Source: Sulfurimonas sp. (lineage in GTDB: Bacteria > Campylobacterota > Campylobacteria > Campylobacterales > Sulfurimonadaceae). Taken from it: a stretch of 37,544 nt of DNA. Location of the stretch: NCBI RefSeq assembly GCF_032250635.1, contig NZ_JAVVFL010000001.1, positions 1 to 37,544 on the forward strand. Direction: 5' to 3'. Shown here one piece after another: positions 1 to 37,544 of this stretch; the stretch's first letter is position 1, and the number at the start of each line of letters is the position of its first letter. The notes beneath the pieces are model-generated. The model was not told the origin of the DNA and did no database searches. It saw nothing but the letters and a program-made list of their open reading frames with translations. The position numbers were made by a program, and so were the translations under genes.

Positions 1-641
1 GTCTCCCACAGATCTTTAAAAACTTCACTCGGGGTCTCTTCGTGGCGAACTATATTGTGGGGTTTTCCAAGAACTTCCTCTTTTGAATATCCGGAGAGTT
101 TACAGAAGTTGTCGTTTGCGTATGTAATAATTCCGCTTTTATCTGAACGAGTAAGTATGGAGCTGGCATCTATGGCATCTTGATAGCTATTTAAAACAGA
201 GTTATTCTCTTTTAGAAGTTTTGTTTTTTCGTCAAGTTCTCTCTCTAGCCACTGTTTATACTCCACTCTCTCAGTTATATCTCTCACTACGGCAATATTG
301 TACATGGAGCCATCAACCTGCACAATTTTTACATTTGCTTCAAGCGGTATCTCTCTTTTATCTTTTGTTAAGAGTATCGCATAGTCGAGCATCGATTTCT
401 TCTCTTTAAGCTCTTCTATATGCTCTTTAAACTCTTTTGATTCATGGGTCGGCTTTCTAAAATTTTCAATCCCTATTTTGTTCATCTCTTCAAGAGTGTA
501 ACCGCTCTTTTCTATAGCCGCTTTATTGACATATACTATCTCTGCTTTATCGTCTTGGAGTTTAAAAACAAAGAGCATATCGTTTGAGTTATCTAGCAGA
601 TCCGAAAAAAGAGTTGCGCAATTTTTTTGAAATTTTTGCAT
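1..641 (-). CDS. PAS-domain sensor protein (two PAS domains; C-terminus runs off the window)
   Basis: Not in the ORF track. Manual translation from ATG at 641 stays open to position 1: MQKFQKNCATLFSDLLDNSNDMLFVF...IVYVNKAAIEKSGYTLEEM...IAVVRDITER...SDKSGIITYANDNFCKLSGYSKEEVLGKPHNIVRH, which are typical PAS/PAC motifs. Confidence 0.85.
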   Translation of the reverse strand, partial: MQKFQKNCATLFSDLLDNSNDMLFVFKLQDDKAEIVYVNKAAIEKSGYTLEEMNKIGIENFRKPTHESKEFKEHIEELKEKKSMLDYAILLTKDKREIPLEANVKIVQVDGSMYNIAVVRDITERVEYKQWLERELDEKTKLLKENNSVLNSYQDAIDASSILTRSDKSGIITYANDNFCKLSGYSKEEVLGKPHNIVRHEETPSEVFKDLWE

Positions 642-661
642 GGACGCTTTTGCCTTTTTTC

Positions 662-1426
662 TTATTTTGATAATTCAATCGCTTTTTTATATGCCTGTTC
701 AATAGCATTCATACATGAAGCTCTTACGTTTCCATCCTCAAGAGCCCCGTAGCCCGCTGCAGTTGTTCCGCCGGGGCTCATGACAGCGTCTTTTAAGAGA
801 GCCGGATGAACATCTTGTATAAGCTCTCCAAATCCTGCAAAAAGACCGCGCATCGTAGCCATGGCATCGGCTCTTTTCATCCCCTGTTTTACCGCTCCAT
901 CAGTTAAAGCTTCGGCAATAAGTGTAAGATATGCAGGACCGCTCCCTGCTAATCCTGTTGCGATGTCAAGCTCTTTTTCGCTTCCAAGCCAAAGAGTCTC
1001 CCCGATTGCGCCAAGCAGCTCTTTCGCTTCATCTTTGTATGACTCATCTCCCGTTAGCGTTGTCATGGATCTGCCTACGCTTGCAGCGAGGTTTGGCATG
1101 CTTCTTACAACGGCGTGAGGGTTGAGATTTTGTTTTATCTTTTGCACAGTTGTTCCTGCAAGAACAGAGTAGATGACTTTTGCCCTGCCTGTTATTCTAG
1201 CGGCAATCTCCTCTACATTTGCGGGTTTAACGCATAATATAATCGTCTTACCCTCTATATCAGAATCATCCATTAAAATTTTTTCTATTTTAACGCCCAC
1301 TTCATTTTCAAACGTGTTTAATTTTTCTAAATTTCTGCCTATTACTTCGAGGTTATACTTCTCTCTTAGTCCCTTTGCAATGCTTAGAGCCATATTTCCG
1401 TTGCCGATGAAAGTGATAGTCTTCAT
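662..1426 (-). CDS. proC: pyrroline-5-carboxylate reductase
   Basis: N-terminal IGNGNMA Rossmann motif, plus VKP, RSMPN, GSGPAY and SPGGTT motifs. Confidence 0.96.
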   Translation of the reverse strand: MKTITFIGNGNMALSIAKGLREKYNLEVIGRNLEKLNTFENEVGVKIEKILMDDSDIEGKTIILCVKPANVEEIAARITGRAKVIYSVLAGTTVQKIKQNLNPHAVVRSMPNLAASVGRSMTTLTGDESYKDEAKELLGAIGETLWLGSEKELDIATGLAGSGPAYLTLIAEALTDGAVKQGMKRADAMATMRGLFAGFGELIQDVHPALLKDAVMSPGGTTAAGYGALEDGNVRASCMNAIEQAYKKAIELSK

Positions 1427-1488
1427 AAAGTGCCTTTATTTTTTTATGGTAGTATAGCATTAACATATAAAATATAAAAGGAGAGATA

Positions 1489-2721
1489 ATGGAACAATTT
1501 TTAGCAGAGGCAAAACAAGCGAGCAGGGTGTTAAGTACTCTAAGCGGGGCGAAAAAAAATAGAATTTTGAGAGAGATGGCAAAAGGACTGAGAGCAAATA
1601 CGATGGAGCTCATCGAAGCAAATGCGAAAGATATGTCTGATGGCAAAAAGAATGAGCTCTCATCCGCATTGATGGACAGACTCTATCTGGACGAGAAGCG
1701 TATTGATGCTATGGCAGTAGCAATAGAGGATATAGCGGCACTTAAAGAGCCTGTAGGACGCGTTCTTGATGGCTGGGTAACTGAGGATGGATTAAAGATA
1801 GAAAAGGTCTCTATCCCTATCGGGGTTATTGGAATCATCTACGAATCTAGACCAAATGTTACAAGCGATACTGCAGCACTCTGTTTTAAAAGCTCAAATG
1901 TCTGTGTTTTAAAGGGCGGAAAAGAGGCTGAGAACTCAAATAACGCAATCGCGAAGATACTTCAGAGCGTTTTAGAGAGAAACAACCTTCCAAAATCACT
2001 CGTATCACTTATTCCCGACTCCTCAAGAGAGGGAGTTGCCAAACTTATTAAGATGGATAAATATGTTGATCTTATCATTCCTCGCGGCGGGGCAGGGCTT
2101 ATAAAGTATGTGAGTGAAAATGCAACGGTAAGTGTTGTCAAACACGATAAAGGGCAGTGCCACACATATATAGACAAAGATGCTATTATGGAGGATGCTA
2201 TCAAAATTGCCATCAATGCAAAAGTTCAAAGACCGGGCGTTTGTAATGCCATGGAGACGCTTCTAGTCGATAGTGCCGTGGCAAAAGAGGCACTGCCGCT
2301 CTTAAAAGTAGAGTTTGACAAAGCTAATACCGAGTTAAAAGGGTGTAAGCGGACTCAGGCGATTATAGATGTGGCAAATGCGACTGATGAGGATTACGAT
2401 ACAGAGTATCTTGCAAATATACTAAACATCAAAGTAGTAGATGGTGTTGAGGGTGCGATTGAGCATATTGTAAGATTCTCTTCAGGGCACTCTGAGGCAA
2501 TTATCACTCAGAACGTAACCGCTGCGGAGGAGTTTTTAAATGCTATTGATGCGGCAGCCGTTTATCTCAATGCTTCAACAAGATTTACAGATGGCGGATC
2601 ATTTGGCTTTGGTGCAGAGGTCGGTATTAGTACAAACAAACTTCACGCACGTGGTCCAATGGGAATCGAGGGACTTACAACATATAAGTTTAAAATATAC
2701 GGAAGCGGACAAATAAGATAA
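1489..2721 (+). CDS. proA: gamma-glutamyl phosphate reductase
   Basis: PIGVIGIIYESRPNVT, IIPRGG, catalytic VCNAMETLL and GISTNKLHARGPMG motifs; AGGAG RBS upstream. Confidence 0.97.
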   Translation: MEQFLAEAKQASRVLSTLSGAKKNRILREMAKGLRANTMELIEANAKDMSDGKKNELSSALMDRLYLDEKRIDAMAVAIEDIAALKEPVGRVLDGWVTEDGLKIEKVSIPIGVIGIIYESRPNVTSDTAALCFKSSNVCVLKGGKEAENSNNAIAKILQSVLERNNLPKSLVSLIPDSSREGVAKLIKMDKYVDLIIPRGGAGLIKYVSENATVSVVKHDKGQCHTYIDKDAIMEDAIKIAINAKVQRPGVCNAMETLLVDSAVAKEALPLLKVEFDKANTELKGCKRTQAIIDVANATDEDYDTEYLANILNIKVVDGVEGAIEHIVRFSSGHSEAIITQNVTAAEEFLNAIDAAAVYLNASTRFTDGGSFGFGAEVGISTNKLHARGPMGIEGLTTYKFKIYGSGQIR

Positions 2722-2735
2722 ATACGGCTTCATTG

Positions 2736-2749
2736 TTGATACAAATCAA
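2736..2749 (+). promoter_or_regulatory. FNR/Dnr/Nss-type (Crp/Fnr family) binding site
   Basis: Perfect TTGAT-acaa-ATCAA (extends to gTTGAT..ATCAAc). TATAAT at 2772-2777 places the box centre about 41-42 bp before the expected start site. Confidence 0.8.
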
Positions 2750-2806
2750 CGCTATAACTTTATATATTAAATATAATTTACCCATATAAATTAATAAGGA
2801 GTTTAA

Positions 2807-3148
2807 ATGTCACTTATTCCAAATGATGCTTCAAAAATAGAAGTTACCGGTGCGACGGTAGATTTTTATAAAGTAGAGAAAGATGGTGAGAGTACTTACT
2901 ATTTTGATACCTCAAAATGCGGTCCGCCAGATCCAATGGTAAACGCTGTGTGCGGATTGAAGCTTATAAAAGGAACAGATGATAAGTTGGTTATGATTAA
3001 CCACAAAACGCCTGGAGGACTCTTCTCAAAACTAGGTGATGATGTCTCATATGAGACACAAGAGACTCCTGAGGGGTTAGTAAAAATAGTTTTCACAAGC
3101 AACAGCTCATCTAGCGCAGCAACCGACCTTGAAAATATAAGTCACTAA
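2807..3148 (+). CDS. small TusA/DUF2249-like protein
   Basis: AGGAG RBS; FDTSKCGPPDPMVNA and LVMINHKTPGGL resemble the TusA-like/DUF2249 signature (D..xxPPxP). Confidence 0.6.
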   Translation: MSLIPNDASKIEVTGATVDFYKVEKDGESTYYFDTSKCGPPDPMVNAVCGLKLIKGTDDKLVMINHKTPGGLFSKLGDDVSYETQETPEGLVKIVFTSNSSSSAATDLENISH

Positions 3149-3155
3149 CAGTTAT

Positions 3156-4391
3156 ATGTTCTCAGTATCACAAGACTTTGCCCCTCCATTTAAACTTATC
3201 TCTCCTTTTTTTATATTGGGGAGTCTGTTTTATCTGCTATCGGTTATATTTCTCTTTTTCTTCTCTGTAGATAATCTGTCAATGTTAGATACAAAAATAT
3301 TAAGTTTTGTCCATCTCTTTTTGCTCGGTTTTGTTATGATGACAATTTTCGGTGCAATGGCGCAGTTAGTGCCAGTTGTGCTTGAGGTTGGGCACTTTGG
3401 GGTTGAACTCTTCTATGCGATATGGCCTCTGCTTGGCATAGGTACAATAATGATGGCGTTTGGGTTTGTAGGCTATCCGACACTTCTGCCTTTTGGCGGG
3501 ACGGTTGTTTTAATAGCCATGATGATATTTGTTATGGAGATATTTCTAACGATAAAAAAGGTCAAAAAGTTTAATCTTGTCATTAGCAGTATGCTTATGG
3601 CAAATATATTTCTCTTTTTTGGAGTCATATTTGGTCTTGTGATGGCTCTTGGATACGCAGGAATGGTAAATATTGATATAAATGCACTGCTCAAAGGGCA
3701 TGTGTTTTTAGTGATTGTCGGATACATAGTAGTTACTATAATGGGGCTCTCAGTCGTGCTGCTTCCTATGTTTGGACTCTCTCACGGTTTTAGTAAAAAG
3801 CCTCTTGAGATCTCTGTAGCACTTGTGAGCATCGCTGTAATTTGCGTTGTGCTCTCATCACTAAGTGGAGCTGCACTCCTTGGTTACGGAGGCTACACAT
3901 TGGCATCCGTAGGATTGCTGATATACTTTTACTTTATATATACTATACACAAAACTAGAGCAAGAAAAGAGATTGATATTTACGCAAAATCTCTTCTATT
4001 TGCATATTTTTCTCTGATTACATCGCTGGCATTGGCATTAGTATATTTAGGTATCAGCTATGAACCGCTGCTCTTAGCATCTGCATGGATGATGTTTTTT
4101 GGTTTTTTTGCTTTTGTTATCACGGGGCATATGTATAAAATCATTCCGTTTCTTGTCTGGTTTGAGAGGTTTTCCCCACTTGTAGGAAAGCAAAAGGTAC
4201 CGATGTTGGCAGATATGCTTCCTACAAAGAGCGCTTCTGCTCAGCTTCTGTTTGGCGCTCTTGGTGTTATTGTGATAGCGGCAGCTATTTTACTTCAAGA
4301 GGGAGTTCTCTTAAAAGCCGGAGCATCATTCTTACTGATGGGTGCTTTAGCTCTGGTAAGAAACGTCTTTTATATGATCAATTATAAATAA
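3156..4391 (+). CDS. multi-pass membrane protein (about 12 TM; NnrS/heme-copper oxidase subunit I-like repeat pattern)
   Basis: Very hydrophobic, with three related units: HLFLLGFVMMTIFGAMAQLVPV, HVFLVIVGYIVVTIMGLSVVLLPM and MMFFGFFAFVITGHMYKIIPF. Confidence 0.6.
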   Translation: MFSVSQDFAPPFKLISPFFILGSLFYLLSVIFLFFFSVDNLSMLDTKILSFVHLFLLGFVMMTIFGAMAQLVPVVLEVGHFGVELFYAIWPLLGIGTIMMAFGFVGYPTLLPFGGTVVLIAMMIFVMEIFLTIKKVKKFNLVISSMLMANIFLFFGVIFGLVMALGYAGMVNIDINALLKGHVFLVIVGYIVVTIMGLSVVLLPMFGLSHGFSKKPLEISVALVSIAVICVVLSSLSGAALLGYGGYTLASVGLLIYFYFIYTIHKTRARKEIDIYAKSLLFAYFSLITSLALALVYLGISYEPLLLASAWMMFFGFFAFVITGHMYKIIPFLVWFERFSPLVGKQKVPMLADMLPTKSASAQLLFGALGVIVIAAAILLQEGVLLKAGASFLLMGALALVRNVFYMINYK

Positions 4392-4404
4392 AAGGATAAA
4401 AAAA

Positions 4405-4704
4405 ATGTATACAAAAGAAGAACTATTTTTAGCAATATCGACAGTCATAGACCCTGAGGTCGGTTTTAACCTTGTAGAGATGGGGCTTATTTATGACGCT
4501 TCATGTGATGAAGATGGAAATGCGTATGTAAAGATGACTCTCTCTACAAAAGCGTGCCCTATGCATCAGCTTATCCAGCAGTGGGTAAAAGAGGCTGTGA
4601 AGAAGATGGCAGGGATAAAGAGTGTAGAGATCGATTTAGTTTGGGAGCCAGAGTGGAATATCACTATGGCTGATGAGCATGTAAAAAAAGCTCTAAGCCG
4701 CTAA
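4405..4704 (+). CDS. metal-sulfur cluster assembly factor (DUF59/SufT/PaaD family)
   Basis: VIDPEVGFNLVEMGLIY, MTLSTKACP and LVWEPEW motifs. Confidence 0.9.
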   Translation: MYTKEELFLAISTVIDPEVGFNLVEMGLIYDASCDEDGNAYVKMTLSTKACPMHQLIQQWVKEAVKKMAGIKSVEIDLVWEPEWNITMADEHVKKALSR

Positions 4705-5799
4705 TGTATACTCTTTGATAGCTTCGCAAACTTTTTCAATAGACCTCTTGTAATTCTTCAAGTTGCTTACATAGGTTAAGTCTAGAGGGTTGGCGATACT
4801 ATTTTTTAGTTCAAGCGCGATTTCATGCAGATTGTCCGCACCGATGTTTGCCGCTACACCCGATATATCTAGGAGCAGTTTATCGGCATCTATGCCGTTT
4901 GTCCCATTTATATGCGATTGAAGCGTCTCTGCAGAGTTGGAGTATTTTGATAGAAAATCATTGAGTATTTCAAGGTAGAACTCTTTGTCTCCCCCGCATA
5001 TCTCTAAACCCTTATTCGTGTCAAATTCGGCACTCTCTTGAGATGGTTTAGGAGTTTGTTGTGACTCCTCACCAGTTGTATAAATATATAAAATATCATA
5101 TAGCGCATCCATTTTAAGAGGTTTTTCCAGATGCGCTTCCATACCTACATTTAGCATATTTCTAACATCGTCTGCCGCAGTATCGCCGCTGAGCGCCACA
5201 ATTGGAATATGCACATAGTTTGGATTTTTTCTAATGAGTCTTGTTGCTTGATAGCCGTCTATTATCGGCATATGGGCATCCATGAAAATTACTGCAAAAT
5301 CTCTGTCATTTTCTAAGATATTTAACGCTTCTTGACCATCGTTTGCAATAGTAATATCTATGCCGGAGGTGGACAAGAGCCCGGCTATAACTTTTTGATT
5401 TATTATATTGTCTTCGGCGATGAGTATTCTTGTACCTTTAAAATCGGCAAAGTCATCTTTTGTAATTTTATCATGTGGAAGAAGCTCTCGTTTTTTTCTA
5501 TTTACACGGATTGGAGCAGCAGTCTCAATAGGAGCTGTTTCTATCTCCTGCGCACTGGGTTGTTCCTCTTTATATTCAGGTTGCTCTTCTTTTGTTGTTA
5601 CGGAAGGTTCAGGCTCTTTTTTGTCGCTTTTTGCAACCTCCTTATCCTCCTCCTTGGCTAATGCAGCTGCTTTGTTTTTTGAAATATTTAAGAGAACAAC
5701 TATTATTACAAGAGTTGCTACGACAATTAATCCTATTAGTTCTATATAATATTGACTTATTATTGTTTGCATATTTAGAGCTCTTTTTTTCTTTATCAT
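4693..5799 (-). CDS. membrane-anchored response-regulator receiver protein with C-terminal Hpt-like domain
   Basis: N-terminal TM helix, charged linker, REC motifs (ILIAEDN, FMDAHMP, ALSG, KP) and Hpt-like GLEICGGDKEFYLEIL...GVAANIGA. The true start may be the second Met. Confidence 0.85.
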   Translation of the reverse strand: MIKKKRALNMQTIISQYYIELIGLIVVATLVIIVVLLNISKNKAAALAKEEDKEVAKSDKKEPEPSVTTKEEQPEYKEEQPSAQEIETAPIETAAPIRVNRKKRELLPHDKITKDDFADFKGTRILIAEDNIINQKVIAGLLSTSGIDITIANDGQEALNILENDRDFAVIFMDAHMPIIDGYQATRLIRKNPNYVHIPIVALSGDTAADDVRNMLNVGMEAHLEKPLKMDALYDILYIYTTGEESQQTPKPSQESAEFDTNKGLEICGGDKEFYLEILNDFLSKYSNSAETLQSHINGTNGIDADKLLLDISGVAANIGADNLHEIALELKNSIANPLDLTYVSNLKNYKRSIEKVCEAIKEYTLAA

Positions 5800-5865
5800 A
5801 CTGTAATAAAAATTAAACTTTACAAAGTTAATGTATAATTGTAGTAAAAATTATATAGGTCTTGA

Positions 5866-6795
5866 ATGCAAATTATTCCACATGTTCCGGTTTTATACGC
5901 GCAGGTACTAGAAGCCTTCAGTGATATCGAAAATGGGGTGATTATAGACTGTACGATGGGGTATGGCGGGCACTCTTCGATGATACTTGAAGCAAATCCC
6001 AATATCAAGCTTATTGCAATAGACCAAGACCAGACTGCAATCGATTTTTCAACTTCAAGACTAGAGCCTTATAAAGAGAGAGTCGAGATAAAAAAAGGGC
6101 GCTTCTCCACCGTCATCAAAGAGATTCTTAAAGAGCATGATATTAAAGAAATCAGAGGTGTTTTGGCGGACATTGGAGTCTCATCTTTGCAGCTTGACCA
6201 AAAAGAGAGAGGCTTCTCTTTTTCTAGCGATAACCTTGACATGAGAATGGACACGGATGCGCAACTGAGTGCGGCAGAGGTCGTAAACGAGTACTCTCAA
6301 GCTGATCTTGAGAGAATTTTGCTTGAGTATGGGGAACTTAGAAACTATAAAAAAATAGCCTCTTTTATTGTAAGCAATCGCCCATTCTCATCCGCAAAAG
6401 AGTTGAGCGAAGCCCTGAAACATCTTATGCCAACGGGAAAAAAGATTCACCCGGCAACACTTCTCATGCAGGCTATTCGCATAGAGGTAAACAACGAACT
6501 AGGCGAGCTAAACTCCCTTTTAGACACAATAGAAGAGGCAAAATTTCCGAATGCAAAAATAGCGATTATCTCCTTTCACTCGTTAGAGGACAGAATGGTC
6601 AAAAACAGCTTTGTGCGCTGGAGAGAGAGCTGTATCTGCCCAAAAGAGGCGATGAGATGTACATGCAGCAATGATTACTCATACGGCAAAATTTTAACCA
6701 AAAAACCTATTACGGCAGAAGATGATGAGCTAAAGGCAAATCCTAGAAGCAGAAGCGCAAAACTAAGAGTATTTCAGACGGATAGCAAAGCATGA
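5866..6795 (+). CDS. rsmH: 16S rRNA m4C1402 methyltransferase
   Basis: HVPVL, DCTMGYGGHS, DIGVSSLQLD, LDMRM, ISFHSLEDR and NPRSRSAKLR motifs. Confidence 0.97.
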   Translation: MQIIPHVPVLYAQVLEAFSDIENGVIIDCTMGYGGHSSMILEANPNIKLIAIDQDQTAIDFSTSRLEPYKERVEIKKGRFSTVIKEILKEHDIKEIRGVLADIGVSSLQLDQKERGFSFSSDNLDMRMDTDAQLSAAEVVNEYSQADLERILLEYGELRNYKKIASFIVSNRPFSSAKELSEALKHLMPTGKKIHPATLLMQAIRIEVNNELGELNSLLDTIEEAKFPNAKIAIISFHSLEDRMVKNSFVRWRESCICPKEAMRCTCSNDYSYGKILTKKPITAEDDELKANPRSRSAKLRVFQTDSKA

Positions 6796-7070
6796 GTGAG
6801 AAAACAGAGCTTTTAAATGAAGTAGATTTAGTTCTCAATCCAAAAAAAGGCGTCGATGTAAACCACCTTCTGTATGTTCTGCTTGGCATAACATTTGTCT
6901 CTGTTGTGCTCTTTCCTAAAATATATATTCAGCAGCAGATTTACTTTAAAAGTAGGGATATATCAAAACTAAAAAGCGAGTATGATACGCTAAAAGAGGA
7001 GAACAGGCTTATAAAAGGCTCTGTTGAATCTATTAGATTTAAAAATCAAGTACTTGATACTATATTTTAA
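6792..7070 (+). CDS. FtsL-like cell-division protein
   Basis: Single TM followed by a short coiled coil; overlaps the rsmH stop (ATGA), which is the usual ftsL position. Confidence 0.6.
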   Translation: MSEKTELLNEVDLVLNPKKGVDVNHLLYVLLGITFVSVVLFPKIYIQQQIYFKSRDISKLKSEYDTLKEENRLIKGSVESIRFKNQVLDTIF

Positions 7071-7079
7071 AGAGGTTCG

Positions 7080-10000
7080 ATGATTCGACGTTTTTTAGAG
7101 TTTGCAATAGATAAACCGCTGCTCAACCATATTTTACTCACATTTATTTTTGTTCTCTCCATATTTGCATATGTCAATATCCCAAAAGAGATATTTCCTC
7201 CTATGAACATGGATAAAGTTACCATAGCTGGTGGATACGTCGGGACTTCTGCCGATGTGCTTGACAAGATGGTCGTTAAAACCATAGAGGATGAGCTTCA
7301 AAACATTAGTGAACTTGACATTATAAAAACGACCATTAAAAACGGCTCTTTTTCTATCATAGCGGACATAAAACCGGGTTCTGACAATGCGAATGTTTTA
7401 AATGACGTAAAAGATATAGTAAGCAGTGTAAAAAAAGATCTGCCCTCGGACATGGCAGAGCCGATTGCAAAGATACAGCTGCATAACTTTCCTCTCGCAC
7501 TTGTGGCACTGGCGGGCGATAGACCAAAAGAGGAGCTACTGCAAAGAGCGGAGGAGTTAAAGAGCGAACTGAGCAAACTTAAAGAGCTTAGCGAGATCAC
7601 TATCCGCGGCGATGCCGAAGAAGAGCTTGTCATAAAGATTAACGAGCAAAAAGTTTTGGCGTTTGGTCTGCAGCCTGCTTTGGCGGTAGAAGCGTTAAGA
7701 AACATAAGCTCTATTTTTCCCATAGGAACCATTAAAGACAGAGGTTCTCATCTTTACATCTCAACCTATAACGGAGAGAAAAATAAAGTAGATATTGAGA
7801 GCACAGTCATAAACGTAGGCGGTTCCAGAGTTCTAATAGGCGACATTGCGGATGTCTCTTTTAGACTTAGCGATGAGACGGAGCTTTCACACTACAATGG
7901 TGTGAGAAATATATCCATAAACGTCGCAAAAGCAAAAGAGGGAAATGCGATAGAGCTTGTGAAGAAGGTTAGAGCCCTTTTAAAGGAGAGCCAAAAGCTT
8001 CATCCTGAGCTTCAGTATGAGATATACGCGGATACTTCTGTGTGGATTAAAAATCGTTTAAATACCGTTTTTGCAAATATAACTTTTGGACTTATGCTTG
8101 TCTTTTTGGCGATGCTTATCTTTATAAACCGCGGCATAGCATTTGTTGTTGCCATCGGAATCCCTCTGAGTTTTATGATAGGGCTTATAGCCACCGAGAT
8201 TATGGGAGACAGCTTAAATATGCTCTCACTTTTAGGGGCACTCATAGCTCTTGGGATGCTGGTTGATGAAGCCATAGTCGTTGCCGAGAATATCTACAGG
8301 CACCTAGAGGAGGGGATGGACAGAAGAGAAGCGGCAATAGTCGGAGCGCAGGAGATGTTTCCGGCAGTTTTAACCGCTACTCTTACAACCGTTTTTGCAT
8401 TTTTACCTATGCTTCTGCTTAGCGGCGAGATGGGAATGTTTATAAAAATTATTCCTATCATGATAACCGTGCTGCTCCTCTCATCACTCTTTGAGGCGTT
8501 TTACTTCCTGCCGCTTCACGCGCACGACTTTTTAAAAGTATCGCACAGTGATAGTTCTACGAGAAAAATCTGGAAAAAACTCACCTCTTGGCATAATGCT
8601 GCATTGCATTTTGTTTTTAAAAAGAGATGGATTTCGCTCATAGTTATGGTTGTGACTATCTTATCTTTAACAGCCGTTATGATTAAAAACTCCAAATTTC
8701 AACTCTTCCCTGATTTTGACACCACGCAGGTCTACGTCTATGGAAAGGTAAATGTAAACAACGAGCTTGAAGATACAGAGGCTATTGTAACAGAGCTTGA
8801 GAGAGAGCTTTTGAAAAATATAAAAGGGGATGATATCTCCTCAATCACATCGGTAATCGGTTTTAAACTTGATGCCAAAAATATGGTTGAGACGGGGGAG
8901 CATCTTTTTCATATCTTTATAGATTTGAGTGAACGCGCCGCCGACAATGCTTTTGATGAGTATATTAGCCCATATCTCTCTATTGAGTACGATAAAGATA
9001 TCTTAAAAAGAGAGAGAGACGCAAGAGAGATTGCAAAAGATGTTGAGAGAGTCGTGGAGCCGTTTAGAACTCTTAAAGAGAGAGGAAACATTACCTATGA
9101 AGAGCTTGTCGTAAAGGTTCCGGGAGCCGGTGTTGTTGCCTCAGATGTTGAGATAAGCTTAAGTGCAAACGATGAGCAAAAAACAGTGCAGGGCATAAAA
9201 GAGCTTGAAGACGCACTTAGAGCGATAGAGGGCGTGAGCAATATCTCAAACGATGCAACGCTTGGCGAAAAAGAGCTGAAACTTCGCGTAAACGAGTATG
9301 GACAGCAGCTTGGCTTCAATGAGGAACAGATATCAAAAGAGCTTAGAGCGTACTACCTCAAAGGCGAGTACGGCAAGATGTTTAACGAGAGCGGACTTGT
9401 TCGCATAAAGATAGAGAGCGGCGTAAATGAGCAGATAAACTCCATAGACAGCATAGAGGTCAAGGTTCCCTCCAGCGATACTTTTGTTTTGCTAAAAGAT
9501 GTTTGTGATTTTATAATGACACAAGGATTTGTAGCTCTTCAAAAAGAGAACGGAGCAAGGATAAGAACGGTAGTTGCGTCCATAGATAAGAAGATTATCA
9601 CATCTGCTGAGGTCATGAAAAAACTTGAACCTACATTCTCGAAATTAAATAGTGATGGCTACAAACTTGATATAAAGGGAGAGGAGAAGGAAAACGCAAA
9701 AAACAAAAGAGAGCTGATGCAGTCAGCACTTATAGCAATCTTTTTGATTTTTATAACTCTTGTTTGGCTCTTTGACTCCATTAAAAAATCCCTCATCGTC
9801 ATAAGCACAATACCGCTCGTTCTGCTTGGCGTATTCTTCGGTCACATGGTCATGGGAATAAACCTAACAATGCCCGGAATGATAGGGGTAGTAGGACTCG
9901 CGGGCGTTGTCGTTAATGACGGACTTATTGTAGTGAATTTCATAAAAAATGCAACAAATACAGAAGAGCTTATGAAGCAGGCACAAACAAGATTAAGACC

Positions 10001-10214
10001 GATTTTACTGACATCGCTTACAACGGTTCTTGGACTATCAACACTTATATTTTTTGCTTCAGGGCAAGCCATGATACTCCAACCAATGGCAATATCCCTA
10101 GGTTTTGGAATAGCATGGGCAACTGTTTTAAACCTGATTTATGTACCGCTTCTATATGCAGTAGTTTTTAAAATCAAAGATGCACAGATATCAGAAAAAT
10201 CTAAGGTGGTCTAA
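7080..10214 (+). CDS. RND-family (AcrB/D/F) efflux transporter
   Basis: 1044 aa with two TM clusters; GMLVDEAIVVAENIYR, GVVVNDGL and RLRPILLTSLTT motifs. Confidence 0.95.
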   Translation: MIRRFLEFAIDKPLLNHILLTFIFVLSIFAYVNIPKEIFPPMNMDKVTIAGGYVGTSADVLDKMVVKTIEDELQNISELDIIKTTIKNGSFSIIADIKPGSDNANVLNDVKDIVSSVKKDLPSDMAEPIAKIQLHNFPLALVALAGDRPKEELLQRAEELKSELSKLKELSEITIRGDAEEELVIKINEQKVLAFGLQPALAVEALRNISSIFPIGTIKDRGSHLYISTYNGEKNKVDIESTVINVGGSRVLIGDIADVSFRLSDETELSHYNGVRNISINVAKAKEGNAIELVKKVRALLKESQKLHPELQYEIYADTSVWIKNRLNTVFANITFGLMLVFLAMLIFINRGIAFVVAIGIPLSFMIGLIATEIMGDSLNMLSLLGALIALGMLVDEAIVVAENIYRHLEEGMDRREAAIVGAQEMFPAVLTATLTTVFAFLPMLLLSGEMGMFIKIIPIMITVLLLSSLFEAFYFLPLHAHDFLKVSHSDSSTRKIWKKLTSWHNAALHFVFKKRWISLIVMVVTILSLTAVMIKNSKFQLFPDFDTTQVYVYGKVNVNNELEDTEAIVTELERELLKNIKGDDISSITSVIGFKLDAKNMVETGEHLFHIFIDLSERAADNAFDEYISPYLSIEYDKDILKRERDAREIAKDVERVVEPFRTLKERGNITYEELVVKVPGAGVVASDVEISLSANDEQKTVQGIKELEDALRAIEGVSNISNDATLGEKELKLRVNEYGQQLGFNEEQISKELRAYYLKGEYGKMFNESGLVRIKIESGVNEQINSIDSIEVKVPSSDTFVLLKDVCDFIMTQGFVALQKENGARIRTVVASIDKKIITSAEVMKKLEPTFSKLNSDGYKLDIKGEEKENAKNKRELMQSALIAIFLIFITLVWLFDSIKKSLIVISTIPLVLLGVFFGHMVMGINLTMPGMIGVVGLAGVVVNDGLIVVNFIKNATNTEELMKQAQTRLRPILLTSLTTVLGLSTLIFFASGQAMILQPMAISLGFGIAWATVLNLIYVPLLYAVVFKIKDAQISEKSKVV

Positions 10215-10216
10215 AG

Positions 10217-10222
10217 TATAAT
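10217..10222 (+). promoter_or_regulatory. sigma70 -10 box of the host tRNA locus
   Basis: TATAAT directly after the RND stop codon and 36 bp before the tRNA fragment. Confidence 0.65.
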
Positions 10223-10258
10223 TCCGACCTACAAAGCAATAGCTTTTCTAGAAACAGT

Positions 10259-10301
10259 GGGTTCTTAGCTCAGTTGGTTAGAGCCCCCCGCTCATAACGG
10301 G
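10259..10301 (+). pseudogene. 5' half of a tRNA-CAU gene broken after the anticodon arm (probable prophage junction)
   Basis: GGGTTCTTAGCTCAGTTGGTTAGAGCCCCCCG-CTCATAA-CGGG, followed by non-tRNA sequence; no T-arm or 3' acceptor strand. Confidence 0.85.
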
Positions 10302-10358
10302 TTTGTGAAAAGTTCACAAAGTGCTGTTTTGTAGGTGTTCTAAGTAGGTTTATTTTTT

Positions 10359-10381
10359 TTGGGTACCGAGTTGGGTACCGA
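10359..10381 (+). repeat. tandem direct repeat TTGGGTACCGA x2 (candidate integrase arm-type sites)
   Basis: Exact 11-mer at 10359-10369 and 10371-10381, about 60 bp inside the junction. Confidence 0.55.
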
Positions 10382-10396
10382 CTTCATGTTTCAAAT

Positions 10397-10473
10397 GGGC
10401 TTTTAACTCAGTTGGTTAGAGTCCCCCGCTCATAACGGGGTTGTCGCAGGTTCGAGCCCTGCAAAGCCCACCA
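10397..10473 (+). tRNA. tRNA with CAU anticodon (probably Ile2/lysidine type; elongator Met not excluded)
   Basis: 77-nt cloverleaf: GGGCTTT/AAAGCCC acceptor, ACTC/GAGT D-stem, CCCCG-CTCATAA-CGGGG anticodon arm, GCAGG-TTCGAGC-CCTGC T-arm and encoded CCA. The G1:C72 pair argues against an initiator tRNA. Confidence 0.93.
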
Positions 10474-10474
10474 T

Positions 10475-11152
10475 TTATGAAACATTTTCCGCAGTTTGCA
10501 TATCAATAGCTTTTTTATGTTCTGCTTTCATCAGCTGCTCTAACTGCTCAACAGTCATAGAGTTCAATTCCTCAGCACTATAATTTCCATTCGCATTAAA
10601 GATAACAGTATCCGGACTTTTTCCAAACCTTGCTTCTTTTGCTAGTTTATGTATCTCACTACTTGCTTTGATGTCCGCTTGCTTAACCCTTGTGATATCT
10701 TTTTTAACTTGGTTAGACAAAACAATGCTGGAGAGCATAGAGTTTTTAAAGAGCTGTGCATCAAAGTAGTCAGCTTGTACACTCGCGAGAAGTGTCATGT
10801 CCGTTTCTATACGCGCTTGAAGTTCTGCATTATCGCTTCCGATATCTAAGATACCATCTACTTCAAGGTCGCCTTTCTTACTCACTCCATAGTATTTATT
10901 GAGTTTGTTTTTCATCTCGTCATACACGGAGGTCGCTTCTAACTCCTCTCGTAGCTTCTTTGCAGTGAGAGCAACTTTGTTAGCTTTTGAGCCTTGTAGC
11001 CAAATTCCACCGTACTCATCTCTATCGTCATTTTTCCAATCGCTCAAAGTAGAGACGCTTACCGCCTCATCTTTGCTTATGTCCGTAAGAGACTTGTCCA
11101 TAACCTCAAACAAAGCCCTACATCTAAAACGAATCTCTAAATCATGTGCCAT
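10475..11152 (-). CDS. HTH protein, probable terminase small subunit
   Basis: N-terminal HTH (SLTDISKDEAVSVSTLSDWK), helical core and a TerS-like tail (ELNSMTVEQLEQL). Confidence 0.55.
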   Translation of the reverse strand: MAHDLEIRFRCRALFEVMDKSLTDISKDEAVSVSTLSDWKNDDRDEYGGIWLQGSKANKVALTAKKLREELEATSVYDEMKNKLNKYYGVSKKGDLEVDGILDIGSDNAELQARIETDMTLLASVQADYFDAQLFKNSMLSSIVLSNQVKKDITRVKQADIKASSEIHKLAKEARFGKSPDTVIFNANGNYSAEELNSMTVEQLEQLMKAEHKKAIDMQTAENVS

Positions 11153-14100
11153 CTATTTCCCCTCAAACTTTTTAAGCTCTTTTTCTAGCGTCTCGCTTAC
11201 GCCTTTAAAAATCTCTGTTCTTTTCTCATAAGCAGCGTTGATGCGCTTCTCTTTCTCTGCCTTGCTAAGTTTCTTATCATAAGTGATATGCTCAACCCTA
11301 TTTTTTATATTAGTAAGCTTGCTTGCATATCTTGCCATCAATCTACTAACTTGAACGTATGCTTTTTTCTCATCAGCACTCATGTACTCAGTAATATTTT
11401 TCCCACCATCTATAAAAGCTTTTTTCTTTTTTGCCTCAAAGCTTGCTTTAACTCCGCCAGCCTTTCGCATAAGTTCATAATATTTCTCGCTGTAAGCTGT
11501 GCGCGTTTCAACCTCCTTGCCTCTAAAGCGGTATGTTAAAAACTCTAAAGCATTTCTTGCAAACGGTCTTGCTCCCCAATCTTTTTCATTCCACAACATA
11601 TTTTCCGTAGTTTCCTCTACCATCTTCGCAGTAAGCCCTAGGTAGCCATCAATATAATGCTGCATCAGAATTGGACTTGCACCAGTAAGCTCGCCTGCCT
11701 TTTTATAAAGAAGCGGCGTGAAGTTCATGTATTGGTCACTCTTGTCATCAATGTTTTCCAAGTAACTTGGAACAATGTCTCCACCTGTCCAGTTCTTGTT
11801 TGTCATATCTTCAAGTATAGGTTGAAATAAACCACTTACGTCTCCTATGCTAAACATAGTCTTTATTCCCCAGACAAAATCCGCTGCTGCCTCTTTGCCA
11901 TGCTTTGTGTAAATTCCATCTGCGACAATCTCTGGCATAGTAGCAAACGCAAAACCAATATCGTAAGGGCGAGGTATCTTGATGTGCTGATCACCTATGA
12001 AGAAATGCCAGTACATAAGCTTACTATCGCGAGTGAGTTTTTTATAGCGCTCATCGTCTCTGTTTGCCGACCATAGTGCAAGAGTTATAACAGAGATAAG
12101 CCCTCCAGCTGCGTAGAGTCTTAGTTTGTGCGCTTGCAGCTCTCCTAGTTGATTTTTAAATTTTACTGCATTGGATAATTTCATTTCTCCATTGAGAGAG
12201 AATATGCGTCTTGCAGTTTTATCCATACCGTTGATACCAGCTTTCATAAACGGAACGGTTGCTAAGAAGCCAGTCCACGTTCTGTTGCTTCCTTTAATAG
12301 TAAAGTCTGTACTGACCTCGTTACCCTCAAATGCTGCCTGCATATTACTCTTGCCAGAGTTTGTAGCAAGTAAAAACTCTCCTATTCTAGTTCCGTACTC
12401 AAATGTATCAGCACCATACGCCATTGCGGATAGAAGCTTGTTTATTACCTCAAACCCTCTATTTACCTCTAGCATACCCATAGCATCCACATCTCCGCCT
12501 AGAGTAGTTCTTCTTGTTCCATAGCCGCCGCCGCTTGCCATAAAGTTTTTATAGACATCTGTTTTCATGACAAAATGGTACATGCCGCGTACAGATGTCA
12601 CAACCGGAATAAACTTGTTCTTAGAGAGAACAGAAGCACTTACTGTGTCTCTTACAAAGTTTGTGCCGTAAAATAGAGGATTGTTTGTAATGTTCCAAGT
12701 CATTACATTTTTAGCACTCATCAAGTATTGAACAAGCTCGTTATAGTTTGCAGATCCAAAAGATGTAAGACTATCTACAAGAGCAGCATCATGAACTTCA
12801 AAGTAAATCTTTTTGCCGTTGATGATTACAGTCTCTATATACCCTGTTTGAGAAGTAGGCTTATGCCCATGCGTCCAAAACTCTAAAGCGGATGGATTGT
12901 CAATCAAGTTCTGCTCTATCTCATTTACATCTATAATGATGTCGGCATTGATATCTCCGCTAAGTATCATTCCGTCTTTTGCAACAGTGATTCCAAGTTG
13001 CGCCATAAGTTGTGCCACTTTTTTCGCTTGCTGCGCTATGTCAGATTTTACAAGTTTATTTTCTGCGCTTACTTTTGTTGCAAACACTCCACCCATATCG
13101 CTATCATCTAGCATTTTGAAAAATACCGATTTCCCACGGGAAATTAAAGCTTGTTTGATGTTGCTCTCGATTCCACCAATGATATTCTCCATGATGTTAC
13201 CTAAAGAGTGTGTGCCTCCGGTAAGTCTTTGACCTATCTTTGCCGGAGGAACTGCTCCGTTTTGCACGCTCTCTGTAACTCTATGAAAAGGTACATAGTT
13301 TTTGTTCATCTCTTGAAAATTCGCTTTTTGCTCAGGAGTGATTAGGTTCATGCCAACATAAAAGTCAAGCATCGCATCGTTAAACTCTTGATACTCATTG
13401 AAGATTGTCTCAAATTCAGGATACTTCTGCGCGAGTAAGAGTCCAGCGTCTATCTCTTGCTCTGTTATGAGGTTCTCTCTTCCTTGCCCTTTAAGCTCCG
13501 AAGCTCTCATCGCGACAAGATAATCAGATAGAAGTCTCACTCGCTCCTCAGATACTTTAGTTGCAGGAGCAAAAATATCGTTAAGAGCTTTGCCACTATA
13601 AGTGATATCTCCGTTAGCTTTAACGCTAGGTACGCCAAAGTGCATAGCTGTGTGCATCAAAGAGCTTGCGTGTTCTGCTAGTTGAAGTATCTTATAAGGA
13701 CTTTCAATCGCATCTGTTGCAACATCGCCACGGATTGCCGCTTCTATGCGCTTAATGCTATGAACTTTATCTATTGCCGCTTGTCTGATGTCCTTACTTA
13801 TCTCCGCTTGACTTCTCTGTATCTTCTTTGCAGTAGAATTAAGCTCTCCTCCTTGCTTGCTTCTTAGTGTTGCAGCGGCTCCTTGATAGTAAAACTGGTG
13901 CATCCCTATTTGTAGCATCTCCATTTTTGCTTGGAGGTTTTTATCTTTTGCTAAACGCGCTTCAAAATCTTTTACCATATTTGGCGCGACTAGAGTAAGT
14001 GTATTGTAGTTTGTAAGCCACAAACGAACGAACTCAGCAAAACCCTCGTTTATGACTTTTTTAGGGTCTGTGGTGTAGCTAAGCGCTTTTACTTCCTCTT

Positions 14101-17100
14101 TATTTTTTAGGATGATACTTCTAAAGAAACTATCTTTTGCATCCTTGCTTTTGTTATTGTGAAAGAAGTCTAAATAGTGAGCCATCTCATGCGCCATTAT
14201 TTCAACATCGCTATAGTTTTTAAGACGAATTGAGCTGTCTTTTCTTTTATATATGCCGAGGGCGCTTTTACCTTTTATCTTACCGTCATAAAGTCTATTG
14301 CCTATTATATCGCTTACATAGATACGTAAACTATCAGCATTGATTGGCTTATCTGCCGCAGGGAGTTTTACTTCTCTTTTGTTAAGCGTGATCGTATCAC
14401 TCAAAGGGCGAGAAGGAATACCGCTCACTGAATAGTTTGGAACATAGTTGATGCCGGCTTCATCATACCCATTCGCACGCGCATAAAAGTTTGTCTCTTC
14501 TATCTGCTTCTGCTCTTTAGGCGTAGGCTTTTTAGAGTAAGAGATAGTCTCCGGCTCTCTGTCTGCCAAGTAACTCTCTATCTCCGCTGCGCTCTTGCCC
14601 TCGCTCTTTAAAATCTGCTCAAGCGTGTAGGCTGTTTTGATTTTATCTATGCTTACATTTTTCCCATCATTCGTAAACTCATCAGTAATAAACTTCGTCT
14701 CTGCCTCGTGTGATGCTTTTTGCTCTTTGCGCTCATTTGCCTTAGCTTCTATCTCGGCAATTTCTACTTCTATACCTTGAATAGTATTTTCATACTTTGC
14801 TTTTCTCTCAACTAAGCCTTGAATATGCTTATCTAACTTCTCTTTTTTCTCTGCTTCATCCTTGATGCCCTCATACTTTGGAAAATTTTGAGGCATAAGG
14901 TTTTCATCTGCCCCTTTTATTGCATCGCTGTAGTTTTTTATTGAGCCTTGTTTTGTTTTTATATCTGCATCAAGCTTAGTGATGATATTTTTGAGATTGT
15001 TCGCGTCTACAACAGCATTTTCTATGACTCTCTGTTTTCTAAGTCTCTCTCTCTCAAATGGGTCACGCTCTAAATCTATAACCGCTTGATACGGGTCGGT
15101 AGTGTTTGAGTTGTCTATTATGGAAACACCATCCACCACAACTAAGTCCTCATTTTCAGAGAACTTATACATATCGTTAAACCCTCTTTTTTTCATAACA
15201 ATGTCATAACTTCTTTTGTCAAAAGTTCCAAGTTGAAAAAATTGGTGTACGCGCACTTCTGTATTTTCATTCCCTTGACGCACGCCACGGTTAGAGCGCT
15301 GCTCTATCTCATCGGGGCGGAAAGGAATATCAAGCTGGTAGATATCAGTTGTTTTTCTGTTTAGGTCAACACCAACACCAAGCTTGCTTGTATTTCCAAT
15401 AATTACTTTTATGTCGCCATTGTTATACATGTCCATAATTTTATTTAGCATATCAGGTTTTATGGAACTCTTTGAGACTTTGCCTGTCGTAGGATTTACA
15501 AAAGCGGCACCATTCACAAAGACAACCTCTTTCTCATCAAACAAGCCAGTTGCTAAGATTTTCTCTCGTGTCTCAGCGTGCGTGGATGTAACACTCCCGT
15601 CGCTGTTTTTTACAGAGAGTCTATCCAAGAAGATGATCTGCCCACTATTGCTATTTTCTTTGTATTGATTTGTAATCAACTCTATCGTTTTCAGTATCTT
15701 ATTATTTTCAGATGTTGCGATATCGTTGTCTATAACATCAAAAAGGTCATCGGGCGTAAATTGAGATTTACCTTTTGTTCCAACATCATAAAGTCTTAAA
15801 TCAATACTAGCACTTCTCCCCGCTCCCATAGCAACAAGAGCTATCTCAACTTCGCTAGAGTCTAGCAACCCGCTTTTTATCTTCTTTGCATCTTCCATCG
15901 CAGCTAAAATTCTATGCTGCACGTCTTGAAAAATCTTCTCTCCGGCACTGGAGAGCTTAAGATAGTGCTGCACATCTACCTGCTTTGGTCGTGGAAGCTC
16001 CGGCATATCTTTAAAGCCTTTGTAATCCACAAATCTATCTAGTATCTTGCCCATCCAATCAAGGTTTTTCATGCTTGCTAAGGCTTCTCTTTTTACTATC
16101 TTGCCTGCTGAGTCTGTAGTTTCAAGCTCCTCTATATCGTAAAAAGTATCAACAAAATCTCTAGAAGAGACAATACCATACTCGTAAAGGATGCTCTCGT
16201 CTAAATGCTGTAAAAGTGTGTAAAGCTCCAGTGGCTTATTTGGCGTTGGCGTACCTGTAAGCAAGATGACATTGTTGCCGTTATTATTTTGAGAAACATA
16301 TTTGCTTTTAAATCTAAAGTCATAGCTTCGCATACTTCCAAGGGTCGCGCTATGAGGTTCAGCGCCCTCGAGGATATCCTTTGCTGTCAGTGCTTTTCCA
16401 TTTTTATCGGAGTAGCTCATCACTACACTTGCCCCAAGTCCACCTTTGATATCTTTACCGCCAAGCCCGATATTTTTATAGTATTGCACTTCATCTGCTA
16501 TCAACCCATCAAAGCCCATCTTTGCAAAATCAAACTCAACATCACTACCGTATGCTTGTTTAAGTCCATTTTTTAAAGCTCTTTTTTTAGCCTCTGCCGA
16601 TACGCCTTTTTTCTTTGATTTTGTATCGCCTGCCTCAACTTCCTCTATGGCTTGTATCTGCTCAACCAAATCATCTACATACTCACTCATTACATCACTA
16701 GGTAGCCCAAACTTTTGGAACATTGTATCGCCAATTATTGTGAAGTCGTAGCGATTGTTTGCAAGATCAAAAGCCATCTGCTCTTTTTCTTCACGGCTTA
16801 GTTGTGTCCACTCTTTTGCATTTCCTTTATTTACACCGCTTTTTACTTTTGGAAATTCAAACACTGCGGCATGTGGATAAAGTTCTTTAACACTGTTTTC
16901 CCACTGAGCAATTGTGTTTACGGGAACAACAAAGAGAGGCTTTTTCATAACGCCTTGACCTATAAGGTTCATAACTGCAACTATTGCCGTGATTGTCTTG
17001 CCTCCTCCGGGTGCAAAAGCTAAAACACCTTTTTTATTAAACACCAATTTTTCAGCGCCCTGTAGTTGATGTGATTGCATAGCGAAGGATTTGTCTCTAA

Positions 17101-20100
17101 ATGTTTTAGGAAGCTCACGAAGTAGTACGCCTGTCATCTCAGGACGGACATAAAAGTTTGAGTATCTGTTGTACTCGTCTGTAAGTATTTCAGCTAAGCC
17201 TTGTTTTTCTATATACTGCATTACTTGTGGAACTAAAACCTCGCTCAAAAGCTTTGTAGCTTCCATGGTCCTTTGGATGTTCTCTTGATCGCTCTCGTCT
17301 TTGCCTTTTGGAGCAAGAGCTTTTTTGTTTAGGTATCTATTGTAAAGCTCTGCTTTCATACCGTCGCCATCAAACACATCGGAGCGAACAAATAGCTCAC
17401 CGCTTTTCTCTGTGCTTATTGCATCGCGAACAGCGTTAGGTAACCAGCTCTCTCCACCCTTAACTGTGATATTTTTAAAAGGTATCTGCTCAGGAACTAT
17501 TGCTTTTAGCTTTATGTACTGCTCGTTGTATTCGTCTATACTAAGTCCATGGTATTTGCGTAGCCCCTCAACAGAATCAAGTTTTGCGTAAACATTGCCG
17601 CTGTAGTACATAAAGTCAAGCTGTATCTCGTTTACTCCGCTGCGAACATAGCTACGATTTTTTACCAACTCTTGCATATCCTCTTTGCTTAAGTAGTCAT
17701 ACTCTTTTGAGGTATCTATGGCTGTGTCGCCAGTGGAATAAAAAAGTGCACGCTCTATTAGTGGAGAGTTTGCATCTACTTCAAGTACGCCACTATCTTT
17801 AAATCTCGTCTGCTCTCCATAGATAGGCGCAGGAGTAAAGTCTTTATCAAAGTAGCTCATAGATTCTTTAAGAGCTATGTCGGAGCGGTGCTCTTTCATA
17901 AACTTTTTAAGTGCTAAGTCGTTATGAGGAGATTTCTCAAACCGTTGCTTGTAGTTTTGTATCTCCGCAAGTGCTGTGTTTATCATTGTTTTGTCTTCAA
18001 GACGAAGACCATCTTCTGTAAGCATTTTTATCTTTTCAAGCAAGAGCGCCTTTTGTGCGTTATCGCCTTTTAGAACTTCTCCAAACATAGCTTTTTTAGA
18101 AGTGTCGCTAAATGAAAGCTCCTGCGCGTAGTAAACCATTTTCCCATCTGCAAACTCGCTGTGAGGTTTAGCTTCGCTTACCAACTTCATCGGGATCTTG
18201 TTTTGTGCTGCATACTCTGTAGCTTCTTCTACGTTTTTAAAACTATGCTGCTCGTCTTGTGTCTTCTTAGCTATTTTATACGGCTCATAACTAATCTTGA
18301 TGTTTTCAAACTTTGGCTCGCCGCGAACTATCCAGCCCTCTTTGCCCATCTTTGTTTTATCGTTTGCTACAACCACTTCATCGCCTAGCAAATTCTCAGG
18401 ATGCTGCAATAGGTATTCGTTCATAGCAAAACCGTCTTTGTTACCAATGTTTACAAACTGATTATTCACATCTTCTTGACGACTCTTTACTCCCTCGGGT
18501 CGTTTTTGGATGAAGATAATATCTATCATGGTATCGGTATGAGCATTTTTAGCTTGTGACTTCTCGGGAAGTCTAAATGCACCTATGATATCGCCTCTGT
18601 CCATTAAATACTTTCTAAGATGTCTCGCTGTAGTTGTTCCATCCATTGTTCCGGTACTTGTCATAAACGCGATAACACCGTTCTCTTTTACTTTATCCAT
18701 AGAGTGAGCAAAGTAAAAGTTATGTATCGCTTTAAACGCAGGTTTGATTGTCATAGCATGCTCACGCATAAGCATCTCTGTACTCGCAAAAGGAACATTA
18801 GAAACTATAAGGTCGTAATTCTTGCCCTCAAAGGTCTCATAAGTGTCTGCAAAGAAGTTTTTGATTTGAGGATAAAGTCTTTTTGTGATTTCAATGTTTG
18901 TCGTATCTATATCCACAACATCCCATGAAGCATTTGGCATAAACCCAACAAAGTTGCCACTGCCAACTGCCGGCTCTAAAATTTTATCCATAGGAACGTC
19001 TGCATCTGCTAAGGCTTTGTAGATTGATTGTACTGTAGCGTAGTTTGTGTAGTGCTGATTTACTGAGTTTTCGTTTGCCTCTCCAAGTCCACCCTCTCCG
19101 GTATAGTGGCGAAGTATCTCTCGGTCTGCTTCTGTAATCTCTTCTAGTGGTTTTTTTATGATTTCGAGCGTAGCGTCATTGAACTTTTTGCGTTGACCTT
19201 TTGTAAGCTCAACTGGAGTTCTCCCCTCTAGTGAATAGCTCTCAGTGCTATTTGGTTCATCAGATCTTGGTAATACTCTGTTTGCATCAGTTGTCTGTTG
19301 CTTAGGTTGTTTATTTCCGCCATCGGTTTTGTATCCGTCCACTCCGCCATATCCATTGGATACTTCATCTTGAGTGCTTCCATTCGTACCAAGTCCGTCA
19401 GGTCGTCTATCGCCCTCTGATACTGACTTGTCACTTCCTTGATTTGTTTTTGTGTCAAGTGTGTTTTGTTTTGAAGTTGGTACTCCAGCTGTATTATTTG
19501 TTCGCTCAACAGTTTGACTGCCTGCGTCATTTCCTCTGTTCTCATTTCCTCTATTCTCCTCTCTCTCAACTATATCCATTATATCACGAACAAACTCAGA
19601 TGAAGTTAGTTTGCTATTTTTTATCCATCTGTTGCTGCCGTCTTTTTTCGTTGCTTTGTTGGTAGTTCTGTAAAGCTGCCCATCAGTAAGGCGCATATCA
19701 TCGCCCATAGTGTACGCATCGTGTATGCCATCTTCTATGAGATCATAACCAAGCGAGACATAAACACCAATATCACTATTTGGCTTATAGAGTTTAAACG
19801 AAACACTGCCACCAGCAGGAGCAAGGTTGTTGCTAACTCCCATATATGAAAGAGGTTTGCCTTTTTTATCTACTGCAACCTCCCATCCACCAAGAGCTTT
19901 TTGCAACTGCTGCACATATTTCGCTACATCTTTTTGAAGCTTCTTTGATACCTCACGACTAGGAATTTCATTCATAATCCCCTTAGTTGTATAAACCTTT
20001 GTCGTGTCAAAGATTATTTTAGCATCGCTGCTTCCGGATACACCTCTATCGTTAGCTCCCTTGCTTTCTCCTGCGTATGTCCCTTTGCTAGTAGGCTCTT

Positions 20101-22918
20101 GTAGAGTGGTATCGCTTTTTGTCTCAGTTGGTAAAGTGCCTGCGTCCGTTTTTGTGTTTGCTGCGGGGTCTCTGTTGTATTTTCCATTTTCCTCTTCCTC
20201 TAAGTATGTGTCTAAAAGTCTTGCAAGAGCTGATGCTTCTTGCTCTTCAAGCTCGTTTAAATTCCAGTTAGCCTGTAGCTCGTTAAATCTTTTGATATCC
20301 TCTGCTAAGTGCGGACTGCCGGCTCTATGCAGCTGCTCCATAACTCTGTCGGAGAGTTCGCTATGCTTGCCATTTTTAGCATTAGTGATAGCGGTAATAA
20401 CATCTTCATATTTTACCACACTATTGACTATACCCTTCGCCCACTCAGGAACGATATACTCTGTGCTTGCAGTTGTATCAAAAAGAGCGTTTCTCGTACC
20501 CTCAAAAGCAAGTGAGTTTTGAGTGCCTTGCTTCGTTTTTGTGGCAGTAGACAAAATGCCGTACGCGCGCGCATACTCATCTTGTACAAAATTGTCATAC
20601 TGTGATGCTGCATATTCAGGAGAATTATCAAGCACTCCCAAGTCTGCTTTGAGTTTAGCAAGCAACTCTGTGTCTATCTCCCCTTTTCCAAGTCTTGTGA
20701 TATCACTCTTGGTAAGTAGAAAATCTGCTCTGTAGTTTCGCTCATACTGCGCCTTGTCATAAGTATTTTTATCAGTACCGCCATGCCCATCAAGTTCTCT
20801 TCCTGCACCAGCCTGTACAAGGTTGTTTACACTTGCCGCATCTTTGGCATAAATATCTTTGCGCATATCAAGAAGCGATTTATAACGAGGGTGATTTTGT
20901 AGCTCTGTAAATTCTGTATCTTGCGCCTCTTTTGTCTCCACGACATTGATGTCGTTAACATCCGCTTTCGCCTCCGGCTCAGGCTCTCCGATAACAGGCT
21001 TTTCGATTACGGGTGCGGGAGTTGATGTTGCTGTTTCATTCACACTTGCACTCAAATCCTCAAGTTCAAACTTCTCATCTTGCGTAAGTTCATCATCCGT
21101 TTTTTCTTGCAACTCTTGAAGTCGTGCCGTATCTACCGTTGGTGCATCCGCAAACCCTTTAGGCTTCAACTCCTCATCCACTTGTAAAGGATTACTTGAC
21201 AACTCGGCTCTAAGCTCATTCCAGCCTGTATCTATTGCGTTGAGTCCGTTATTGTCACTCACGTTTAAGCCATTGGCTTTAGCATCTGCTACTATCTGCT
21301 CTTGCATCTCAACACTATCAACAGCTTCAACAGGCACGACTTGCTCAGGATGATTGATGACTAAATTTTGAAACTCATCTTGAATAGTTTTTACTTTACC
21401 ACGCAGATCGTTTGAAAAGTTTATATACCCTGCATCGTCAACGGTAGTAACTAGCCCACTGCCCAATACCTGCTTATTATAAGCATCTTGCACATACGCC
21501 TCACGCGCTTTTTCTTGCTTCGCCTGCGATAGAGTGTTAAATATTTCTGTTCCTGTAGCGGTTGCGCCACTTATTCCGGCACCGGCACCAGAGCCTGCCA
21601 CAAATCCGGCAAGAGCATCGTCCGCGTACTCTGCTGGACTGCTTAGTCCTTTTTCCGTACCTACCTCTTCGCCAAACTTCTCTATAGGATTTTGTAGAGA
21701 TTCAGTAGTTCCCTCTACTACAAATCCTTTTTGCATTTGTTTACCTACGGTAGTTATTGCGTCTTTGAGCGAACCATCAAGCGCATCTTTTCCTACACTC
21801 TTGACAACATCTTCCGTTGTTGCCTTAAGACCAAGCCTATCAAGGATTATACTTCCCATGGTTGTTGGTGCAGTCATAAGGTAATCGTTTGCCGTTGGCT
21901 CTTTGCGGTTGTTATTTTCTGCTCTGTGCTCTGCACTCTCTTGTTGTCTCGCTGCATAGTAAAGAGGCATTGCCGCTACCATCTCTGCCATATCAGGAGC
22001 GCTTACCACACCCTCGCTTCCAATATAGTTGCCTAGCTCTTGCCAAGCATCTACATCAAACACTCCGCCGCTGCTAAATCCTTTTTTTACCTCTTCCCAG
22101 CTATGTGTAGGCTTTTGAACTATGGATCCATCGTGTAGTTCCATCTTGTTTTTTTCATACACGAAATCATTAAGCTTATCACTTGCATTTTTAAACCAAT
22201 CCGCGCGCTTTTTATTTTGTGCATCCAGCGCCTCAGTGGTTATGCCGAGGTACTCCATGGGTGTCTTTATATTTCCAAGTAGATTGTATGTGCCTTGAAT
22301 CGCATTTGCAGTAAGCTCGTTCACGCGGTTTACGACTCTTTTGCCAAGCTCCCATTCGCTAGCTTCTGGATTGACATAGTCTTGATTTTCGCCCATAGAG
22401 ATAGTTCTTTTGTTTGCCTCTATGGTTTGGGCATCTTGCTCAGCAGGCGAAATCATTCTTGCAGGTGTGTCGTTAAATATTTCAACAGCAGTTCGCATTG
22501 CAGGCTTAAACTCTCTCGTAGCGGTTACATCATCAGTTTGCACGATATCTGATGTGAGAGCATCTATCATAAAAGGCTTTTCAGCAGTAGCGGCTTTTGT
22601 CTGTATCGGGAGAGAACCGTCTCTGTTTGGTGCAACTGCATTATGTAGGGCAGGGTCGGTTACATCAGTATCCTCTTTGTATACAGGAGCAAACGCGCGC
22701 TCTATTGCAGATACTCCTTTGTCAAGGGTGTCGCTAACATCAAAGTCAAGCTGTGCATTTACAAAGTTCTCTTTAATGCGTGTCTGCTCTTGAGCATCAA
22801 GCGCTAAAAACTCAGCATCTGCCATTTCTGTATCGAAGTAGTTTGTAGTAATTGTCTGTTTTTTGGAGAGGTCAAGCGATTGAAAATCTTTATCAGAGAA
22901 GATGTCTATCTGTTTCAA
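11153..22918 (-). CDS. giant polyvalent virion/ejection protein: N6-adenine MTase + SNF2-like helicase (DarB-like) + HExxH zincin-like motif + LPD38-like C-terminus
   Basis: 3921 aa. MTase motifs ILEPAVGSGNF (~18950-18980) and IVSNVPF (~18790); helicase motifs APGGGKT (~17000), DEVQ (~16490), LTGTP and EQRSNRGVRQGN; HEMAH (~14180); KIPRPYDIG and NKNWTGGDIVP near the end; Gly/Ala-rich hydrophobic segment near the N-terminus. Confidence 0.88.
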   Translation of the reverse strand: MKQIDIFSDKDFQSLDLSKKQTITTNYFDTEMADAEFLALDAQEQTRIKENFVNAQLDFDVSDTLDKGVSAIERAFAPVYKEDTDVTDPALHNAVAPNRDGSLPIQTKAATAEKPFMIDALTSDIVQTDDVTATREFKPAMRTAVEIFNDTPARMISPAEQDAQTIEANKRTISMGENQDYVNPEASEWELGKRVVNRVNELTANAIQGTYNLLGNIKTPMEYLGITTEALDAQNKKRADWFKNASDKLNDFVYEKNKMELHDGSIVQKPTHSWEEVKKGFSSGGVFDVDAWQELGNYIGSEGVVSAPDMAEMVAAMPLYYAARQQESAEHRAENNNRKEPTANDYLMTAPTTMGSIILDRLGLKATTEDVVKSVGKDALDGSLKDAITTVGKQMQKGFVVEGTTESLQNPIEKFGEEVGTEKGLSSPAEYADDALAGFVAGSGAGAGISGATATGTEIFNTLSQAKQEKAREAYVQDAYNKQVLGSGLVTTVDDAGYINFSNDLRGKVKTIQDEFQNLVINHPEQVVPVEAVDSVEMQEQIVADAKANGLNVSDNNGLNAIDTGWNELRAELSSNPLQVDEELKPKGFADAPTVDTARLQELQEKTDDELTQDEKFELEDLSASVNETATSTPAPVIEKPVIGEPEPEAKADVNDINVVETKEAQDTEFTELQNHPRYKSLLDMRKDIYAKDAASVNNLVQAGAGRELDGHGGTDKNTYDKAQYERNYRADFLLTKSDITRLGKGEIDTELLAKLKADLGVLDNSPEYAASQYDNFVQDEYARAYGILSTATKTKQGTQNSLAFEGTRNALFDTTASTEYIVPEWAKGIVNSVVKYEDVITAITNAKNGKHSELSDRVMEQLHRAGSPHLAEDIKRFNELQANWNLNELEEQEASALARLLDTYLEEEENGKYNRDPAANTKTDAGTLPTETKSDTTLQEPTSKGTYAGESKGANDRGVSGSSDAKIIFDTTKVYTTKGIMNEIPSREVSKKLQKDVAKYVQQLQKALGGWEVAVDKKGKPLSYMGVSNNLAPAGGSVSFKLYKPNSDIGVYVSLGYDLIEDGIHDAYTMGDDMRLTDGQLYRTTNKATKKDGSNRWIKNSKLTSSEFVRDIMDIVEREENRGNENRGNDAGSQTVERTNNTAGVPTSKQNTLDTKTNQGSDKSVSEGDRRPDGLGTNGSTQDEVSNGYGGVDGYKTDGGNKQPKQQTTDANRVLPRSDEPNSTESYSLEGRTPVELTKGQRKKFNDATLEIIKKPLEEITEADREILRHYTGEGGLGEANENSVNQHYTNYATVQSIYKALADADVPMDKILEPAVGSGNFVGFMPNASWDVVDIDTTNIEITKRLYPQIKNFFADTYETFEGKNYDLIVSNVPFASTEMLMREHAMTIKPAFKAIHNFYFAHSMDKVKENGVIAFMTSTGTMDGTTTARHLRKYLMDRGDIIGAFRLPEKSQAKNAHTDTMIDIIFIQKRPEGVKSRQEDVNNQFVNIGNKDGFAMNEYLLQHPENLLGDEVVVANDKTKMGKEGWIVRGEPKFENIKISYEPYKIAKKTQDEQHSFKNVEEATEYAAQNKIPMKLVSEAKPHSEFADGKMVYYAQELSFSDTSKKAMFGEVLKGDNAQKALLLEKIKMLTEDGLRLEDKTMINTALAEIQNYKQRFEKSPHNDLALKKFMKEHRSDIALKESMSYFDKDFTPAPIYGEQTRFKDSGVLEVDANSPLIERALFYSTGDTAIDTSKEYDYLSKEDMQELVKNRSYVRSGVNEIQLDFMYYSGNVYAKLDSVEGLRKYHGLSIDEYNEQYIKLKAIVPEQIPFKNITVKGGESWLPNAVRDAISTEKSGELFVRSDVFDGDGMKAELYNRYLNKKALAPKGKDESDQENIQRTMEATKLLSEVLVPQVMQYIEKQGLAEILTDEYNRYSNFYVRPEMTGVLLRELPKTFRDKSFAMQSHQLQGAEKLVFNKKGVLAFAPGGGKTITAIVAVMNLIGQGVMKKPLFVVPVNTIAQWENSVKELYPHAAVFEFPKVKSGVNKGNAKEWTQLSREEKEQMAFDLANNRYDFTIIGDTMFQKFGLPSDVMSEYVDDLVEQIQAIEEVEAGDTKSKKKGVSAEAKKRALKNGLKQAYGSDVEFDFAKMGFDGLIADEVQYYKNIGLGGKDIKGGLGASVVMSYSDKNGKALTAKDILEGAEPHSATLGSMRSYDFRFKSKYVSQNNNGNNVILLTGTPTPNKPLELYTLLQHLDESILYEYGIVSSRDFVDTFYDIEELETTDSAGKIVKREALASMKNLDWMGKILDRFVDYKGFKDMPELPRPKQVDVQHYLKLSSAGEKIFQDVQHRILAAMEDAKKIKSGLLDSSEVEIALVAMGAGRSASIDLRLYDVGTKGKSQFTPDDLFDVIDNDIATSENNKILKTIELITNQYKENSNSGQIIFLDRLSVKNSDGSVTSTHAETREKILATGLFDEKEVVFVNGAAFVNPTTGKVSKSSIKPDMLNKIMDMYNNGDIKVIIGNTSKLGVGVDLNRKTTDIYQLDIPFRPDEIEQRSNRGVRQGNENTEVRVHQFFQLGTFDKRSYDIVMKKRGFNDMYKFSENEDLVVVDGVSIIDNSNTTDPYQAVIDLERDPFERERLRKQRVIENAVVDANNLKNIITKLDADIKTKQGSIKNYSDAIKGADENLMPQNFPKYEGIKDEAEKKEKLDKHIQGLVERKAKYENTIQGIEVEIAEIEAKANERKEQKASHEAETKFITDEFTNDGKNVSIDKIKTAYTLEQILKSEGKSAAEIESYLADREPETISYSKKPTPKEQKQIEETNFYARANGYDEAGINYVPNYSVSGIPSRPLSDTITLNKREVKLPAADKPINADSLRIYVSDIIGNRLYDGKIKGKSALGIYKRKDSSIRLKNYSDVEIMAHEMAHYLDFFHNNKSKDAKDSFFRSIILKNKEEVKALSYTTDPKKVINEGFAEFVRLWLTNYNTLTLVAPNMVKDFEARLAKDKNLQAKMEMLQIGMHQFYYQGAAATLRSKQGGELNSTAKKIQRSQAEISKDIRQAAIDKVHSIKRIEAAIRGDVATDAIESPYKILQLAEHASSLMHTAMHFGVPSVKANGDITYSGKALNDIFAPATKVSEERVRLLSDYLVAMRASELKGQGRENLITEQEIDAGLLLAQKYPEFETIFNEYQEFNDAMLDFYVGMNLITPEQKANFQEMNKNYVPFHRVTESVQNGAVPPAKIGQRLTGGTHSLGNIMENIIGGIESNIKQALISRGKSVFFKMLDDSDMGGVFATKVSAENKLVKSDIAQQAKKVAQLMAQLGITVAKDGMILSGDINADIIIDVNEIEQNLIDNPSALEFWTHGHKPTSQTGYIETVIINGKKIYFEVHDAALVDSLTSFGSANYNELVQYLMSAKNVMTWNITNNPLFYGTNFVRDTVSASVLSKNKFIPVVTSVRGMYHFVMKTDVYKNFMASGGGYGTRRTTLGGDVDAMGMLEVNRGFEVINKLLSAMAYGADTFEYGTRIGEFLLATNSGKSNMQAAFEGNEVSTDFTIKGSNRTWTGFLATVPFMKAGINGMDKTARRIFSLNGEMKLSNAVKFKNQLGELQAHKLRLYAAGGLISVITLALWSANRDDERYKKLTRDSKLMYWHFFIGDQHIKIPRPYDIGFAFATMPEIVADGIYTKHGKEAAADFVWGIKTMFSIGDVSGLFQPILEDMTNKNWTGGDIVPSYLENIDDKSDQYMNFTPLLYKKAGELTGASPILMQHYIDGYLGLTAKMVEETTENMLWNEKDWGARPFARNALEFLTYRFRGKEVETRTAYSEKYYELMRKAGGVKASFEAKKKKAFIDGGKNITEYMSADEKKAYVQVSRLMARYASKLTNIKNRVEHITYDKKLSKAEKEKRINAAYEKRTEIFKGVSETLEKELKKFEGK
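19228..19545 (-). CDS. putative nested (+1 frame) 105-aa helical protein inside the giant gene
   Basis: AGGAG 10 nt before ATG 19545; MRTEEMTQAVKLLSEQIIQLEYQLQ...YYQDLMNQIALRAIH; co-extensive with a low-complexity linker of the main frame. Confidence 0.6.
   Translation of the reverse strand: MRTEEMTQAVKLLSEQIIQLEYQLQNKTHLTQKQIKEVTSQYQRAIDDLTDLVRMEALKMKYPMDMAEWTDTKPMAEINNLSNRQLMQTEYYQDLMNQIALRAIH
20014..20187 (-). CDS. putative nested (+1 frame) 57-aa protein inside the giant gene
   Basis: Not in the ORF track. GAGGAAGAGGAAA-ATG start; MENTTETPQQTQKRTQALYQLRQKAIPLYKSLLAKGHTQEKARELTIEVYPEAAMLK*. Confidence 0.55.
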   Translation of the reverse strand: MENTTETPQQTQKRTQALYQLRQKAIPLYKSLLAKGHTQEKARELTIEVYPEAAMLK

Positions 22919-22949
22919 TGGGAAGCCTTTATTGTTTTTATAAAGGCTT

Positions 22950-22984
22950 ATGTTAGCAAATAAAAAATGCTTAAGTGGGTTGTT
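22950..22984 (-). promoter_or_regulatory. phage late promoter, copy 1 (upstream of the giant gene)
   Basis: AACAACCCACTTAAGC-N13(T-rich)-TAACAT on the minus strand; the 16-mer is identical to copy 2. Confidence 0.7.
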
Positions 22985-22996
22985 AAAACATCATAC

Positions 22997-23920
22997 TTAT
23001 TTTTCGTAATCTTTCCAACTTTTCGCAGTCTTAGGCGCATCGCTTTCTTTTCTTTTTGCGTAGGCATCTTTAGTCTGTTTTCGTATAGACGCCAAGTCTT
23101 TAACGCCATTGTTTAAAAGGCTTGTTCCGTTCTCCAGAGCAAAGGCTGCTTCCTCTTTGCGCTCTGGGTCGATAGTAAACTGCCCTGTAACTTCATCATA
23201 CTCGCCGTACTCTTTGCCTATTGAGTTTTGCAGATCAAGGAGGTCTTTATTTAGTTTTCCTCCATTTGCACTTTCTGCTTTATAGAGCGCTGTTGCATGT
23301 TTGACATCTTTCTCTTTCGCCGCTAAGCTTGCCGCCGTTGTGTCTTTGTCTGTGAAGTATTTATCAAGCTCCATTATCGTCTTGCCATCTGCCATCTTGA
23401 TAAGCTGCTCGTTCTCTTTTGCAAAAGTATTAAAATCTTTATACTCTTTGCCAACTGCAACATTTTTAGCCTCATCGTTAAACTTACCTTGGAAGTGTGT
23501 ATCTGCGGCTTTAACTGCATCATCAGATATATTGCCATAGCCATTCCCAGTACGGTAGTTGTCTTTAAATAGCTTTAGATTTTCAGCACCGTCTACGCTT
23601 CTGTATGAGTTACTAAACGCATCATCGAGCTTCTTTGTCTCTCTCGTCTGTTTTGTCTCATCTATTGTATCAAGTGCTGCTATATTTTGTGTACCGTAGA
23701 GTTCTGTTTTTGCGGCTTCAGTTTTAAGCCTTGCTTCATCAGCAGCCATCTGTGACTTTTGCGCGTTGATGGTTGCATCTCTCTTCTCTCTATCGTCCAT
23801 GTTTTTGCCAATACTCACAAAGGCATCGCCAAAAGCTTTCGCGCCAAGTCCGGCATCACTTCCGACACCGCTCATATTCACACCCGCTGCATTACCCCGA
23901 AAACTGTCATACCATCCCAT
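22997..23920 (-). CDS. putative internal virion/ejection protein
   Basis: Gly/Ala-rich N-terminus followed by charged helical sequence; lies between the portal and the giant protein. Confidence 0.55.
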   Translation of the reverse strand: MGWYDSFRGNAAGVNMSGVGSDAGLGAKAFGDAFVSIGKNMDDREKRDATINAQKSQMAADEARLKTEAAKTELYGTQNIAALDTIDETKQTRETKKLDDAFSNSYRSVDGAENLKLFKDNYRTGNGYGNISDDAVKAADTHFQGKFNDEAKNVAVGKEYKDFNTFAKENEQLIKMADGKTIMELDKYFTDKDTTAASLAAKEKDVKHATALYKAESANGGKLNKDLLDLQNSIGKEYGEYDEVTGQFTIDPERKEEAAFALENGTSLLNNGVKDLASIRKQTKDAYAKRKESDAPKTAKSWKDYEK

Positions 23921-25791
23921 TATCCTATCCTCCTCATTGCATCAAGCTGGTTTTTGTCATGCTTTGCTTTTACTGTCTCTTTTTGAACGAGAGAATTACT
24001 AAAAGCTTTTTGTAAATCTATCTGGTTTCTGTCAAGCATCGCTTTTGCTTTTGTGTTGTTCAGATTTGCTTGTGACTGTTTTACCATCATATTAAGCTTT
24101 TCATTTTCCGCTTGAAGCTGTGCGTTTTGCTGCGCCTGTGGAGAGTTTTGAGACTGCGTGTCTCTCTGCTCGATTATCTCTCTTATCTTCTTTGCAGATG
24201 GAGAGTCGCTATCTTTTAGTATATCTGGTATGAGATACTTTACAAGCTCAGGGTCGGTACTTTGTAGCACTTTGAGAAGCTCTACATTTTGGCGTAAACG
24301 CTCACTGCTCATAGAGTTTGACTTTGGCTTTGCTGTAAAAATCAAGTCATATTTACCCACGCTAATAGCATTTGAGACTATAGGTTTTACTTTTCCATCC
24401 GCCAACACTTCAAGCTCTACACCGCCGTTGTCGTTTAAAATCGCTTCATTCATTGTGATGTAGTCTTGTATATAATCTTCATCGACTATGCTTACGACTC
24501 TTTGCGTATCATAATACTGCTCTATAAATTTAACGCTCTTTTTAATGATCTTCTTTTGCAGGTTATCACTAGAATTCATAAAGCGGCTAAGCCCGACAAG
24601 CCCTGTTTGGACTCTCTGCTCTTGCCCGACTGCACTCATGCGATTGTTTGCGGTTCCGAGCATCTCTTTGTTTGAGTTGAGAAGTTCGCTTATCTGCTGT
24701 CGTCCATCAATGATGATGCCTAGTATCTGCTGTATCTGTACATTTTGCTTAATATCTTTTACACCATTAATATCTTCAACCATAACTGTAGCATTGTCAA
24801 GACTATACTCAGAGTTAAACGCTTCCATGTCTCCATCTATCAGCGCTCCACGGTTTATGAGCGTCTTGTTGTTTGCCATCATATTTTGCAAGCGTAACTT
24901 TGCATAGTTTATGTGGTCTTGTATAGGCATGATGTCTCTGTACAATCCCCAGTATTTTATTTTGCCTAAGAAATCACGGCTTAAAAACTCCACTTCATAA
25001 GGAAATCCATCAAAATCATAAGGAGACTCTCCTTGTAAAAGTATCGTTACATCGCTCCAAAAACAGTAGTAGAACTTATCTTTTTTTGTAGCCTCGTCAT
25101 ATTTTCTATACCAAGTGTAACTAAGCAGAACTCTTTTGCGTATCGTCTCATCTGCCCACATGTCATCTTCTACTATGTCCGCAACATAGTTTATGTTTGT
25201 GACCTCATTTATCTTCTTCTCATCGAACCCAAGCCCGAGCAAATCCTCTGTATCTATCCAAAAACATCTATGAATATAGCGCGCATCATGATTGTAGTTT
25301 TTCGCGCGGGAAAATGGGTCAAGATAACATTCGTTTGATGGCACTTGCTTTATCTCTATATCTTTATGCTCACGCCCAAACTCATCAAATTCTCCGCTTG
25401 CATTTATGGTAAGCTCTGCAATGGCTACGCCCTCAAGACTTAGCTCATCATCAAGCGCATCTATCTCTACCTCATAGTCGCTCACTTGAGTAATTGCTTT
25501 GAGCAGCGCATTGAGCATCTCTGCCCCGACTCTATCTCTTTGCTGTCGTCCAAAGAGACGAATATCTATTTGCCTCTCTTTTTTAAATCCAAGTATTGCG
25601 TTGTTGTGTTTTGCAATATTATTTTCGTACTGCTCAGGCTGTCCGCGATTTGCGAGTATCTGCTTGATGGTTCTATCAAGTTGATCGCCATTGTAGTACT
25701 CTCTTACTTTTTTACTAAACTCTTTTGTTTTTTTAAAATGGCGCGAGGATTCCTTTAGCCATTCGGTAAGTATAAAAGTATCTTTAAACAT
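23920..25791 (-). CDS. portal protein (P22/N4-like podovirus type)
   Basis: 623 aa; YYNGDQL...RGQP...NNIAKHNNAILG, YLDPFSR, GKYDL and a Gln-rich C-terminal barrel-like coil. Confidence 0.85.
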   Translation of the reverse strand: MFKDTFILTEWLKESSRHFKKTKEFSKKVREYYNGDQLDRTIKQILANRGQPEQYENNIAKHNNAILGFKKERQIDIRLFGRQQRDRVGAEMLNALLKAITQVSDYEVEIDALDDELSLEGVAIAELTINASGEFDEFGREHKDIEIKQVPSNECYLDPFSRAKNYNHDARYIHRCFWIDTEDLLGLGFDEKKINEVTNINYVADIVEDDMWADETIRKRVLLSYTWYRKYDEATKKDKFYYCFWSDVTILLQGESPYDFDGFPYEVEFLSRDFLGKIKYWGLYRDIMPIQDHINYAKLRLQNMMANNKTLINRGALIDGDMEAFNSEYSLDNATVMVEDINGVKDIKQNVQIQQILGIIIDGRQQISELLNSNKEMLGTANNRMSAVGQEQRVQTGLVGLSRFMNSSDNLQKKIIKKSVKFIEQYYDTQRVVSIVDEDYIQDYITMNEAILNDNGGVELEVLADGKVKPIVSNAISVGKYDLIFTAKPKSNSMSSERLRQNVELLKVLQSTDPELVKYLIPDILKDSDSPSAKKIREIIEQRDTQSQNSPQAQQNAQLQAENEKLNMMVKQSQANLNNTKAKAMLDRNQIDLQKAFSNSLVQKETVKAKHDKNQLDAMRRIG

Positions 25792-25799
25792 GCTGCGAC

Positions 25800-26087
25800 C
25801 TACACTGCTGTTGCAGGTTCTACGGCATCAACTTCATAATCATAGTCGTAAGGGTTCTTTTTTTTCTTATTGTTCACATTAAAAATGCTATCACTAAAAG
25901 CATCATCAAGATTCGTTTGCGCTTTGTCTATCTTTGCATTGTAGGCATCATCTTTTTGCTTCTCGTAAGCAAGCTGCTCTTTTTTTATCTTGTTTGCTTC
26001 TTTACCTGTTTCGTACTGACCCCATGCACCAGCGAGCGCACCTAGCCCTTGTATTGTCATAGAAGTATCTCCACTGTTCCAGCTCAT
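25800..26087 (-). CDS. small putative ejection/pilot protein
   Basis: GLGALAGAWG hydrophobic stretch followed by a short coiled coil. Confidence 0.45.
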   Translation of the reverse strand: MSWNSGDTSMTIQGLGALAGAWGQYETGKEANKIKKEQLAYEKQKDDAYNAKIDKAQTNLDDAFSDSIFNVNNKKKKNPYDYDYEVDAVEPATAV

Positions 26088-26088
26088 G

Positions 26089-26676
26089 TTAAATCCTTTG
26101 ATAATTTGATGTTATATTTTTAGCTCTTATAGGCTGTAACACTTTGAGTTTCATCATCTCTTGCTCATAGAGCCTAAGGTAGTGTAGGCTCAAAACTCTT
26201 TCTTTAGAGTTTCTCGTAGGCTTCTCATGTATCTCACTTAAAAACAGAAGTCTCAATGCTTTGTATTGCGTGTTTGGAACTTCTATCTCACAATTCTCAG
26301 TTGCTAACTCTTTTGCATATTTATATACAATGGTCGCGCTCATGGCGTTTGTAGGCATAAAACCTAAAAGCATAATATTCTTATCAAACGTGTAGCTGTT
26401 CTCATTAGCTCTGACATAGAAAAACTCTAAAGTTGCAAAATCAAGAGAGCGGTTGTCTATGCTTAGTGCTACGTTCTTGATTGGAGTATAGTCAAGGTAG
26501 TATTCTTGCTTGCCATCTACTATAGCTATGCTTTGTTTAGCTATAAAACAAGGCAAATCAAACTGCAAAGAGACATAAGCCCTTTGCAGTTTTAAAAGAA
26601 GCTCCTCATCTTTCCAATGCTCAGACTTCTCTTGTAGGTCAGAGCGTGTTTGTAAGATAAAATCACTTGCTTTCAT
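26089..26676 (-). CDS. putative head-tail adaptor protein
   Basis: FILQTRSDLQE...WKDEELLLKLQRA and IVDGKQEYYL resemble podovirus adaptor proteins; located after the capsid genes. Confidence 0.6.
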   Translation of the reverse strand: MKASDFILQTRSDLQEKSEHWKDEELLLKLQRAYVSLQFDLPCFIAKQSIAIVDGKQEYYLDYTPIKNVALSIDNRSLDFATLEFFYVRANENSYTFDKNIMLLGFMPTNAMSATIVYKYAKELATENCEIEVPNTQYKALRLLFLSEIHEKPTRNSKERVLSLHYLRLYEQEMMKLKVLQPIRAKNITSNYQRI

Positions 26677-26682
26677 TTCTCT

Positions 26683-27135
26683 TTACTCGCTTTTTTCTTC
26701 TGTCTCATCCAAGACAACATCATCTAGGACAATCTCAAGAGATTCAGGTAAAACTTCAGGCATAGCGCCAAAAGCTTCATCAACCGCTGTATCTTTTGCT
26801 CCACAACACTCTGGAGTAGTAGCTAGCTCCAAAAGGAGTGCAGCATTTTCGCCATGAAGTCTTGCAACCTCCGCTTGAAGTGTTGTAACCTCTGCCTCAA
26901 GAGCCTCTATTTTAGCAGCTGTCTCAATATCTCCTTTTTTAAACTCAATCGTATCAACAGCAACAAACTCTCCGTAACCCTTAGATACAAGATTAAAAGC
27001 ATCTTTTTTAAGAACGATAACGATATCACCTTTTTTTAGAGTAGGCTTAGGGCGAGCTAAGGAGGTATTGAAATCCTTAGCCTTAGACCCAACATACTTG
27101 ATGGCACTATACGGTGCAAAATGTACTTTAGCCAT
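26683..27135 (-). CDS. phage hypothetical protein (coiled coil, acidic tail)
   Basis: 150-aa ORF tightly packed in the operon. Confidence 0.6.
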   Translation of the reverse strand: MAKVHFAPYSAIKYVGSKAKDFNTSLARPKPTLKKGDIVIVLKKDAFNLVSKGYGEFVAVDTIEFKKGDIETAAKIEALEAEVTTLQAEVARLHGENAALLLELATTPECCGAKDTAVDEAFGAMPEVLPESLEIVLDDVVLDETEEKSE

Positions 27136-27144
27136 AACCGCGAC

Positions 27145-27531
27145 CTAGTACTCTTGCTTTGATACAGGAAGTTTTGCATATTCCACTGTAACGGTTGCGC
27201 TACCGGTTGCACTTGCTGTGCCGATTATATCAACTACAATAGCCATAGACTGTGTAGCACTAAGCTGACGGTTGTTAAAGCCGATACCCTTGATCGCATT
27301 TGCAGTAGTAGCAGGGATGAAGCGAACTAAGTCGCCCTCAATACCTACACTGATAGTGTTGTCAACGTTTGCAAAAGCCTCATCAACAGTTACGTTTACG
27401 TTCACAATACGAAAGCCATCAGCAATTCCCATAAAATCTATGGTCTTGCCTACATCGGCACCTTTTACGACAAAAGTAACTGTACCGTTGTCTCTGATTT
27501 CACGATTTTTTCTACTTGAAATAATAGCCAT
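27145..27531 (-). CDS. putative capsid cement/decoration protein
   Basis: 128-aa beta-rich protein directly after the major capsid gene (VTVDEAF...ISVG...TGSATVTVEY). Confidence 0.6.
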   Translation of the reverse strand: MAIISSRKNREIRDNGTVTFVVKGADVGKTIDFMGIADGFRIVNVNVTVDEAFANVDNTISVGIEGDLVRFIPATTANAIKGIGFNNRQLSATQSMAIVVDIIGTASATGSATVTVEYAKLPVSKQEY

Positions 27532-27543
27532 AACTCATCTCCC

Positions 27544-28707
27544 CTATATGCCAGTTGAAGCAACAACAGCGATAACGCCATAGTCATTGCCATCAAAAAT
27601 ACTGTCTTTTAAAACGCCATCGTTCGCACTAGCCTCATACTTTGTCTTAGCAAAGCCATACACTCTGTCAATTCCAGCGTTCATACGTCTAGGGTCAGAT
27701 TTATCTACCCAATCATAATAGGCAACGCCTTGGTCAACAACGATATAACCGGCACCGGCACCAACTAAAAGATTTATCTCAGTCTCTTGGTCTGCAACAC
27801 CGCCCTTGTAAATGCCTAAGTCACTTGTCTTAACATTTCCAAAACCTACAAACTTAGAGCTTGAAGTAAGCACGCCCGACTGTCTTGCCGTATCTGTTTT
27901 AACGTCAAGTAAAAGTACGCCATCCCAAAAACCTAAAGCACCACTAAAGATAGGGTTTGATTTTCCACGTTCTAGCGCATCTTTTCTTGCAGCTTCCCAG
28001 TTTGGATCTGTCTTGATGTTTCTTGCCGAGTTTGTACCAACGAACATTACAAAATACTCAACTTCATCATAGTAGCCCATGTTCTCATTCTGAGTTGTTT
28101 TAACAGGGATAAGTGGAGGAACGCTCTCGCCCGCTGCATTTAATCCAAGAAGTGCGCGTCTCTTTGCCTCTTCAACATCTGTAGTTGTAAGCACATCTGC
28201 CTTAACCAAGTTTGCAGTAGTTGCATCAGCAGGGTGTCCACAAACAACAATATTGGTACAATCAGCGCTAAACGCACTAAATACAATCTTGTCGAACTTC
28301 ATAGTTCCCCAGTTGCTTAGTGAATCTTTTGAGCGAGACTTAAATGAGTCTGCATTTCTCTGATTGACTATACTCTGAGTTGATGGAACCGCATGTTGAA
28401 ATCTATCAATCTTGATAAATTGCTTGATGTTTTTAAGCTCTTCTCCACTTGCAGAAAAGTCAACATTGCCGACTGCTCCACTCTCGATGAGAGCATCTTC
28501 CATCTCAACGCCTACAATACTGCCGTGTTCGAGTGTCTTAAGAACACTTCTAATAATGCTTGTTGCATCGTTTTCGCTTGATGCGATAAACGGCTTCATC
28601 TTACTCTTTTTAGTAACCTCTTTGGTTACCGCCTTACTATACGCTACTCTTGTGTCAGCATCAGATAAAAAATCTCCCGCAGACAAACCACCAAAAACTT
28701 CTGCCAT
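27544..28707 (-). CDS. major capsid protein, N4-gp56/DUF4043 family
   Basis: IDRFQHAV, WEAARKDALERGKSNPIFSGALGFWDGV and C-terminal DYGVIAV; AAGGA RBS. Confidence 0.85.
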   Translation of the reverse strand: MAEVFGGLSAGDFLSDADTRVAYSKAVTKEVTKKSKMKPFIASSENDATSIIRSVLKTLEHGSIVGVEMEDALIESGAVGNVDFSASGEELKNIKQFIKIDRFQHAVPSTQSIVNQRNADSFKSRSKDSLSNWGTMKFDKIVFSAFSADCTNIVVCGHPADATTANLVKADVLTTTDVEEAKRRALLGLNAAGESVPPLIPVKTTQNENMGYYDEVEYFVMFVGTNSARNIKTDPNWEAARKDALERGKSNPIFSGALGFWDGVLLLDVKTDTARQSGVLTSSSKFVGFGNVKTSDLGIYKGGVADQETEINLLVGAGAGYIVVDQGVAYYDWVDKSDPRRMNAGIDRVYGFAKTKYEASANDGVLKDSIFDGNDYGVIAVVASTGI

Positions 28708-28757
28708 AACTATTCCTTTATTTTTGTTGTGTGTTTTAAAGACACTTCTAACTTTTG

Positions 28758-28823
28758 CCTACCCTAGAGTAAGTAGCAAAGCGACGCTTAGGGTTGGCTC
28801 TTTGCTACTTACTTTAGGGTAGG
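28758..28823. repeat. 24-bp inverted repeat (one mismatch) in the capsid-gene leader
   Basis: cctaccctagagtaagtagcaaag (28758-28781), 18-nt loop, ctttgctacttactttagggtagg (28800-28823). Confidence 0.9.
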
Positions 28824-28838
28824 TCTACTACCCTAGAC

Positions 28839-29051
28839 TCACGAAAGCCCTAAAGCTTTTTGTAAATCCCCCTCTGCCACCGAATCCAAAGAGGCTTGTT
28901 CTTCTTTTCTTTGTTTAATTAACTCTTGCACATCCGCCAAACGCTCTTTGTCTTTAAAGACCGCGATGGCTCTTTGAACTGCACGCATATCTTCCTTTAT
29001 GTCCCACTCGTCTCTCTTCATTTCGCTTTTTGCTTGTTCTAGCATATCCAT
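28839..29051 (-). CDS. small helical phage protein ending in LQKALGLS
   Basis: 70 aa, charged and helical, between the scaffold and capsid genes. Confidence 0.65.
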   Translation of the reverse strand: MDMLEQAKSEMKRDEWDIKEDMRAVQRAIAVFKDKERLADVQELIKQRKEEQASLDSVAEGDLQKALGLS

Positions 29052-29066
29052 TCCTATGTTTTAAAT

Positions 29067-29825
29067 TTACAGCCCTAAAGCTTGTTTAAGCTGGTCATCA
29101 TGCGATGTCAAACCGTTATCAATGCTACTGTTATTTACAGTTTGTTTTCTAACATTGTTAACATTTGGTATGTTTGGAACAGTTGTGGTGTGAATATTGG
29201 ACGGATTTGTGACAATATATTTCTTGTAAGCATTTTCGTAAACATCTTGGTAGCTCTTGGATGCTTGTACAATCTTGTCTTGCTCACTCTTGCTAAGCTC
29301 GTTCATGTAGAAATTCAAAACTTTTTCATGGTTGTAGTCTGGGTACTTTGCAGTTACATCTGTAATTGCGCCCTGTCTCTCATAAACTAACTCAAGCTCT
29401 TTTTTTTGAGACTTTAGGTTTTGAACATCCTCTTTTTTGGAGTGCTTCTCTTCATACTCTTTTGCTTTTTTGCTCACAAGTTTCATGTAGGCGCTCTTAT
29501 CGCTAAACTCTAAGCCTTGCTCCTCTTCACTCAACTCATTTTCCAAGTTGTCATAAAAAGCAGTTGCATCTACAACGGTGGACTCGAGAGCTTCTATCTG
29601 TAAATCAATCTTTGCAATCTCTTTATTTATACCTATTTGCTCTTGCGTAACAAGAGTGGCAGTTGATGGAGTAGCTTCTGGAACCTTCTGCTCTTCTTTT
29701 TGTTCTGAGGGGTCAGATGACGCTACCTCTTTAGTAGGTGTTTCCTCTGTTTCAATAGTCTCATCTTTAAGTCCAAGTGCATCTTCCATAAAATCTGCTA
29801 CGTCCTCTTTATGTTCTTTTCCCAT
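29067..29825 (-). CDS. putative capsid scaffolding protein
   Basis: Acidic disordered N-terminus, coiled coils and a KYPDY motif; upstream of the capsid gene. Confidence 0.7.
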   Translation of the reverse strand: MGKEHKEDVADFMEDALGLKDETIETEETPTKEVASSDPSEQKEEQKVPEATPSTATLVTQEQIGINKEIAKIDLQIEALESTVVDATAFYDNLENELSEEEQGLEFSDKSAYMKLVSKKAKEYEEKHSKKEDVQNLKSQKKELELVYERQGAITDVTAKYPDYNHEKVLNFYMNELSKSEQDKIVQASKSYQDVYENAYKKYIVTNPSNIHTTTVPNIPNVNNVRKQTVNNSSIDNGLTSHDDQLKQALGL

Positions 29826-29862
29826 TTGTGCGTCCTTTAGTTTTTCATTATATTTAGTGGGT

Positions 29863-29897
29863 ATTGTATAGAGAAAAAAAGGCTTAAGTGGGTTGTT
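29863..29897 (-). promoter_or_regulatory. phage late promoter, copy 2 (upstream of scaffold/capsid)
   Basis: AACAACCCACTTAAGC-N13(T-rich)-TACAAT on the minus strand. Confidence 0.7.
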
Positions 29898-29934
29898 TAA
29901 ATCGCATTTTTAATTTTATAAGATACTTTGAGGG

Positions 29935-31014
29935 TTAAAAGATACTAAAGTTCTCTTCGCCCGCCAGCTCTCCAAACATCTGTTGCCGCTCGGGGTTTAT
30001 ATGTGAGAGAATCATATCATCGGATCTGTTTGTATCCATAAGACCTAAGAAGCGCACCGTATTAAGATTACCCACCACGCTAAAGGCAACATCTCCGGCA
30101 CGAGGAGCATCATATAAATCTCCGCCCGCCATCCATCTGTTCATCTCATCTGTGGTGTTTAGCGTCATATAGCTTTTTATATCTTGTTTTGCGGTAGCAG
30201 TGTAATCATAACCATCGGGCTGCGGCACATAATAAAAATCCCACTTCCAGTTGTCAACCTTATGTGATGTAATATCGCTAATAAAGTCTTTTTTTTCTTT
30301 ATCATACTTTACTGTCAGGTCTTCTAGTTGTGATTTTGCTTCGGCGAGCTGCTCCTCTAGCTCTTTAATCCTTGCAGTATTGTCTGTGTCATCAATGCGG
30401 TCATAGTTTTGAGACAAATCATCCTGAAGTGAAAGCTGCTCTATTTCATACTCTAAAGAGCCGATAGTCTGTGTTGTATCATCAATAGCAGCAGTATCCC
30501 CAAACACATCTCTATCATAGTATTTGTCTATCGTATTGGCAAAATCATCAATTTGTACCTGCAACTCCCCAAGCTGCGATTCTGTGATTTGTGAGGACTC
30601 AGTAGTTTGTGCTGTAGTCACGGCTGTTTCAAACTGCGAGTAAGCTGGATTGTCGGAGTATATTTTTGTTGAGATAGTTCCGACATAGATACGGCGCAAA
30701 TAGGAAAAGTTTCCGTTACTGTCATAAACAGGAACATGTCTATAAACGTCTGTGTATTTTGTGGAGGTGTGTATTGTTTGGTCGTATGGATTTTCTACAT
30801 TTGCAATATTGCCACCAAACTCTCCAAGGAGGATATCATCAGTGAATACATTTGTTTGAACGGTATTGCCTGTTGGTACATAAACAGAGCCTCCTGACTC
30901 CTCTGGATTACCCGCAACCCCAGTTCCCCCTCCTGTTCCACCGAATGTATTATCGGCAAAACTAAAAAGTGTATCTGCAGAGGTGCTCCCAGTGTACCCA
31001 ATGCTTCCACTCAT
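29935..31014 (-). CDS. phage hypothetical protein, probably structural
   Basis: 359 aa; Gly/Thr-rich N-terminus and an acidic coiled-coil middle. Confidence 0.6.
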   Translation of the reverse strand: MSGSIGYTGSTSADTLFSFADNTFGGTGGGTGVAGNPEESGGSVYVPTGNTVQTNVFTDDILLGEFGGNIANVENPYDQTIHTSTKYTDVYRHVPVYDSNGNFSYLRRIYVGTISTKIYSDNPAYSQFETAVTTAQTTESSQITESQLGELQVQIDDFANTIDKYYDRDVFGDTAAIDDTTQTIGSLEYEIEQLSLQDDLSQNYDRIDDTDNTARIKELEEQLAEAKSQLEDLTVKYDKEKKDFISDITSHKVDNWKWDFYYVPQPDGYDYTATAKQDIKSYMTLNTTDEMNRWMAGGDLYDAPRAGDVAFSVVGNLNTVRFLGLMDTNRSDDMILSHINPERQQMFGELAGEENFSIF

Positions 31015-31016
31015 GC

Positions 31017-31808
31017 TTACAACTTAGTTATTGTAGTAGATGTAGGAACAGTGGCATTCGTATTAAGCGCATTTATCATAGCAAATAGAGTGGTCCACAT
31101 ATCAGAACTAATAACCAATCCGCCGGCTCCCATTGTTCCAACCATATCTGCATAGCTGTCAAGCGCTTTAATGTTGTTATTAAACTCAACAGAGCGTCCA
31201 AGCTCAAGTGTCTGTTTCTCAACAAAGAGCGTGTCTACGATAAGCTTTAAAGCCTGCTTGTCAAGTAGAACTCCCTGCTTTGTTTTGTTGATGATGTCAG
31301 CCGCAGAGTTTGCATTTCGCACTGCTGTTGTAGAGACAATATCAAGCGCTTTTTTAAGCTCGGTGGCTTGTTGCGCAGTAAGCATGCTGATTTGCTCATC
31401 TTTAAGAAGTAAATCTTTTGCATTCTGCAAGTCTCTCACCGTTGTAGTAGAAACAATATCAAGCGCTTTTTTAAGCTCGGTGGCTTGTTGCGCAGTAAGC
31501 ATGCTGATTTGCTCATCTTTAAGAAGTAAATCTTTTGCATTCTGCAAGTCTCTCACCGTTGTAGTAGAAACAATATCAAGCGCTTTTTTAAGCTCGGTGG
31601 CTATTTGTGCCTGAACTAGTGCATTTGCGTTAATTGCCTGATATGCGCGTACGCTGTTTTCCATTGATGATTTTATTATCTCTGACATTATTGCAGAGAA
31701 GTGCTCATCCTCCATCTGCATTGATGCCTGTGTGTCATTAAGCTCTTTTAGGCTTTTACTTAAGAAAGTATCATAAATTGTTGATAGGTCTTCTGTATCT
31801 ATTGCCAT
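31017..31808 (-). CDS. helical phage structural protein with a 39-aa tandem repeat
   Basis: 263 aa; ATELKKALDIVSTTTVRDLQNAKDLLLKDEQISMLTAQQ occurs twice, plus a partial third copy. Confidence 0.65.
   Translation of the reverse strand: MAIDTEDLSTIYDTFLSKSLKELNDTQASMQMEDEHFSAIMSEIIKSSMENSVRAYQAINANALVQAQIATELKKALDIVSTTTVRDLQNAKDLLLKDEQISMLTAQQATELKKALDIVSTTTVRDLQNAKDLLLKDEQISMLTAQQATELKKALDIVSTTAVRNANSAADIINKTKQGVLLDKQALKLIVDTLFVEKQTLELGRSVEFNNNIKALDSYADMVGTMGAGGLVISSDMWTTLFAMINALNTNATVPTSTTITKL
31336..31602. repeat. 117-bp perfect tandem repeat, about 2.3 copies
   Basis: Units start at 31336, 31453 and 31570; the first two are identical at the nucleotide level. Confidence 0.95.
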
Positions 31809-32242
31809 TAGTTCACTCCTGTTGTGGTTTTGGTTGTACTTGTCTCTGTTCCTGAGCCATCGGCTGTATCTGCTATGGTCGCGTCTTCATAACTATGTTT
31901 ATGAGTAGTGTACGCCTCTGTTGTAAGCACTCCTGCTACATCAAAAGCAAGTGAAAAGAGAGTGGAGAGCGCACCAATCTTAGCGTCAATAACTGCCAGA
32001 GCCTCTGCATTTGCAGTTATCGCTGTGTTGAGTGTGGCGATGCTCTCGTTTATAGCAACGATAGCGTTTGCGTTTGCAGTGATGCCTTCGTTAAGAGTTG
32101 CGATATCGTTTGCATTTGCCGCAATATCTTCATTAAGAGTTCCAATAGTCGTGTTGTTTAAGATGTCTATTAAAGCCTCCAGCTCTCTCGCTTTTGTAAT
32201 CGCAACTGCTCCGAGGTTGTTGCTTTTCTTTGAGTTCATCAC
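31808..32242 (-). CDS. trimeric coiled-coil protein with C-terminal HxH motif (tail needle/spike-like)
   Basis: Heptads IAANAND-IATLNEG-ITANANA-IVAINES-IATLNTA-ITANAEA, then YTTHKHSY. Confidence 0.55.
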   Translation of the reverse strand: MMNSKKSNNLGAVAITKARELEALIDILNNTTIGTLNEDIAANANDIATLNEGITANANAIVAINESIATLNTAITANAEALAVIDAKIGALSTLFSLAFDVAGVLTTEAYTTHKHSYEDATIADTADGSGTETSTTKTTTGVN

Positions 32243-32243
32243 T

Positions 32244-32636
32244 CTACCCCCTCATCATCTGCGATAACTTCATCGCTCTATTTGGAGTTTGCTCCGCCCA
32301 TCTGCTGTCTAGCATCTGAACGCTTGCCGCTTCGTAGTCAAACTCTTTTAAAGCAGCCCACATCTTCTTAAACTTTAAAACTCCGTTCACTCCCATCTGA
32401 TAACACATCTCCGCAAGTATCTCCTGCTTTTCAAGAGGGAGTTTGTTTACAAACGGCTCTTTTGTTTCAAGCTCTTTTATCTTCGCTTTGAGGCGATACT
32501 CTAAGATAAGCGCCGCCTCTTCTTTGACAAGAGGCAGTTTTGTGCCATAGCCTATAGTGTCAAAGCCGAGAGTGTCTTTGTAAACAGTTCCGACAAACCC
32601 CTCATTTTTCATAATCTCTTCAATAAGCTTTTTCAT
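32244..32636 (-). CDS. endolysin, T4-like phage lysozyme
   Basis: Catalytic E-x8-D-x5-T pattern (NEGFVGTVYKDTLGFDTIGYG) and MLDSRWAEQTPNRA. Confidence 0.92.
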   Translation of the reverse strand: MKKLIEEIMKNEGFVGTVYKDTLGFDTIGYGTKLPLVKEEAALILEYRLKAKIKELETKEPFVNKLPLEKQEILAEMCYQMGVNGVLKFKKMWAALKEFDYEAASVQMLDSRWAEQTPNRAMKLSQMMRG

Positions 32637-32881
32637 TTACACCCCTCTATTGATTTTCTAAGTTCCATGATGCACTTAAGCGATTGGTCTTGCTTCTCTA
32701 TCGGTGTGCCTCTCAACTCTCCGCACTTTACCTCTTCTGTTTTGCATGGAGCATAAACAGGGTATGGAGTAGGCTTGTCTATGTAGACCTTTGTCTCTAT
32801 GGGCGTACACTCTTGCTTATTACTGCATGCTGTCAAGGCTAAAGCCATCAAGGCTATCAAAGTAAGTTTTAATATCTTCAC
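32633..32881 (-). CDS. o-spanin (Rz1-like lipoprotein)
   Basis: GTG start with AGGAG RBS, lipobox LALTAC, Pro/Cys-rich; overlaps the 3' end of the i-spanin gene. Confidence 0.75.
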   Translation of the reverse strand: MKILKLTLIALMALALTACSNKQECTPIETKVYIDKPTPYPVYAPCKTEEVKCGELRGTPIEKQDQSLKCIMELRKSIEGCK

Positions 32882-33248
32882 AATTGCTCCTATATATGAT
32901 TGTTTGAGACGGTAGATGTCTCTCTATGTTTTGGTACTTCTTTGCATCAGCGCGCCATTTTGTAAGTTCTTTTTGAGATTGCTTGTACTTCTCACCGTGC
33001 AGTTCTATAGTGCGCGACTGTTCTAAGAGCGCGGCTTGATATCGCTCTGACTCTAGTTGCGTGGTTAACATCTTCTTTTGCGCATCTTCCATTTTTCTCT
33101 CAAGCTGCGAGATACTTACATCTCTTGAACTGATCTCATCTTTGAGCGACTCCATGTGTGCGTAACACTTGTAGCCGACTCCCGCAAGTGCCGCCGCTAC
33201 GATTAGCAGCGCATATATTCTCATCGCTATTATTGACATACTATCCAT
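32820..33248 (-). CDS. i-spanin (Rz-like)
   Basis: N-terminal TM helix, long coiled coil and a late Cys. Confidence 0.72.
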   Translation of the reverse strand: MDSMSIIAMRIYALLIVAAALAGVGYKCYAHMESLKDEISSRDVSISQLERKMEDAQKKMLTTQLESERYQAALLEQSRTIELHGEKYKQSQKELTKWRADAKKYQNIERHLPSQTIIYRSNCEDIKTYFDSLDGFSLDSMQ

Positions 33249-33720
33249 CCTCGCTGTATCGTATAAGTACGTTTCGTATTCGCTTGCCTATCATCGCCAC
33301 AACGTCATACTCAGGCAGTTCATCTTTTGTGCGTATGCTGTAAATGTTTCCTATGATTGAGTAGATCTCGCTTAACACAAGTATGTTTATCCCAACCATC
33401 AAAACGGTTTTGAAGTCTGCTCCAACCGCTTTCGCCCCGATAGCCAAAACTATAGGTATAAGAAGCAGCGAAAGCTTAGAGAGTACGCCGTACTTCATCT
33501 TGTTACTCGTTATGCTGTGTCCTAGTCTGTAGGCTTTTGCTACTCCTGTAGTGTAGTCTATGATGAGCAGCACACTAAAGAGAAAGAACGACTCGCCGCT
33601 TAAACCTAAGTACGTTAGCATTCCACCTAGGCACACCGTAAAAAAATTGAACACGACCTTTGCATACACGCTCGCCGTTACACTCTCTGCTATCATCTCA
33701 CTCTCCCAAACTTTTTTCAC
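33241..33720 (-). CDS. phage holin (toxin secretion/phage lysis holin family)
   Basis: LLIIDYTTGVAKA...SNKMKYGVLSK...SEIYSIIGN motifs and about 3 TM helices. Confidence 0.85.
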   Translation of the reverse strand: MKKVWESEMIAESVTASVYAKVVFNFFTVCLGGMLTYLGLSGESFFLFSVLLIIDYTTGVAKAYRLGHSITSNKMKYGVLSKLSLLLIPIVLAIGAKAVGADFKTVLMVGINILVLSEIYSIIGNIYSIRTKDELPEYDVVAMIGKRIRNVLIRYSEDG

Positions 33721-33949
33721 AATGATTTTGCTCTAATCTCTTTAACAAGCAGCACACCATATCATCAAACCATGTAGCTCTACCACCCTGCTGTCTGCGA
33801 TGTATGTGAGAGCTTATCGTCTCATCTTGCGAGCCGTTCCAAAATAAGACATTGACCATCTGGTCTAGCACTAAGAGAAATCGCATCGCGCGGCTTCTTT
33901 TTTTTGCATCGTTATCAAACTTTGCATAGAGCTCATCCTGTGTCATCAC
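33698..33949 (-). CDS. small phage hypothetical protein
   Basis: LDQMVNVLFWNGSQDETISS...C..L...EQNHC pattern, which I recognise from small genes near phage tail/lysis modules. Confidence 0.6.
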   Translation of the reverse strand: MMTQDELYAKFDNDAKKRSRAMRFLLVLDQMVNVLFWNGSQDETISSHIHRRQQGGRATWFDDMVCCLLKRLEQNHCEKSLGE

Positions 33950-33955
33950 ACTATC

Positions 33956-34375
33956 CTACACAAAGAAGCTGTTGCGCTTCTCTACAAACCACATGGCAAA
34001 TGCCGCGAACTCTGTTGATGCTATTGGCATTATGGTTCCGTTTGTAAAGTGAATATTTGTGCTTAAGACACCCATATCAAACGCGGCTTTTACCTGCAGC
34101 AATCCGTCCGCATCATCTTTCATAAAAGGAACCTGATACTCAACTCCGCCTAGTGTGTATAGCTCGCCGTTGGTTTTATGGTCGGCTATTGCCTTTGCTG
34201 TTTGTGCATCAGCAAGTTCATTCTGCTGTGCAGCAATCGCCAACTCTACCGCCGCCGCTGCAACTACGCTCTTGTTGCTCAAAAGCACATAGTTATCTCC
34301 GCTCATCACAACCGGCTCTCCAAGTTGCTCACTTAAAATGTCCACTAAAGGACGTGCTGTAATCTCATCTTGCAT
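33956..34375 (-). CDS. putative tail-fibre assembly/accessory protein (DUF4376-like)
   Basis: 139 aa; AGGAG RBS lies inside the RT 3' end; YTLGGVEYQV...TNIHFTNGT...EFAAFAMWFVEKRNSFF. Confidence 0.5.
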   Translation of the reverse strand: MQDEITARPLVDILSEQLGEPVVMSGDNYVLLSNKSVVAAAAVELAIAAQQNELADAQTAKAIADHKTNGELYTLGGVEYQVPFMKDDADGLLQVKAAFDMGVLSTNIHFTNGTIMPIASTEFAAFAMWFVEKRNSFFV

Positions 34376-35358
34376 GTGTGTAATTCTCCTCTTAGTAAAT
34401 TTAGCAAGTTGTAGCTATCCGCTTTTATAGCGTGTCCGAGCCAGCTGCCTAAAAACTTAAAAAGCTTTGCGAATAGCTCTAACTTCAAAAACTTCTTTAT
34501 AGCTCTTCTTGCTCTAGTAACACTCGCTTTGCGAAGTAGTTTAAACCCGGACTTTATCCTCATACCCAAAAAGTTTATAAACTGAACGTCCGCTTTTTGG
34601 ATGAACCATTTAGAAAATTTCAACTTCATAAAAATAGCTATGAACTTCTCTAAAATCTTTTGTACTCTCACTAGATACTCTTTGCTATGACTAAATATCA
34701 AAGTGTCGTCCATATATCTGTAGTAGTACTTTACGCCAAGCTTTACTTTTATAAACGTGTCAAACACATGACCGTAGAGATTTGCAAACAGTTGACTGAG
34801 CAAGTTGCCTATCATAATCCCCTGAGCGCATATAAACTTAAAAATGAGTCTTAAAGACTTTTTGTCAGTTATCTTTTTTTCCACTTTCTCTTTGAGCAGT
34901 TTGGAATTGACACTGTGAAAATAGCCTTTAAAATCCATCTTCAAAAAGTAAACCTCGCCTTGCTTCTTCATCTTTCTTAGCTGAGATTGAACCTTGTTTA
35001 TGCCTTTGTGCGTGCCTTTGTCTTTTCTGCAAGCATACGAAGTGCTGTAAAATGTCTTCTCAAAGATAGGCTCTATCACATTGTTTATAGCGTGTTGTGC
35101 CACTCTGTCGCGAAATGGCAAGCTGTTTATGATGCGCGTTTTAGGCTCATGAACAGTAAAGTTAAAATACTTGCCGATGTTATATGTCTCTTTTATCATC
35201 TGTTGTTGCAAGATGTATAGATTTGCCTCTAAATTTTCTTTAAATATCAAGTGACCGTTTGAGTATCTATTTCCACCTCTTGTGGCTTTTTTATAGGCAT
35301 CTCTTAAGTTGTCGATATCTACGATTTTATGAAACAAGTTTCTGTACTTTTTGCCCAC
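34345..35358 (-). CDS. brt: DGR reverse transcriptase
   Basis: GTG start; MGKKYRNLF N-terminus resembling Bordetella Brt; EPKTRII..LPFRDRVAQHA, SYACRKDKGTH, KMDFKGYFHSV, GIMIGNLLSQLFANLY, YRYMDD and NFLG motifs. No intron maturase/endonuclease extension. Confidence 0.95.
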   Translation of the reverse strand: MGKKYRNLFHKIVDIDNLRDAYKKATRGGNRYSNGHLIFKENLEANLYILQQQMIKETYNIGKYFNFTVHEPKTRIINSLPFRDRVAQHAINNVIEPIFEKTFYSTSYACRKDKGTHKGINKVQSQLRKMKKQGEVYFLKMDFKGYFHSVNSKLLKEKVEKKITDKKSLRLIFKFICAQGIMIGNLLSQLFANLYGHVFDTFIKVKLGVKYYYRYMDDTLIFSHSKEYLVRVQKILEKFIAIFMKLKFSKWFIQKADVQFINFLGMRIKSGFKLLRKASVTRARRAIKKFLKLELFAKLFKFLGSWLGHAIKADSYNLLNLLRGELHTCKMRLQHVL

Positions 35359-35522
35359 AACTCTTACCTTTTTTATGTTTTTGCTGTCTTCTAGTTTCGA
35401 TGTTTCACTACTCTTAGTTTTACAGACCCATTACTTTGTTTGCATTACGCAGGACAGATAAGCTGACTATCTTTAGTCGCACTACACAACCCTTAAGTTG
35501 CATAAGTGTTATAAGTAAATAC

Positions 35523-35638
35523 TCACAAGCGAAACGAGAACCAATATTCCAATTCGAATTCCAAACATAGTTGTTCCAATTCGAGGCGCGCGAACCGGCA
35601 TTGACGCCATTCGTGCGATTCCCGCCCAATATCACCGC
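35523..35638 (-). repeat. DGR template repeat (TR)
   Basis: 116 bp with nine AAY codons and 24 adenines; aligns without gaps to 36016-36131. Confidence 0.96.
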
Positions 35639-35642
35639 TTTC

Positions 35643-35978
35643 TTACCTGCCCTTTATCATGGCACCAACTATCTTTCCGACCTCTGCCAGAAGGATAGAA
35701 GCTACTTGATGTTGTTTTGGACTTACAAGCTTGCGCTTCTCACTCGCTAAAAATCGCAAGTGATAACGAACCAGTGCCAAGTTAGCGTCCGCTTCATAGA
35801 GCTTGCTAACGTGATTTGACTTTACAGCCTTGTAAAACAGCTCAACTTGTAAAAACACAAGCTGGATTGTCTTCTCTTTGAGTATGCCGTGCTTGCGCGG
35901 TATGTTTTGCAACACTGGGTAGATGTAGTTGACAAACTCATCATACTTCTCTACCACCACTAAGCTACTCATGCACAC
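35643..35978 (-). CDS. avd: DGR accessory variability determinant
   Basis: VEKYDEFVNYIYPVLQNIPRKHG...QVELFYKAVKSNHVSKLYEADANLALVRYHLRFLA...LLAEVGKIVG closely follows BPP-1 Avd as I recall it. The real start is probably ATG at 35972. Confidence 0.93.
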   Translation of the reverse strand: MCMSSLVVVEKYDEFVNYIYPVLQNIPRKHGILKEKTIQLVFLQVELFYKAVKSNHVSKLYEADANLALVRYHLRFLASEKRKLVSPKQHQVASILLAEVGKIVGAMIKGR

Positions 35979-35996
35979 TCCGTTCGCTTCCGCTCA

Positions 35997-37544
35997 CTAC
36001 GCATGTTCCAAGGAGTCACAAGCGAAACGAGAACCAATCTGCCAACTCGAATACCAAACATAGCTGCTCCAATGCGAGGCGCGCGAACCGGCAGTGACGC
36101 CACTCGTGCGAATCCCGCCCAATAACACCGCAACAGGAGCATTTGATGTTGCATAAATCTGCCCTCTTGCATCCGCATTGTCCATATACGCAAAAGTAGT
36201 AGTTCCGTATCCGTTTGCTAGGTCGGCTCCCCAAATATGCTCCGTACCTGTCGCCATCTCAATGCCATATTTAGACATAAGCTCTGGGATGTGGAAGATT
36301 GTTCCGTTGTCTCCATAAGCAGACGAAGAAACACCCTCAAGAACGCCATACGCAATAGTAGGAAACTCGTTGTAGCTTATGTTTTGGTTACCTGTTGCAG
36401 TTGCCACCTCACACGCTTGAAACCAAGTGTATTTACCGTAAGTAACAGTACCATCTCCACCGTATGCTAGAGGTATCTTTGGTATCTGTCTAAAGTACGT
36501 TGCATCTGCCACGCCTCCCGCTATGTTTGCACCTGTATGAACCGTAGGAGCTGAGTAGCCTCTTATGCCGTAGTCTCTATCCATAAGGTAGATGTCATAC
36601 CAACGTGAACCTACTTTTGCTTTACCGCGAGGGTCTGGGCAGATAGGTCTATCCCATAGCGTCCATATAGAGTATTCATTGATACCTCTAAGCTTTACCA
36701 TATCTGCTTCTGTTTTGTTACCTGTCGGAGCTTCTGCATGAGGCACTAAGGAATAGTGAAAACCTCCTATGGTATCTGCTTGAACTGTTGTTGTAATCGC
36801 TGTTTTGCTAAAGTAGTAGTCAAACCCAGCCGTAGGAGTTACATATAGGCTCATTTCAAGAGAGTTACCGTCCACTACTATTGTAGTTACCCCTGTTTTG
36901 GTAGGTAGTGCGATACCTCTTGCCGTAGCTGTGAGAATAATATTTGCCATGCCATCAAAAGAAGCGCTCCCTGCAACCTCTCCGGCTAGAGTTATAGTTC
37001 TTGCCGTTGCAAGTTTTGAAGCCGACACCGCATTTGCCGTAGCGTCTAGTTTTGCATTAAGCGCAGTCTGTTGAGCCGTACTTACAGGCTTGTCCGCGTC
37101 ACTCGTGTTGTCAACACTTCCAAGCCCCACTTGCGCTTTAGTTACAGTGTGAGGATTGTCGGTTCTGTTTGTGTGTGCGAGCAAGTCCACCATGTAGACA
37201 TCGCTGTCAAGTCCGTTGTAGATAGTGAAGTCGCTCGTTGTTGTGTCTGTAAAAGTGATACGGTAAGTATCCGTAGCTCCGCTTTGCGCCGCAAACCCGC
37301 TCGCATCTGTGGTACCTATGAAGTTTACGCTTGCAATGCCGTTTCCAGTCGCTCCCGTATCTCCTTTGTCTCCCTTTCCAAAAGGAGAACCAAGAGACCA
37401 GTCTGCCTCGGTTGCACTAAGCTTGAAGTAGATAAGCGCTTCGTCAAGTGCCAAAAAGCTAAAGCCTGTTGTTTGCAGATCATAAAGTGACTTTTGTGAG
37501 AGCAGTCCGACTGCATTAACCGTAAAGTTGTCTCCCTTGTCTCC
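35997..37544 (-). CDS. tail fibre with C-terminal Mtd-like (C-type-lectin fold) DGR target domain; 5' end outside the window
   Basis: The frame is open to the window edge (GDKGDNFTVNAVG...). It has collagen-like GxxGxx stretches, NPHTVTKAQVGLGSVDNTSD and ASKLATARTITL fibre motifs, and ends LLGG..GSRASHW...IGSRFACD. Confidence 0.92.
   Translation of the reverse strand, partial: GDKGDNFTVNAVGLLSQKSLYDLQTTGFSFLALDEALIYFKLSATEADWSLGSPFGKGDKGDTGATGNGIASVNFIGTTDASGFAAQSGATDTYRITFTDTTTSDFTIYNGLDSDVYMVDLLAHTNRTDNPHTVTKAQVGLGSVDNTSDADKPVSTAQQTALNAKLDATANAVSASKLATARTITLAGEVAGSASFDGMANIILTATARGIALPTKTGVTTIVVDGNSLEMSLYVTPTAGFDYYFSKTAITTTVQADTIGGFHYSLVPHAEAPTGNKTEADMVKLRGINEYSIWTLWDRPICPDPRGKAKVGSRWYDIYLMDRDYGIRGYSAPTVHTGANIAGGVADATYFRQIPKIPLAYGGDGTVTYGKYTWFQACEVATATGNQNISYNEFPTIAYGVLEGVSSSAYGDNGTIFHIPELMSKYGIEMATGTEHIWGADLANGYGTTTFAYMDNADARGQIYATSNAPVAVLLGGIRTSGVTAGSRASHWSSYVWYSSWQIGSRFACDSLEHA
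36016..36131 (-). repeat. DGR variable repeat (VR)
   Basis: 3' end of the fibre gene; 11 mismatches against TR, 10 of them at TR adenines. Confidence 0.96.

Follow-up and report, generated by a model that had tools for sequence, protein, structure and literature searches.

A broken tRNA gene at the prophage border

The window, that is, the whole 37,544-nucleotide stretch of DNA analyzed here, belongs to a Sulfurimonas sp. genome (NCBI RefSeq GCF_032250635.1; here G000) whose 2.15-Mb assembly comprises 286 contigs. Host genes (rsmH, AcrB family) lead up to a tRNA-CAU gene that breaks off after its 5' half (10259-10301). It is followed by 95 bp of non-tRNA sequence (10302-10396) and a full 77-nt tRNA gene (10397-10473). 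From 10475 on, the gene content is that of a phage, with a DarB-like giant protein, a P22-like portal, capsid, lysin, holin, and a diversity-generating retroelement (DGR). The features of the locus and of the far prophage end are as follows.

7080..10214, + strand: host AcrB-family gene flanking the site (annotation; adjoins the intact tRNA gene in the closest relatives too)
10217..10222, + strand: host -10 box TATAAT, 36 nt before the broken gene (position weight matrix [PWM] score 11.7, training median 11.9; relatives)
10259..10301, + strand: 5' half of the host tRNA-CAU, assigned to tRNA-Ile2, to the end of the shared core; host side of attL (relatives' alignment; acceptor pairing)
10291..10301, + strand: common core of 11 bp, the 7-nt anticodon loop plus 4 nt (attL/attR identity)
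10302..10396, + strand: 95-bp att arm of the phage, containing a T-tract (neither a -10 box nor a strong terminator found)
10359..10382, + strand: two tandem 12-bp repeats, putative integrase arm-type sites (repeat search)
10397..10473, + strand: complete phage-borne tRNA-CAU, Ile2 class, CCA encoded (ARAGORN, Rfam, comparison)
10475..11152, - strand: terminal phage open reading frame (ORF), 225 aa, weak DUF1804 match below cut-off (annotation; homologs next to attP)
10302..37544, strand not applicable: window part of a prophage of about 47.5-48 kb that continues on the rest of contig C235, then C190 and C20 (colinearity with G104)
C20:628-584, - strand: host tRNA 3' half (BLAST, acceptor pairing)
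C20:783-1856, + strand: tyrosine integrase, 357 aa, adjoining attR (PF00589; R, HxxR, H, and Y motifs)

Relatives align with the window as far as position 10301 and then run on into an intact tRNA gene, and the acceptor strand of the fragment pairs with the 3' half on C20. ARAGORN detected the full gene at 10397-10473 alone, calling none at the fragment or on C20, and Rfam scored the full copy at 65.3 bits and the fragment at 23.7 bits (cut-off, 29 bits). The similarity between fragment and full copy (49-nt match, 90% identity, E value of 2e-12) is not a chance match. The layout described in the first-pass annotation, a half-tRNA, about 95 bp of non-tRNA sequence, and a full tRNA, is thus borne out by the sequence, ARAGORN, Rfam, and BLAST. 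The acceptor 5' strands differ as it had claimed, and G10:C25 of the fragment is A10:U25 in the full copy. The 12-bp motif of the att arm occurs four times in the 2.15-Mb assembly, twice in the window arm and twice adjoining the integrase gene on C20, and the tandem repeats are likely integrase arm-type sites. Homologs of the terminal ORF (64-92% identical) adjoin attP in 10 of 22 loci tested, with short remnants in 2 further loci.

The far end of the prophage

A BLAST search of the genome with the full tRNA identified a 3' half on C20 that starts at the anticodon loop. Its acceptor strand pairs with the window fragment and not with the full copy, from whose 3' half it differs by 11 changes. 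At this junction, phage replication genes and the integrase gene are followed by the 3' half and then by host DNA. The first-pass annotation had proposed finding the other prophage end as a check; it lies on C20 and carries the host 3' half. A related prophage of 47,929 bp, located on a single contig of G104, is colinear with C235, C190, and C20 and has the same two junctions. C190 and C20 overlap by 55 nt; C235 and C190 do not overlap, and their order rests on G104. Via the 55-nt overlap (L195 10070-10124), C20 branches off C190 some 390 bp short of the C190 end, which likely reflects a variant strain or a prophage cassette that varies. Both prophage ends lie on one contig in G104 and in G219, with the layout and 11-bp core found in G000, and attL and attR are identical over exactly 11 bp in all three genomes. 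A different contig of G219, the third whole example, carries the empty site in intact form, which fits a mixed population.

Rejoining the host sides yields a perfect tRNA that is 88-92% identical to the empty sites of four relatives. attL runs into the phage arm after 11 bp, with no tRNA 3' part duplicated there, and neither end rebuilds the host gene because attP lacks the tRNA 3' half. The initial claim that the host gene is not restored is therefore true at both ends, the far junction carrying the 3' half only. This rules out that the gene is rebuilt at the far junction. An older scar is excluded because the fragment is part of a live attL, whose arm repeats match, and the integrase is intact. 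That 10397-10473 is the host gene after ordinary 3' integration is excluded by the intact sites of relatives, the allele distribution, and the far 3' half, which is of the host type and does not duplicate the 3' end of 10397-10473. Prophage-free relatives do not share the arrangement of fragment plus full tRNA; they continue into the intact gene.

As to other prophage cargo, the DGR (window 34345-37454; C190 [L195] 8640-9479) comprises a reverse transcriptase, Avd, and a template repeat at 35523-35638. In one target, the tail-fiber gene, template adenines account for 10 of 11 differences, and in the other, a second Mtd-like gene on C190, for 9 of 12. The DarB-like protein of 3921 aa (window 11153-22918) has N6-methylase, SNF2 helicase, and LPD38 domains. 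A 197-aa tyrosine recombinase together with a ParA/ParB pair on C190 (L195 4832-6947) suggests a plasmid-like state or a resolvase.

Isotype, copy number, and likely need

The class to which the tRNAs of the window belong has a CAU anticodon and a G1:C72 pair and is neither the initiator nor the elongator-Met class. Three closed or near-closed relatives (G012, G016, G017) each possess two to three initiator genes, one elongator-class gene, and one gene of the window class, and their separate elongator class best matches E. coli tRNA-Met. The window class shares G1-G3, U12:A23, C29:G41, and A73 with tRNA-Ile(GAU) of the genus, and the phage copy also shares C4:G69. U12:A23 and C29:G41 presumably play a role for the tRNA-Ile class. 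Such a role has been described for C4:G69 (PMC12514573). By eye, 61 of 77 positions match tRNA-Ile2 of H. pylori, a TilS substrate (PMC12514573 supplement), versus 51 of 77 for the other elongator class. ARAGORN labels 10397-10473 as Met, and BLAST against E. coli was ambiguous, with tRNA-Ile as the best full-length match and tRNA-Met as most of the partial matches; BLAST against phage records gave no clear isotype either.

Among 118 genomes of the genus, the 5'-half pattern matched once in 101, not at all in 9, and twice in 8, the latter representing contig-end overlaps (five genomes) or a fragment plus a full gene (three genomes). Together with the gene classes of the relatives, in which the CAU genes were counted, these numbers lend good support to the earlier assumption of Ile2 identity and single copy. 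That the disrupted gene is of the tRNA-Ile2 class and single-copy in Sulfurimonas is thus a well-supported assignment, made by sequence comparison. Several tRNAs (Ala, Ile-GAU, Cys, elongator Met) are absent from the 286-contig assembly of G000, so that a second Ile2 copy in this genome is conceivable; a unique Ile2 gene is nevertheless likely. G000 has a tilS gene, no UAU tRNA was found in its assembly, and AUA accounts for 33 per 1000 codons and occurs in 99.8% of 1224 crude host ORFs. The phage tRNA would be expected to acquire lysidine at C34 and be charged with Ile via TilS and IleRS.

The phage-borne tRNA

Of the 77 positions, 15 are different between the host and the phage copy; 12 of these form six compensated pairs (two in the acceptor stem, one in the D-stem, three in the T-stem), and 3 are loop bases. 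The six compensated pairs, with no pair broken, argue for selection on the phage tRNA. Free-phage attP loci (L034, L036, L038, L101) carry a whole tRNA at the position equivalent to 10397-10473. Of 334 family genomes, 11 contain a tRNA of the A10:U25 type, which no genus has as its normal allele; nine of these tRNAs lie behind a broken half, one behind arm repeats at a contig edge (G139), and one behind the host promoter (G044). The attP loci, the allele distribution, and the compensated pairs confirm the view that the full copy is a diverged, phage-borne gene under selection. It has the same anticodon and class as the disrupted host tRNA, its isotype being assigned from sequence only.

Promoter and probable read-through

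A generic sigma-70 scan returned no site because it requires a -35 box, and a -10 PWM was used instead. Its training set consisted of 23 related sites belonging to one gene, all of which have TATAAT or TAAAAT 15-39 nt before the intact gene; the PWM models the -10 region alone and misses a TAAAAT box visible by eye in G261 and G262. In G005, G008, and G017, TATAAT precedes the intact gene by 36 nt, just as it precedes the broken gene in the window. We scored 13 spacers between fragment or core and tRNA (9 of lysogens or remnants and 4 of attP, one just 56 nt long). In 12 of the 13, no -10 box of this promoter type scored above shuffled sequences; the best score in the window spacer was -0.7, compared to a mean of 2.7 for shuffles. 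Only 4 nt ahead of the replacement tRNA, the G159 spacer has a TATAAT box (score 8.7; uncorrected P = 0.028); that of G219 contains a weaker candidate site (7.4, P = 0.078). Upstream of the nine fragments, the PWM detected a strong box in five; in G261 and G262, TAAAAT precedes the fragment by eye, the box of G100 precedes an older fragment that has decayed, and the G219 sequence is too short.

No terminator-like hairpin was found before the T-tract of the att arm, and in the fold of the predicted precursor the tRNA pairs with itself only. An inverted repeat between leader and spacer (10227-10238 with 10325-10336) is absent from eight other spacers that were compared and was treated as a chance occurrence. 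Given the lack of a -10 box in the spacer, the lack of a terminator, and the self-contained fold of the tRNA, read-through from the host promoter is the simplest reading, and the phage tRNA is likely transcribed in this way. The earlier proposal to this effect finds its support in the -10 motif test. In the circular, excised form of the phage, transcription of the tRNA could depend on a TATAAT-like hexamer close to where the integrase gene starts.

Two designs of attP

Classical phages that integrate into tRNA genes with a long core carry a copy of the 3' half in attP, which restores the gene at attL. Seven viral loci with a related integrase comprised three short-core attP, three classical attP, and one attR. 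The short-core sites consist of a short core, arm repeats, and a whole CAU tRNA, in this order; the classical sites contain the duplicated 3' half and no tRNA gene. With one further short-core (L101) and two further long-core loci (L043, L106), nine attP were classified: four with a short core and a whole tRNA (L034, L036, L038, L101) and five with a long core and no tRNA (L035, L037, L039, L043, L106). None of the nine is a short-core attP without a tRNA at this site. Most other loci are attR ends of nonassignable type, some of them at other tRNAs. The integrases of this matched set are 59-77% identical to the 357-aa integrase. On the integrase tree, in which 13 rows are unlabelled and the root is arbitrary, so that no direction of change is read from it, the short-core label needs 6 changes among 7 rows, clustering no more than shuffles do, and the long-core label needs 3 changes. 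The short-core form is scattered on the tree, and the two attP designs are thus not two clean clades.

Related integrases at L044, L105, L138, L140, and L142 adjoin 3' halves of other tRNAs (Arg, initiator Met, and Gly by eye), indicating that the lineage has switched targets. Two more 3' halves of the host type, separated by 17 kb, occur in G159:C43 (L226, L229) together with an integrase of 44% identity, meaning that several elements share one site.

Spread and fate in the family

The pattern of fragment plus full tRNA matched 11 of 353 family genomes, of which 9 are real and fall into three genera; two matches (G056, G183) were dropped, as they consist of an intact Ile2 gene followed by tRNA-Met. 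An exact pattern search of the other families in the order sample, 352 genomes in all, did not find it. The junction type of the window recurs in eight other genomes and on a 5.2-kb contig of run X3. In G159, the tRNA module borders the holin and lysin of another phage type. In G138 (G138:C1:9430-16439; L191, L251), the replacement tRNA is followed by a second arm-repeat pair and an island with MmeI-type restriction-modification and Abi-like genes, which is a second element at the phage-borne tRNA.

Four genomes (G100, G261, G262, G044; 93-99% complete) have kept only the phage-type tRNA and contain neither a host-type 3' half nor a related integrase. Beside the tRNA, none of the proteins of the G000 prophage were found in these genomes, apart from a 23-residue remnant in G044. 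G058, which is 82% complete, resembles them. We infer that these four are decayed prophages, in which the phage tRNA would now be the host's gene. G100 (L189, G100:C26:58450-58794) shows a host promoter, a decayed 5' fragment, an arm remnant, a second fragment, an arm, and the full tRNA; the two stacked fragments are stacked scars. In G044 (L074, G044:C4:32600-32850), the host promoter is immediately followed by the phage-type tRNA, the only Ile2-type gene found in the genome, and then by a degraded remnant of the terminal phage ORF.

Proposed mechanism and alternative explanations

With a probability of roughly 80%, we propose that the prophage integrated via the 11-bp core into what is likely the sole tRNA-Ile2 gene of its host and that the tRNA of its attachment arm replaces the lost function by use of the host promoter. 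The 357-aa tyrosine integrase would act within the anticodon loop, joining attP to attB; the two resulting junctions are seen. With an attP devoid of the 3' half, the gene would be rebuilt at neither end, as found, and a whole tRNA-CAU would be placed 95 bp behind the fragment, on the same strand and 174 nt after the host -10 box, as it lies in the window. Transcription from the host promoter would then run through fragment and arm, normal processing would free the tRNA, and TilS and IleRS would turn it into an AUA reader, as its class suggests. The lysogen would depend on the phage tRNA for as long as the host gene has not been restored by precise excision; should the prophage decay, that tRNA would remain as the gene of the host, as the four genomes lacking a related integrase suggest.

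It is tempting to extend this to a wider scenario, which we favor more cautiously: a promoterless attP tRNA would be switched on by integration through promoter capture, imprecise loss of the prophage would fix the phage allele and create a new attB, repeated rounds would swap alleles, and sister phages would alternate attP types on one integrase lineage. G000, G104, and G219, then G100, G261, and G262, and finally G044 may represent stages of this allele replacement.

The same integration and replacement could operate with a tRNA that has its own promoter in the att arm, which would make the system a published one without a twist. Fionnbharth sets a precedent, its tRNA having a strong promoter (PMC10865867, as far as its accessible text goes), G159 has the TATAAT box 4 nt before the tRNA, and our PWM covers one promoter type only. 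Against this speak the 12 of 13 spacers that are no better than shuffles, the limited space (about 20 nt between core and arm repeats in G104, and 15-19 nt between arm repeats and tRNA), and the phage-type gene directly behind the host promoter in G044, and we regard an own promoter as unlikely. Still less probable, in our opinion, is a dispensable replacement, owing to an unassembled second Ile2 gene or to a target that is an elongator Met tRNA with a spare copy. The fragmented assembly, without the elongator Met class and other tRNAs, the ARAGORN label, and the ambiguous E. coli matches would fit such a case; yet each of the three closed or near-closed relatives has a single gene of this class besides two to three initiators and a separate elongator class matching E. 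coli tRNA-Met, the compensated, unbroken pairs point to selection, and a tRNA-less short-core attP at this site is missing among the nine classified loci.

Ordinary integration or an artifact, with 10397-10473 as the host gene and the fragment as an old scar, a split-tRNA half, or a mis-assembly, is hardly credible. Stacked older scars do exist in the family (G100), and the window stems from a fragmented assembly. However, the far end is a host-type 3' half 11 changes away from that of 10397-10473, the A10:U25 type (11 of 334 genomes) is the normal allele of no genus, and the junction recurs in the eight other genomes and the contig of run X3. We therefore retain replacement of the disrupted tRNA-Ile2 by the phage-borne copy, read from the host promoter, as the preferred reading.

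Relation to known systems

tRNA-dependent lysogeny was defined by Guerrero-Bustamante and Hatfull in 2024 for the actinobacteriophages Fionnbharth/K4, cluster L, and Gaia (PMC10865867). The accessible text of that study includes Ile2 cases in the Gordonia phages OneUp and Mollymur, demonstrates that the Fionnbharth tRNA has a promoter, and refers to Lj965. The Sulfurimonas prophage is a well-supported case of this lysogeny, as its defining features that can be tested on sequence were found: like the actinobacteriophages, as far as described there, it combines a tyrosine integrase, a core in a tRNA gene (8-17 bp in theirs), no reconstruction, and a phage tRNA of the same isotype, and it has close relatives with a long core and no tRNA (theirs being Boilgate and Ximenita). 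It differs in its host, a member of the Campylobacterota, and the phage itself is podovirus-like and not related to theirs. In Fionnbharth, the tRNA has a promoter of its own and overlaps gene 37, and cluster L copies lie mostly in tRNA regions (PMC10865867), whereas the Sulfurimonas phage tRNA is located inside the att arm in host orientation, with no -10 box found.

Likely new are the phylum, the location of a probably promoterless tRNA inside attP, the pairing of two attP designs, and the series of apparent domestication stages. The open literature, as far as its searchable text reaches, holds no Campylobacterota case and no promoterless attP tRNA; figures or supplements may show such a layout. 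Two papers on Sulfurimonas phages (PMC11531552, PMC11290706) do not mention tRNA replacement in their accessible text. Our analysis would extend tRNA-dependent lysogeny to the Campylobacterota, addressing whether it occurs beyond Actinobacteria, which PMC10865867, in the text available, left open. The matched set of short-core and long-core attP makes testable which form came first, another open question of that study. It also suggests a route by which an essential tRNA gene could be permanently swapped for a phage allele, in a layout that would let the host keep a viral gene. Annotation tools based on 3' duplication would misplace this prophage end and label the phage tRNA as host tRNA-Met.

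tRNA replacement has also been reported for rhizobial prophages (PMC8631192, PMC11476347), and for phiLM21-like prophages no replacement was found (PMC12429752), according to the accessible parts of these papers. The vTRX32-1-like Rhizobium phages (PMC8631192, 2021) are T7-like and infect Alphaproteobacteria, unlike the Sulfurimonas phage; their tRNA lacks the core, so that it would block re-integration, whereas the Sulfurimonas phage tRNA keeps it. The Lo5R7ANS-like prophages of Sinorhizobium meliloti (PMC11476347, 2024) resemble our case in central disruption of the tRNA and a diverged prophage copy (80.6% identity there, 80.5% in Sulfurimonas) but target tRNA-Leu(UAG), in the two cases described. 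Integrase family, crossover, and arm repeats are shared with the classical long-core sites L035, L037, L039, L043, and L106 and the lysogen G063; in contrast to these, the Sulfurimonas phage carries no duplicated 3' half, and the host gene is therefore not rebuilt.

Follow-up and report, generated by a model that had tools for sequence, protein, structure and literature searches.

Genes enclosed in another frame of a larger gene are already known. In Bacillus subtilis, the small out-of-frame regulator comS lies within the giant gene srfAB, which codes for a chromosomal synthetase. The Rz/Rz1 embedded spanins likewise have one gene fully within another in a shifted frame (PMC9144972), and in the ShiLan case a complete out-of-frame gene, coding for an HNH homing endonuclease with selfish spread, sits within a phage methylase gene whose own frame stays open as a loop (PMC11855218). 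Polyvalent proteins with a methylase-helicase dyad, with P1 DarB as archetype, were described by Iyer et al. 2017 (PMC5512222); the main text of that work mentions neither TnpV nor DUF1896 and uses 'frame' once, in an unrelated sense, while its supplements could bear on this. Beside its DarB-type gene P1 encodes a small protein, Ulx, described as one that 'aids DarB localization' (PMC9024508), and for TnpV (PF14198) a role in excision was postulated from its likeness to lambda Xis (PMC3158075). In the literature searched, mostly open-access, we found no report of genes nested in those for polyvalent or DarB-like proteins.

Here we describe a nested gene in a DarB-like gene of a Sulfurimonas prophage. 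What is new is the protein family it encodes (family A), for which selection could be measured in each of the two frames; also new are the candidate promoter inside the giant gene, the independence of the nested gene from the methylase and the stand-alone homologues on chromosomes. In Rz/Rz1 both frames encode functional membrane proteins of one complex, whereas the host frame of family A is a drifting linker. Unlike the ShiLan gene, family A has no nuclease or HNH match, is all-helical in its model and has diverged in step with the gene that hosts it. Ulx is the product of a separate downstream gene with no sequence similarity to family A; the preliminary description had offered Ulx as an analogy, and read as homology this fails, hhalign giving a probability of 0.06% against the single Ulx sequence. 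TnpV shares the nested arrangement but is a different protein, and a search with PF14198 gave no match for the window's nested protein or 6 relatives.

The window, that is, the whole stretch analysed (37,544 nt, Sulfurimonas sp. NZ_JAVVFL010000001.1), is one whole contig, with host chromosomal genes at ~1-10,200 and a prophage late region, read on the minus strand, that extends inward from the right end (Table 1). Besides the capsid and portal genes, which lie upstream of the giant gene on the same strand, this late region contains a diversity-generating retroelement and lysis genes. The giant protein fuses an adenine methylase to a SNF2-type helicase and adds polyvalent-protein domains as well as an HExxH motif; its closest named relatives come from Campylobacterales genomes. 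As it shares the N6-methylase, the SNF2-type helicase and LPD38 with P1 DarB-type proteins, we class it as a DarB-like polyvalent protein in the sense defined in PMC5512222. P1 darB differs in having its methylase at the N-terminus and no such nested gene. A relative from JC1 was found in purified virions (PMC9144972), and packaging, injection and protection of the DNA from restriction are shown for relatives; the giant protein is likely packaged in the virion and injected.

Table 1. Coordinates of the features of the giant gene, its nested genes and their surroundings in the window
Feature	Position	Strand	Basis or remark
Capsid gene	27544-28707	minus	upstream of giant gene
P22-like portal gene	23920-25791	minus	upstream of giant gene
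Host gene, 3921-aa DarB-like polyvalent protein	11153-22918	minus	ORF and Pfam; relatives annotated DarB-like
Second nested +1 ORF, 57 aa (probably a gene)	20014-20187	minus	purine-rich leader; earlier linker, residues 911-968
Candidate internal promoter, extended -10 box TGnTATAAT	19578-19586	minus	predicted; ends 32 nt before nested ATG
Shine-Dalgarno-like AGGAG	19556-19560	minus	10 nt before nested ATG
Second ribosome-binding match GAGG	19551-19548	minus	nearer nested ATG
Nested gene, 105 aa, family A	19228-19545	minus	+1 frame of giant gene; ATG, 105 codons and TAG
N6-adenine methyltransferase match, residues 1341-1473	18500-18898	minus	Pfam PF02384, E 4e-6
SNF2-type helicase region, residues 1947-2549	15272-17080	minus	PF04851, PF00176, PF00271
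LPD38 domain, residues 3622-3786	11561-12055	minus	PF18857, E 3e-32

Several other parts of the prophage were characterized in passing. The retroelement spans 34345-37544 (-), with the reverse transcriptase at 34345-35358 and bAvd at 35643-35978. Its template repeat (35523-35638) and variable repeat (36016-36131) are 116 nt long and 90.5% identical, 10 of their 11 mismatches fall at template adenines, and the variable repeat ends a gene for an Mtd-like tail protein. Directly after the giant gene, at the border between prophage and host, a 225-aa gene (10475-11152 (-)) with a weak DUF1804 match (E 4e-4) is possibly, as a guess, the terminase small subunit. A 263-aa protein (31017-31808 (-)) comprises about three copies of a 35-residue repeat.

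The preliminary description had reported a 105-codon stop-free +1 ORF preceded by AGGAG and lying opposite a polar linker in the main frame, without stating the strand. The ORF, the AGGAG and the linker are all present on the minus strand, where alone the coordinates hold, the plus strand of 19228-19545 containing a stop. The ORF overlies residues 1125-1230 of the host protein, a polar linker depleted in Phe, Ile, Tyr and Met and enriched in Gly, Ser and Pro; the helices preceding the methylase begin ~10 residues beyond the end of the nested gene, and the N6_Mtase match of Pfam begins further on. The ORF's stop-free run of 113 codons is the longest that the giant gene has in +1. Even so, a +1 run of at least 105 codons arises somewhere in the gene in 24.7% of resamplings among synonymous codons and in 12.9% when codons are shuffled, and in the nested stretch itself in 6.4% of randomizations. 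Judged from the window sequence alone, the nested ORF is within chance (P 0.13-0.25), and the case for a gene is comparative.

For this comparison, DNA was collected around methylase relatives and from annotated records, and 65 loci were scored after removal of 25 (the own locus, duplicates or near-duplicates, one chance hit and five TnpV loci). Close relatives were defined as non-redundant loci whose methylase is at least 40% identical and whose host frame stays open over at least 200 codons upstream (n = 29). Among them, 28 have a +1 ORF of 75-160 codons that ends within 330 codons of the methylase. In the 29th (L080) the family profile matches in the +1 frame at E 7e-20, 681 codons upstream of the methylase; L080 is absent from the family alignment, and the match is thus out of sample. 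The nested gene is therefore kept in all 29, by position in 28 and by profile in one, while a comparable +2 ORF occurs in only 1/29. The nested ORF lies wholly inside a gene read in another frame, both frames being open in relatives. The +1 frame, whose conservation in homologous giant genes the preliminary description had proposed to examine, is open in 29/29 close relatives, and the scattered +1 stops that would have spoken against a gene number zero in these loci.

The nested proteins align as one family, with 14-78% identity to the window's protein and invariant Tyr62, Trp69 and Pro74 (three alignment starts were set by hand to a longer ATG), and a profile search for the family yields 103 representatives at 50% clustering. 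Used as a single query, the nested protein found nothing in the protein database and gave no usable match in the ESM Atlas; L013, the sole hit of a single-protein search, proved to be a chance match in an unrelated viral contig and was dropped. The expectation that standard annotation would miss such a gene was correct for the eight GenBank stretches that carry one, none of which has it annotated. Family A is an undescribed protein family, and it predicts unannotated genes in cultured phages.

Divergence across the overlap follows the nested frame, ranking by nested codon position as 3 > 1 > 2 in 7/7 groups. The nested-frame dN/dS is 0.13-0.35 in the unsaturated pairs (14/21), compared with 1.28-4.28 for the host frame across the overlap in 21/21 pairs, and the nested protein is conserved better than the linker, at 60% versus 40% in the closest group. 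Over the 29 loci no nested-frame stop is seen where 65 are expected with the host protein fixed, and no host-frame stop where 214.5 are expected with the nested protein fixed; because the relatives are not independent, these counts are not p-values. The stretch is dual-coding, selected for the small protein and with both frames held open. Purifying selection on the nested protein is also seen in five pairs of carriers that have no methylase. Since substitutions in the overlap track the nested frame, the odd composition of the linker follows from the small gene, as the preliminary description had supposed. Its central claim of a real nested gene is upheld by the conserved open frame, the start signals and the purifying selection on the nested protein, and we are practically certain that the ORF is a protein-coding gene. 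In prokaryotes and their viruses it is rare for a long natural overlap to survive over deep time; this one is kept across divergent phages with the frame of the larger gene as passenger.

Start signals recur across the family. A ribosome-binding match of at least 4/6 precedes the first ATG of the run in 22/29 members, compared with 8% of 1281 other +1 ATGs. Promoters of Campylobacterota are typically extended -10 boxes without a -35, and the box upstream of the nested gene is unique within the 11.8-kb giant gene and one of two in the window. (The other, at 27232 (-), lies inside a 128-aa gene following the capsid gene.) Strong -10 boxes at 14-50 nt upstream occur in 12/29 members, compared with 2.6% of background positions and with 4.1/29 members expected when host-frame residues are held fixed, and they stand at differing distances and in differing host-frame contexts. 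They were also found in 1/5 further family-A members and in 0/9 genes of a second nested family (family B, see below). A -35/-10 scan did not have the candidate promoter among its sites and returned 22 sites, against 22.5 in shuffles. From these sequence features, the nested gene is predicted to have its own internal promoter, which, like a second nested gene (see below), had escaped the preliminary description.

When 401 genomes of the phylum were searched in six frames, 17 gave a match, the window's genome included; in the other 16 the match is nested in the +1 frame of a long ORF (10 genomes), stand-alone (5) or a broken remnant (1). We retrieved 11 wider regions around family-A matches and examined ~20 kb per methylase-free carrier. 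Six giant proteins (1210-1787 aa), several of them close kin, carry the nested gene with no methylase or helicase within ~20 kb; their domains are PBECR, LPD23 or ADP-ribosyltransferase. A methylase profile run on 10 wider regions matched in L113 only. The six proteins and the methylase-bearing L113 have ~500 N-terminal residues in common (26-30% identity), and the nested gene starts straight after this block, at residue 504-514 in four of the six and at 510 in L113; in the two with an extra PBECR1 domain before it, the start is at 743 and 783. The window's giant protein matches the methylase-free carriers over a small domain only. In the loci of N-terminal methylases of the same clade (L044-L048, L083) no family-A match was found, nor did one appear in the two genomes and three other records searched. 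Its persistence without methylase or helicase and the lack of matches beside N-terminal methylases indicate that what the nested gene accompanies is the junction behind the N-terminal block rather than the methylase. It stays with the N-terminal scaffold both where the cargo is a methylase-helicase and where it consists of nuclease-like and ADP-ribosyltransferase-like domains, and the tie to the methylase-helicase proposed in the preliminary description is not supported. All mobile-element members that are intact in the inspected DNA (29 in family A's close loci and a further 10) lie inside the giant gene at this same junction.

Five genes on chromosomes, each coding for 101-108 aa, are stand-alone homologues (hhalign 98%, E 2e-13, 57 columns). 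They are patchy, being present in 9/301 genomes of the order, and their neighbourhoods vary, one lying for example upstream of an aconitase-like gene. They match 574 database proteins, of which the named ones are mostly 'hypothetical' and from Sulfurimonas and Sulfurovum; a search of the window's own genome found no stand-alone copy. In an unrooted tree the five form one branch (support 91/84) among more diverse nested copies. An ancestral small gene with the linker overprinted later was considered and is not established by a tree that is unrooted and has the stand-alone copies as one branch. Family-A-like N-terminal domains also head several longer proteins with unrelated C-terminal parts (L126:1495-2169 (-), P0019, P0066, P0078, P0082, P0092), which are either real fusions or chimeric assemblies.

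The preliminary description had also anticipated a helical product. AlphaFold2 run on 29 sequences gives a confident all-helical model (pLDDT 93, pTM 0.83), in which two long helices form a predicted hairpin (residues 3-25 and 32-59) accompanied by two short helices. The net charge of family A ranges from -8 to +9, and the protein is therefore no acidic DNA mimic. Searches of family libraries with family A gave sub-threshold hits only, the best match by sequence among solved structures had E 0.14, and fold searches of BFVD and PDB returned no match at E 0.001. In a fold comparison with 48,161 chains the best Z was 7.0, to generic hairpins, which does not imply that the fold is new. Tsi2-like immunity proteins reach Z 6.4-6.8 (rmsd 2.4-3.2 over 67-70 residues), tying with many unrelated hairpins, and by sequence score 19.7 bits against a cut-off of 70.

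We postulate, tentatively, that the small protein binds and restrains the giant protein or its entry machinery and that, with its own promoter and start, it serves as an off-switch or a superinfection block. A host-type promoter and a start of its own would give transcription and translation apart from the giant gene; if the promoter works, the protein would be made outside the late programme, either just after DNA entry or in the lysogen. A soluble, helical protein that conserves motifs and has no catalytic signature probably binds another protein, and, because the gene has a fixed place behind the N-terminal block, the likely target is the giant protein or the apparatus of entry. The small protein would turn the injected protein off after entry or, alternatively, block the same protein of a superinfecting relative, and the stand-alone chromosomal copies would be host-captured versions. 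If it does restrain injected anti-restriction proteins, it would represent a new control point in phage-host conflict. It counts against this mechanism that the strong -10 box is present in only 12 of 29 members, which as relatives lack independence, and that no fold match points to a function. Between subfamilies the N-terminal scaffold changes while the core motif of the small protein is kept, which fits a host target as well. The gene could be real yet act independently of the giant gene, as an effector made early or in the lysogen, directed at a host protein in counter-defence or host control, that has found a home in a tolerant linker, as comS has in srfAB. Stand-alone homologues in ordinary chromosomal settings would suit such an effector, as would the candidate promoter, the varying cargo and neighbouring domains, and the unrelated small genes at the same kind of site elsewhere, including a second one in the window's gene; nevertheless we give it slightly less weight than restraint, since a free passenger should leave such a site more often, and the mobile-element members (29 + 10) all sit at one giant-gene junction and have diverged along with the gene.

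The remaining readings fare worse. A dedicated chaperone or inhibitor of the methylase-helicase, as the preliminary description proposed, would explain why the nested gene ends within ~75 codons of the methylase module in 27/29 close loci and why family-A distances track methylase distances (Mantel rho 0.79), a correlation that linkage alone would also give; Firmicutes-type elements with TnpV inside or right after the methylase-helicase gene, and DUF1896 preceding that gene in L008, point the same way. We nonetheless hold this role to be quite improbable, as selection persists in giant proteins whose examined 20 kb contain no methylase, searches around the N-terminal methylases of this clade did not find the gene, and 681 codons separate it from the methylase in L080. 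It is also improbable that we are dealing with a late-made packaging or folding helper of the kind suggested by Ulx and its part in DarB localization (PMC9024508): co-transcription on the late message is unavoidable and the gene follows a virion-type N-terminal scaffold, but family A has no similarity to Ulx, and neither a separate host-type promoter nor chromosomal stand-alone copies would be expected of such a helper. Ribosomal frameshifting into the +1 frame, giving the N-terminal part an alternative C-terminal tail, is very improbable given the conserved ATG and properly spaced ribosome-binding site, an open lead-in of just 1-16 codons in 27/29 loci, start contexts in which no common slippery sequence is visible, and stand-alone homologues of equal length. 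What speaks for a tail is the N-terminal half of the PBC5 protein, which is in frame with a family-B nested sequence, and three database proteins (P0065, P0067, P0087) that join family A to host-frame sequence; such fusions occur singly, and the match of one of them is to an assembly containing ambiguous bases (L033). Least credible of all is that the ORF is no gene and only a by-product of linker composition, an idea to which the unremarkable single-sequence statistics lend themselves but which conflicts with the conservation, the selection in the nested frame, the avoidance of stops and the stand-alone homologues.

The giant gene of the window probably contains a second nested gene, the 57-aa +1 ORF in an earlier linker (Table 1), which is intact as a +1 homologue in 3/10 close loci: L010 (44%, E 4e-10), L072 (L004/L072) and L011. 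Other alternative-frame ORFs of at least 40 codons were screened by tblastn against relatives. Those at 22355-22233 and 16323-16201 were rejected for stops in relatives; of two in the N-terminal part, the +1 ORF at 20613-20428 (-) has one match in relatives and lacks a ribosome-binding site, and the +1 ORF at 20961-20827 (-) has a 5-of-6 ribosome-binding match and no tblastn match in 10 loci.

Of 20 more distant loci whose host frame is open over a long stretch, 11 have a +1 ORF that lies within 330 codons of the methylase and shows a ribosome-binding match, seven are without such an ORF near the methylase (in one of these, L057, TnpV lies further upstream), one has an ORF lacking the ribosome-binding match, and one is PBC5. 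Ten sequences align as family B (Bcep22, VvAW1, LASTA, Gamede, Pavtok, Atu_ph08, POI1126, USP_18, Itty13 and L006), which shows no similarity to family A. This family of proteobacterial podophages is weakly TnpV-like in 5/10 members (best E 2e-4) and is also conserved in the nested frame in the six tested. Full-score TnpV is found in the +1 frame of conjugative-element methylase-helicase genes in two of five searched records, and after the helicase gene in a third. More broadly, the 'disordered linkers' of giant injected proteins from phages and conjugative elements might form a second genetic layer of complete small +1 genes, some with their own promoter, in which family A would be an off-switch or superinfection block spanning several bacterial phyla and captured by some hosts, in stand-alone form, to disarm incoming phages. 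As a whole we consider this proposal rather unlikely. Deleting or recoding such linkers would also delete the hidden gene.

Further observations concern individual loci. In Sinorhizobium phage PBC5 (L063) the giant gene is split, its N-terminal half continuing in frame into the family-B nested sequence and its methylase stretch carrying no annotated gene; the split is either a sequencing error or a real variant. Three hypothetical genes annotated in Pseudomonas phage Itty13 (L070, NC_070969) run opposite to an open DarB-like frame and are likely misannotations. In L008 a DUF1896 gene (777-1214, E 6e-53) stands directly before an N-terminal methylase-helicase gene. Finally, the giant genes of Dolichospermum phage Dfl-JY45 (L067:1863-2249) and Leptospira phage LE1 (L069) contain +1 ORFs with ribosome-binding sites that match neither family A nor family B.

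Follow-up and report, generated by a model that had tools for sequence, protein, structure and literature searches.

The prophage and its giant gene

The window, that is, the whole stretch of 37,544 nucleotides analyzed here, contains host genes at positions 1-10214 and a prophage on the minus strand. The gene content of the prophage includes a P22-like portal, a capsid, a lysozyme, a holin and a diversity-generating retroelement. The retroelement (34345-37454, minus strand) comprises a reverse transcriptase (35358-34345), bAvd (35978-35643) and an Mtd-like target (37454-35997). It contains a pair of 116-nt repeats, at 35523-35638 and 36016-36131, and 10 of the 11 differences between the copies fall on an A of the first copy, read on the minus strand.

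The largest gene of the prophage (11153-22918, minus strand) encodes a polyvalent protein of 3921 amino acids, referred to here as the giant. An N6-adenine methylase domain was located at aa 1341-1473, ResIII/SNF2/helicase C domains at aa 1947-2549 and LPD38 at aa 3622-3786. A methylase-helicase dyad has been described in polyvalent proteins, and the combination of adenine methylase, SNF2 helicase and LPD38 is of the phage type (Iyer et al. 2017, PMC5512222). In the giant, the adenine methylase is followed by the SF2/SNF2 helicase, and portal and capsid genes adjoin the gene. Judged from its sequence, the giant is a DarB-like polyvalent protein as described in the main text of PMC5512222. DarB of phage P1 is packaged into the head by an N-terminal signal (PMC9024508) and protects the DNA from restriction (PMC5512222, PMC9024508). 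The likeness to P1 DarB and to the proteins of PMC5512222 lies in the methylase, the SNF2 helicase, LPD38 and the portal and capsid neighbourhood, and by analogy we infer that the giant may likewise be packaged in the head and shield DNA from restriction.

Segments of 55 residues with less than 16% hydrophobic residues occur in the giant only over two open reading frames in the +1 frame, ORF57 and ORF105. ORF57 (20014-20187, minus strand; ATG at 20187, TAA ending at 20014) encodes 57 amino acids. The position, peptide and +1 frame given in the preliminary description of this DNA were all confirmed; the strand is minus and the ORF lies within the giant gene (22918-11153). The second +1 ORF that it mentioned is also present. 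This frame, ORF105 (19228-19545, minus strand), starts at 19545 or 19530, which gives 100-105 amino acids, lies over the linker before the methylase, is conserved and displays the motif YP..M..W.D..P.

The ATG of ORF57 is preceded by GAGGAAGAGGAAA, a purine-rich Shine-Dalgarno (SD) region (20188-20200, minus strand) with GAGG 9 and 3 nt before the start codon, and a TAG is located in the +1 frame 4 sense codons upstream of the ATG. The predicted peptide is basic (9 K+R, 6 D+E). The main-frame linker over ORF57 (20015-20188, minus strand; aa ~911-968) is predicted to be disordered and contains 10% hydrophobic residues, as compared to 30% across the giant. It is preceded by an acidic helical hairpin (20195-20323, minus strand; aa 866-908; 10 D+E, 3 K+R), a candidate partner of the ORF57 product. 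On the other side, between the two nested genes, lies a folded alpha/beta domain, here called the PAGG domain (19565-20014, minus strand; aa 969-1118), which is well conserved and for which no family match was obtained. Its fold likeness to PsiB and to type III chaperone folds was weak (Z 6.4 and 5.7, below significance).

Expectation by chance within the window

ORF57 and ORF105, each taken alone on the window, are within the range of chance. Synonymous shuffling of the giant, repeated 5000 times, left the ORF57 frame open in 69.8% of the shuffles; it was both open and provided with an ATG and an SD in 30.4%, and at least two SD-led +1 ORFs of at least 57 amino acids were obtained in 17.4%. 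The frame is often open since only two sites in the linker can give a +1 stop. More generally, the open frame, the ATG and the purine-rich ribosome-binding site result largely from the main-frame Glu-Glu-Asn-Gly and the hydrophobe-poor sequence, and the GAGG of the window is due to Glu codons in the main frame. Among 24 hydrophobe-poor windows in host genes, 3 have an open +1 frame.

Under a Markov model that had been trained on 979 ORFs of the host, the +1 frame of ORF57 scored -8.5 bits relative to the main frame, against a mean of -79.8 bits (SD 22.6) for 3435 host windows; of the 23 such windows whose +1 frame is open, 2 scored as high. In amino-acid composition, the ORF57 peptide scored between -0.13 and +0.04 bits per residue, too close to a +1 shadow to be set apart from it. 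The linker scored -0.26 to -0.39 bits per residue, nearer to host linkers than to a passive shadow frame, a result that fits a captured gene and overprinting alike.

Conservation of ORF57 in related giants

Ten other giants span the ORF57 region at 42-84% identity. In the viral loci examined (L031-L059, the best 29 of 80), the flanking domains are present in 5, and ORF57 was found in all 5, although co-occurrence of this kind is expected from physical linkage alone. Each peptide was counted once, as L031 and L032 share one ORF57 peptide, L114 is identical to L036 and the peptide of L127 equals that of L125; with L125 added as a further carrier, six distinct sequences were obtained, including the window. 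These are 54-62 amino acids long, with a variable length of the N-terminal third, and share the invariant residues M1, Y29, K30, G36, Y50 and P51. All six are basic (K+R 9-16, D+E 4-10).

The preliminary description had asked whether homologues keep the frame open, and an ORF with ATG, SD and stop was found at the same place in the +1 frame of five other distinct giants. An SD 4-mer precedes ORF57 in 6 of 6 homologues, as compared to 98 of 1190 +1-frame ATGs in the same giants; the GAGG of the window is weaker than the AGGA or GGAG of the five relatives. The number of sense codons between the last +1 stop and the ATG is 4, 1, 8, 0, 1 and 8 in the six sequences, and an entry by frameshift is nearly excluded because the +1 frame stops just before the ATG. 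Further upstream, TGATATAAT was found approximately 218 nt from ORF57 in 3 of the 6, while the window has TGGTAAAAT at 231 nt and the motif is absent from 2 of the 6. Asp-Ile-Ile codons generate it in 33-46% of the shuffles for the three carriers and in 5% of those for the window.

ORF57 was seen only together with the hairpin and the PAGG domain, and at no other position in the loci examined. The full-length relatives L033 and P0011 are without all three: both the flanking domains and ORF57 are absent from L033, and the linker of P0011 cannot encode the ORF57 profile in the +1 frame by back-translation (z -0.3). L112 and L126 match upstream pieces only and have no ORF57. Nine further database giants (P0002-P0010), examined as proteins by back-translation, have linkers compatible with the profile in +1 (z 7.9-12.3, 60 shuffles each), scores that partly reflect shared ancestry and, for two of these proteins, a match to sequences behind the profile. 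P0010 has kept the hairpin and a compatible linker, and the preceding domain is missing. A six-frame search of 353 genomes of the family gave 8 matches at E<=0.01, the strong ones being the window and L127 only; the six others (E 6e-4 to 6e-3) were left out of the counts.

Selection on the two reading frames

In the main-frame alignment of the six sequences, identity over the linker was 0.39 in the +1 frame and 0.29 in the main frame. Only this contrast between the frames counts, because the shuffle null removes shared ancestry and the main frame exceeded the null too. All six ORF57 frames were open together in 0 of 1000 shuffles, single frames being open at rates of 0.09-0.70. Identity at the main-frame codon positions 1, 2 and 3 over the linker was 0.50, 0.54 and 0.60, with an excess at the third position (one-sided Wilcoxon p 0.015, 31 vs 18 columns), whereas the third position was the least conserved in three flanking controls (0.68/0.77/0.42, 0.64/0.71/0.39 and 0.85/0.91/0.49).

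The ratio pN/pS over the ORF57 region was 0.62 in the +1 frame and 1.24 in the main frame, with synonymous sites near saturation (pS ~0.7). The relation was reversed in the next domain, used as the control, with 0.46 in the main frame and 1.16 in +1. In the +1 frame, pN was below pS in 15 of 15 pairs, counts that are non-independent since the six sequences are related. In close relatives, 9 substitutions were counted by hand over ORF57 codons 20-57 in contigs of three public runs, two of them at a depth below 5; 6 of these are silent in +1 and 8 change the main-frame residue. Another 11 substitutions (codons 5-17) were set aside, as they lie among gaps. For ORF105 the pattern is the same but stronger (+1 pN/pS 0.41; p 3e-8).

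The main frame of the linker is constrained as well, being open in at most 1.7% of +1-synonymous shuffles. T at the nested third position was used in 0 of 60 stop-forming contexts and in 18 of 111 others, as compared to 45% in host genes, and this scarcity keeps the linker hydrophilic.

Since relatives keep ORF57 and it is under selection as a protein, we conclude that it is very probably a real, unannotated gene. The interpretation of the preliminary description is therefore borne out by the conserved frame, start, SD and peptide and by selection in +1 at the level of codon positions and pN/pS, although its reasoning was only partly upheld. It had argued that two +1 ORFs led by ribosome-binding sites in linkers indicate nested genes; the conclusion stands by way of the relatives, whereas frame, ATG and ribosome-binding site are weak arguments in shuffles. 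The codon shuffling that it suggested did produce such ORFs often by chance; homologues nonetheless keep the frame, start, SD and peptide.

Predicted structure and database searches

AlphaFold modelling based on the six ORF57 sequences gave a pLDDT of 85.8 with helices at residues 8-34, 39-49 and 51-56, that is, a predicted layout of a long helix, a Gly turn, a helix, Pro and a short helix. This confidence is mild support, since short helical peptides often score well. The earlier guess of a helix-Gly-turn-helix protein agrees with these helices and with the invariant Y29 and G36. In the model of giant aa 805-1123, helices of low confidence are followed by a linker predicted to be disordered (pLDDT 24-40 over model residues 101-160) and then by a folded alpha/beta domain.

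Searches of Pfam, PHROGs, NCBIfam and PDB sequences gave nothing above the cut-off, a direct word-based search with ORF57 gave no candidate, and Foldseek gave no match of the ORF57 model in the PDB at E<=0.001. The ESM Atlas contained no usable match to ORF57; for P0014, the best match there (0.80) was taken as a lead only. No match to ORF57 or to giant aa 805-1123 was found in GenBank phages, and none to aa 805-1123 in plasmids. For the flanking region, the best BFVD hit had an E of 0.0048 and the best VIA hit a Z of 7.7, below the noise line of the tool. A likeness of ORF57 to the lambda GamS fold (best VIA Z 5.5, rmsd 3.3, 48 aligned) was rejected as a common helical arrangement. DUF429 (PF04250) was likewise rejected, with 16.9 bits against a curated cut-off of 23 over 44 of 214 positions, and with the Glu of the EVYP look-alike missing in 4 of 8 members.

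When the ORF57 profile was searched against 1.84 billion representatives, 8 matches were obtained. Among these, P0012 (63 amino acids) and P0015 (48 amino acids) are members of the ORF57 family that were gene-called as small proteins on short contigs; these two and P0014 were compared at the level of the protein. P0013, P0017 and P0019 (multi-stretch matches in longer proteins) and the uncertain P0016 and P0018 were not counted.

ORF105, TnpV-like nested ORFs and a fusion protein

Homologues of ORF105 were found at 23-24% identity in two giants of shorter length (L002:2637-2978 and L003:2622-2978), which belong to a different family of the same order. The motif TGATATAAT, which is extended -10-like, is located upstream of ORF105 (19578-19586, minus strand), and TGnTA(T/A)AAT was found at a like place before the linker ORF in all 6 giants examined. 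The slot held by ORF105 in the window is occupied in the relatives L035 and L036 by a TnpV-like ORF, ORF105 being a different sequence family. Nested TnpV-like ORFs precede the methylase in L035, L036, L049, L038 and others, and are present unannotated in 21 GenBank phage records. Their match to Pfam TnpV (PF14198) is weak (3 of 8, best E 0.0017).

ORF57 has the nested frame and the kind of host gene in common with the TnpV-like genes, the hairpins (aromatic/aliphatic..L..G....EA....Y) are weakly similar, and the two are fused in P0014. Unlike them, ORF57 is shorter and basic, with YK and YP motifs, is encoded in the preceding linker and gave no match to a TnpV model: none of 5 members matched PF14198 at E<=1, and neither did the ORF of L125 or P0014. 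Comparison of ORF57 with the TnpV-like family (A4) gave a weak hhalign match over the C-terminal hairpin (E 0.0025, probability 12%). When the A4 profile was run against 10,914 segments, the ORF57s of L031, L036 and L034 ranked 1st, 3rd and 5th outside A4 (E 0.019, 1.1 and 2.4); the other 3 of the 6, including that of the window, were not listed at E<=20. In P0014/P0020 (159 amino acids), an ORF57 domain (E 4e-23) is fused to a TnpV-like domain (E 1e-7), which implies that both nested products can function within a single chain. The locus was not found in viral contigs.

Several other +1 ORFs were observed. In L031, a third such ORF (13077-13325) lies in a linker that is inserted after ORF57 and before the PAGG domain; it has 82 amino acids from the first ATG, and a later GAGG-led ATG may be the start. 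Further coding-like +1 ORFs were seen in different linkers of the more distant giants L038, L039 and L041 (~aa 550-639), L050 (aa 346-414) and L054 (aa 625-682), some of them SD-led. Among the matches listed, L005, L006, L007, L021 and L022, distant methylase-helicase genes from other families that we take to be ICE-type genes, have open +1 frames of 163-374 amino acids before the methylase. In phage PBC5 (AF448724; L135:7600-9200), the giant is split: orf33 enters the TnpV-like frame and then stops, and the linker frame, which opens just before, leads on to the methylase. A mutation, or a frameshift within the record, may have caused this split, which explains the match of a TnpV-like ORF to PHROG 938.

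Comparison with known nested genes

The nesting of Rz1 in Rz of phage lambda, out of frame on the same strand, is a classical case. Other same-strand, out-of-frame nested genes are comS in srfA and gndA in gnd (PMC11230408). As in these three, the genes described here are small, fully embedded out of frame, conserved and provided with their own SD and start codon. They differ in lying exactly over the only two hydrophobe-poor linkers of the giant and in their number, with two or three in a host gene; they also change together with the adjacent domains and are able to fuse. The main text of PMC5512222 does not mention nested genes, and the literature searched, mostly non-subscription and at the level of titles and abstracts, contained no mention of nested genes in DarB-like genes. 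On sequence grounds, ORF57 represents a real, undescribed family of small genes and a variant of a known nested arrangement; the family itself is new, as are the occurrence of a pair of nested genes within a single giant and the fusion of ORF57 to a TnpV-like domain.

A putative role for ORF57

We suggest, with a probability of roughly 45%, that the product of ORF57 is a separately translated helper of the giant; once ORF57 is taken as a real gene, the chance of such a role is about even. Translation would start internally at the SD of ORF57 on the mRNA of the giant, and synthesis of the helper would thereby be tied to that of the giant. The product would be a small, basic, helical protein that binds a co-inherited module of the giant, the first candidate being the acidic hairpin (aa 866-908) just upstream, of complementary charge to the basic ORF57 peptide. 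It might act as a chaperone or as a safety catch or inhibitor, and, in the producing cell, hold the giant in a folded or quiescent state until packaging. The proposal is based on the co-inheritance, the charge complementarity, the fusion protein and an in-frame precedent: RpnS, an intragenic antitoxin, and Cas11d are intragenic products that act on the protein of their host gene (PMC10327210). The likeness lies in a small product that is encoded within a larger gene and would target the large protein, but RpnS and Cas11d are in-frame C-terminal pieces, whereas ORF57 is out of frame and has no sequence in common with the giant.

Almost as probable as the helper role is that ORF57 is a real gene whose product acts away from the giant, by binding DNA or a host or phage protein, with the linker as mere spare coding space; counter-defence, lysogeny control and a function as head-packaged cargo are conceivable at the same, rather tentative level. 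All evidence for a gene applies equally here, the peptide is basic in all six homologues, and the upstream TGATATAAT or TGGTAAAAT could permit separate timing; the neighbouring nested gene has an extended -10 motif in 6 of 6 giants. Yet the motif upstream of ORF57 is absent from 2 of 6 and is codon-derived in 33-46% of shuffles of the three carriers, and the gene was found at no other position in the loci examined.

The remaining explanations deny that ORF57 is a separately expressed gene and are all improbable. The frame could be a by-product of a hydrophilic linker that is stop-poor in +1 and whose Glu and Asn-Gly codons give SD and ATG, as the shuffles (open in 70%, with ATG and SD in 30%), the open +1 frame of 3 among 24 host windows poor in hydrophobic residues and the lack of a family match above cut-off would allow; this is improbable given the joint opening of six frames in 0 of 1000 shuffles, the reversed codon-position conservation, pN below pS in 15 of 15 pairs, the six invariant residues and the fusion protein P0014. 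Slightly less probable still is that ORF57 is a decaying, unexpressed relic of a small gene, engulfed by the fusion of its neighbours. Moderate conservation (39%), the variable N-terminal third and the weak SD of the window would fit such a relic, but +1 changes are mostly silent in close relatives and the frame is intact in six divergent sequences. We regard as least probable that programmed +1 frameshifting yields a shortened giant with ORF57 as its tail: the upstream ORF of PBC5 runs into the TnpV-like frame, so that such a junction can be open, but RefSeq has one DarB-like feature over the PBC5 match and the split may be a record error or mutation. Against this explanation also stand the 0-8 sense codons before the ATG, which leave no room in L035, and the conserved Met and SD.

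If the helper role is extended to the other linkers, giant injected phage proteins may be assembled from cassettes, each with a domain and a linker that encodes the partner of that domain. Each domain would have a cognate +1 chaperone or inhibitor, descended from one hairpin family and gained, lost, duplicated and fused together with the domains. This reading is speculative and rather unlikely; if true, the low-complexity linkers of polyvalent proteins would constitute an unannotated gene layer.

Implications

A 12-kb gene can hold extra genes cheaply, as the main frame needs an open, hydrophilic linker and the +1 frame carries the folded sequence. Databases lack a small phage protein family because ORFs of this type are discarded by gene finders. 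When a DarB-like gene is knocked out, two or three genes disappear together, and a change of the start codon that is silent or near-silent in the linker makes the nested gene testable. If the nested products are cognate partners of the giant, they would give direct access to the means by which injected proteins that are toxic or prone to aggregate are kept harmless until packaging.

Follow-up and report, generated by a model that had tools for sequence, protein, structure and literature searches.

Targets of BPP-1-type diversity-generating retroelements (DGRs) are reported to have a perfect, GC-rich stem of 7-10 bp with a GRNA loop, located 4-34 nt after the variable repeat (PMC3240598, PMC6602519). 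The perfect inverted repeat of BPP-1 can form on either strand and therefore does not reveal which of the two is relevant. In retrohoming, the cDNA-complementary strand is favoured as lagging template, and the way in which DGR cDNA locates and enters its target is still called incompletely understood (PMC12875486). Distal second DGR targets are already known from gut phages. Here we describe a DGR in a 37,544-nt window (the whole stretch of Sulfurimonas sp. DNA that was analysed). Neither the element nor its fibre target is unusual; of more interest are a second target far from the first and a hairpin with mismatches behind both targets.

An intact retroelement in a prophage

The cassette is an intact BPP-1-type DGR in a Sulfurimonas-like prophage, in agreement with the prophage setting and Campylobacterota host given in the preliminary description. 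The template repeat (TR, 35523..35638, - strand; 24 adenines, 9 AAY codons) and the variable repeat VR1 (36016..36131, - strand) align gap-free over 116 nt with 11 mismatches, ten of which are at TR adenines (hypergeometric p = 2.3e-7). The earlier alignment was thus reproduced exactly, including all ten codon changes and the alteration of 9/9 AAY codons. The diversity of 4^24 proposed with it stands as a number of nucleotide strings; for proteins, the stop-free ceiling is 1.2e13 from 23 in-frame adenines.

The reverse transcriptase (RT, 34345..35358, - strand) has 337 aa, is 42% identical to BPP-1 bRT and retains YMDD at 215-218. The avd gene (35643..35978, - strand; an ATG two codons in is a possible true start) matches PF22296 and NF033474 above the curated cut-offs (118 vs 40 and 95 vs 80 bits). 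Both frames are open and resemble the BPP-1 proteins, as had been claimed, with bRT (E 3e-68) and bAvd (E 1e-29) as best PDB matches; the gene order target-avd-TR-RT is also that of BPP-1, and the RT clade is sister to BPP-1 RT (99 SH-aLRT). Between TR and RT, a spacer RNA (35383..35508, - strand) matches Rfam RF03022 (Phage_DGR) over the full model length with 71.5 bits (gathering threshold 50).

T1, an Mtd-fold (C-type-lectin-fold) gene, carries VR1 in frame at its 3' end; the window covers the 3' part of T1 (35997..37544, - strand) and ends at a scaffold gap that interrupts the gene. The Mtd-like fibre target noted earlier is borne out by its best PDB match, Mtd (E 7e-27). T1 runs on beyond the window over the 100-N gap to C235:38758 as a fused tail-fibre/Mtd gene, giving 868 aa if a 55-nt overlap at the gap is real; the reading of T1 as a broken gene was rejected in favour of this gap. 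Judged from the repeats, VR1 encodes the tip of a predicted tail fibre that is overwritten from TR, and by homology T1 variants may act in receptor tropism switching. In relatives, VR variation is adenine-focused and ongoing: relative to one contig, three others carry 8-10 differences in VR1, but only 0-4 in the 900 nt upstream.

The prophage, about 47 kb long, splits a host tRNA gene with a CAT anticodon. The 5' half of this gene (10259..10301, + strand) ends in an 11-nt att core (attL 10291-10301), and the core with the tRNA 3' half is found on contig C20 (core 618-628, - strand) beside the integrase, so that the att sites close the element. A complete CAT-anticodon tRNA inside the prophage end (10397..10473, + strand) likely replaces the split host gene. 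The - strand further encodes a 3921-aa DarB-like protein (11153..22918; methylase, SNF2 helicase, LPD38), a P22-like portal (23920..25791), the major capsid protein (27544..28707) and a lysis region (32244..33720) with lysozyme (32244-32636), small lipoprotein-like and coiled genes, and holin (33241-33720). The capsid protein, described before as N4-gp56-type, is N4-gp56-like by PF13252, which passed its cut-off, and missed that of TIGR04387 (46.2 vs 60 bits). This pairing is of modest notability, as is the host lineage, since an RT match at E<=1e-20 turned up in 14 of 300 further genomes from the family, at above 50% identity in three of these. A scan of other genomes' contigs for DGR RTs gave only distant DGRs (29-51% identity over the best segments).

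The assembly consists of 286 contigs. Contig C190 probably belongs to the same prophage as C235, by a join without sequence overlap: the DnaB helicase is split between the C235 end (C-terminal part) and the C190 start (N-terminal part), both pieces align to a single DnaB (455 aa) from a relative, and the order of genes continues through the junction.

The remote second target

The search of the genome for further variable repeats, suggested in the preliminary description, revealed a second repeat, VR2, on C190 (9342-9457). It matches 89/92 non-A TR positions; the next-best site scores 47, and no VR besides VR1 and VR2 was found in the genome. VR2 differs from TR at 12 positions, nine of which are TR adenines. 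Identity with TR stops at the same base in VR1 and VR2, and the tails beyond differ from the TR tail; this agrees with the distinction between IMH and IMH*, except that there is no pure (GC)14 tract. In public contigs, 20 of the 28 variable VR positions listed are TR adenines, with strain differences mixed in.

VR2 follows the TR of its own phage in 6/6 phages, one of them decaying, which indicates that both targets are serviced. Over 107 nt, the non-A mismatches of VR2 to its own TR number 2, 0, 0, 0, 0 and 6 in the six phages, as compared to 10-31 with the TRs of other phages, one near-identical pair aside. In that pair, a 2-nt difference between the TRs recurs in both VRs. VR2 flanks are present in other samples, as seen in public contigs of about 85-95% identity in which TR, VR1 and VR2 of different strains are mixed.

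T2, which has VR2 in frame at its 3' end, encodes a 279-aa Mtd-fold protein amid early and replication genes. In a tree built with the VR removed, 8 T2 rows and 15 T1 rows are split by a 100/98 branch, and T2 is a separate conserved clade. Among the 120 homologues listed, 89 have 46-87% identity to T2, after which identity drops to 40% or less. Neighbouring genes were replication, regulatory or small early genes in 8/8 contexts examined. An AF2 model of T2 is unreliable over the VR (residues 236-279, pLDDT<50), and a promoter scan around T2 stayed at chance level. A viral-contig search for T2-related loci gave no match; a DNA pattern search did find some.

These contexts suggest that T2 is likely a non-virion early protein. 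It might instead be a second receptor-binding protein of the virion, an alternative tip or head decoration encoded among early genes by chance, with the DGR and both VRs real. T2 indeed matches only Mtd, a virion protein, with the second and lectin domains; its sole PHROG match is a tail family, in two relatives (L195 and G700) it shares the strand of the fibre gene and is encoded three genes upstream of it, and an Mtd-like role has been supposed for short second targets (PMC10743442, section 9). On the other hand, T2 has no fibre, collagen or Mtd_N segment, and in T2-type proteins a collagen repeat is absent in 90/90, with one borderline hydrophobic N-terminus. In this genome it lies on the opposite strand about 16 kb from the fibre, if the C235-C190 join holds, and its position shifts among early loci across podovirus-like and baseplate-bearing phages. 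Homologues are also fused to nucleotide-enzyme-type domains (N-terminal PF18909 in 2 of 19 scanned; a sub-cut-off DUF6378 match in one). We consider a virion role rather unlikely. As a non-virion protein, T2 could act in the cytoplasm and be diversified to bind a partner inside the cell that itself changes, the likeliest candidates being a protein of host defence or of a rival phage; this is the weakest part of the proposal.

The mismatched target hairpin

A 16-nt hairpin is located 18 nt past the end of TR/VR identity at VR1 (35982..35997, - strand), and the same hairpin follows VR2 (C190:9476-9491, + strand). It consists of two Watson-Crick pairs, a tandem G·A/A·G, two further Watson-Crick pairs and a GGAA loop. 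The strict motif follows 21 of 29 distinct VRs, with near-variants after four, whereas none of 12 TRs has it on the 3' side, including the TR of this element. It also occurs at 6 other genome sites, where about 2 are expected in all. Its loop and position fit the rule for BPP-1-type targets; its stem does not, and the tandem G·A sets it apart from the perfect stems reported for them. Since the hairpin is an efficiency element that is not strictly required, the mismatched stem marks a variant and does not exclude the element from the DGRs. No description of a mismatched G·A target hairpin was found in the literature searched.

Covariation supports the structure. Across 14 related rows, from which the structure itself was fixed by eye, 96.4% of cells are paired and 4/4 Watson-Crick pairs show double-sided changes; 0/500 shuffles scored as high and slid controls gave 2-50%. 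The G·A columns are unpaired in 14/14 rows and invariant while the four Watson-Crick pairs covary. The hairpin is kept at 3 loci that lost the RT. Its absence in 4/4 VRs without avd behind them was not accepted as functional co-loss, since the hairpin abuts avd and the loss may be passive. A tie of the G·A hairpin to the host lineage was also rejected: it requires at least three changes on the RT tree, but the family-level genomes are the only group covered in depth, two DGRs of the same family have plain stems, and the labels were self-assigned. A likeness to primosome-assembly sites and REP-type hairpins had no support in the literature searched.

Folding of the hairpin is predicted for the sense DNA strand only, a point in favour of recognition on a single strand rather than as a symmetric cruciform. 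In Vienna calculations with DNA parameters, the complete hairpin was not the MFE structure in 3/4 sense-strand tests and the strand asymmetry was small; standard models, according to a mini-hairpin review, miss the stability of such structures (PMC13037366). A natural, covarying hairpin with predicted sense-only folding offers a direct test of cruciform versus single-strand recognition. It would also escape the perfect-stem rule of myDGR (PMC6602519).

The element could alternatively act as RNA in the target mRNA, e.g., as a tetraloop/tandem-GA protein-binding or translational element. RNA parameters fold the sense hairpin in 4/4 tests, 1.7-3.0 kcal/mol better than the antisense; the loops GGAA, GAAA and GTAA are of GNRA type, a T·G pair occurs in two rows, and at VR1 the hairpin lies directly before the avd start. 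Yet the distance to the VR is constant (18-19 nt) at both targets although the downstream genes differ, and on the same stem another RT lineage has the loops GATA, GACA and GGTA, compatible with GRNA/GNNA and incompatible with GNRA. Moreover, the BPP-1 element at an equal offset (19) forms in supercoiled DNA (PMC3240598). An RNA role is distinctly unlikely. In the DNA reading that we prefer, a sheared-G·A mini-hairpin would form when the sense strand is single-stranded, either as lagging-strand template or in a transcription bubble, and would hold open or mark the strand for pairing with the antisense cDNA.

A further reading, which we regard as very unlikely, is a cassette that is complete in sequence but dormant in this genome, with VRs as relics and hairpin mismatches as drift from a once-perfect stem. 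In its favour, non-A mismatches occur in both VRs of this genome (3 in VR2 and 1 in VR1, slightly above most relatives), several relatives lost RT/TR or have a split RT, and a search for reads from the sample of this genome turned up no run with half of the query words. Against it, all coding and RNA parts are uninterrupted, relatives vary far more inside VR1 than outside it, and drift does not yield invariant mismatch columns alongside compensated Watson-Crick changes.

Overall reading and comparison with known systems

Mutagenic retrohoming may be active in this genome. Following the BPP-1 model, RT-Avd would copy TR RNA with errors at adenines, the cDNA would replace the VR, and T1 variants would change receptor binding. 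We consider it probable on balance that one template overwrote VR1 and VR2 of an intact DGR, that T2 is likely a non-virion protein, and that both targets are recognised via a sense-strand hairpin. A wider proposal is offered tentatively and is somewhat doubtful: Campylobacterota DGRs, in at least two RT lineages, may have exchanged the symmetric cruciform for a sheared-G·A DNA hairpin specific to one strand, which retrohoming would read on the single-stranded sense strand, and may include a T2-type clade of hypervariable cytoplasmic binders directed against host defences. With about 90 homologues, the T2 clade adds a model from the environment, outside the gut, in which the binding partners of distal second targets can be studied.

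The BPP-1 DGR (mtd-avd-TR-brt) shares with this element the gene order, the RT (42%), bAvd, the second and lectin domains of Mtd, the RF03022 RNA, an AAY-rich TR and, about 18-19 nt beyond the point where TR/VR identity stops, a hairpin with GRNA loop. Differences are that T1 is fused to a fibre (about 868 aa, compared to 381 aa for BPP-1 Mtd), that the tract before the 3' end lacks A without being purely G/C, that the stem has 2+2 Watson-Crick pairs around a tandem G·A where BPP-1 has 8 perfect pairs, and that a second target is present.

For the stem, the closest likeness is biophysical. In the available parts of these sources, the 8-nt loop-closing core of both hairpins in this genome is listed as a stable variant of the GCGNNAGC DNA mini-hairpins (Tm 71.0 C; PMC13037366, Table 1), and tandem GA-AG stacking, present in the target stem as a 5'-GA/GA tandem of presumably sheared type, is strongly stabilising in DNA (PMC8163305). 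As far as those parts extend, both are motifs without a DGR link; folding of the 16-mer here is predicted.

The second targets of nd4/nd12 (target2; PMC10743442) are, like T2, short and without beta-prism, and in one of them a DUF3310-like motif at the N-terminus (section 9) echoes the small-domain fusions of T2 homologues. Unlike T2, they are located within the cassette and are lectins of DUF6273 type that lack the Mtd beta-sandwich. Closest to the present arrangement are Quimbyvirus (PMC8008677) and four gut prophage species (PMC12629997), which in the available parts of these reports also have one TR with a structural VR plus a distal VR, the latter in a C-type-lectin gene outside the structural module and on the opposite strand, like VR2. 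VR2 likewise lies outside the structural module of the same phage, given the inferred contig join. As judged from those parts, the present system differs in its environmental Campylobacterota host, in the Mtd-type fold of T2 and in its neighbours, which are replication, partition and primase genes instead of methyltransferase islands; here the distal target, moreover, is seen as one orthologous clade with a VR that follows its own TR.

Retroelement core and extent of the prophage

The core of the diversity-generating retroelement (DGR) in the window is ordinary. As the preliminary description had it, the template repeat (TR, 35523-35638) and VR1 (36016-36131), the variable repeat of the fused tail-fibre/Mtd target gene T1, align on the minus strand over 116 nt without gaps, and 10 of their 11 mismatches coincide with TR adenines, of which there are 24. 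For this bias, p = 2.3e-7. Every one of the nine AAY codons of TR is changed in VR1, and the sole non-A change sits in the codon AAT>CAG. Also borne out were the uninterrupted frames of the reverse transcriptase (RT; 337 aa, YMDD at 215) and Avd, whose closest solved relatives are bRT and bAvd of Bordetella phage BPP-1, the Mtd-like target (the C-terminal 320 residues of T1 match Mtd) and the BPP-1 gene order, which element spacing likewise parallels. Rfam RF03022 matches the TR-RT spacer over its full length. In a 48-row tree (quick search, midpoint root), the RT belongs to a clade of 8 rows, and BPP-1 bRT is sister to that clade (SH-aLRT 99). The proposed Campylobacterota host agrees with host RsmH, which falls into one 90% cluster with a protein labelled Sulfurimonas sp.

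At its left end the prophage is bounded by an 11-nt attL core (10291-10301) that follows the 5' half of a CAT tRNA. Contig C20 of this genome (G000) carries the same core with the 3' half, next to an integrase, and a complete tRNA results when the halves are joined. The insertion breaks this CAT-anticodon tRNA within the anticodon arm (window 10259-10473 with G000:C20:570-628), and the phage carries its own complete, slightly divergent CAT tRNA (10397-10473) about 95 nt inside attL. The usual phage-carried remnant at such sites is a 3' fragment only. An identical 27-nt sequence with an internal repeat, near both prophage ends (window 10359-10385; G000:C20:732-758), is a candidate integrase arm-binding site.

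The window makes up the initial 37,544 nt of scaffold C235. Because the 100-N gap that comes next shows a 55-nt overlap, the T1 fibre gene most likely reaches 38758 (868 aa); beyond it come TerL and a DnaB helicase, represented by its C-terminal portion. The N-terminal portion of DnaB opens contig C190, which overlaps C20 by 55 nt. C235 and C190 share no sequence overlap; both DnaB pieces are matched by a single DnaB in one relative, and two relatives preserve the gene order across the junction. The element measures about 47 kb plus the gap. At G000:C190:10070-10517 the assembly branches, C20 joining at 10124 and C190 continuing for another 393 nt, which points to a pair of prophage haplotypes or to an insertion shortly after the second target.

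The integrated prophage also encodes another tyrosine recombinase together with parA and parB (G000:C190:4832-6947), and in another genome, G227, a related pair is located near the second target; a plasmid-like state is possible. One quarter of the prophage encodes a 3921-aa DarB-like protein (window 11153-22918) that combines methylase, SNF2 helicase and LPD38 domains and is possibly an injected anti-restriction protein. An unannotated 263-aa gene contains about 2.5 copies of a 117-nt tandem repeat (31317-31610).

A second target and its template

The search for further variable repeats proposed in the preliminary description yielded one. Scanning the whole genome with the non-A positions of TR identified C190:9342-9457 (VR2), matching 89 of 92 such positions (next best, 47). 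VR2 forms the 3' end of a 279-aa ORF, T2, and has 12 mismatches to TR, 9 of them at adenines. T2 contains the second and lectin domains of Mtd and lacks the fibre. Repressor, resolvase-like, parA and parB genes precede it and a primase follows; provided that the C235-C190 join holds, its strand is opposite to that of the structural genes.

Among the best 120 of 130 protein matches, 89 share 46-87% identity with T2 and the remainder at most 40%. With the VR removed, T2 (8 rows) and T1 (15 rows) are split by a 100/98 branch. Replication, regulatory or small early genes, named via family matches or BLAST against the G000 prophage, surround T2 in all eight contexts examined; in two, T2 shares its strand with the fibre, which follows just three genes downstream. 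Collagen repeats are absent from all 90 T2-type proteins, of which one begins with a borderline hydrophobic N-terminus. Two of 19 long homologues scanned carry N-terminal PF18909, and one a DUF6378 match below cut-off. From gene context and fusions, we take T2 to be a putative cytoplasmic early binder that would serve in phage-host conflict. Small N-terminal domains occur in homologues P0106, P0115, P0112, P0068 and P0084 (PF18909 in two, DUF6378-like in one, an unnamed domain of about 95 aa in two).

T2-type matches were found in 4 of 352 other genomes of the host family (49-61% identity), and a phylum-level scan matched 2 of 400 genomes, with T1-like proteins only. Since one homologue (P0043, 61%) carries the source label Aliarcobacter butzleri, the T2 family extends past Sulfurimonadaceae-like hosts.

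Six phages have TR together with both VRs. Per 107 nt, their VR2 shows 2, 0, 0, 0, 0 and 6 non-A differences from the TR of the same phage and 10-31 from the TRs of other phages, except within a near-identical pair whose 2-nt TR difference recurs in both VRs. The phage with six differences has a split RT. Within one phage population, VR1 of three contigs departs from that of a fourth at 8-10 positions, against 0-4 in the 900 nt upstream. Repeated retrohoming would be expected to give just this, a T2 that keeps its own lineage and a VR2 that tracks the resident TR, and these comparisons indicate that both targets are serviced by their own phage's TR, which does not imply activity in G000 itself. 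A search for G000's own reads found no public sequencing run containing half of the query words. DGR cassette decay is common in this phage group: several of the related phages examined (L190, L193, L194, L196, L198, L203, L207, L228) retain an Mtd-type fibre and VR, with adjacent avd, TR or RT missing, or RT split.

A mismatched hairpin after the variable repeats

A 16-nt hairpin lies 18 or 19 nt beyond the end of TR/VR identity. The strict motif (two Watson-Crick pairs, GA opposite GA, two Watson-Crick pairs, GRNA loop) follows 21 of 29 distinct VRs, with GGAA or GAAA loops; in the other eight, one pair is broken (1), an insertion is present (3) or the motif is absent (4). It occurs in none of 12 TRs, and at six other genomic sites against about two expected in all. 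The alignment has 18 rows, omitting 4 same-population near-copies, 3 insertion variants and 4 motif-less VRs. Its 14 distinct rows, which are kin, pair in 96.4% of cells and show double-sided changes in all four Watson-Crick pairs; the four G·A mismatch columns are invariant. None of 500 shuffles reached the observed pairing score and slid controls pair at 2-50%, for a structure chosen from the same, related rows. In 17 of 90 T2 homologues the reading frame passes through the hairpin, giving a short C-terminal peptide.

A survey of the sequence after the VR at fetched RT loci, biased toward the host family and including some false or duplicate pairs, covered 111 distinct sequences. Of these, 10 have the G·A hairpin; a perfect stem of at least 6 bp is present in 16, among them BPP-1 and six of seven other named phages. 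Of the ten G·A hairpins, five are from more distant DGRs found in this host family and one is from a viral contig, with GATA, GACA or GGTA loops. On the RT tree, with this same bias, the trait requires at least three changes. Many targets of gut Clostridia DGRs (L001-L074) have a different conserved motif in common directly after the VR and, within 60 nt, show neither the G·A hairpin nor a perfect 6-bp stem.

PMC3240598 describes perfect, GC-rich stems of 7-10 bp capped by GRNA loops; they form in supercoiled DNA, and either strand can fold. In contrast, the antisense strand of the present hairpin opposes TC to TC, so sheared G·A pairs are possible on the sense strand only. The core of both G000 hairpins is given as a DNA mini-hairpin with a Tm of 71.0 C in Table 1 of PMC13037366, and tandem GA-AG stacking is unusually strong (PMC8163305). 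Homing is favoured with the cDNA-complementary strand as lagging template (PMC12875486); the cDNA being antisense, we infer that this is the sense strand. On these grounds, and assuming the DGR cycle of BPP-1, we think that the element acts as a single-stranded sense-DNA hairpin. It may instead act in mRNA, because Vienna RNA parameters gave the full fold in four of four sense-strand tests and DNA parameters in just one of four, which counts against a DNA hairpin.

Comparison with known systems

Previously published systems include distal second targets located in non-structural regions (PMC8008677; likewise PMC12629997) and two-target phage DGRs (PMC10743442), and PMC8144416 states that remote targets would escape its own survey. 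PMC6199706 and PMC11661182 contributed nothing further. In a literature search thin on subscription papers, neither a mismatched G·A target hairpin nor a DGR in a phage of Sulfurimonas or of Campylobacterota turned up, and either may be in print. The second-target arrangement is known though unexplained, and the present case documents it well in a new host phylum. Set against the perfect-stem rule (PMC6602519), the mismatched target hairpin is apparently an undescribed variant, and it opens the strand question of target recognition to testing.
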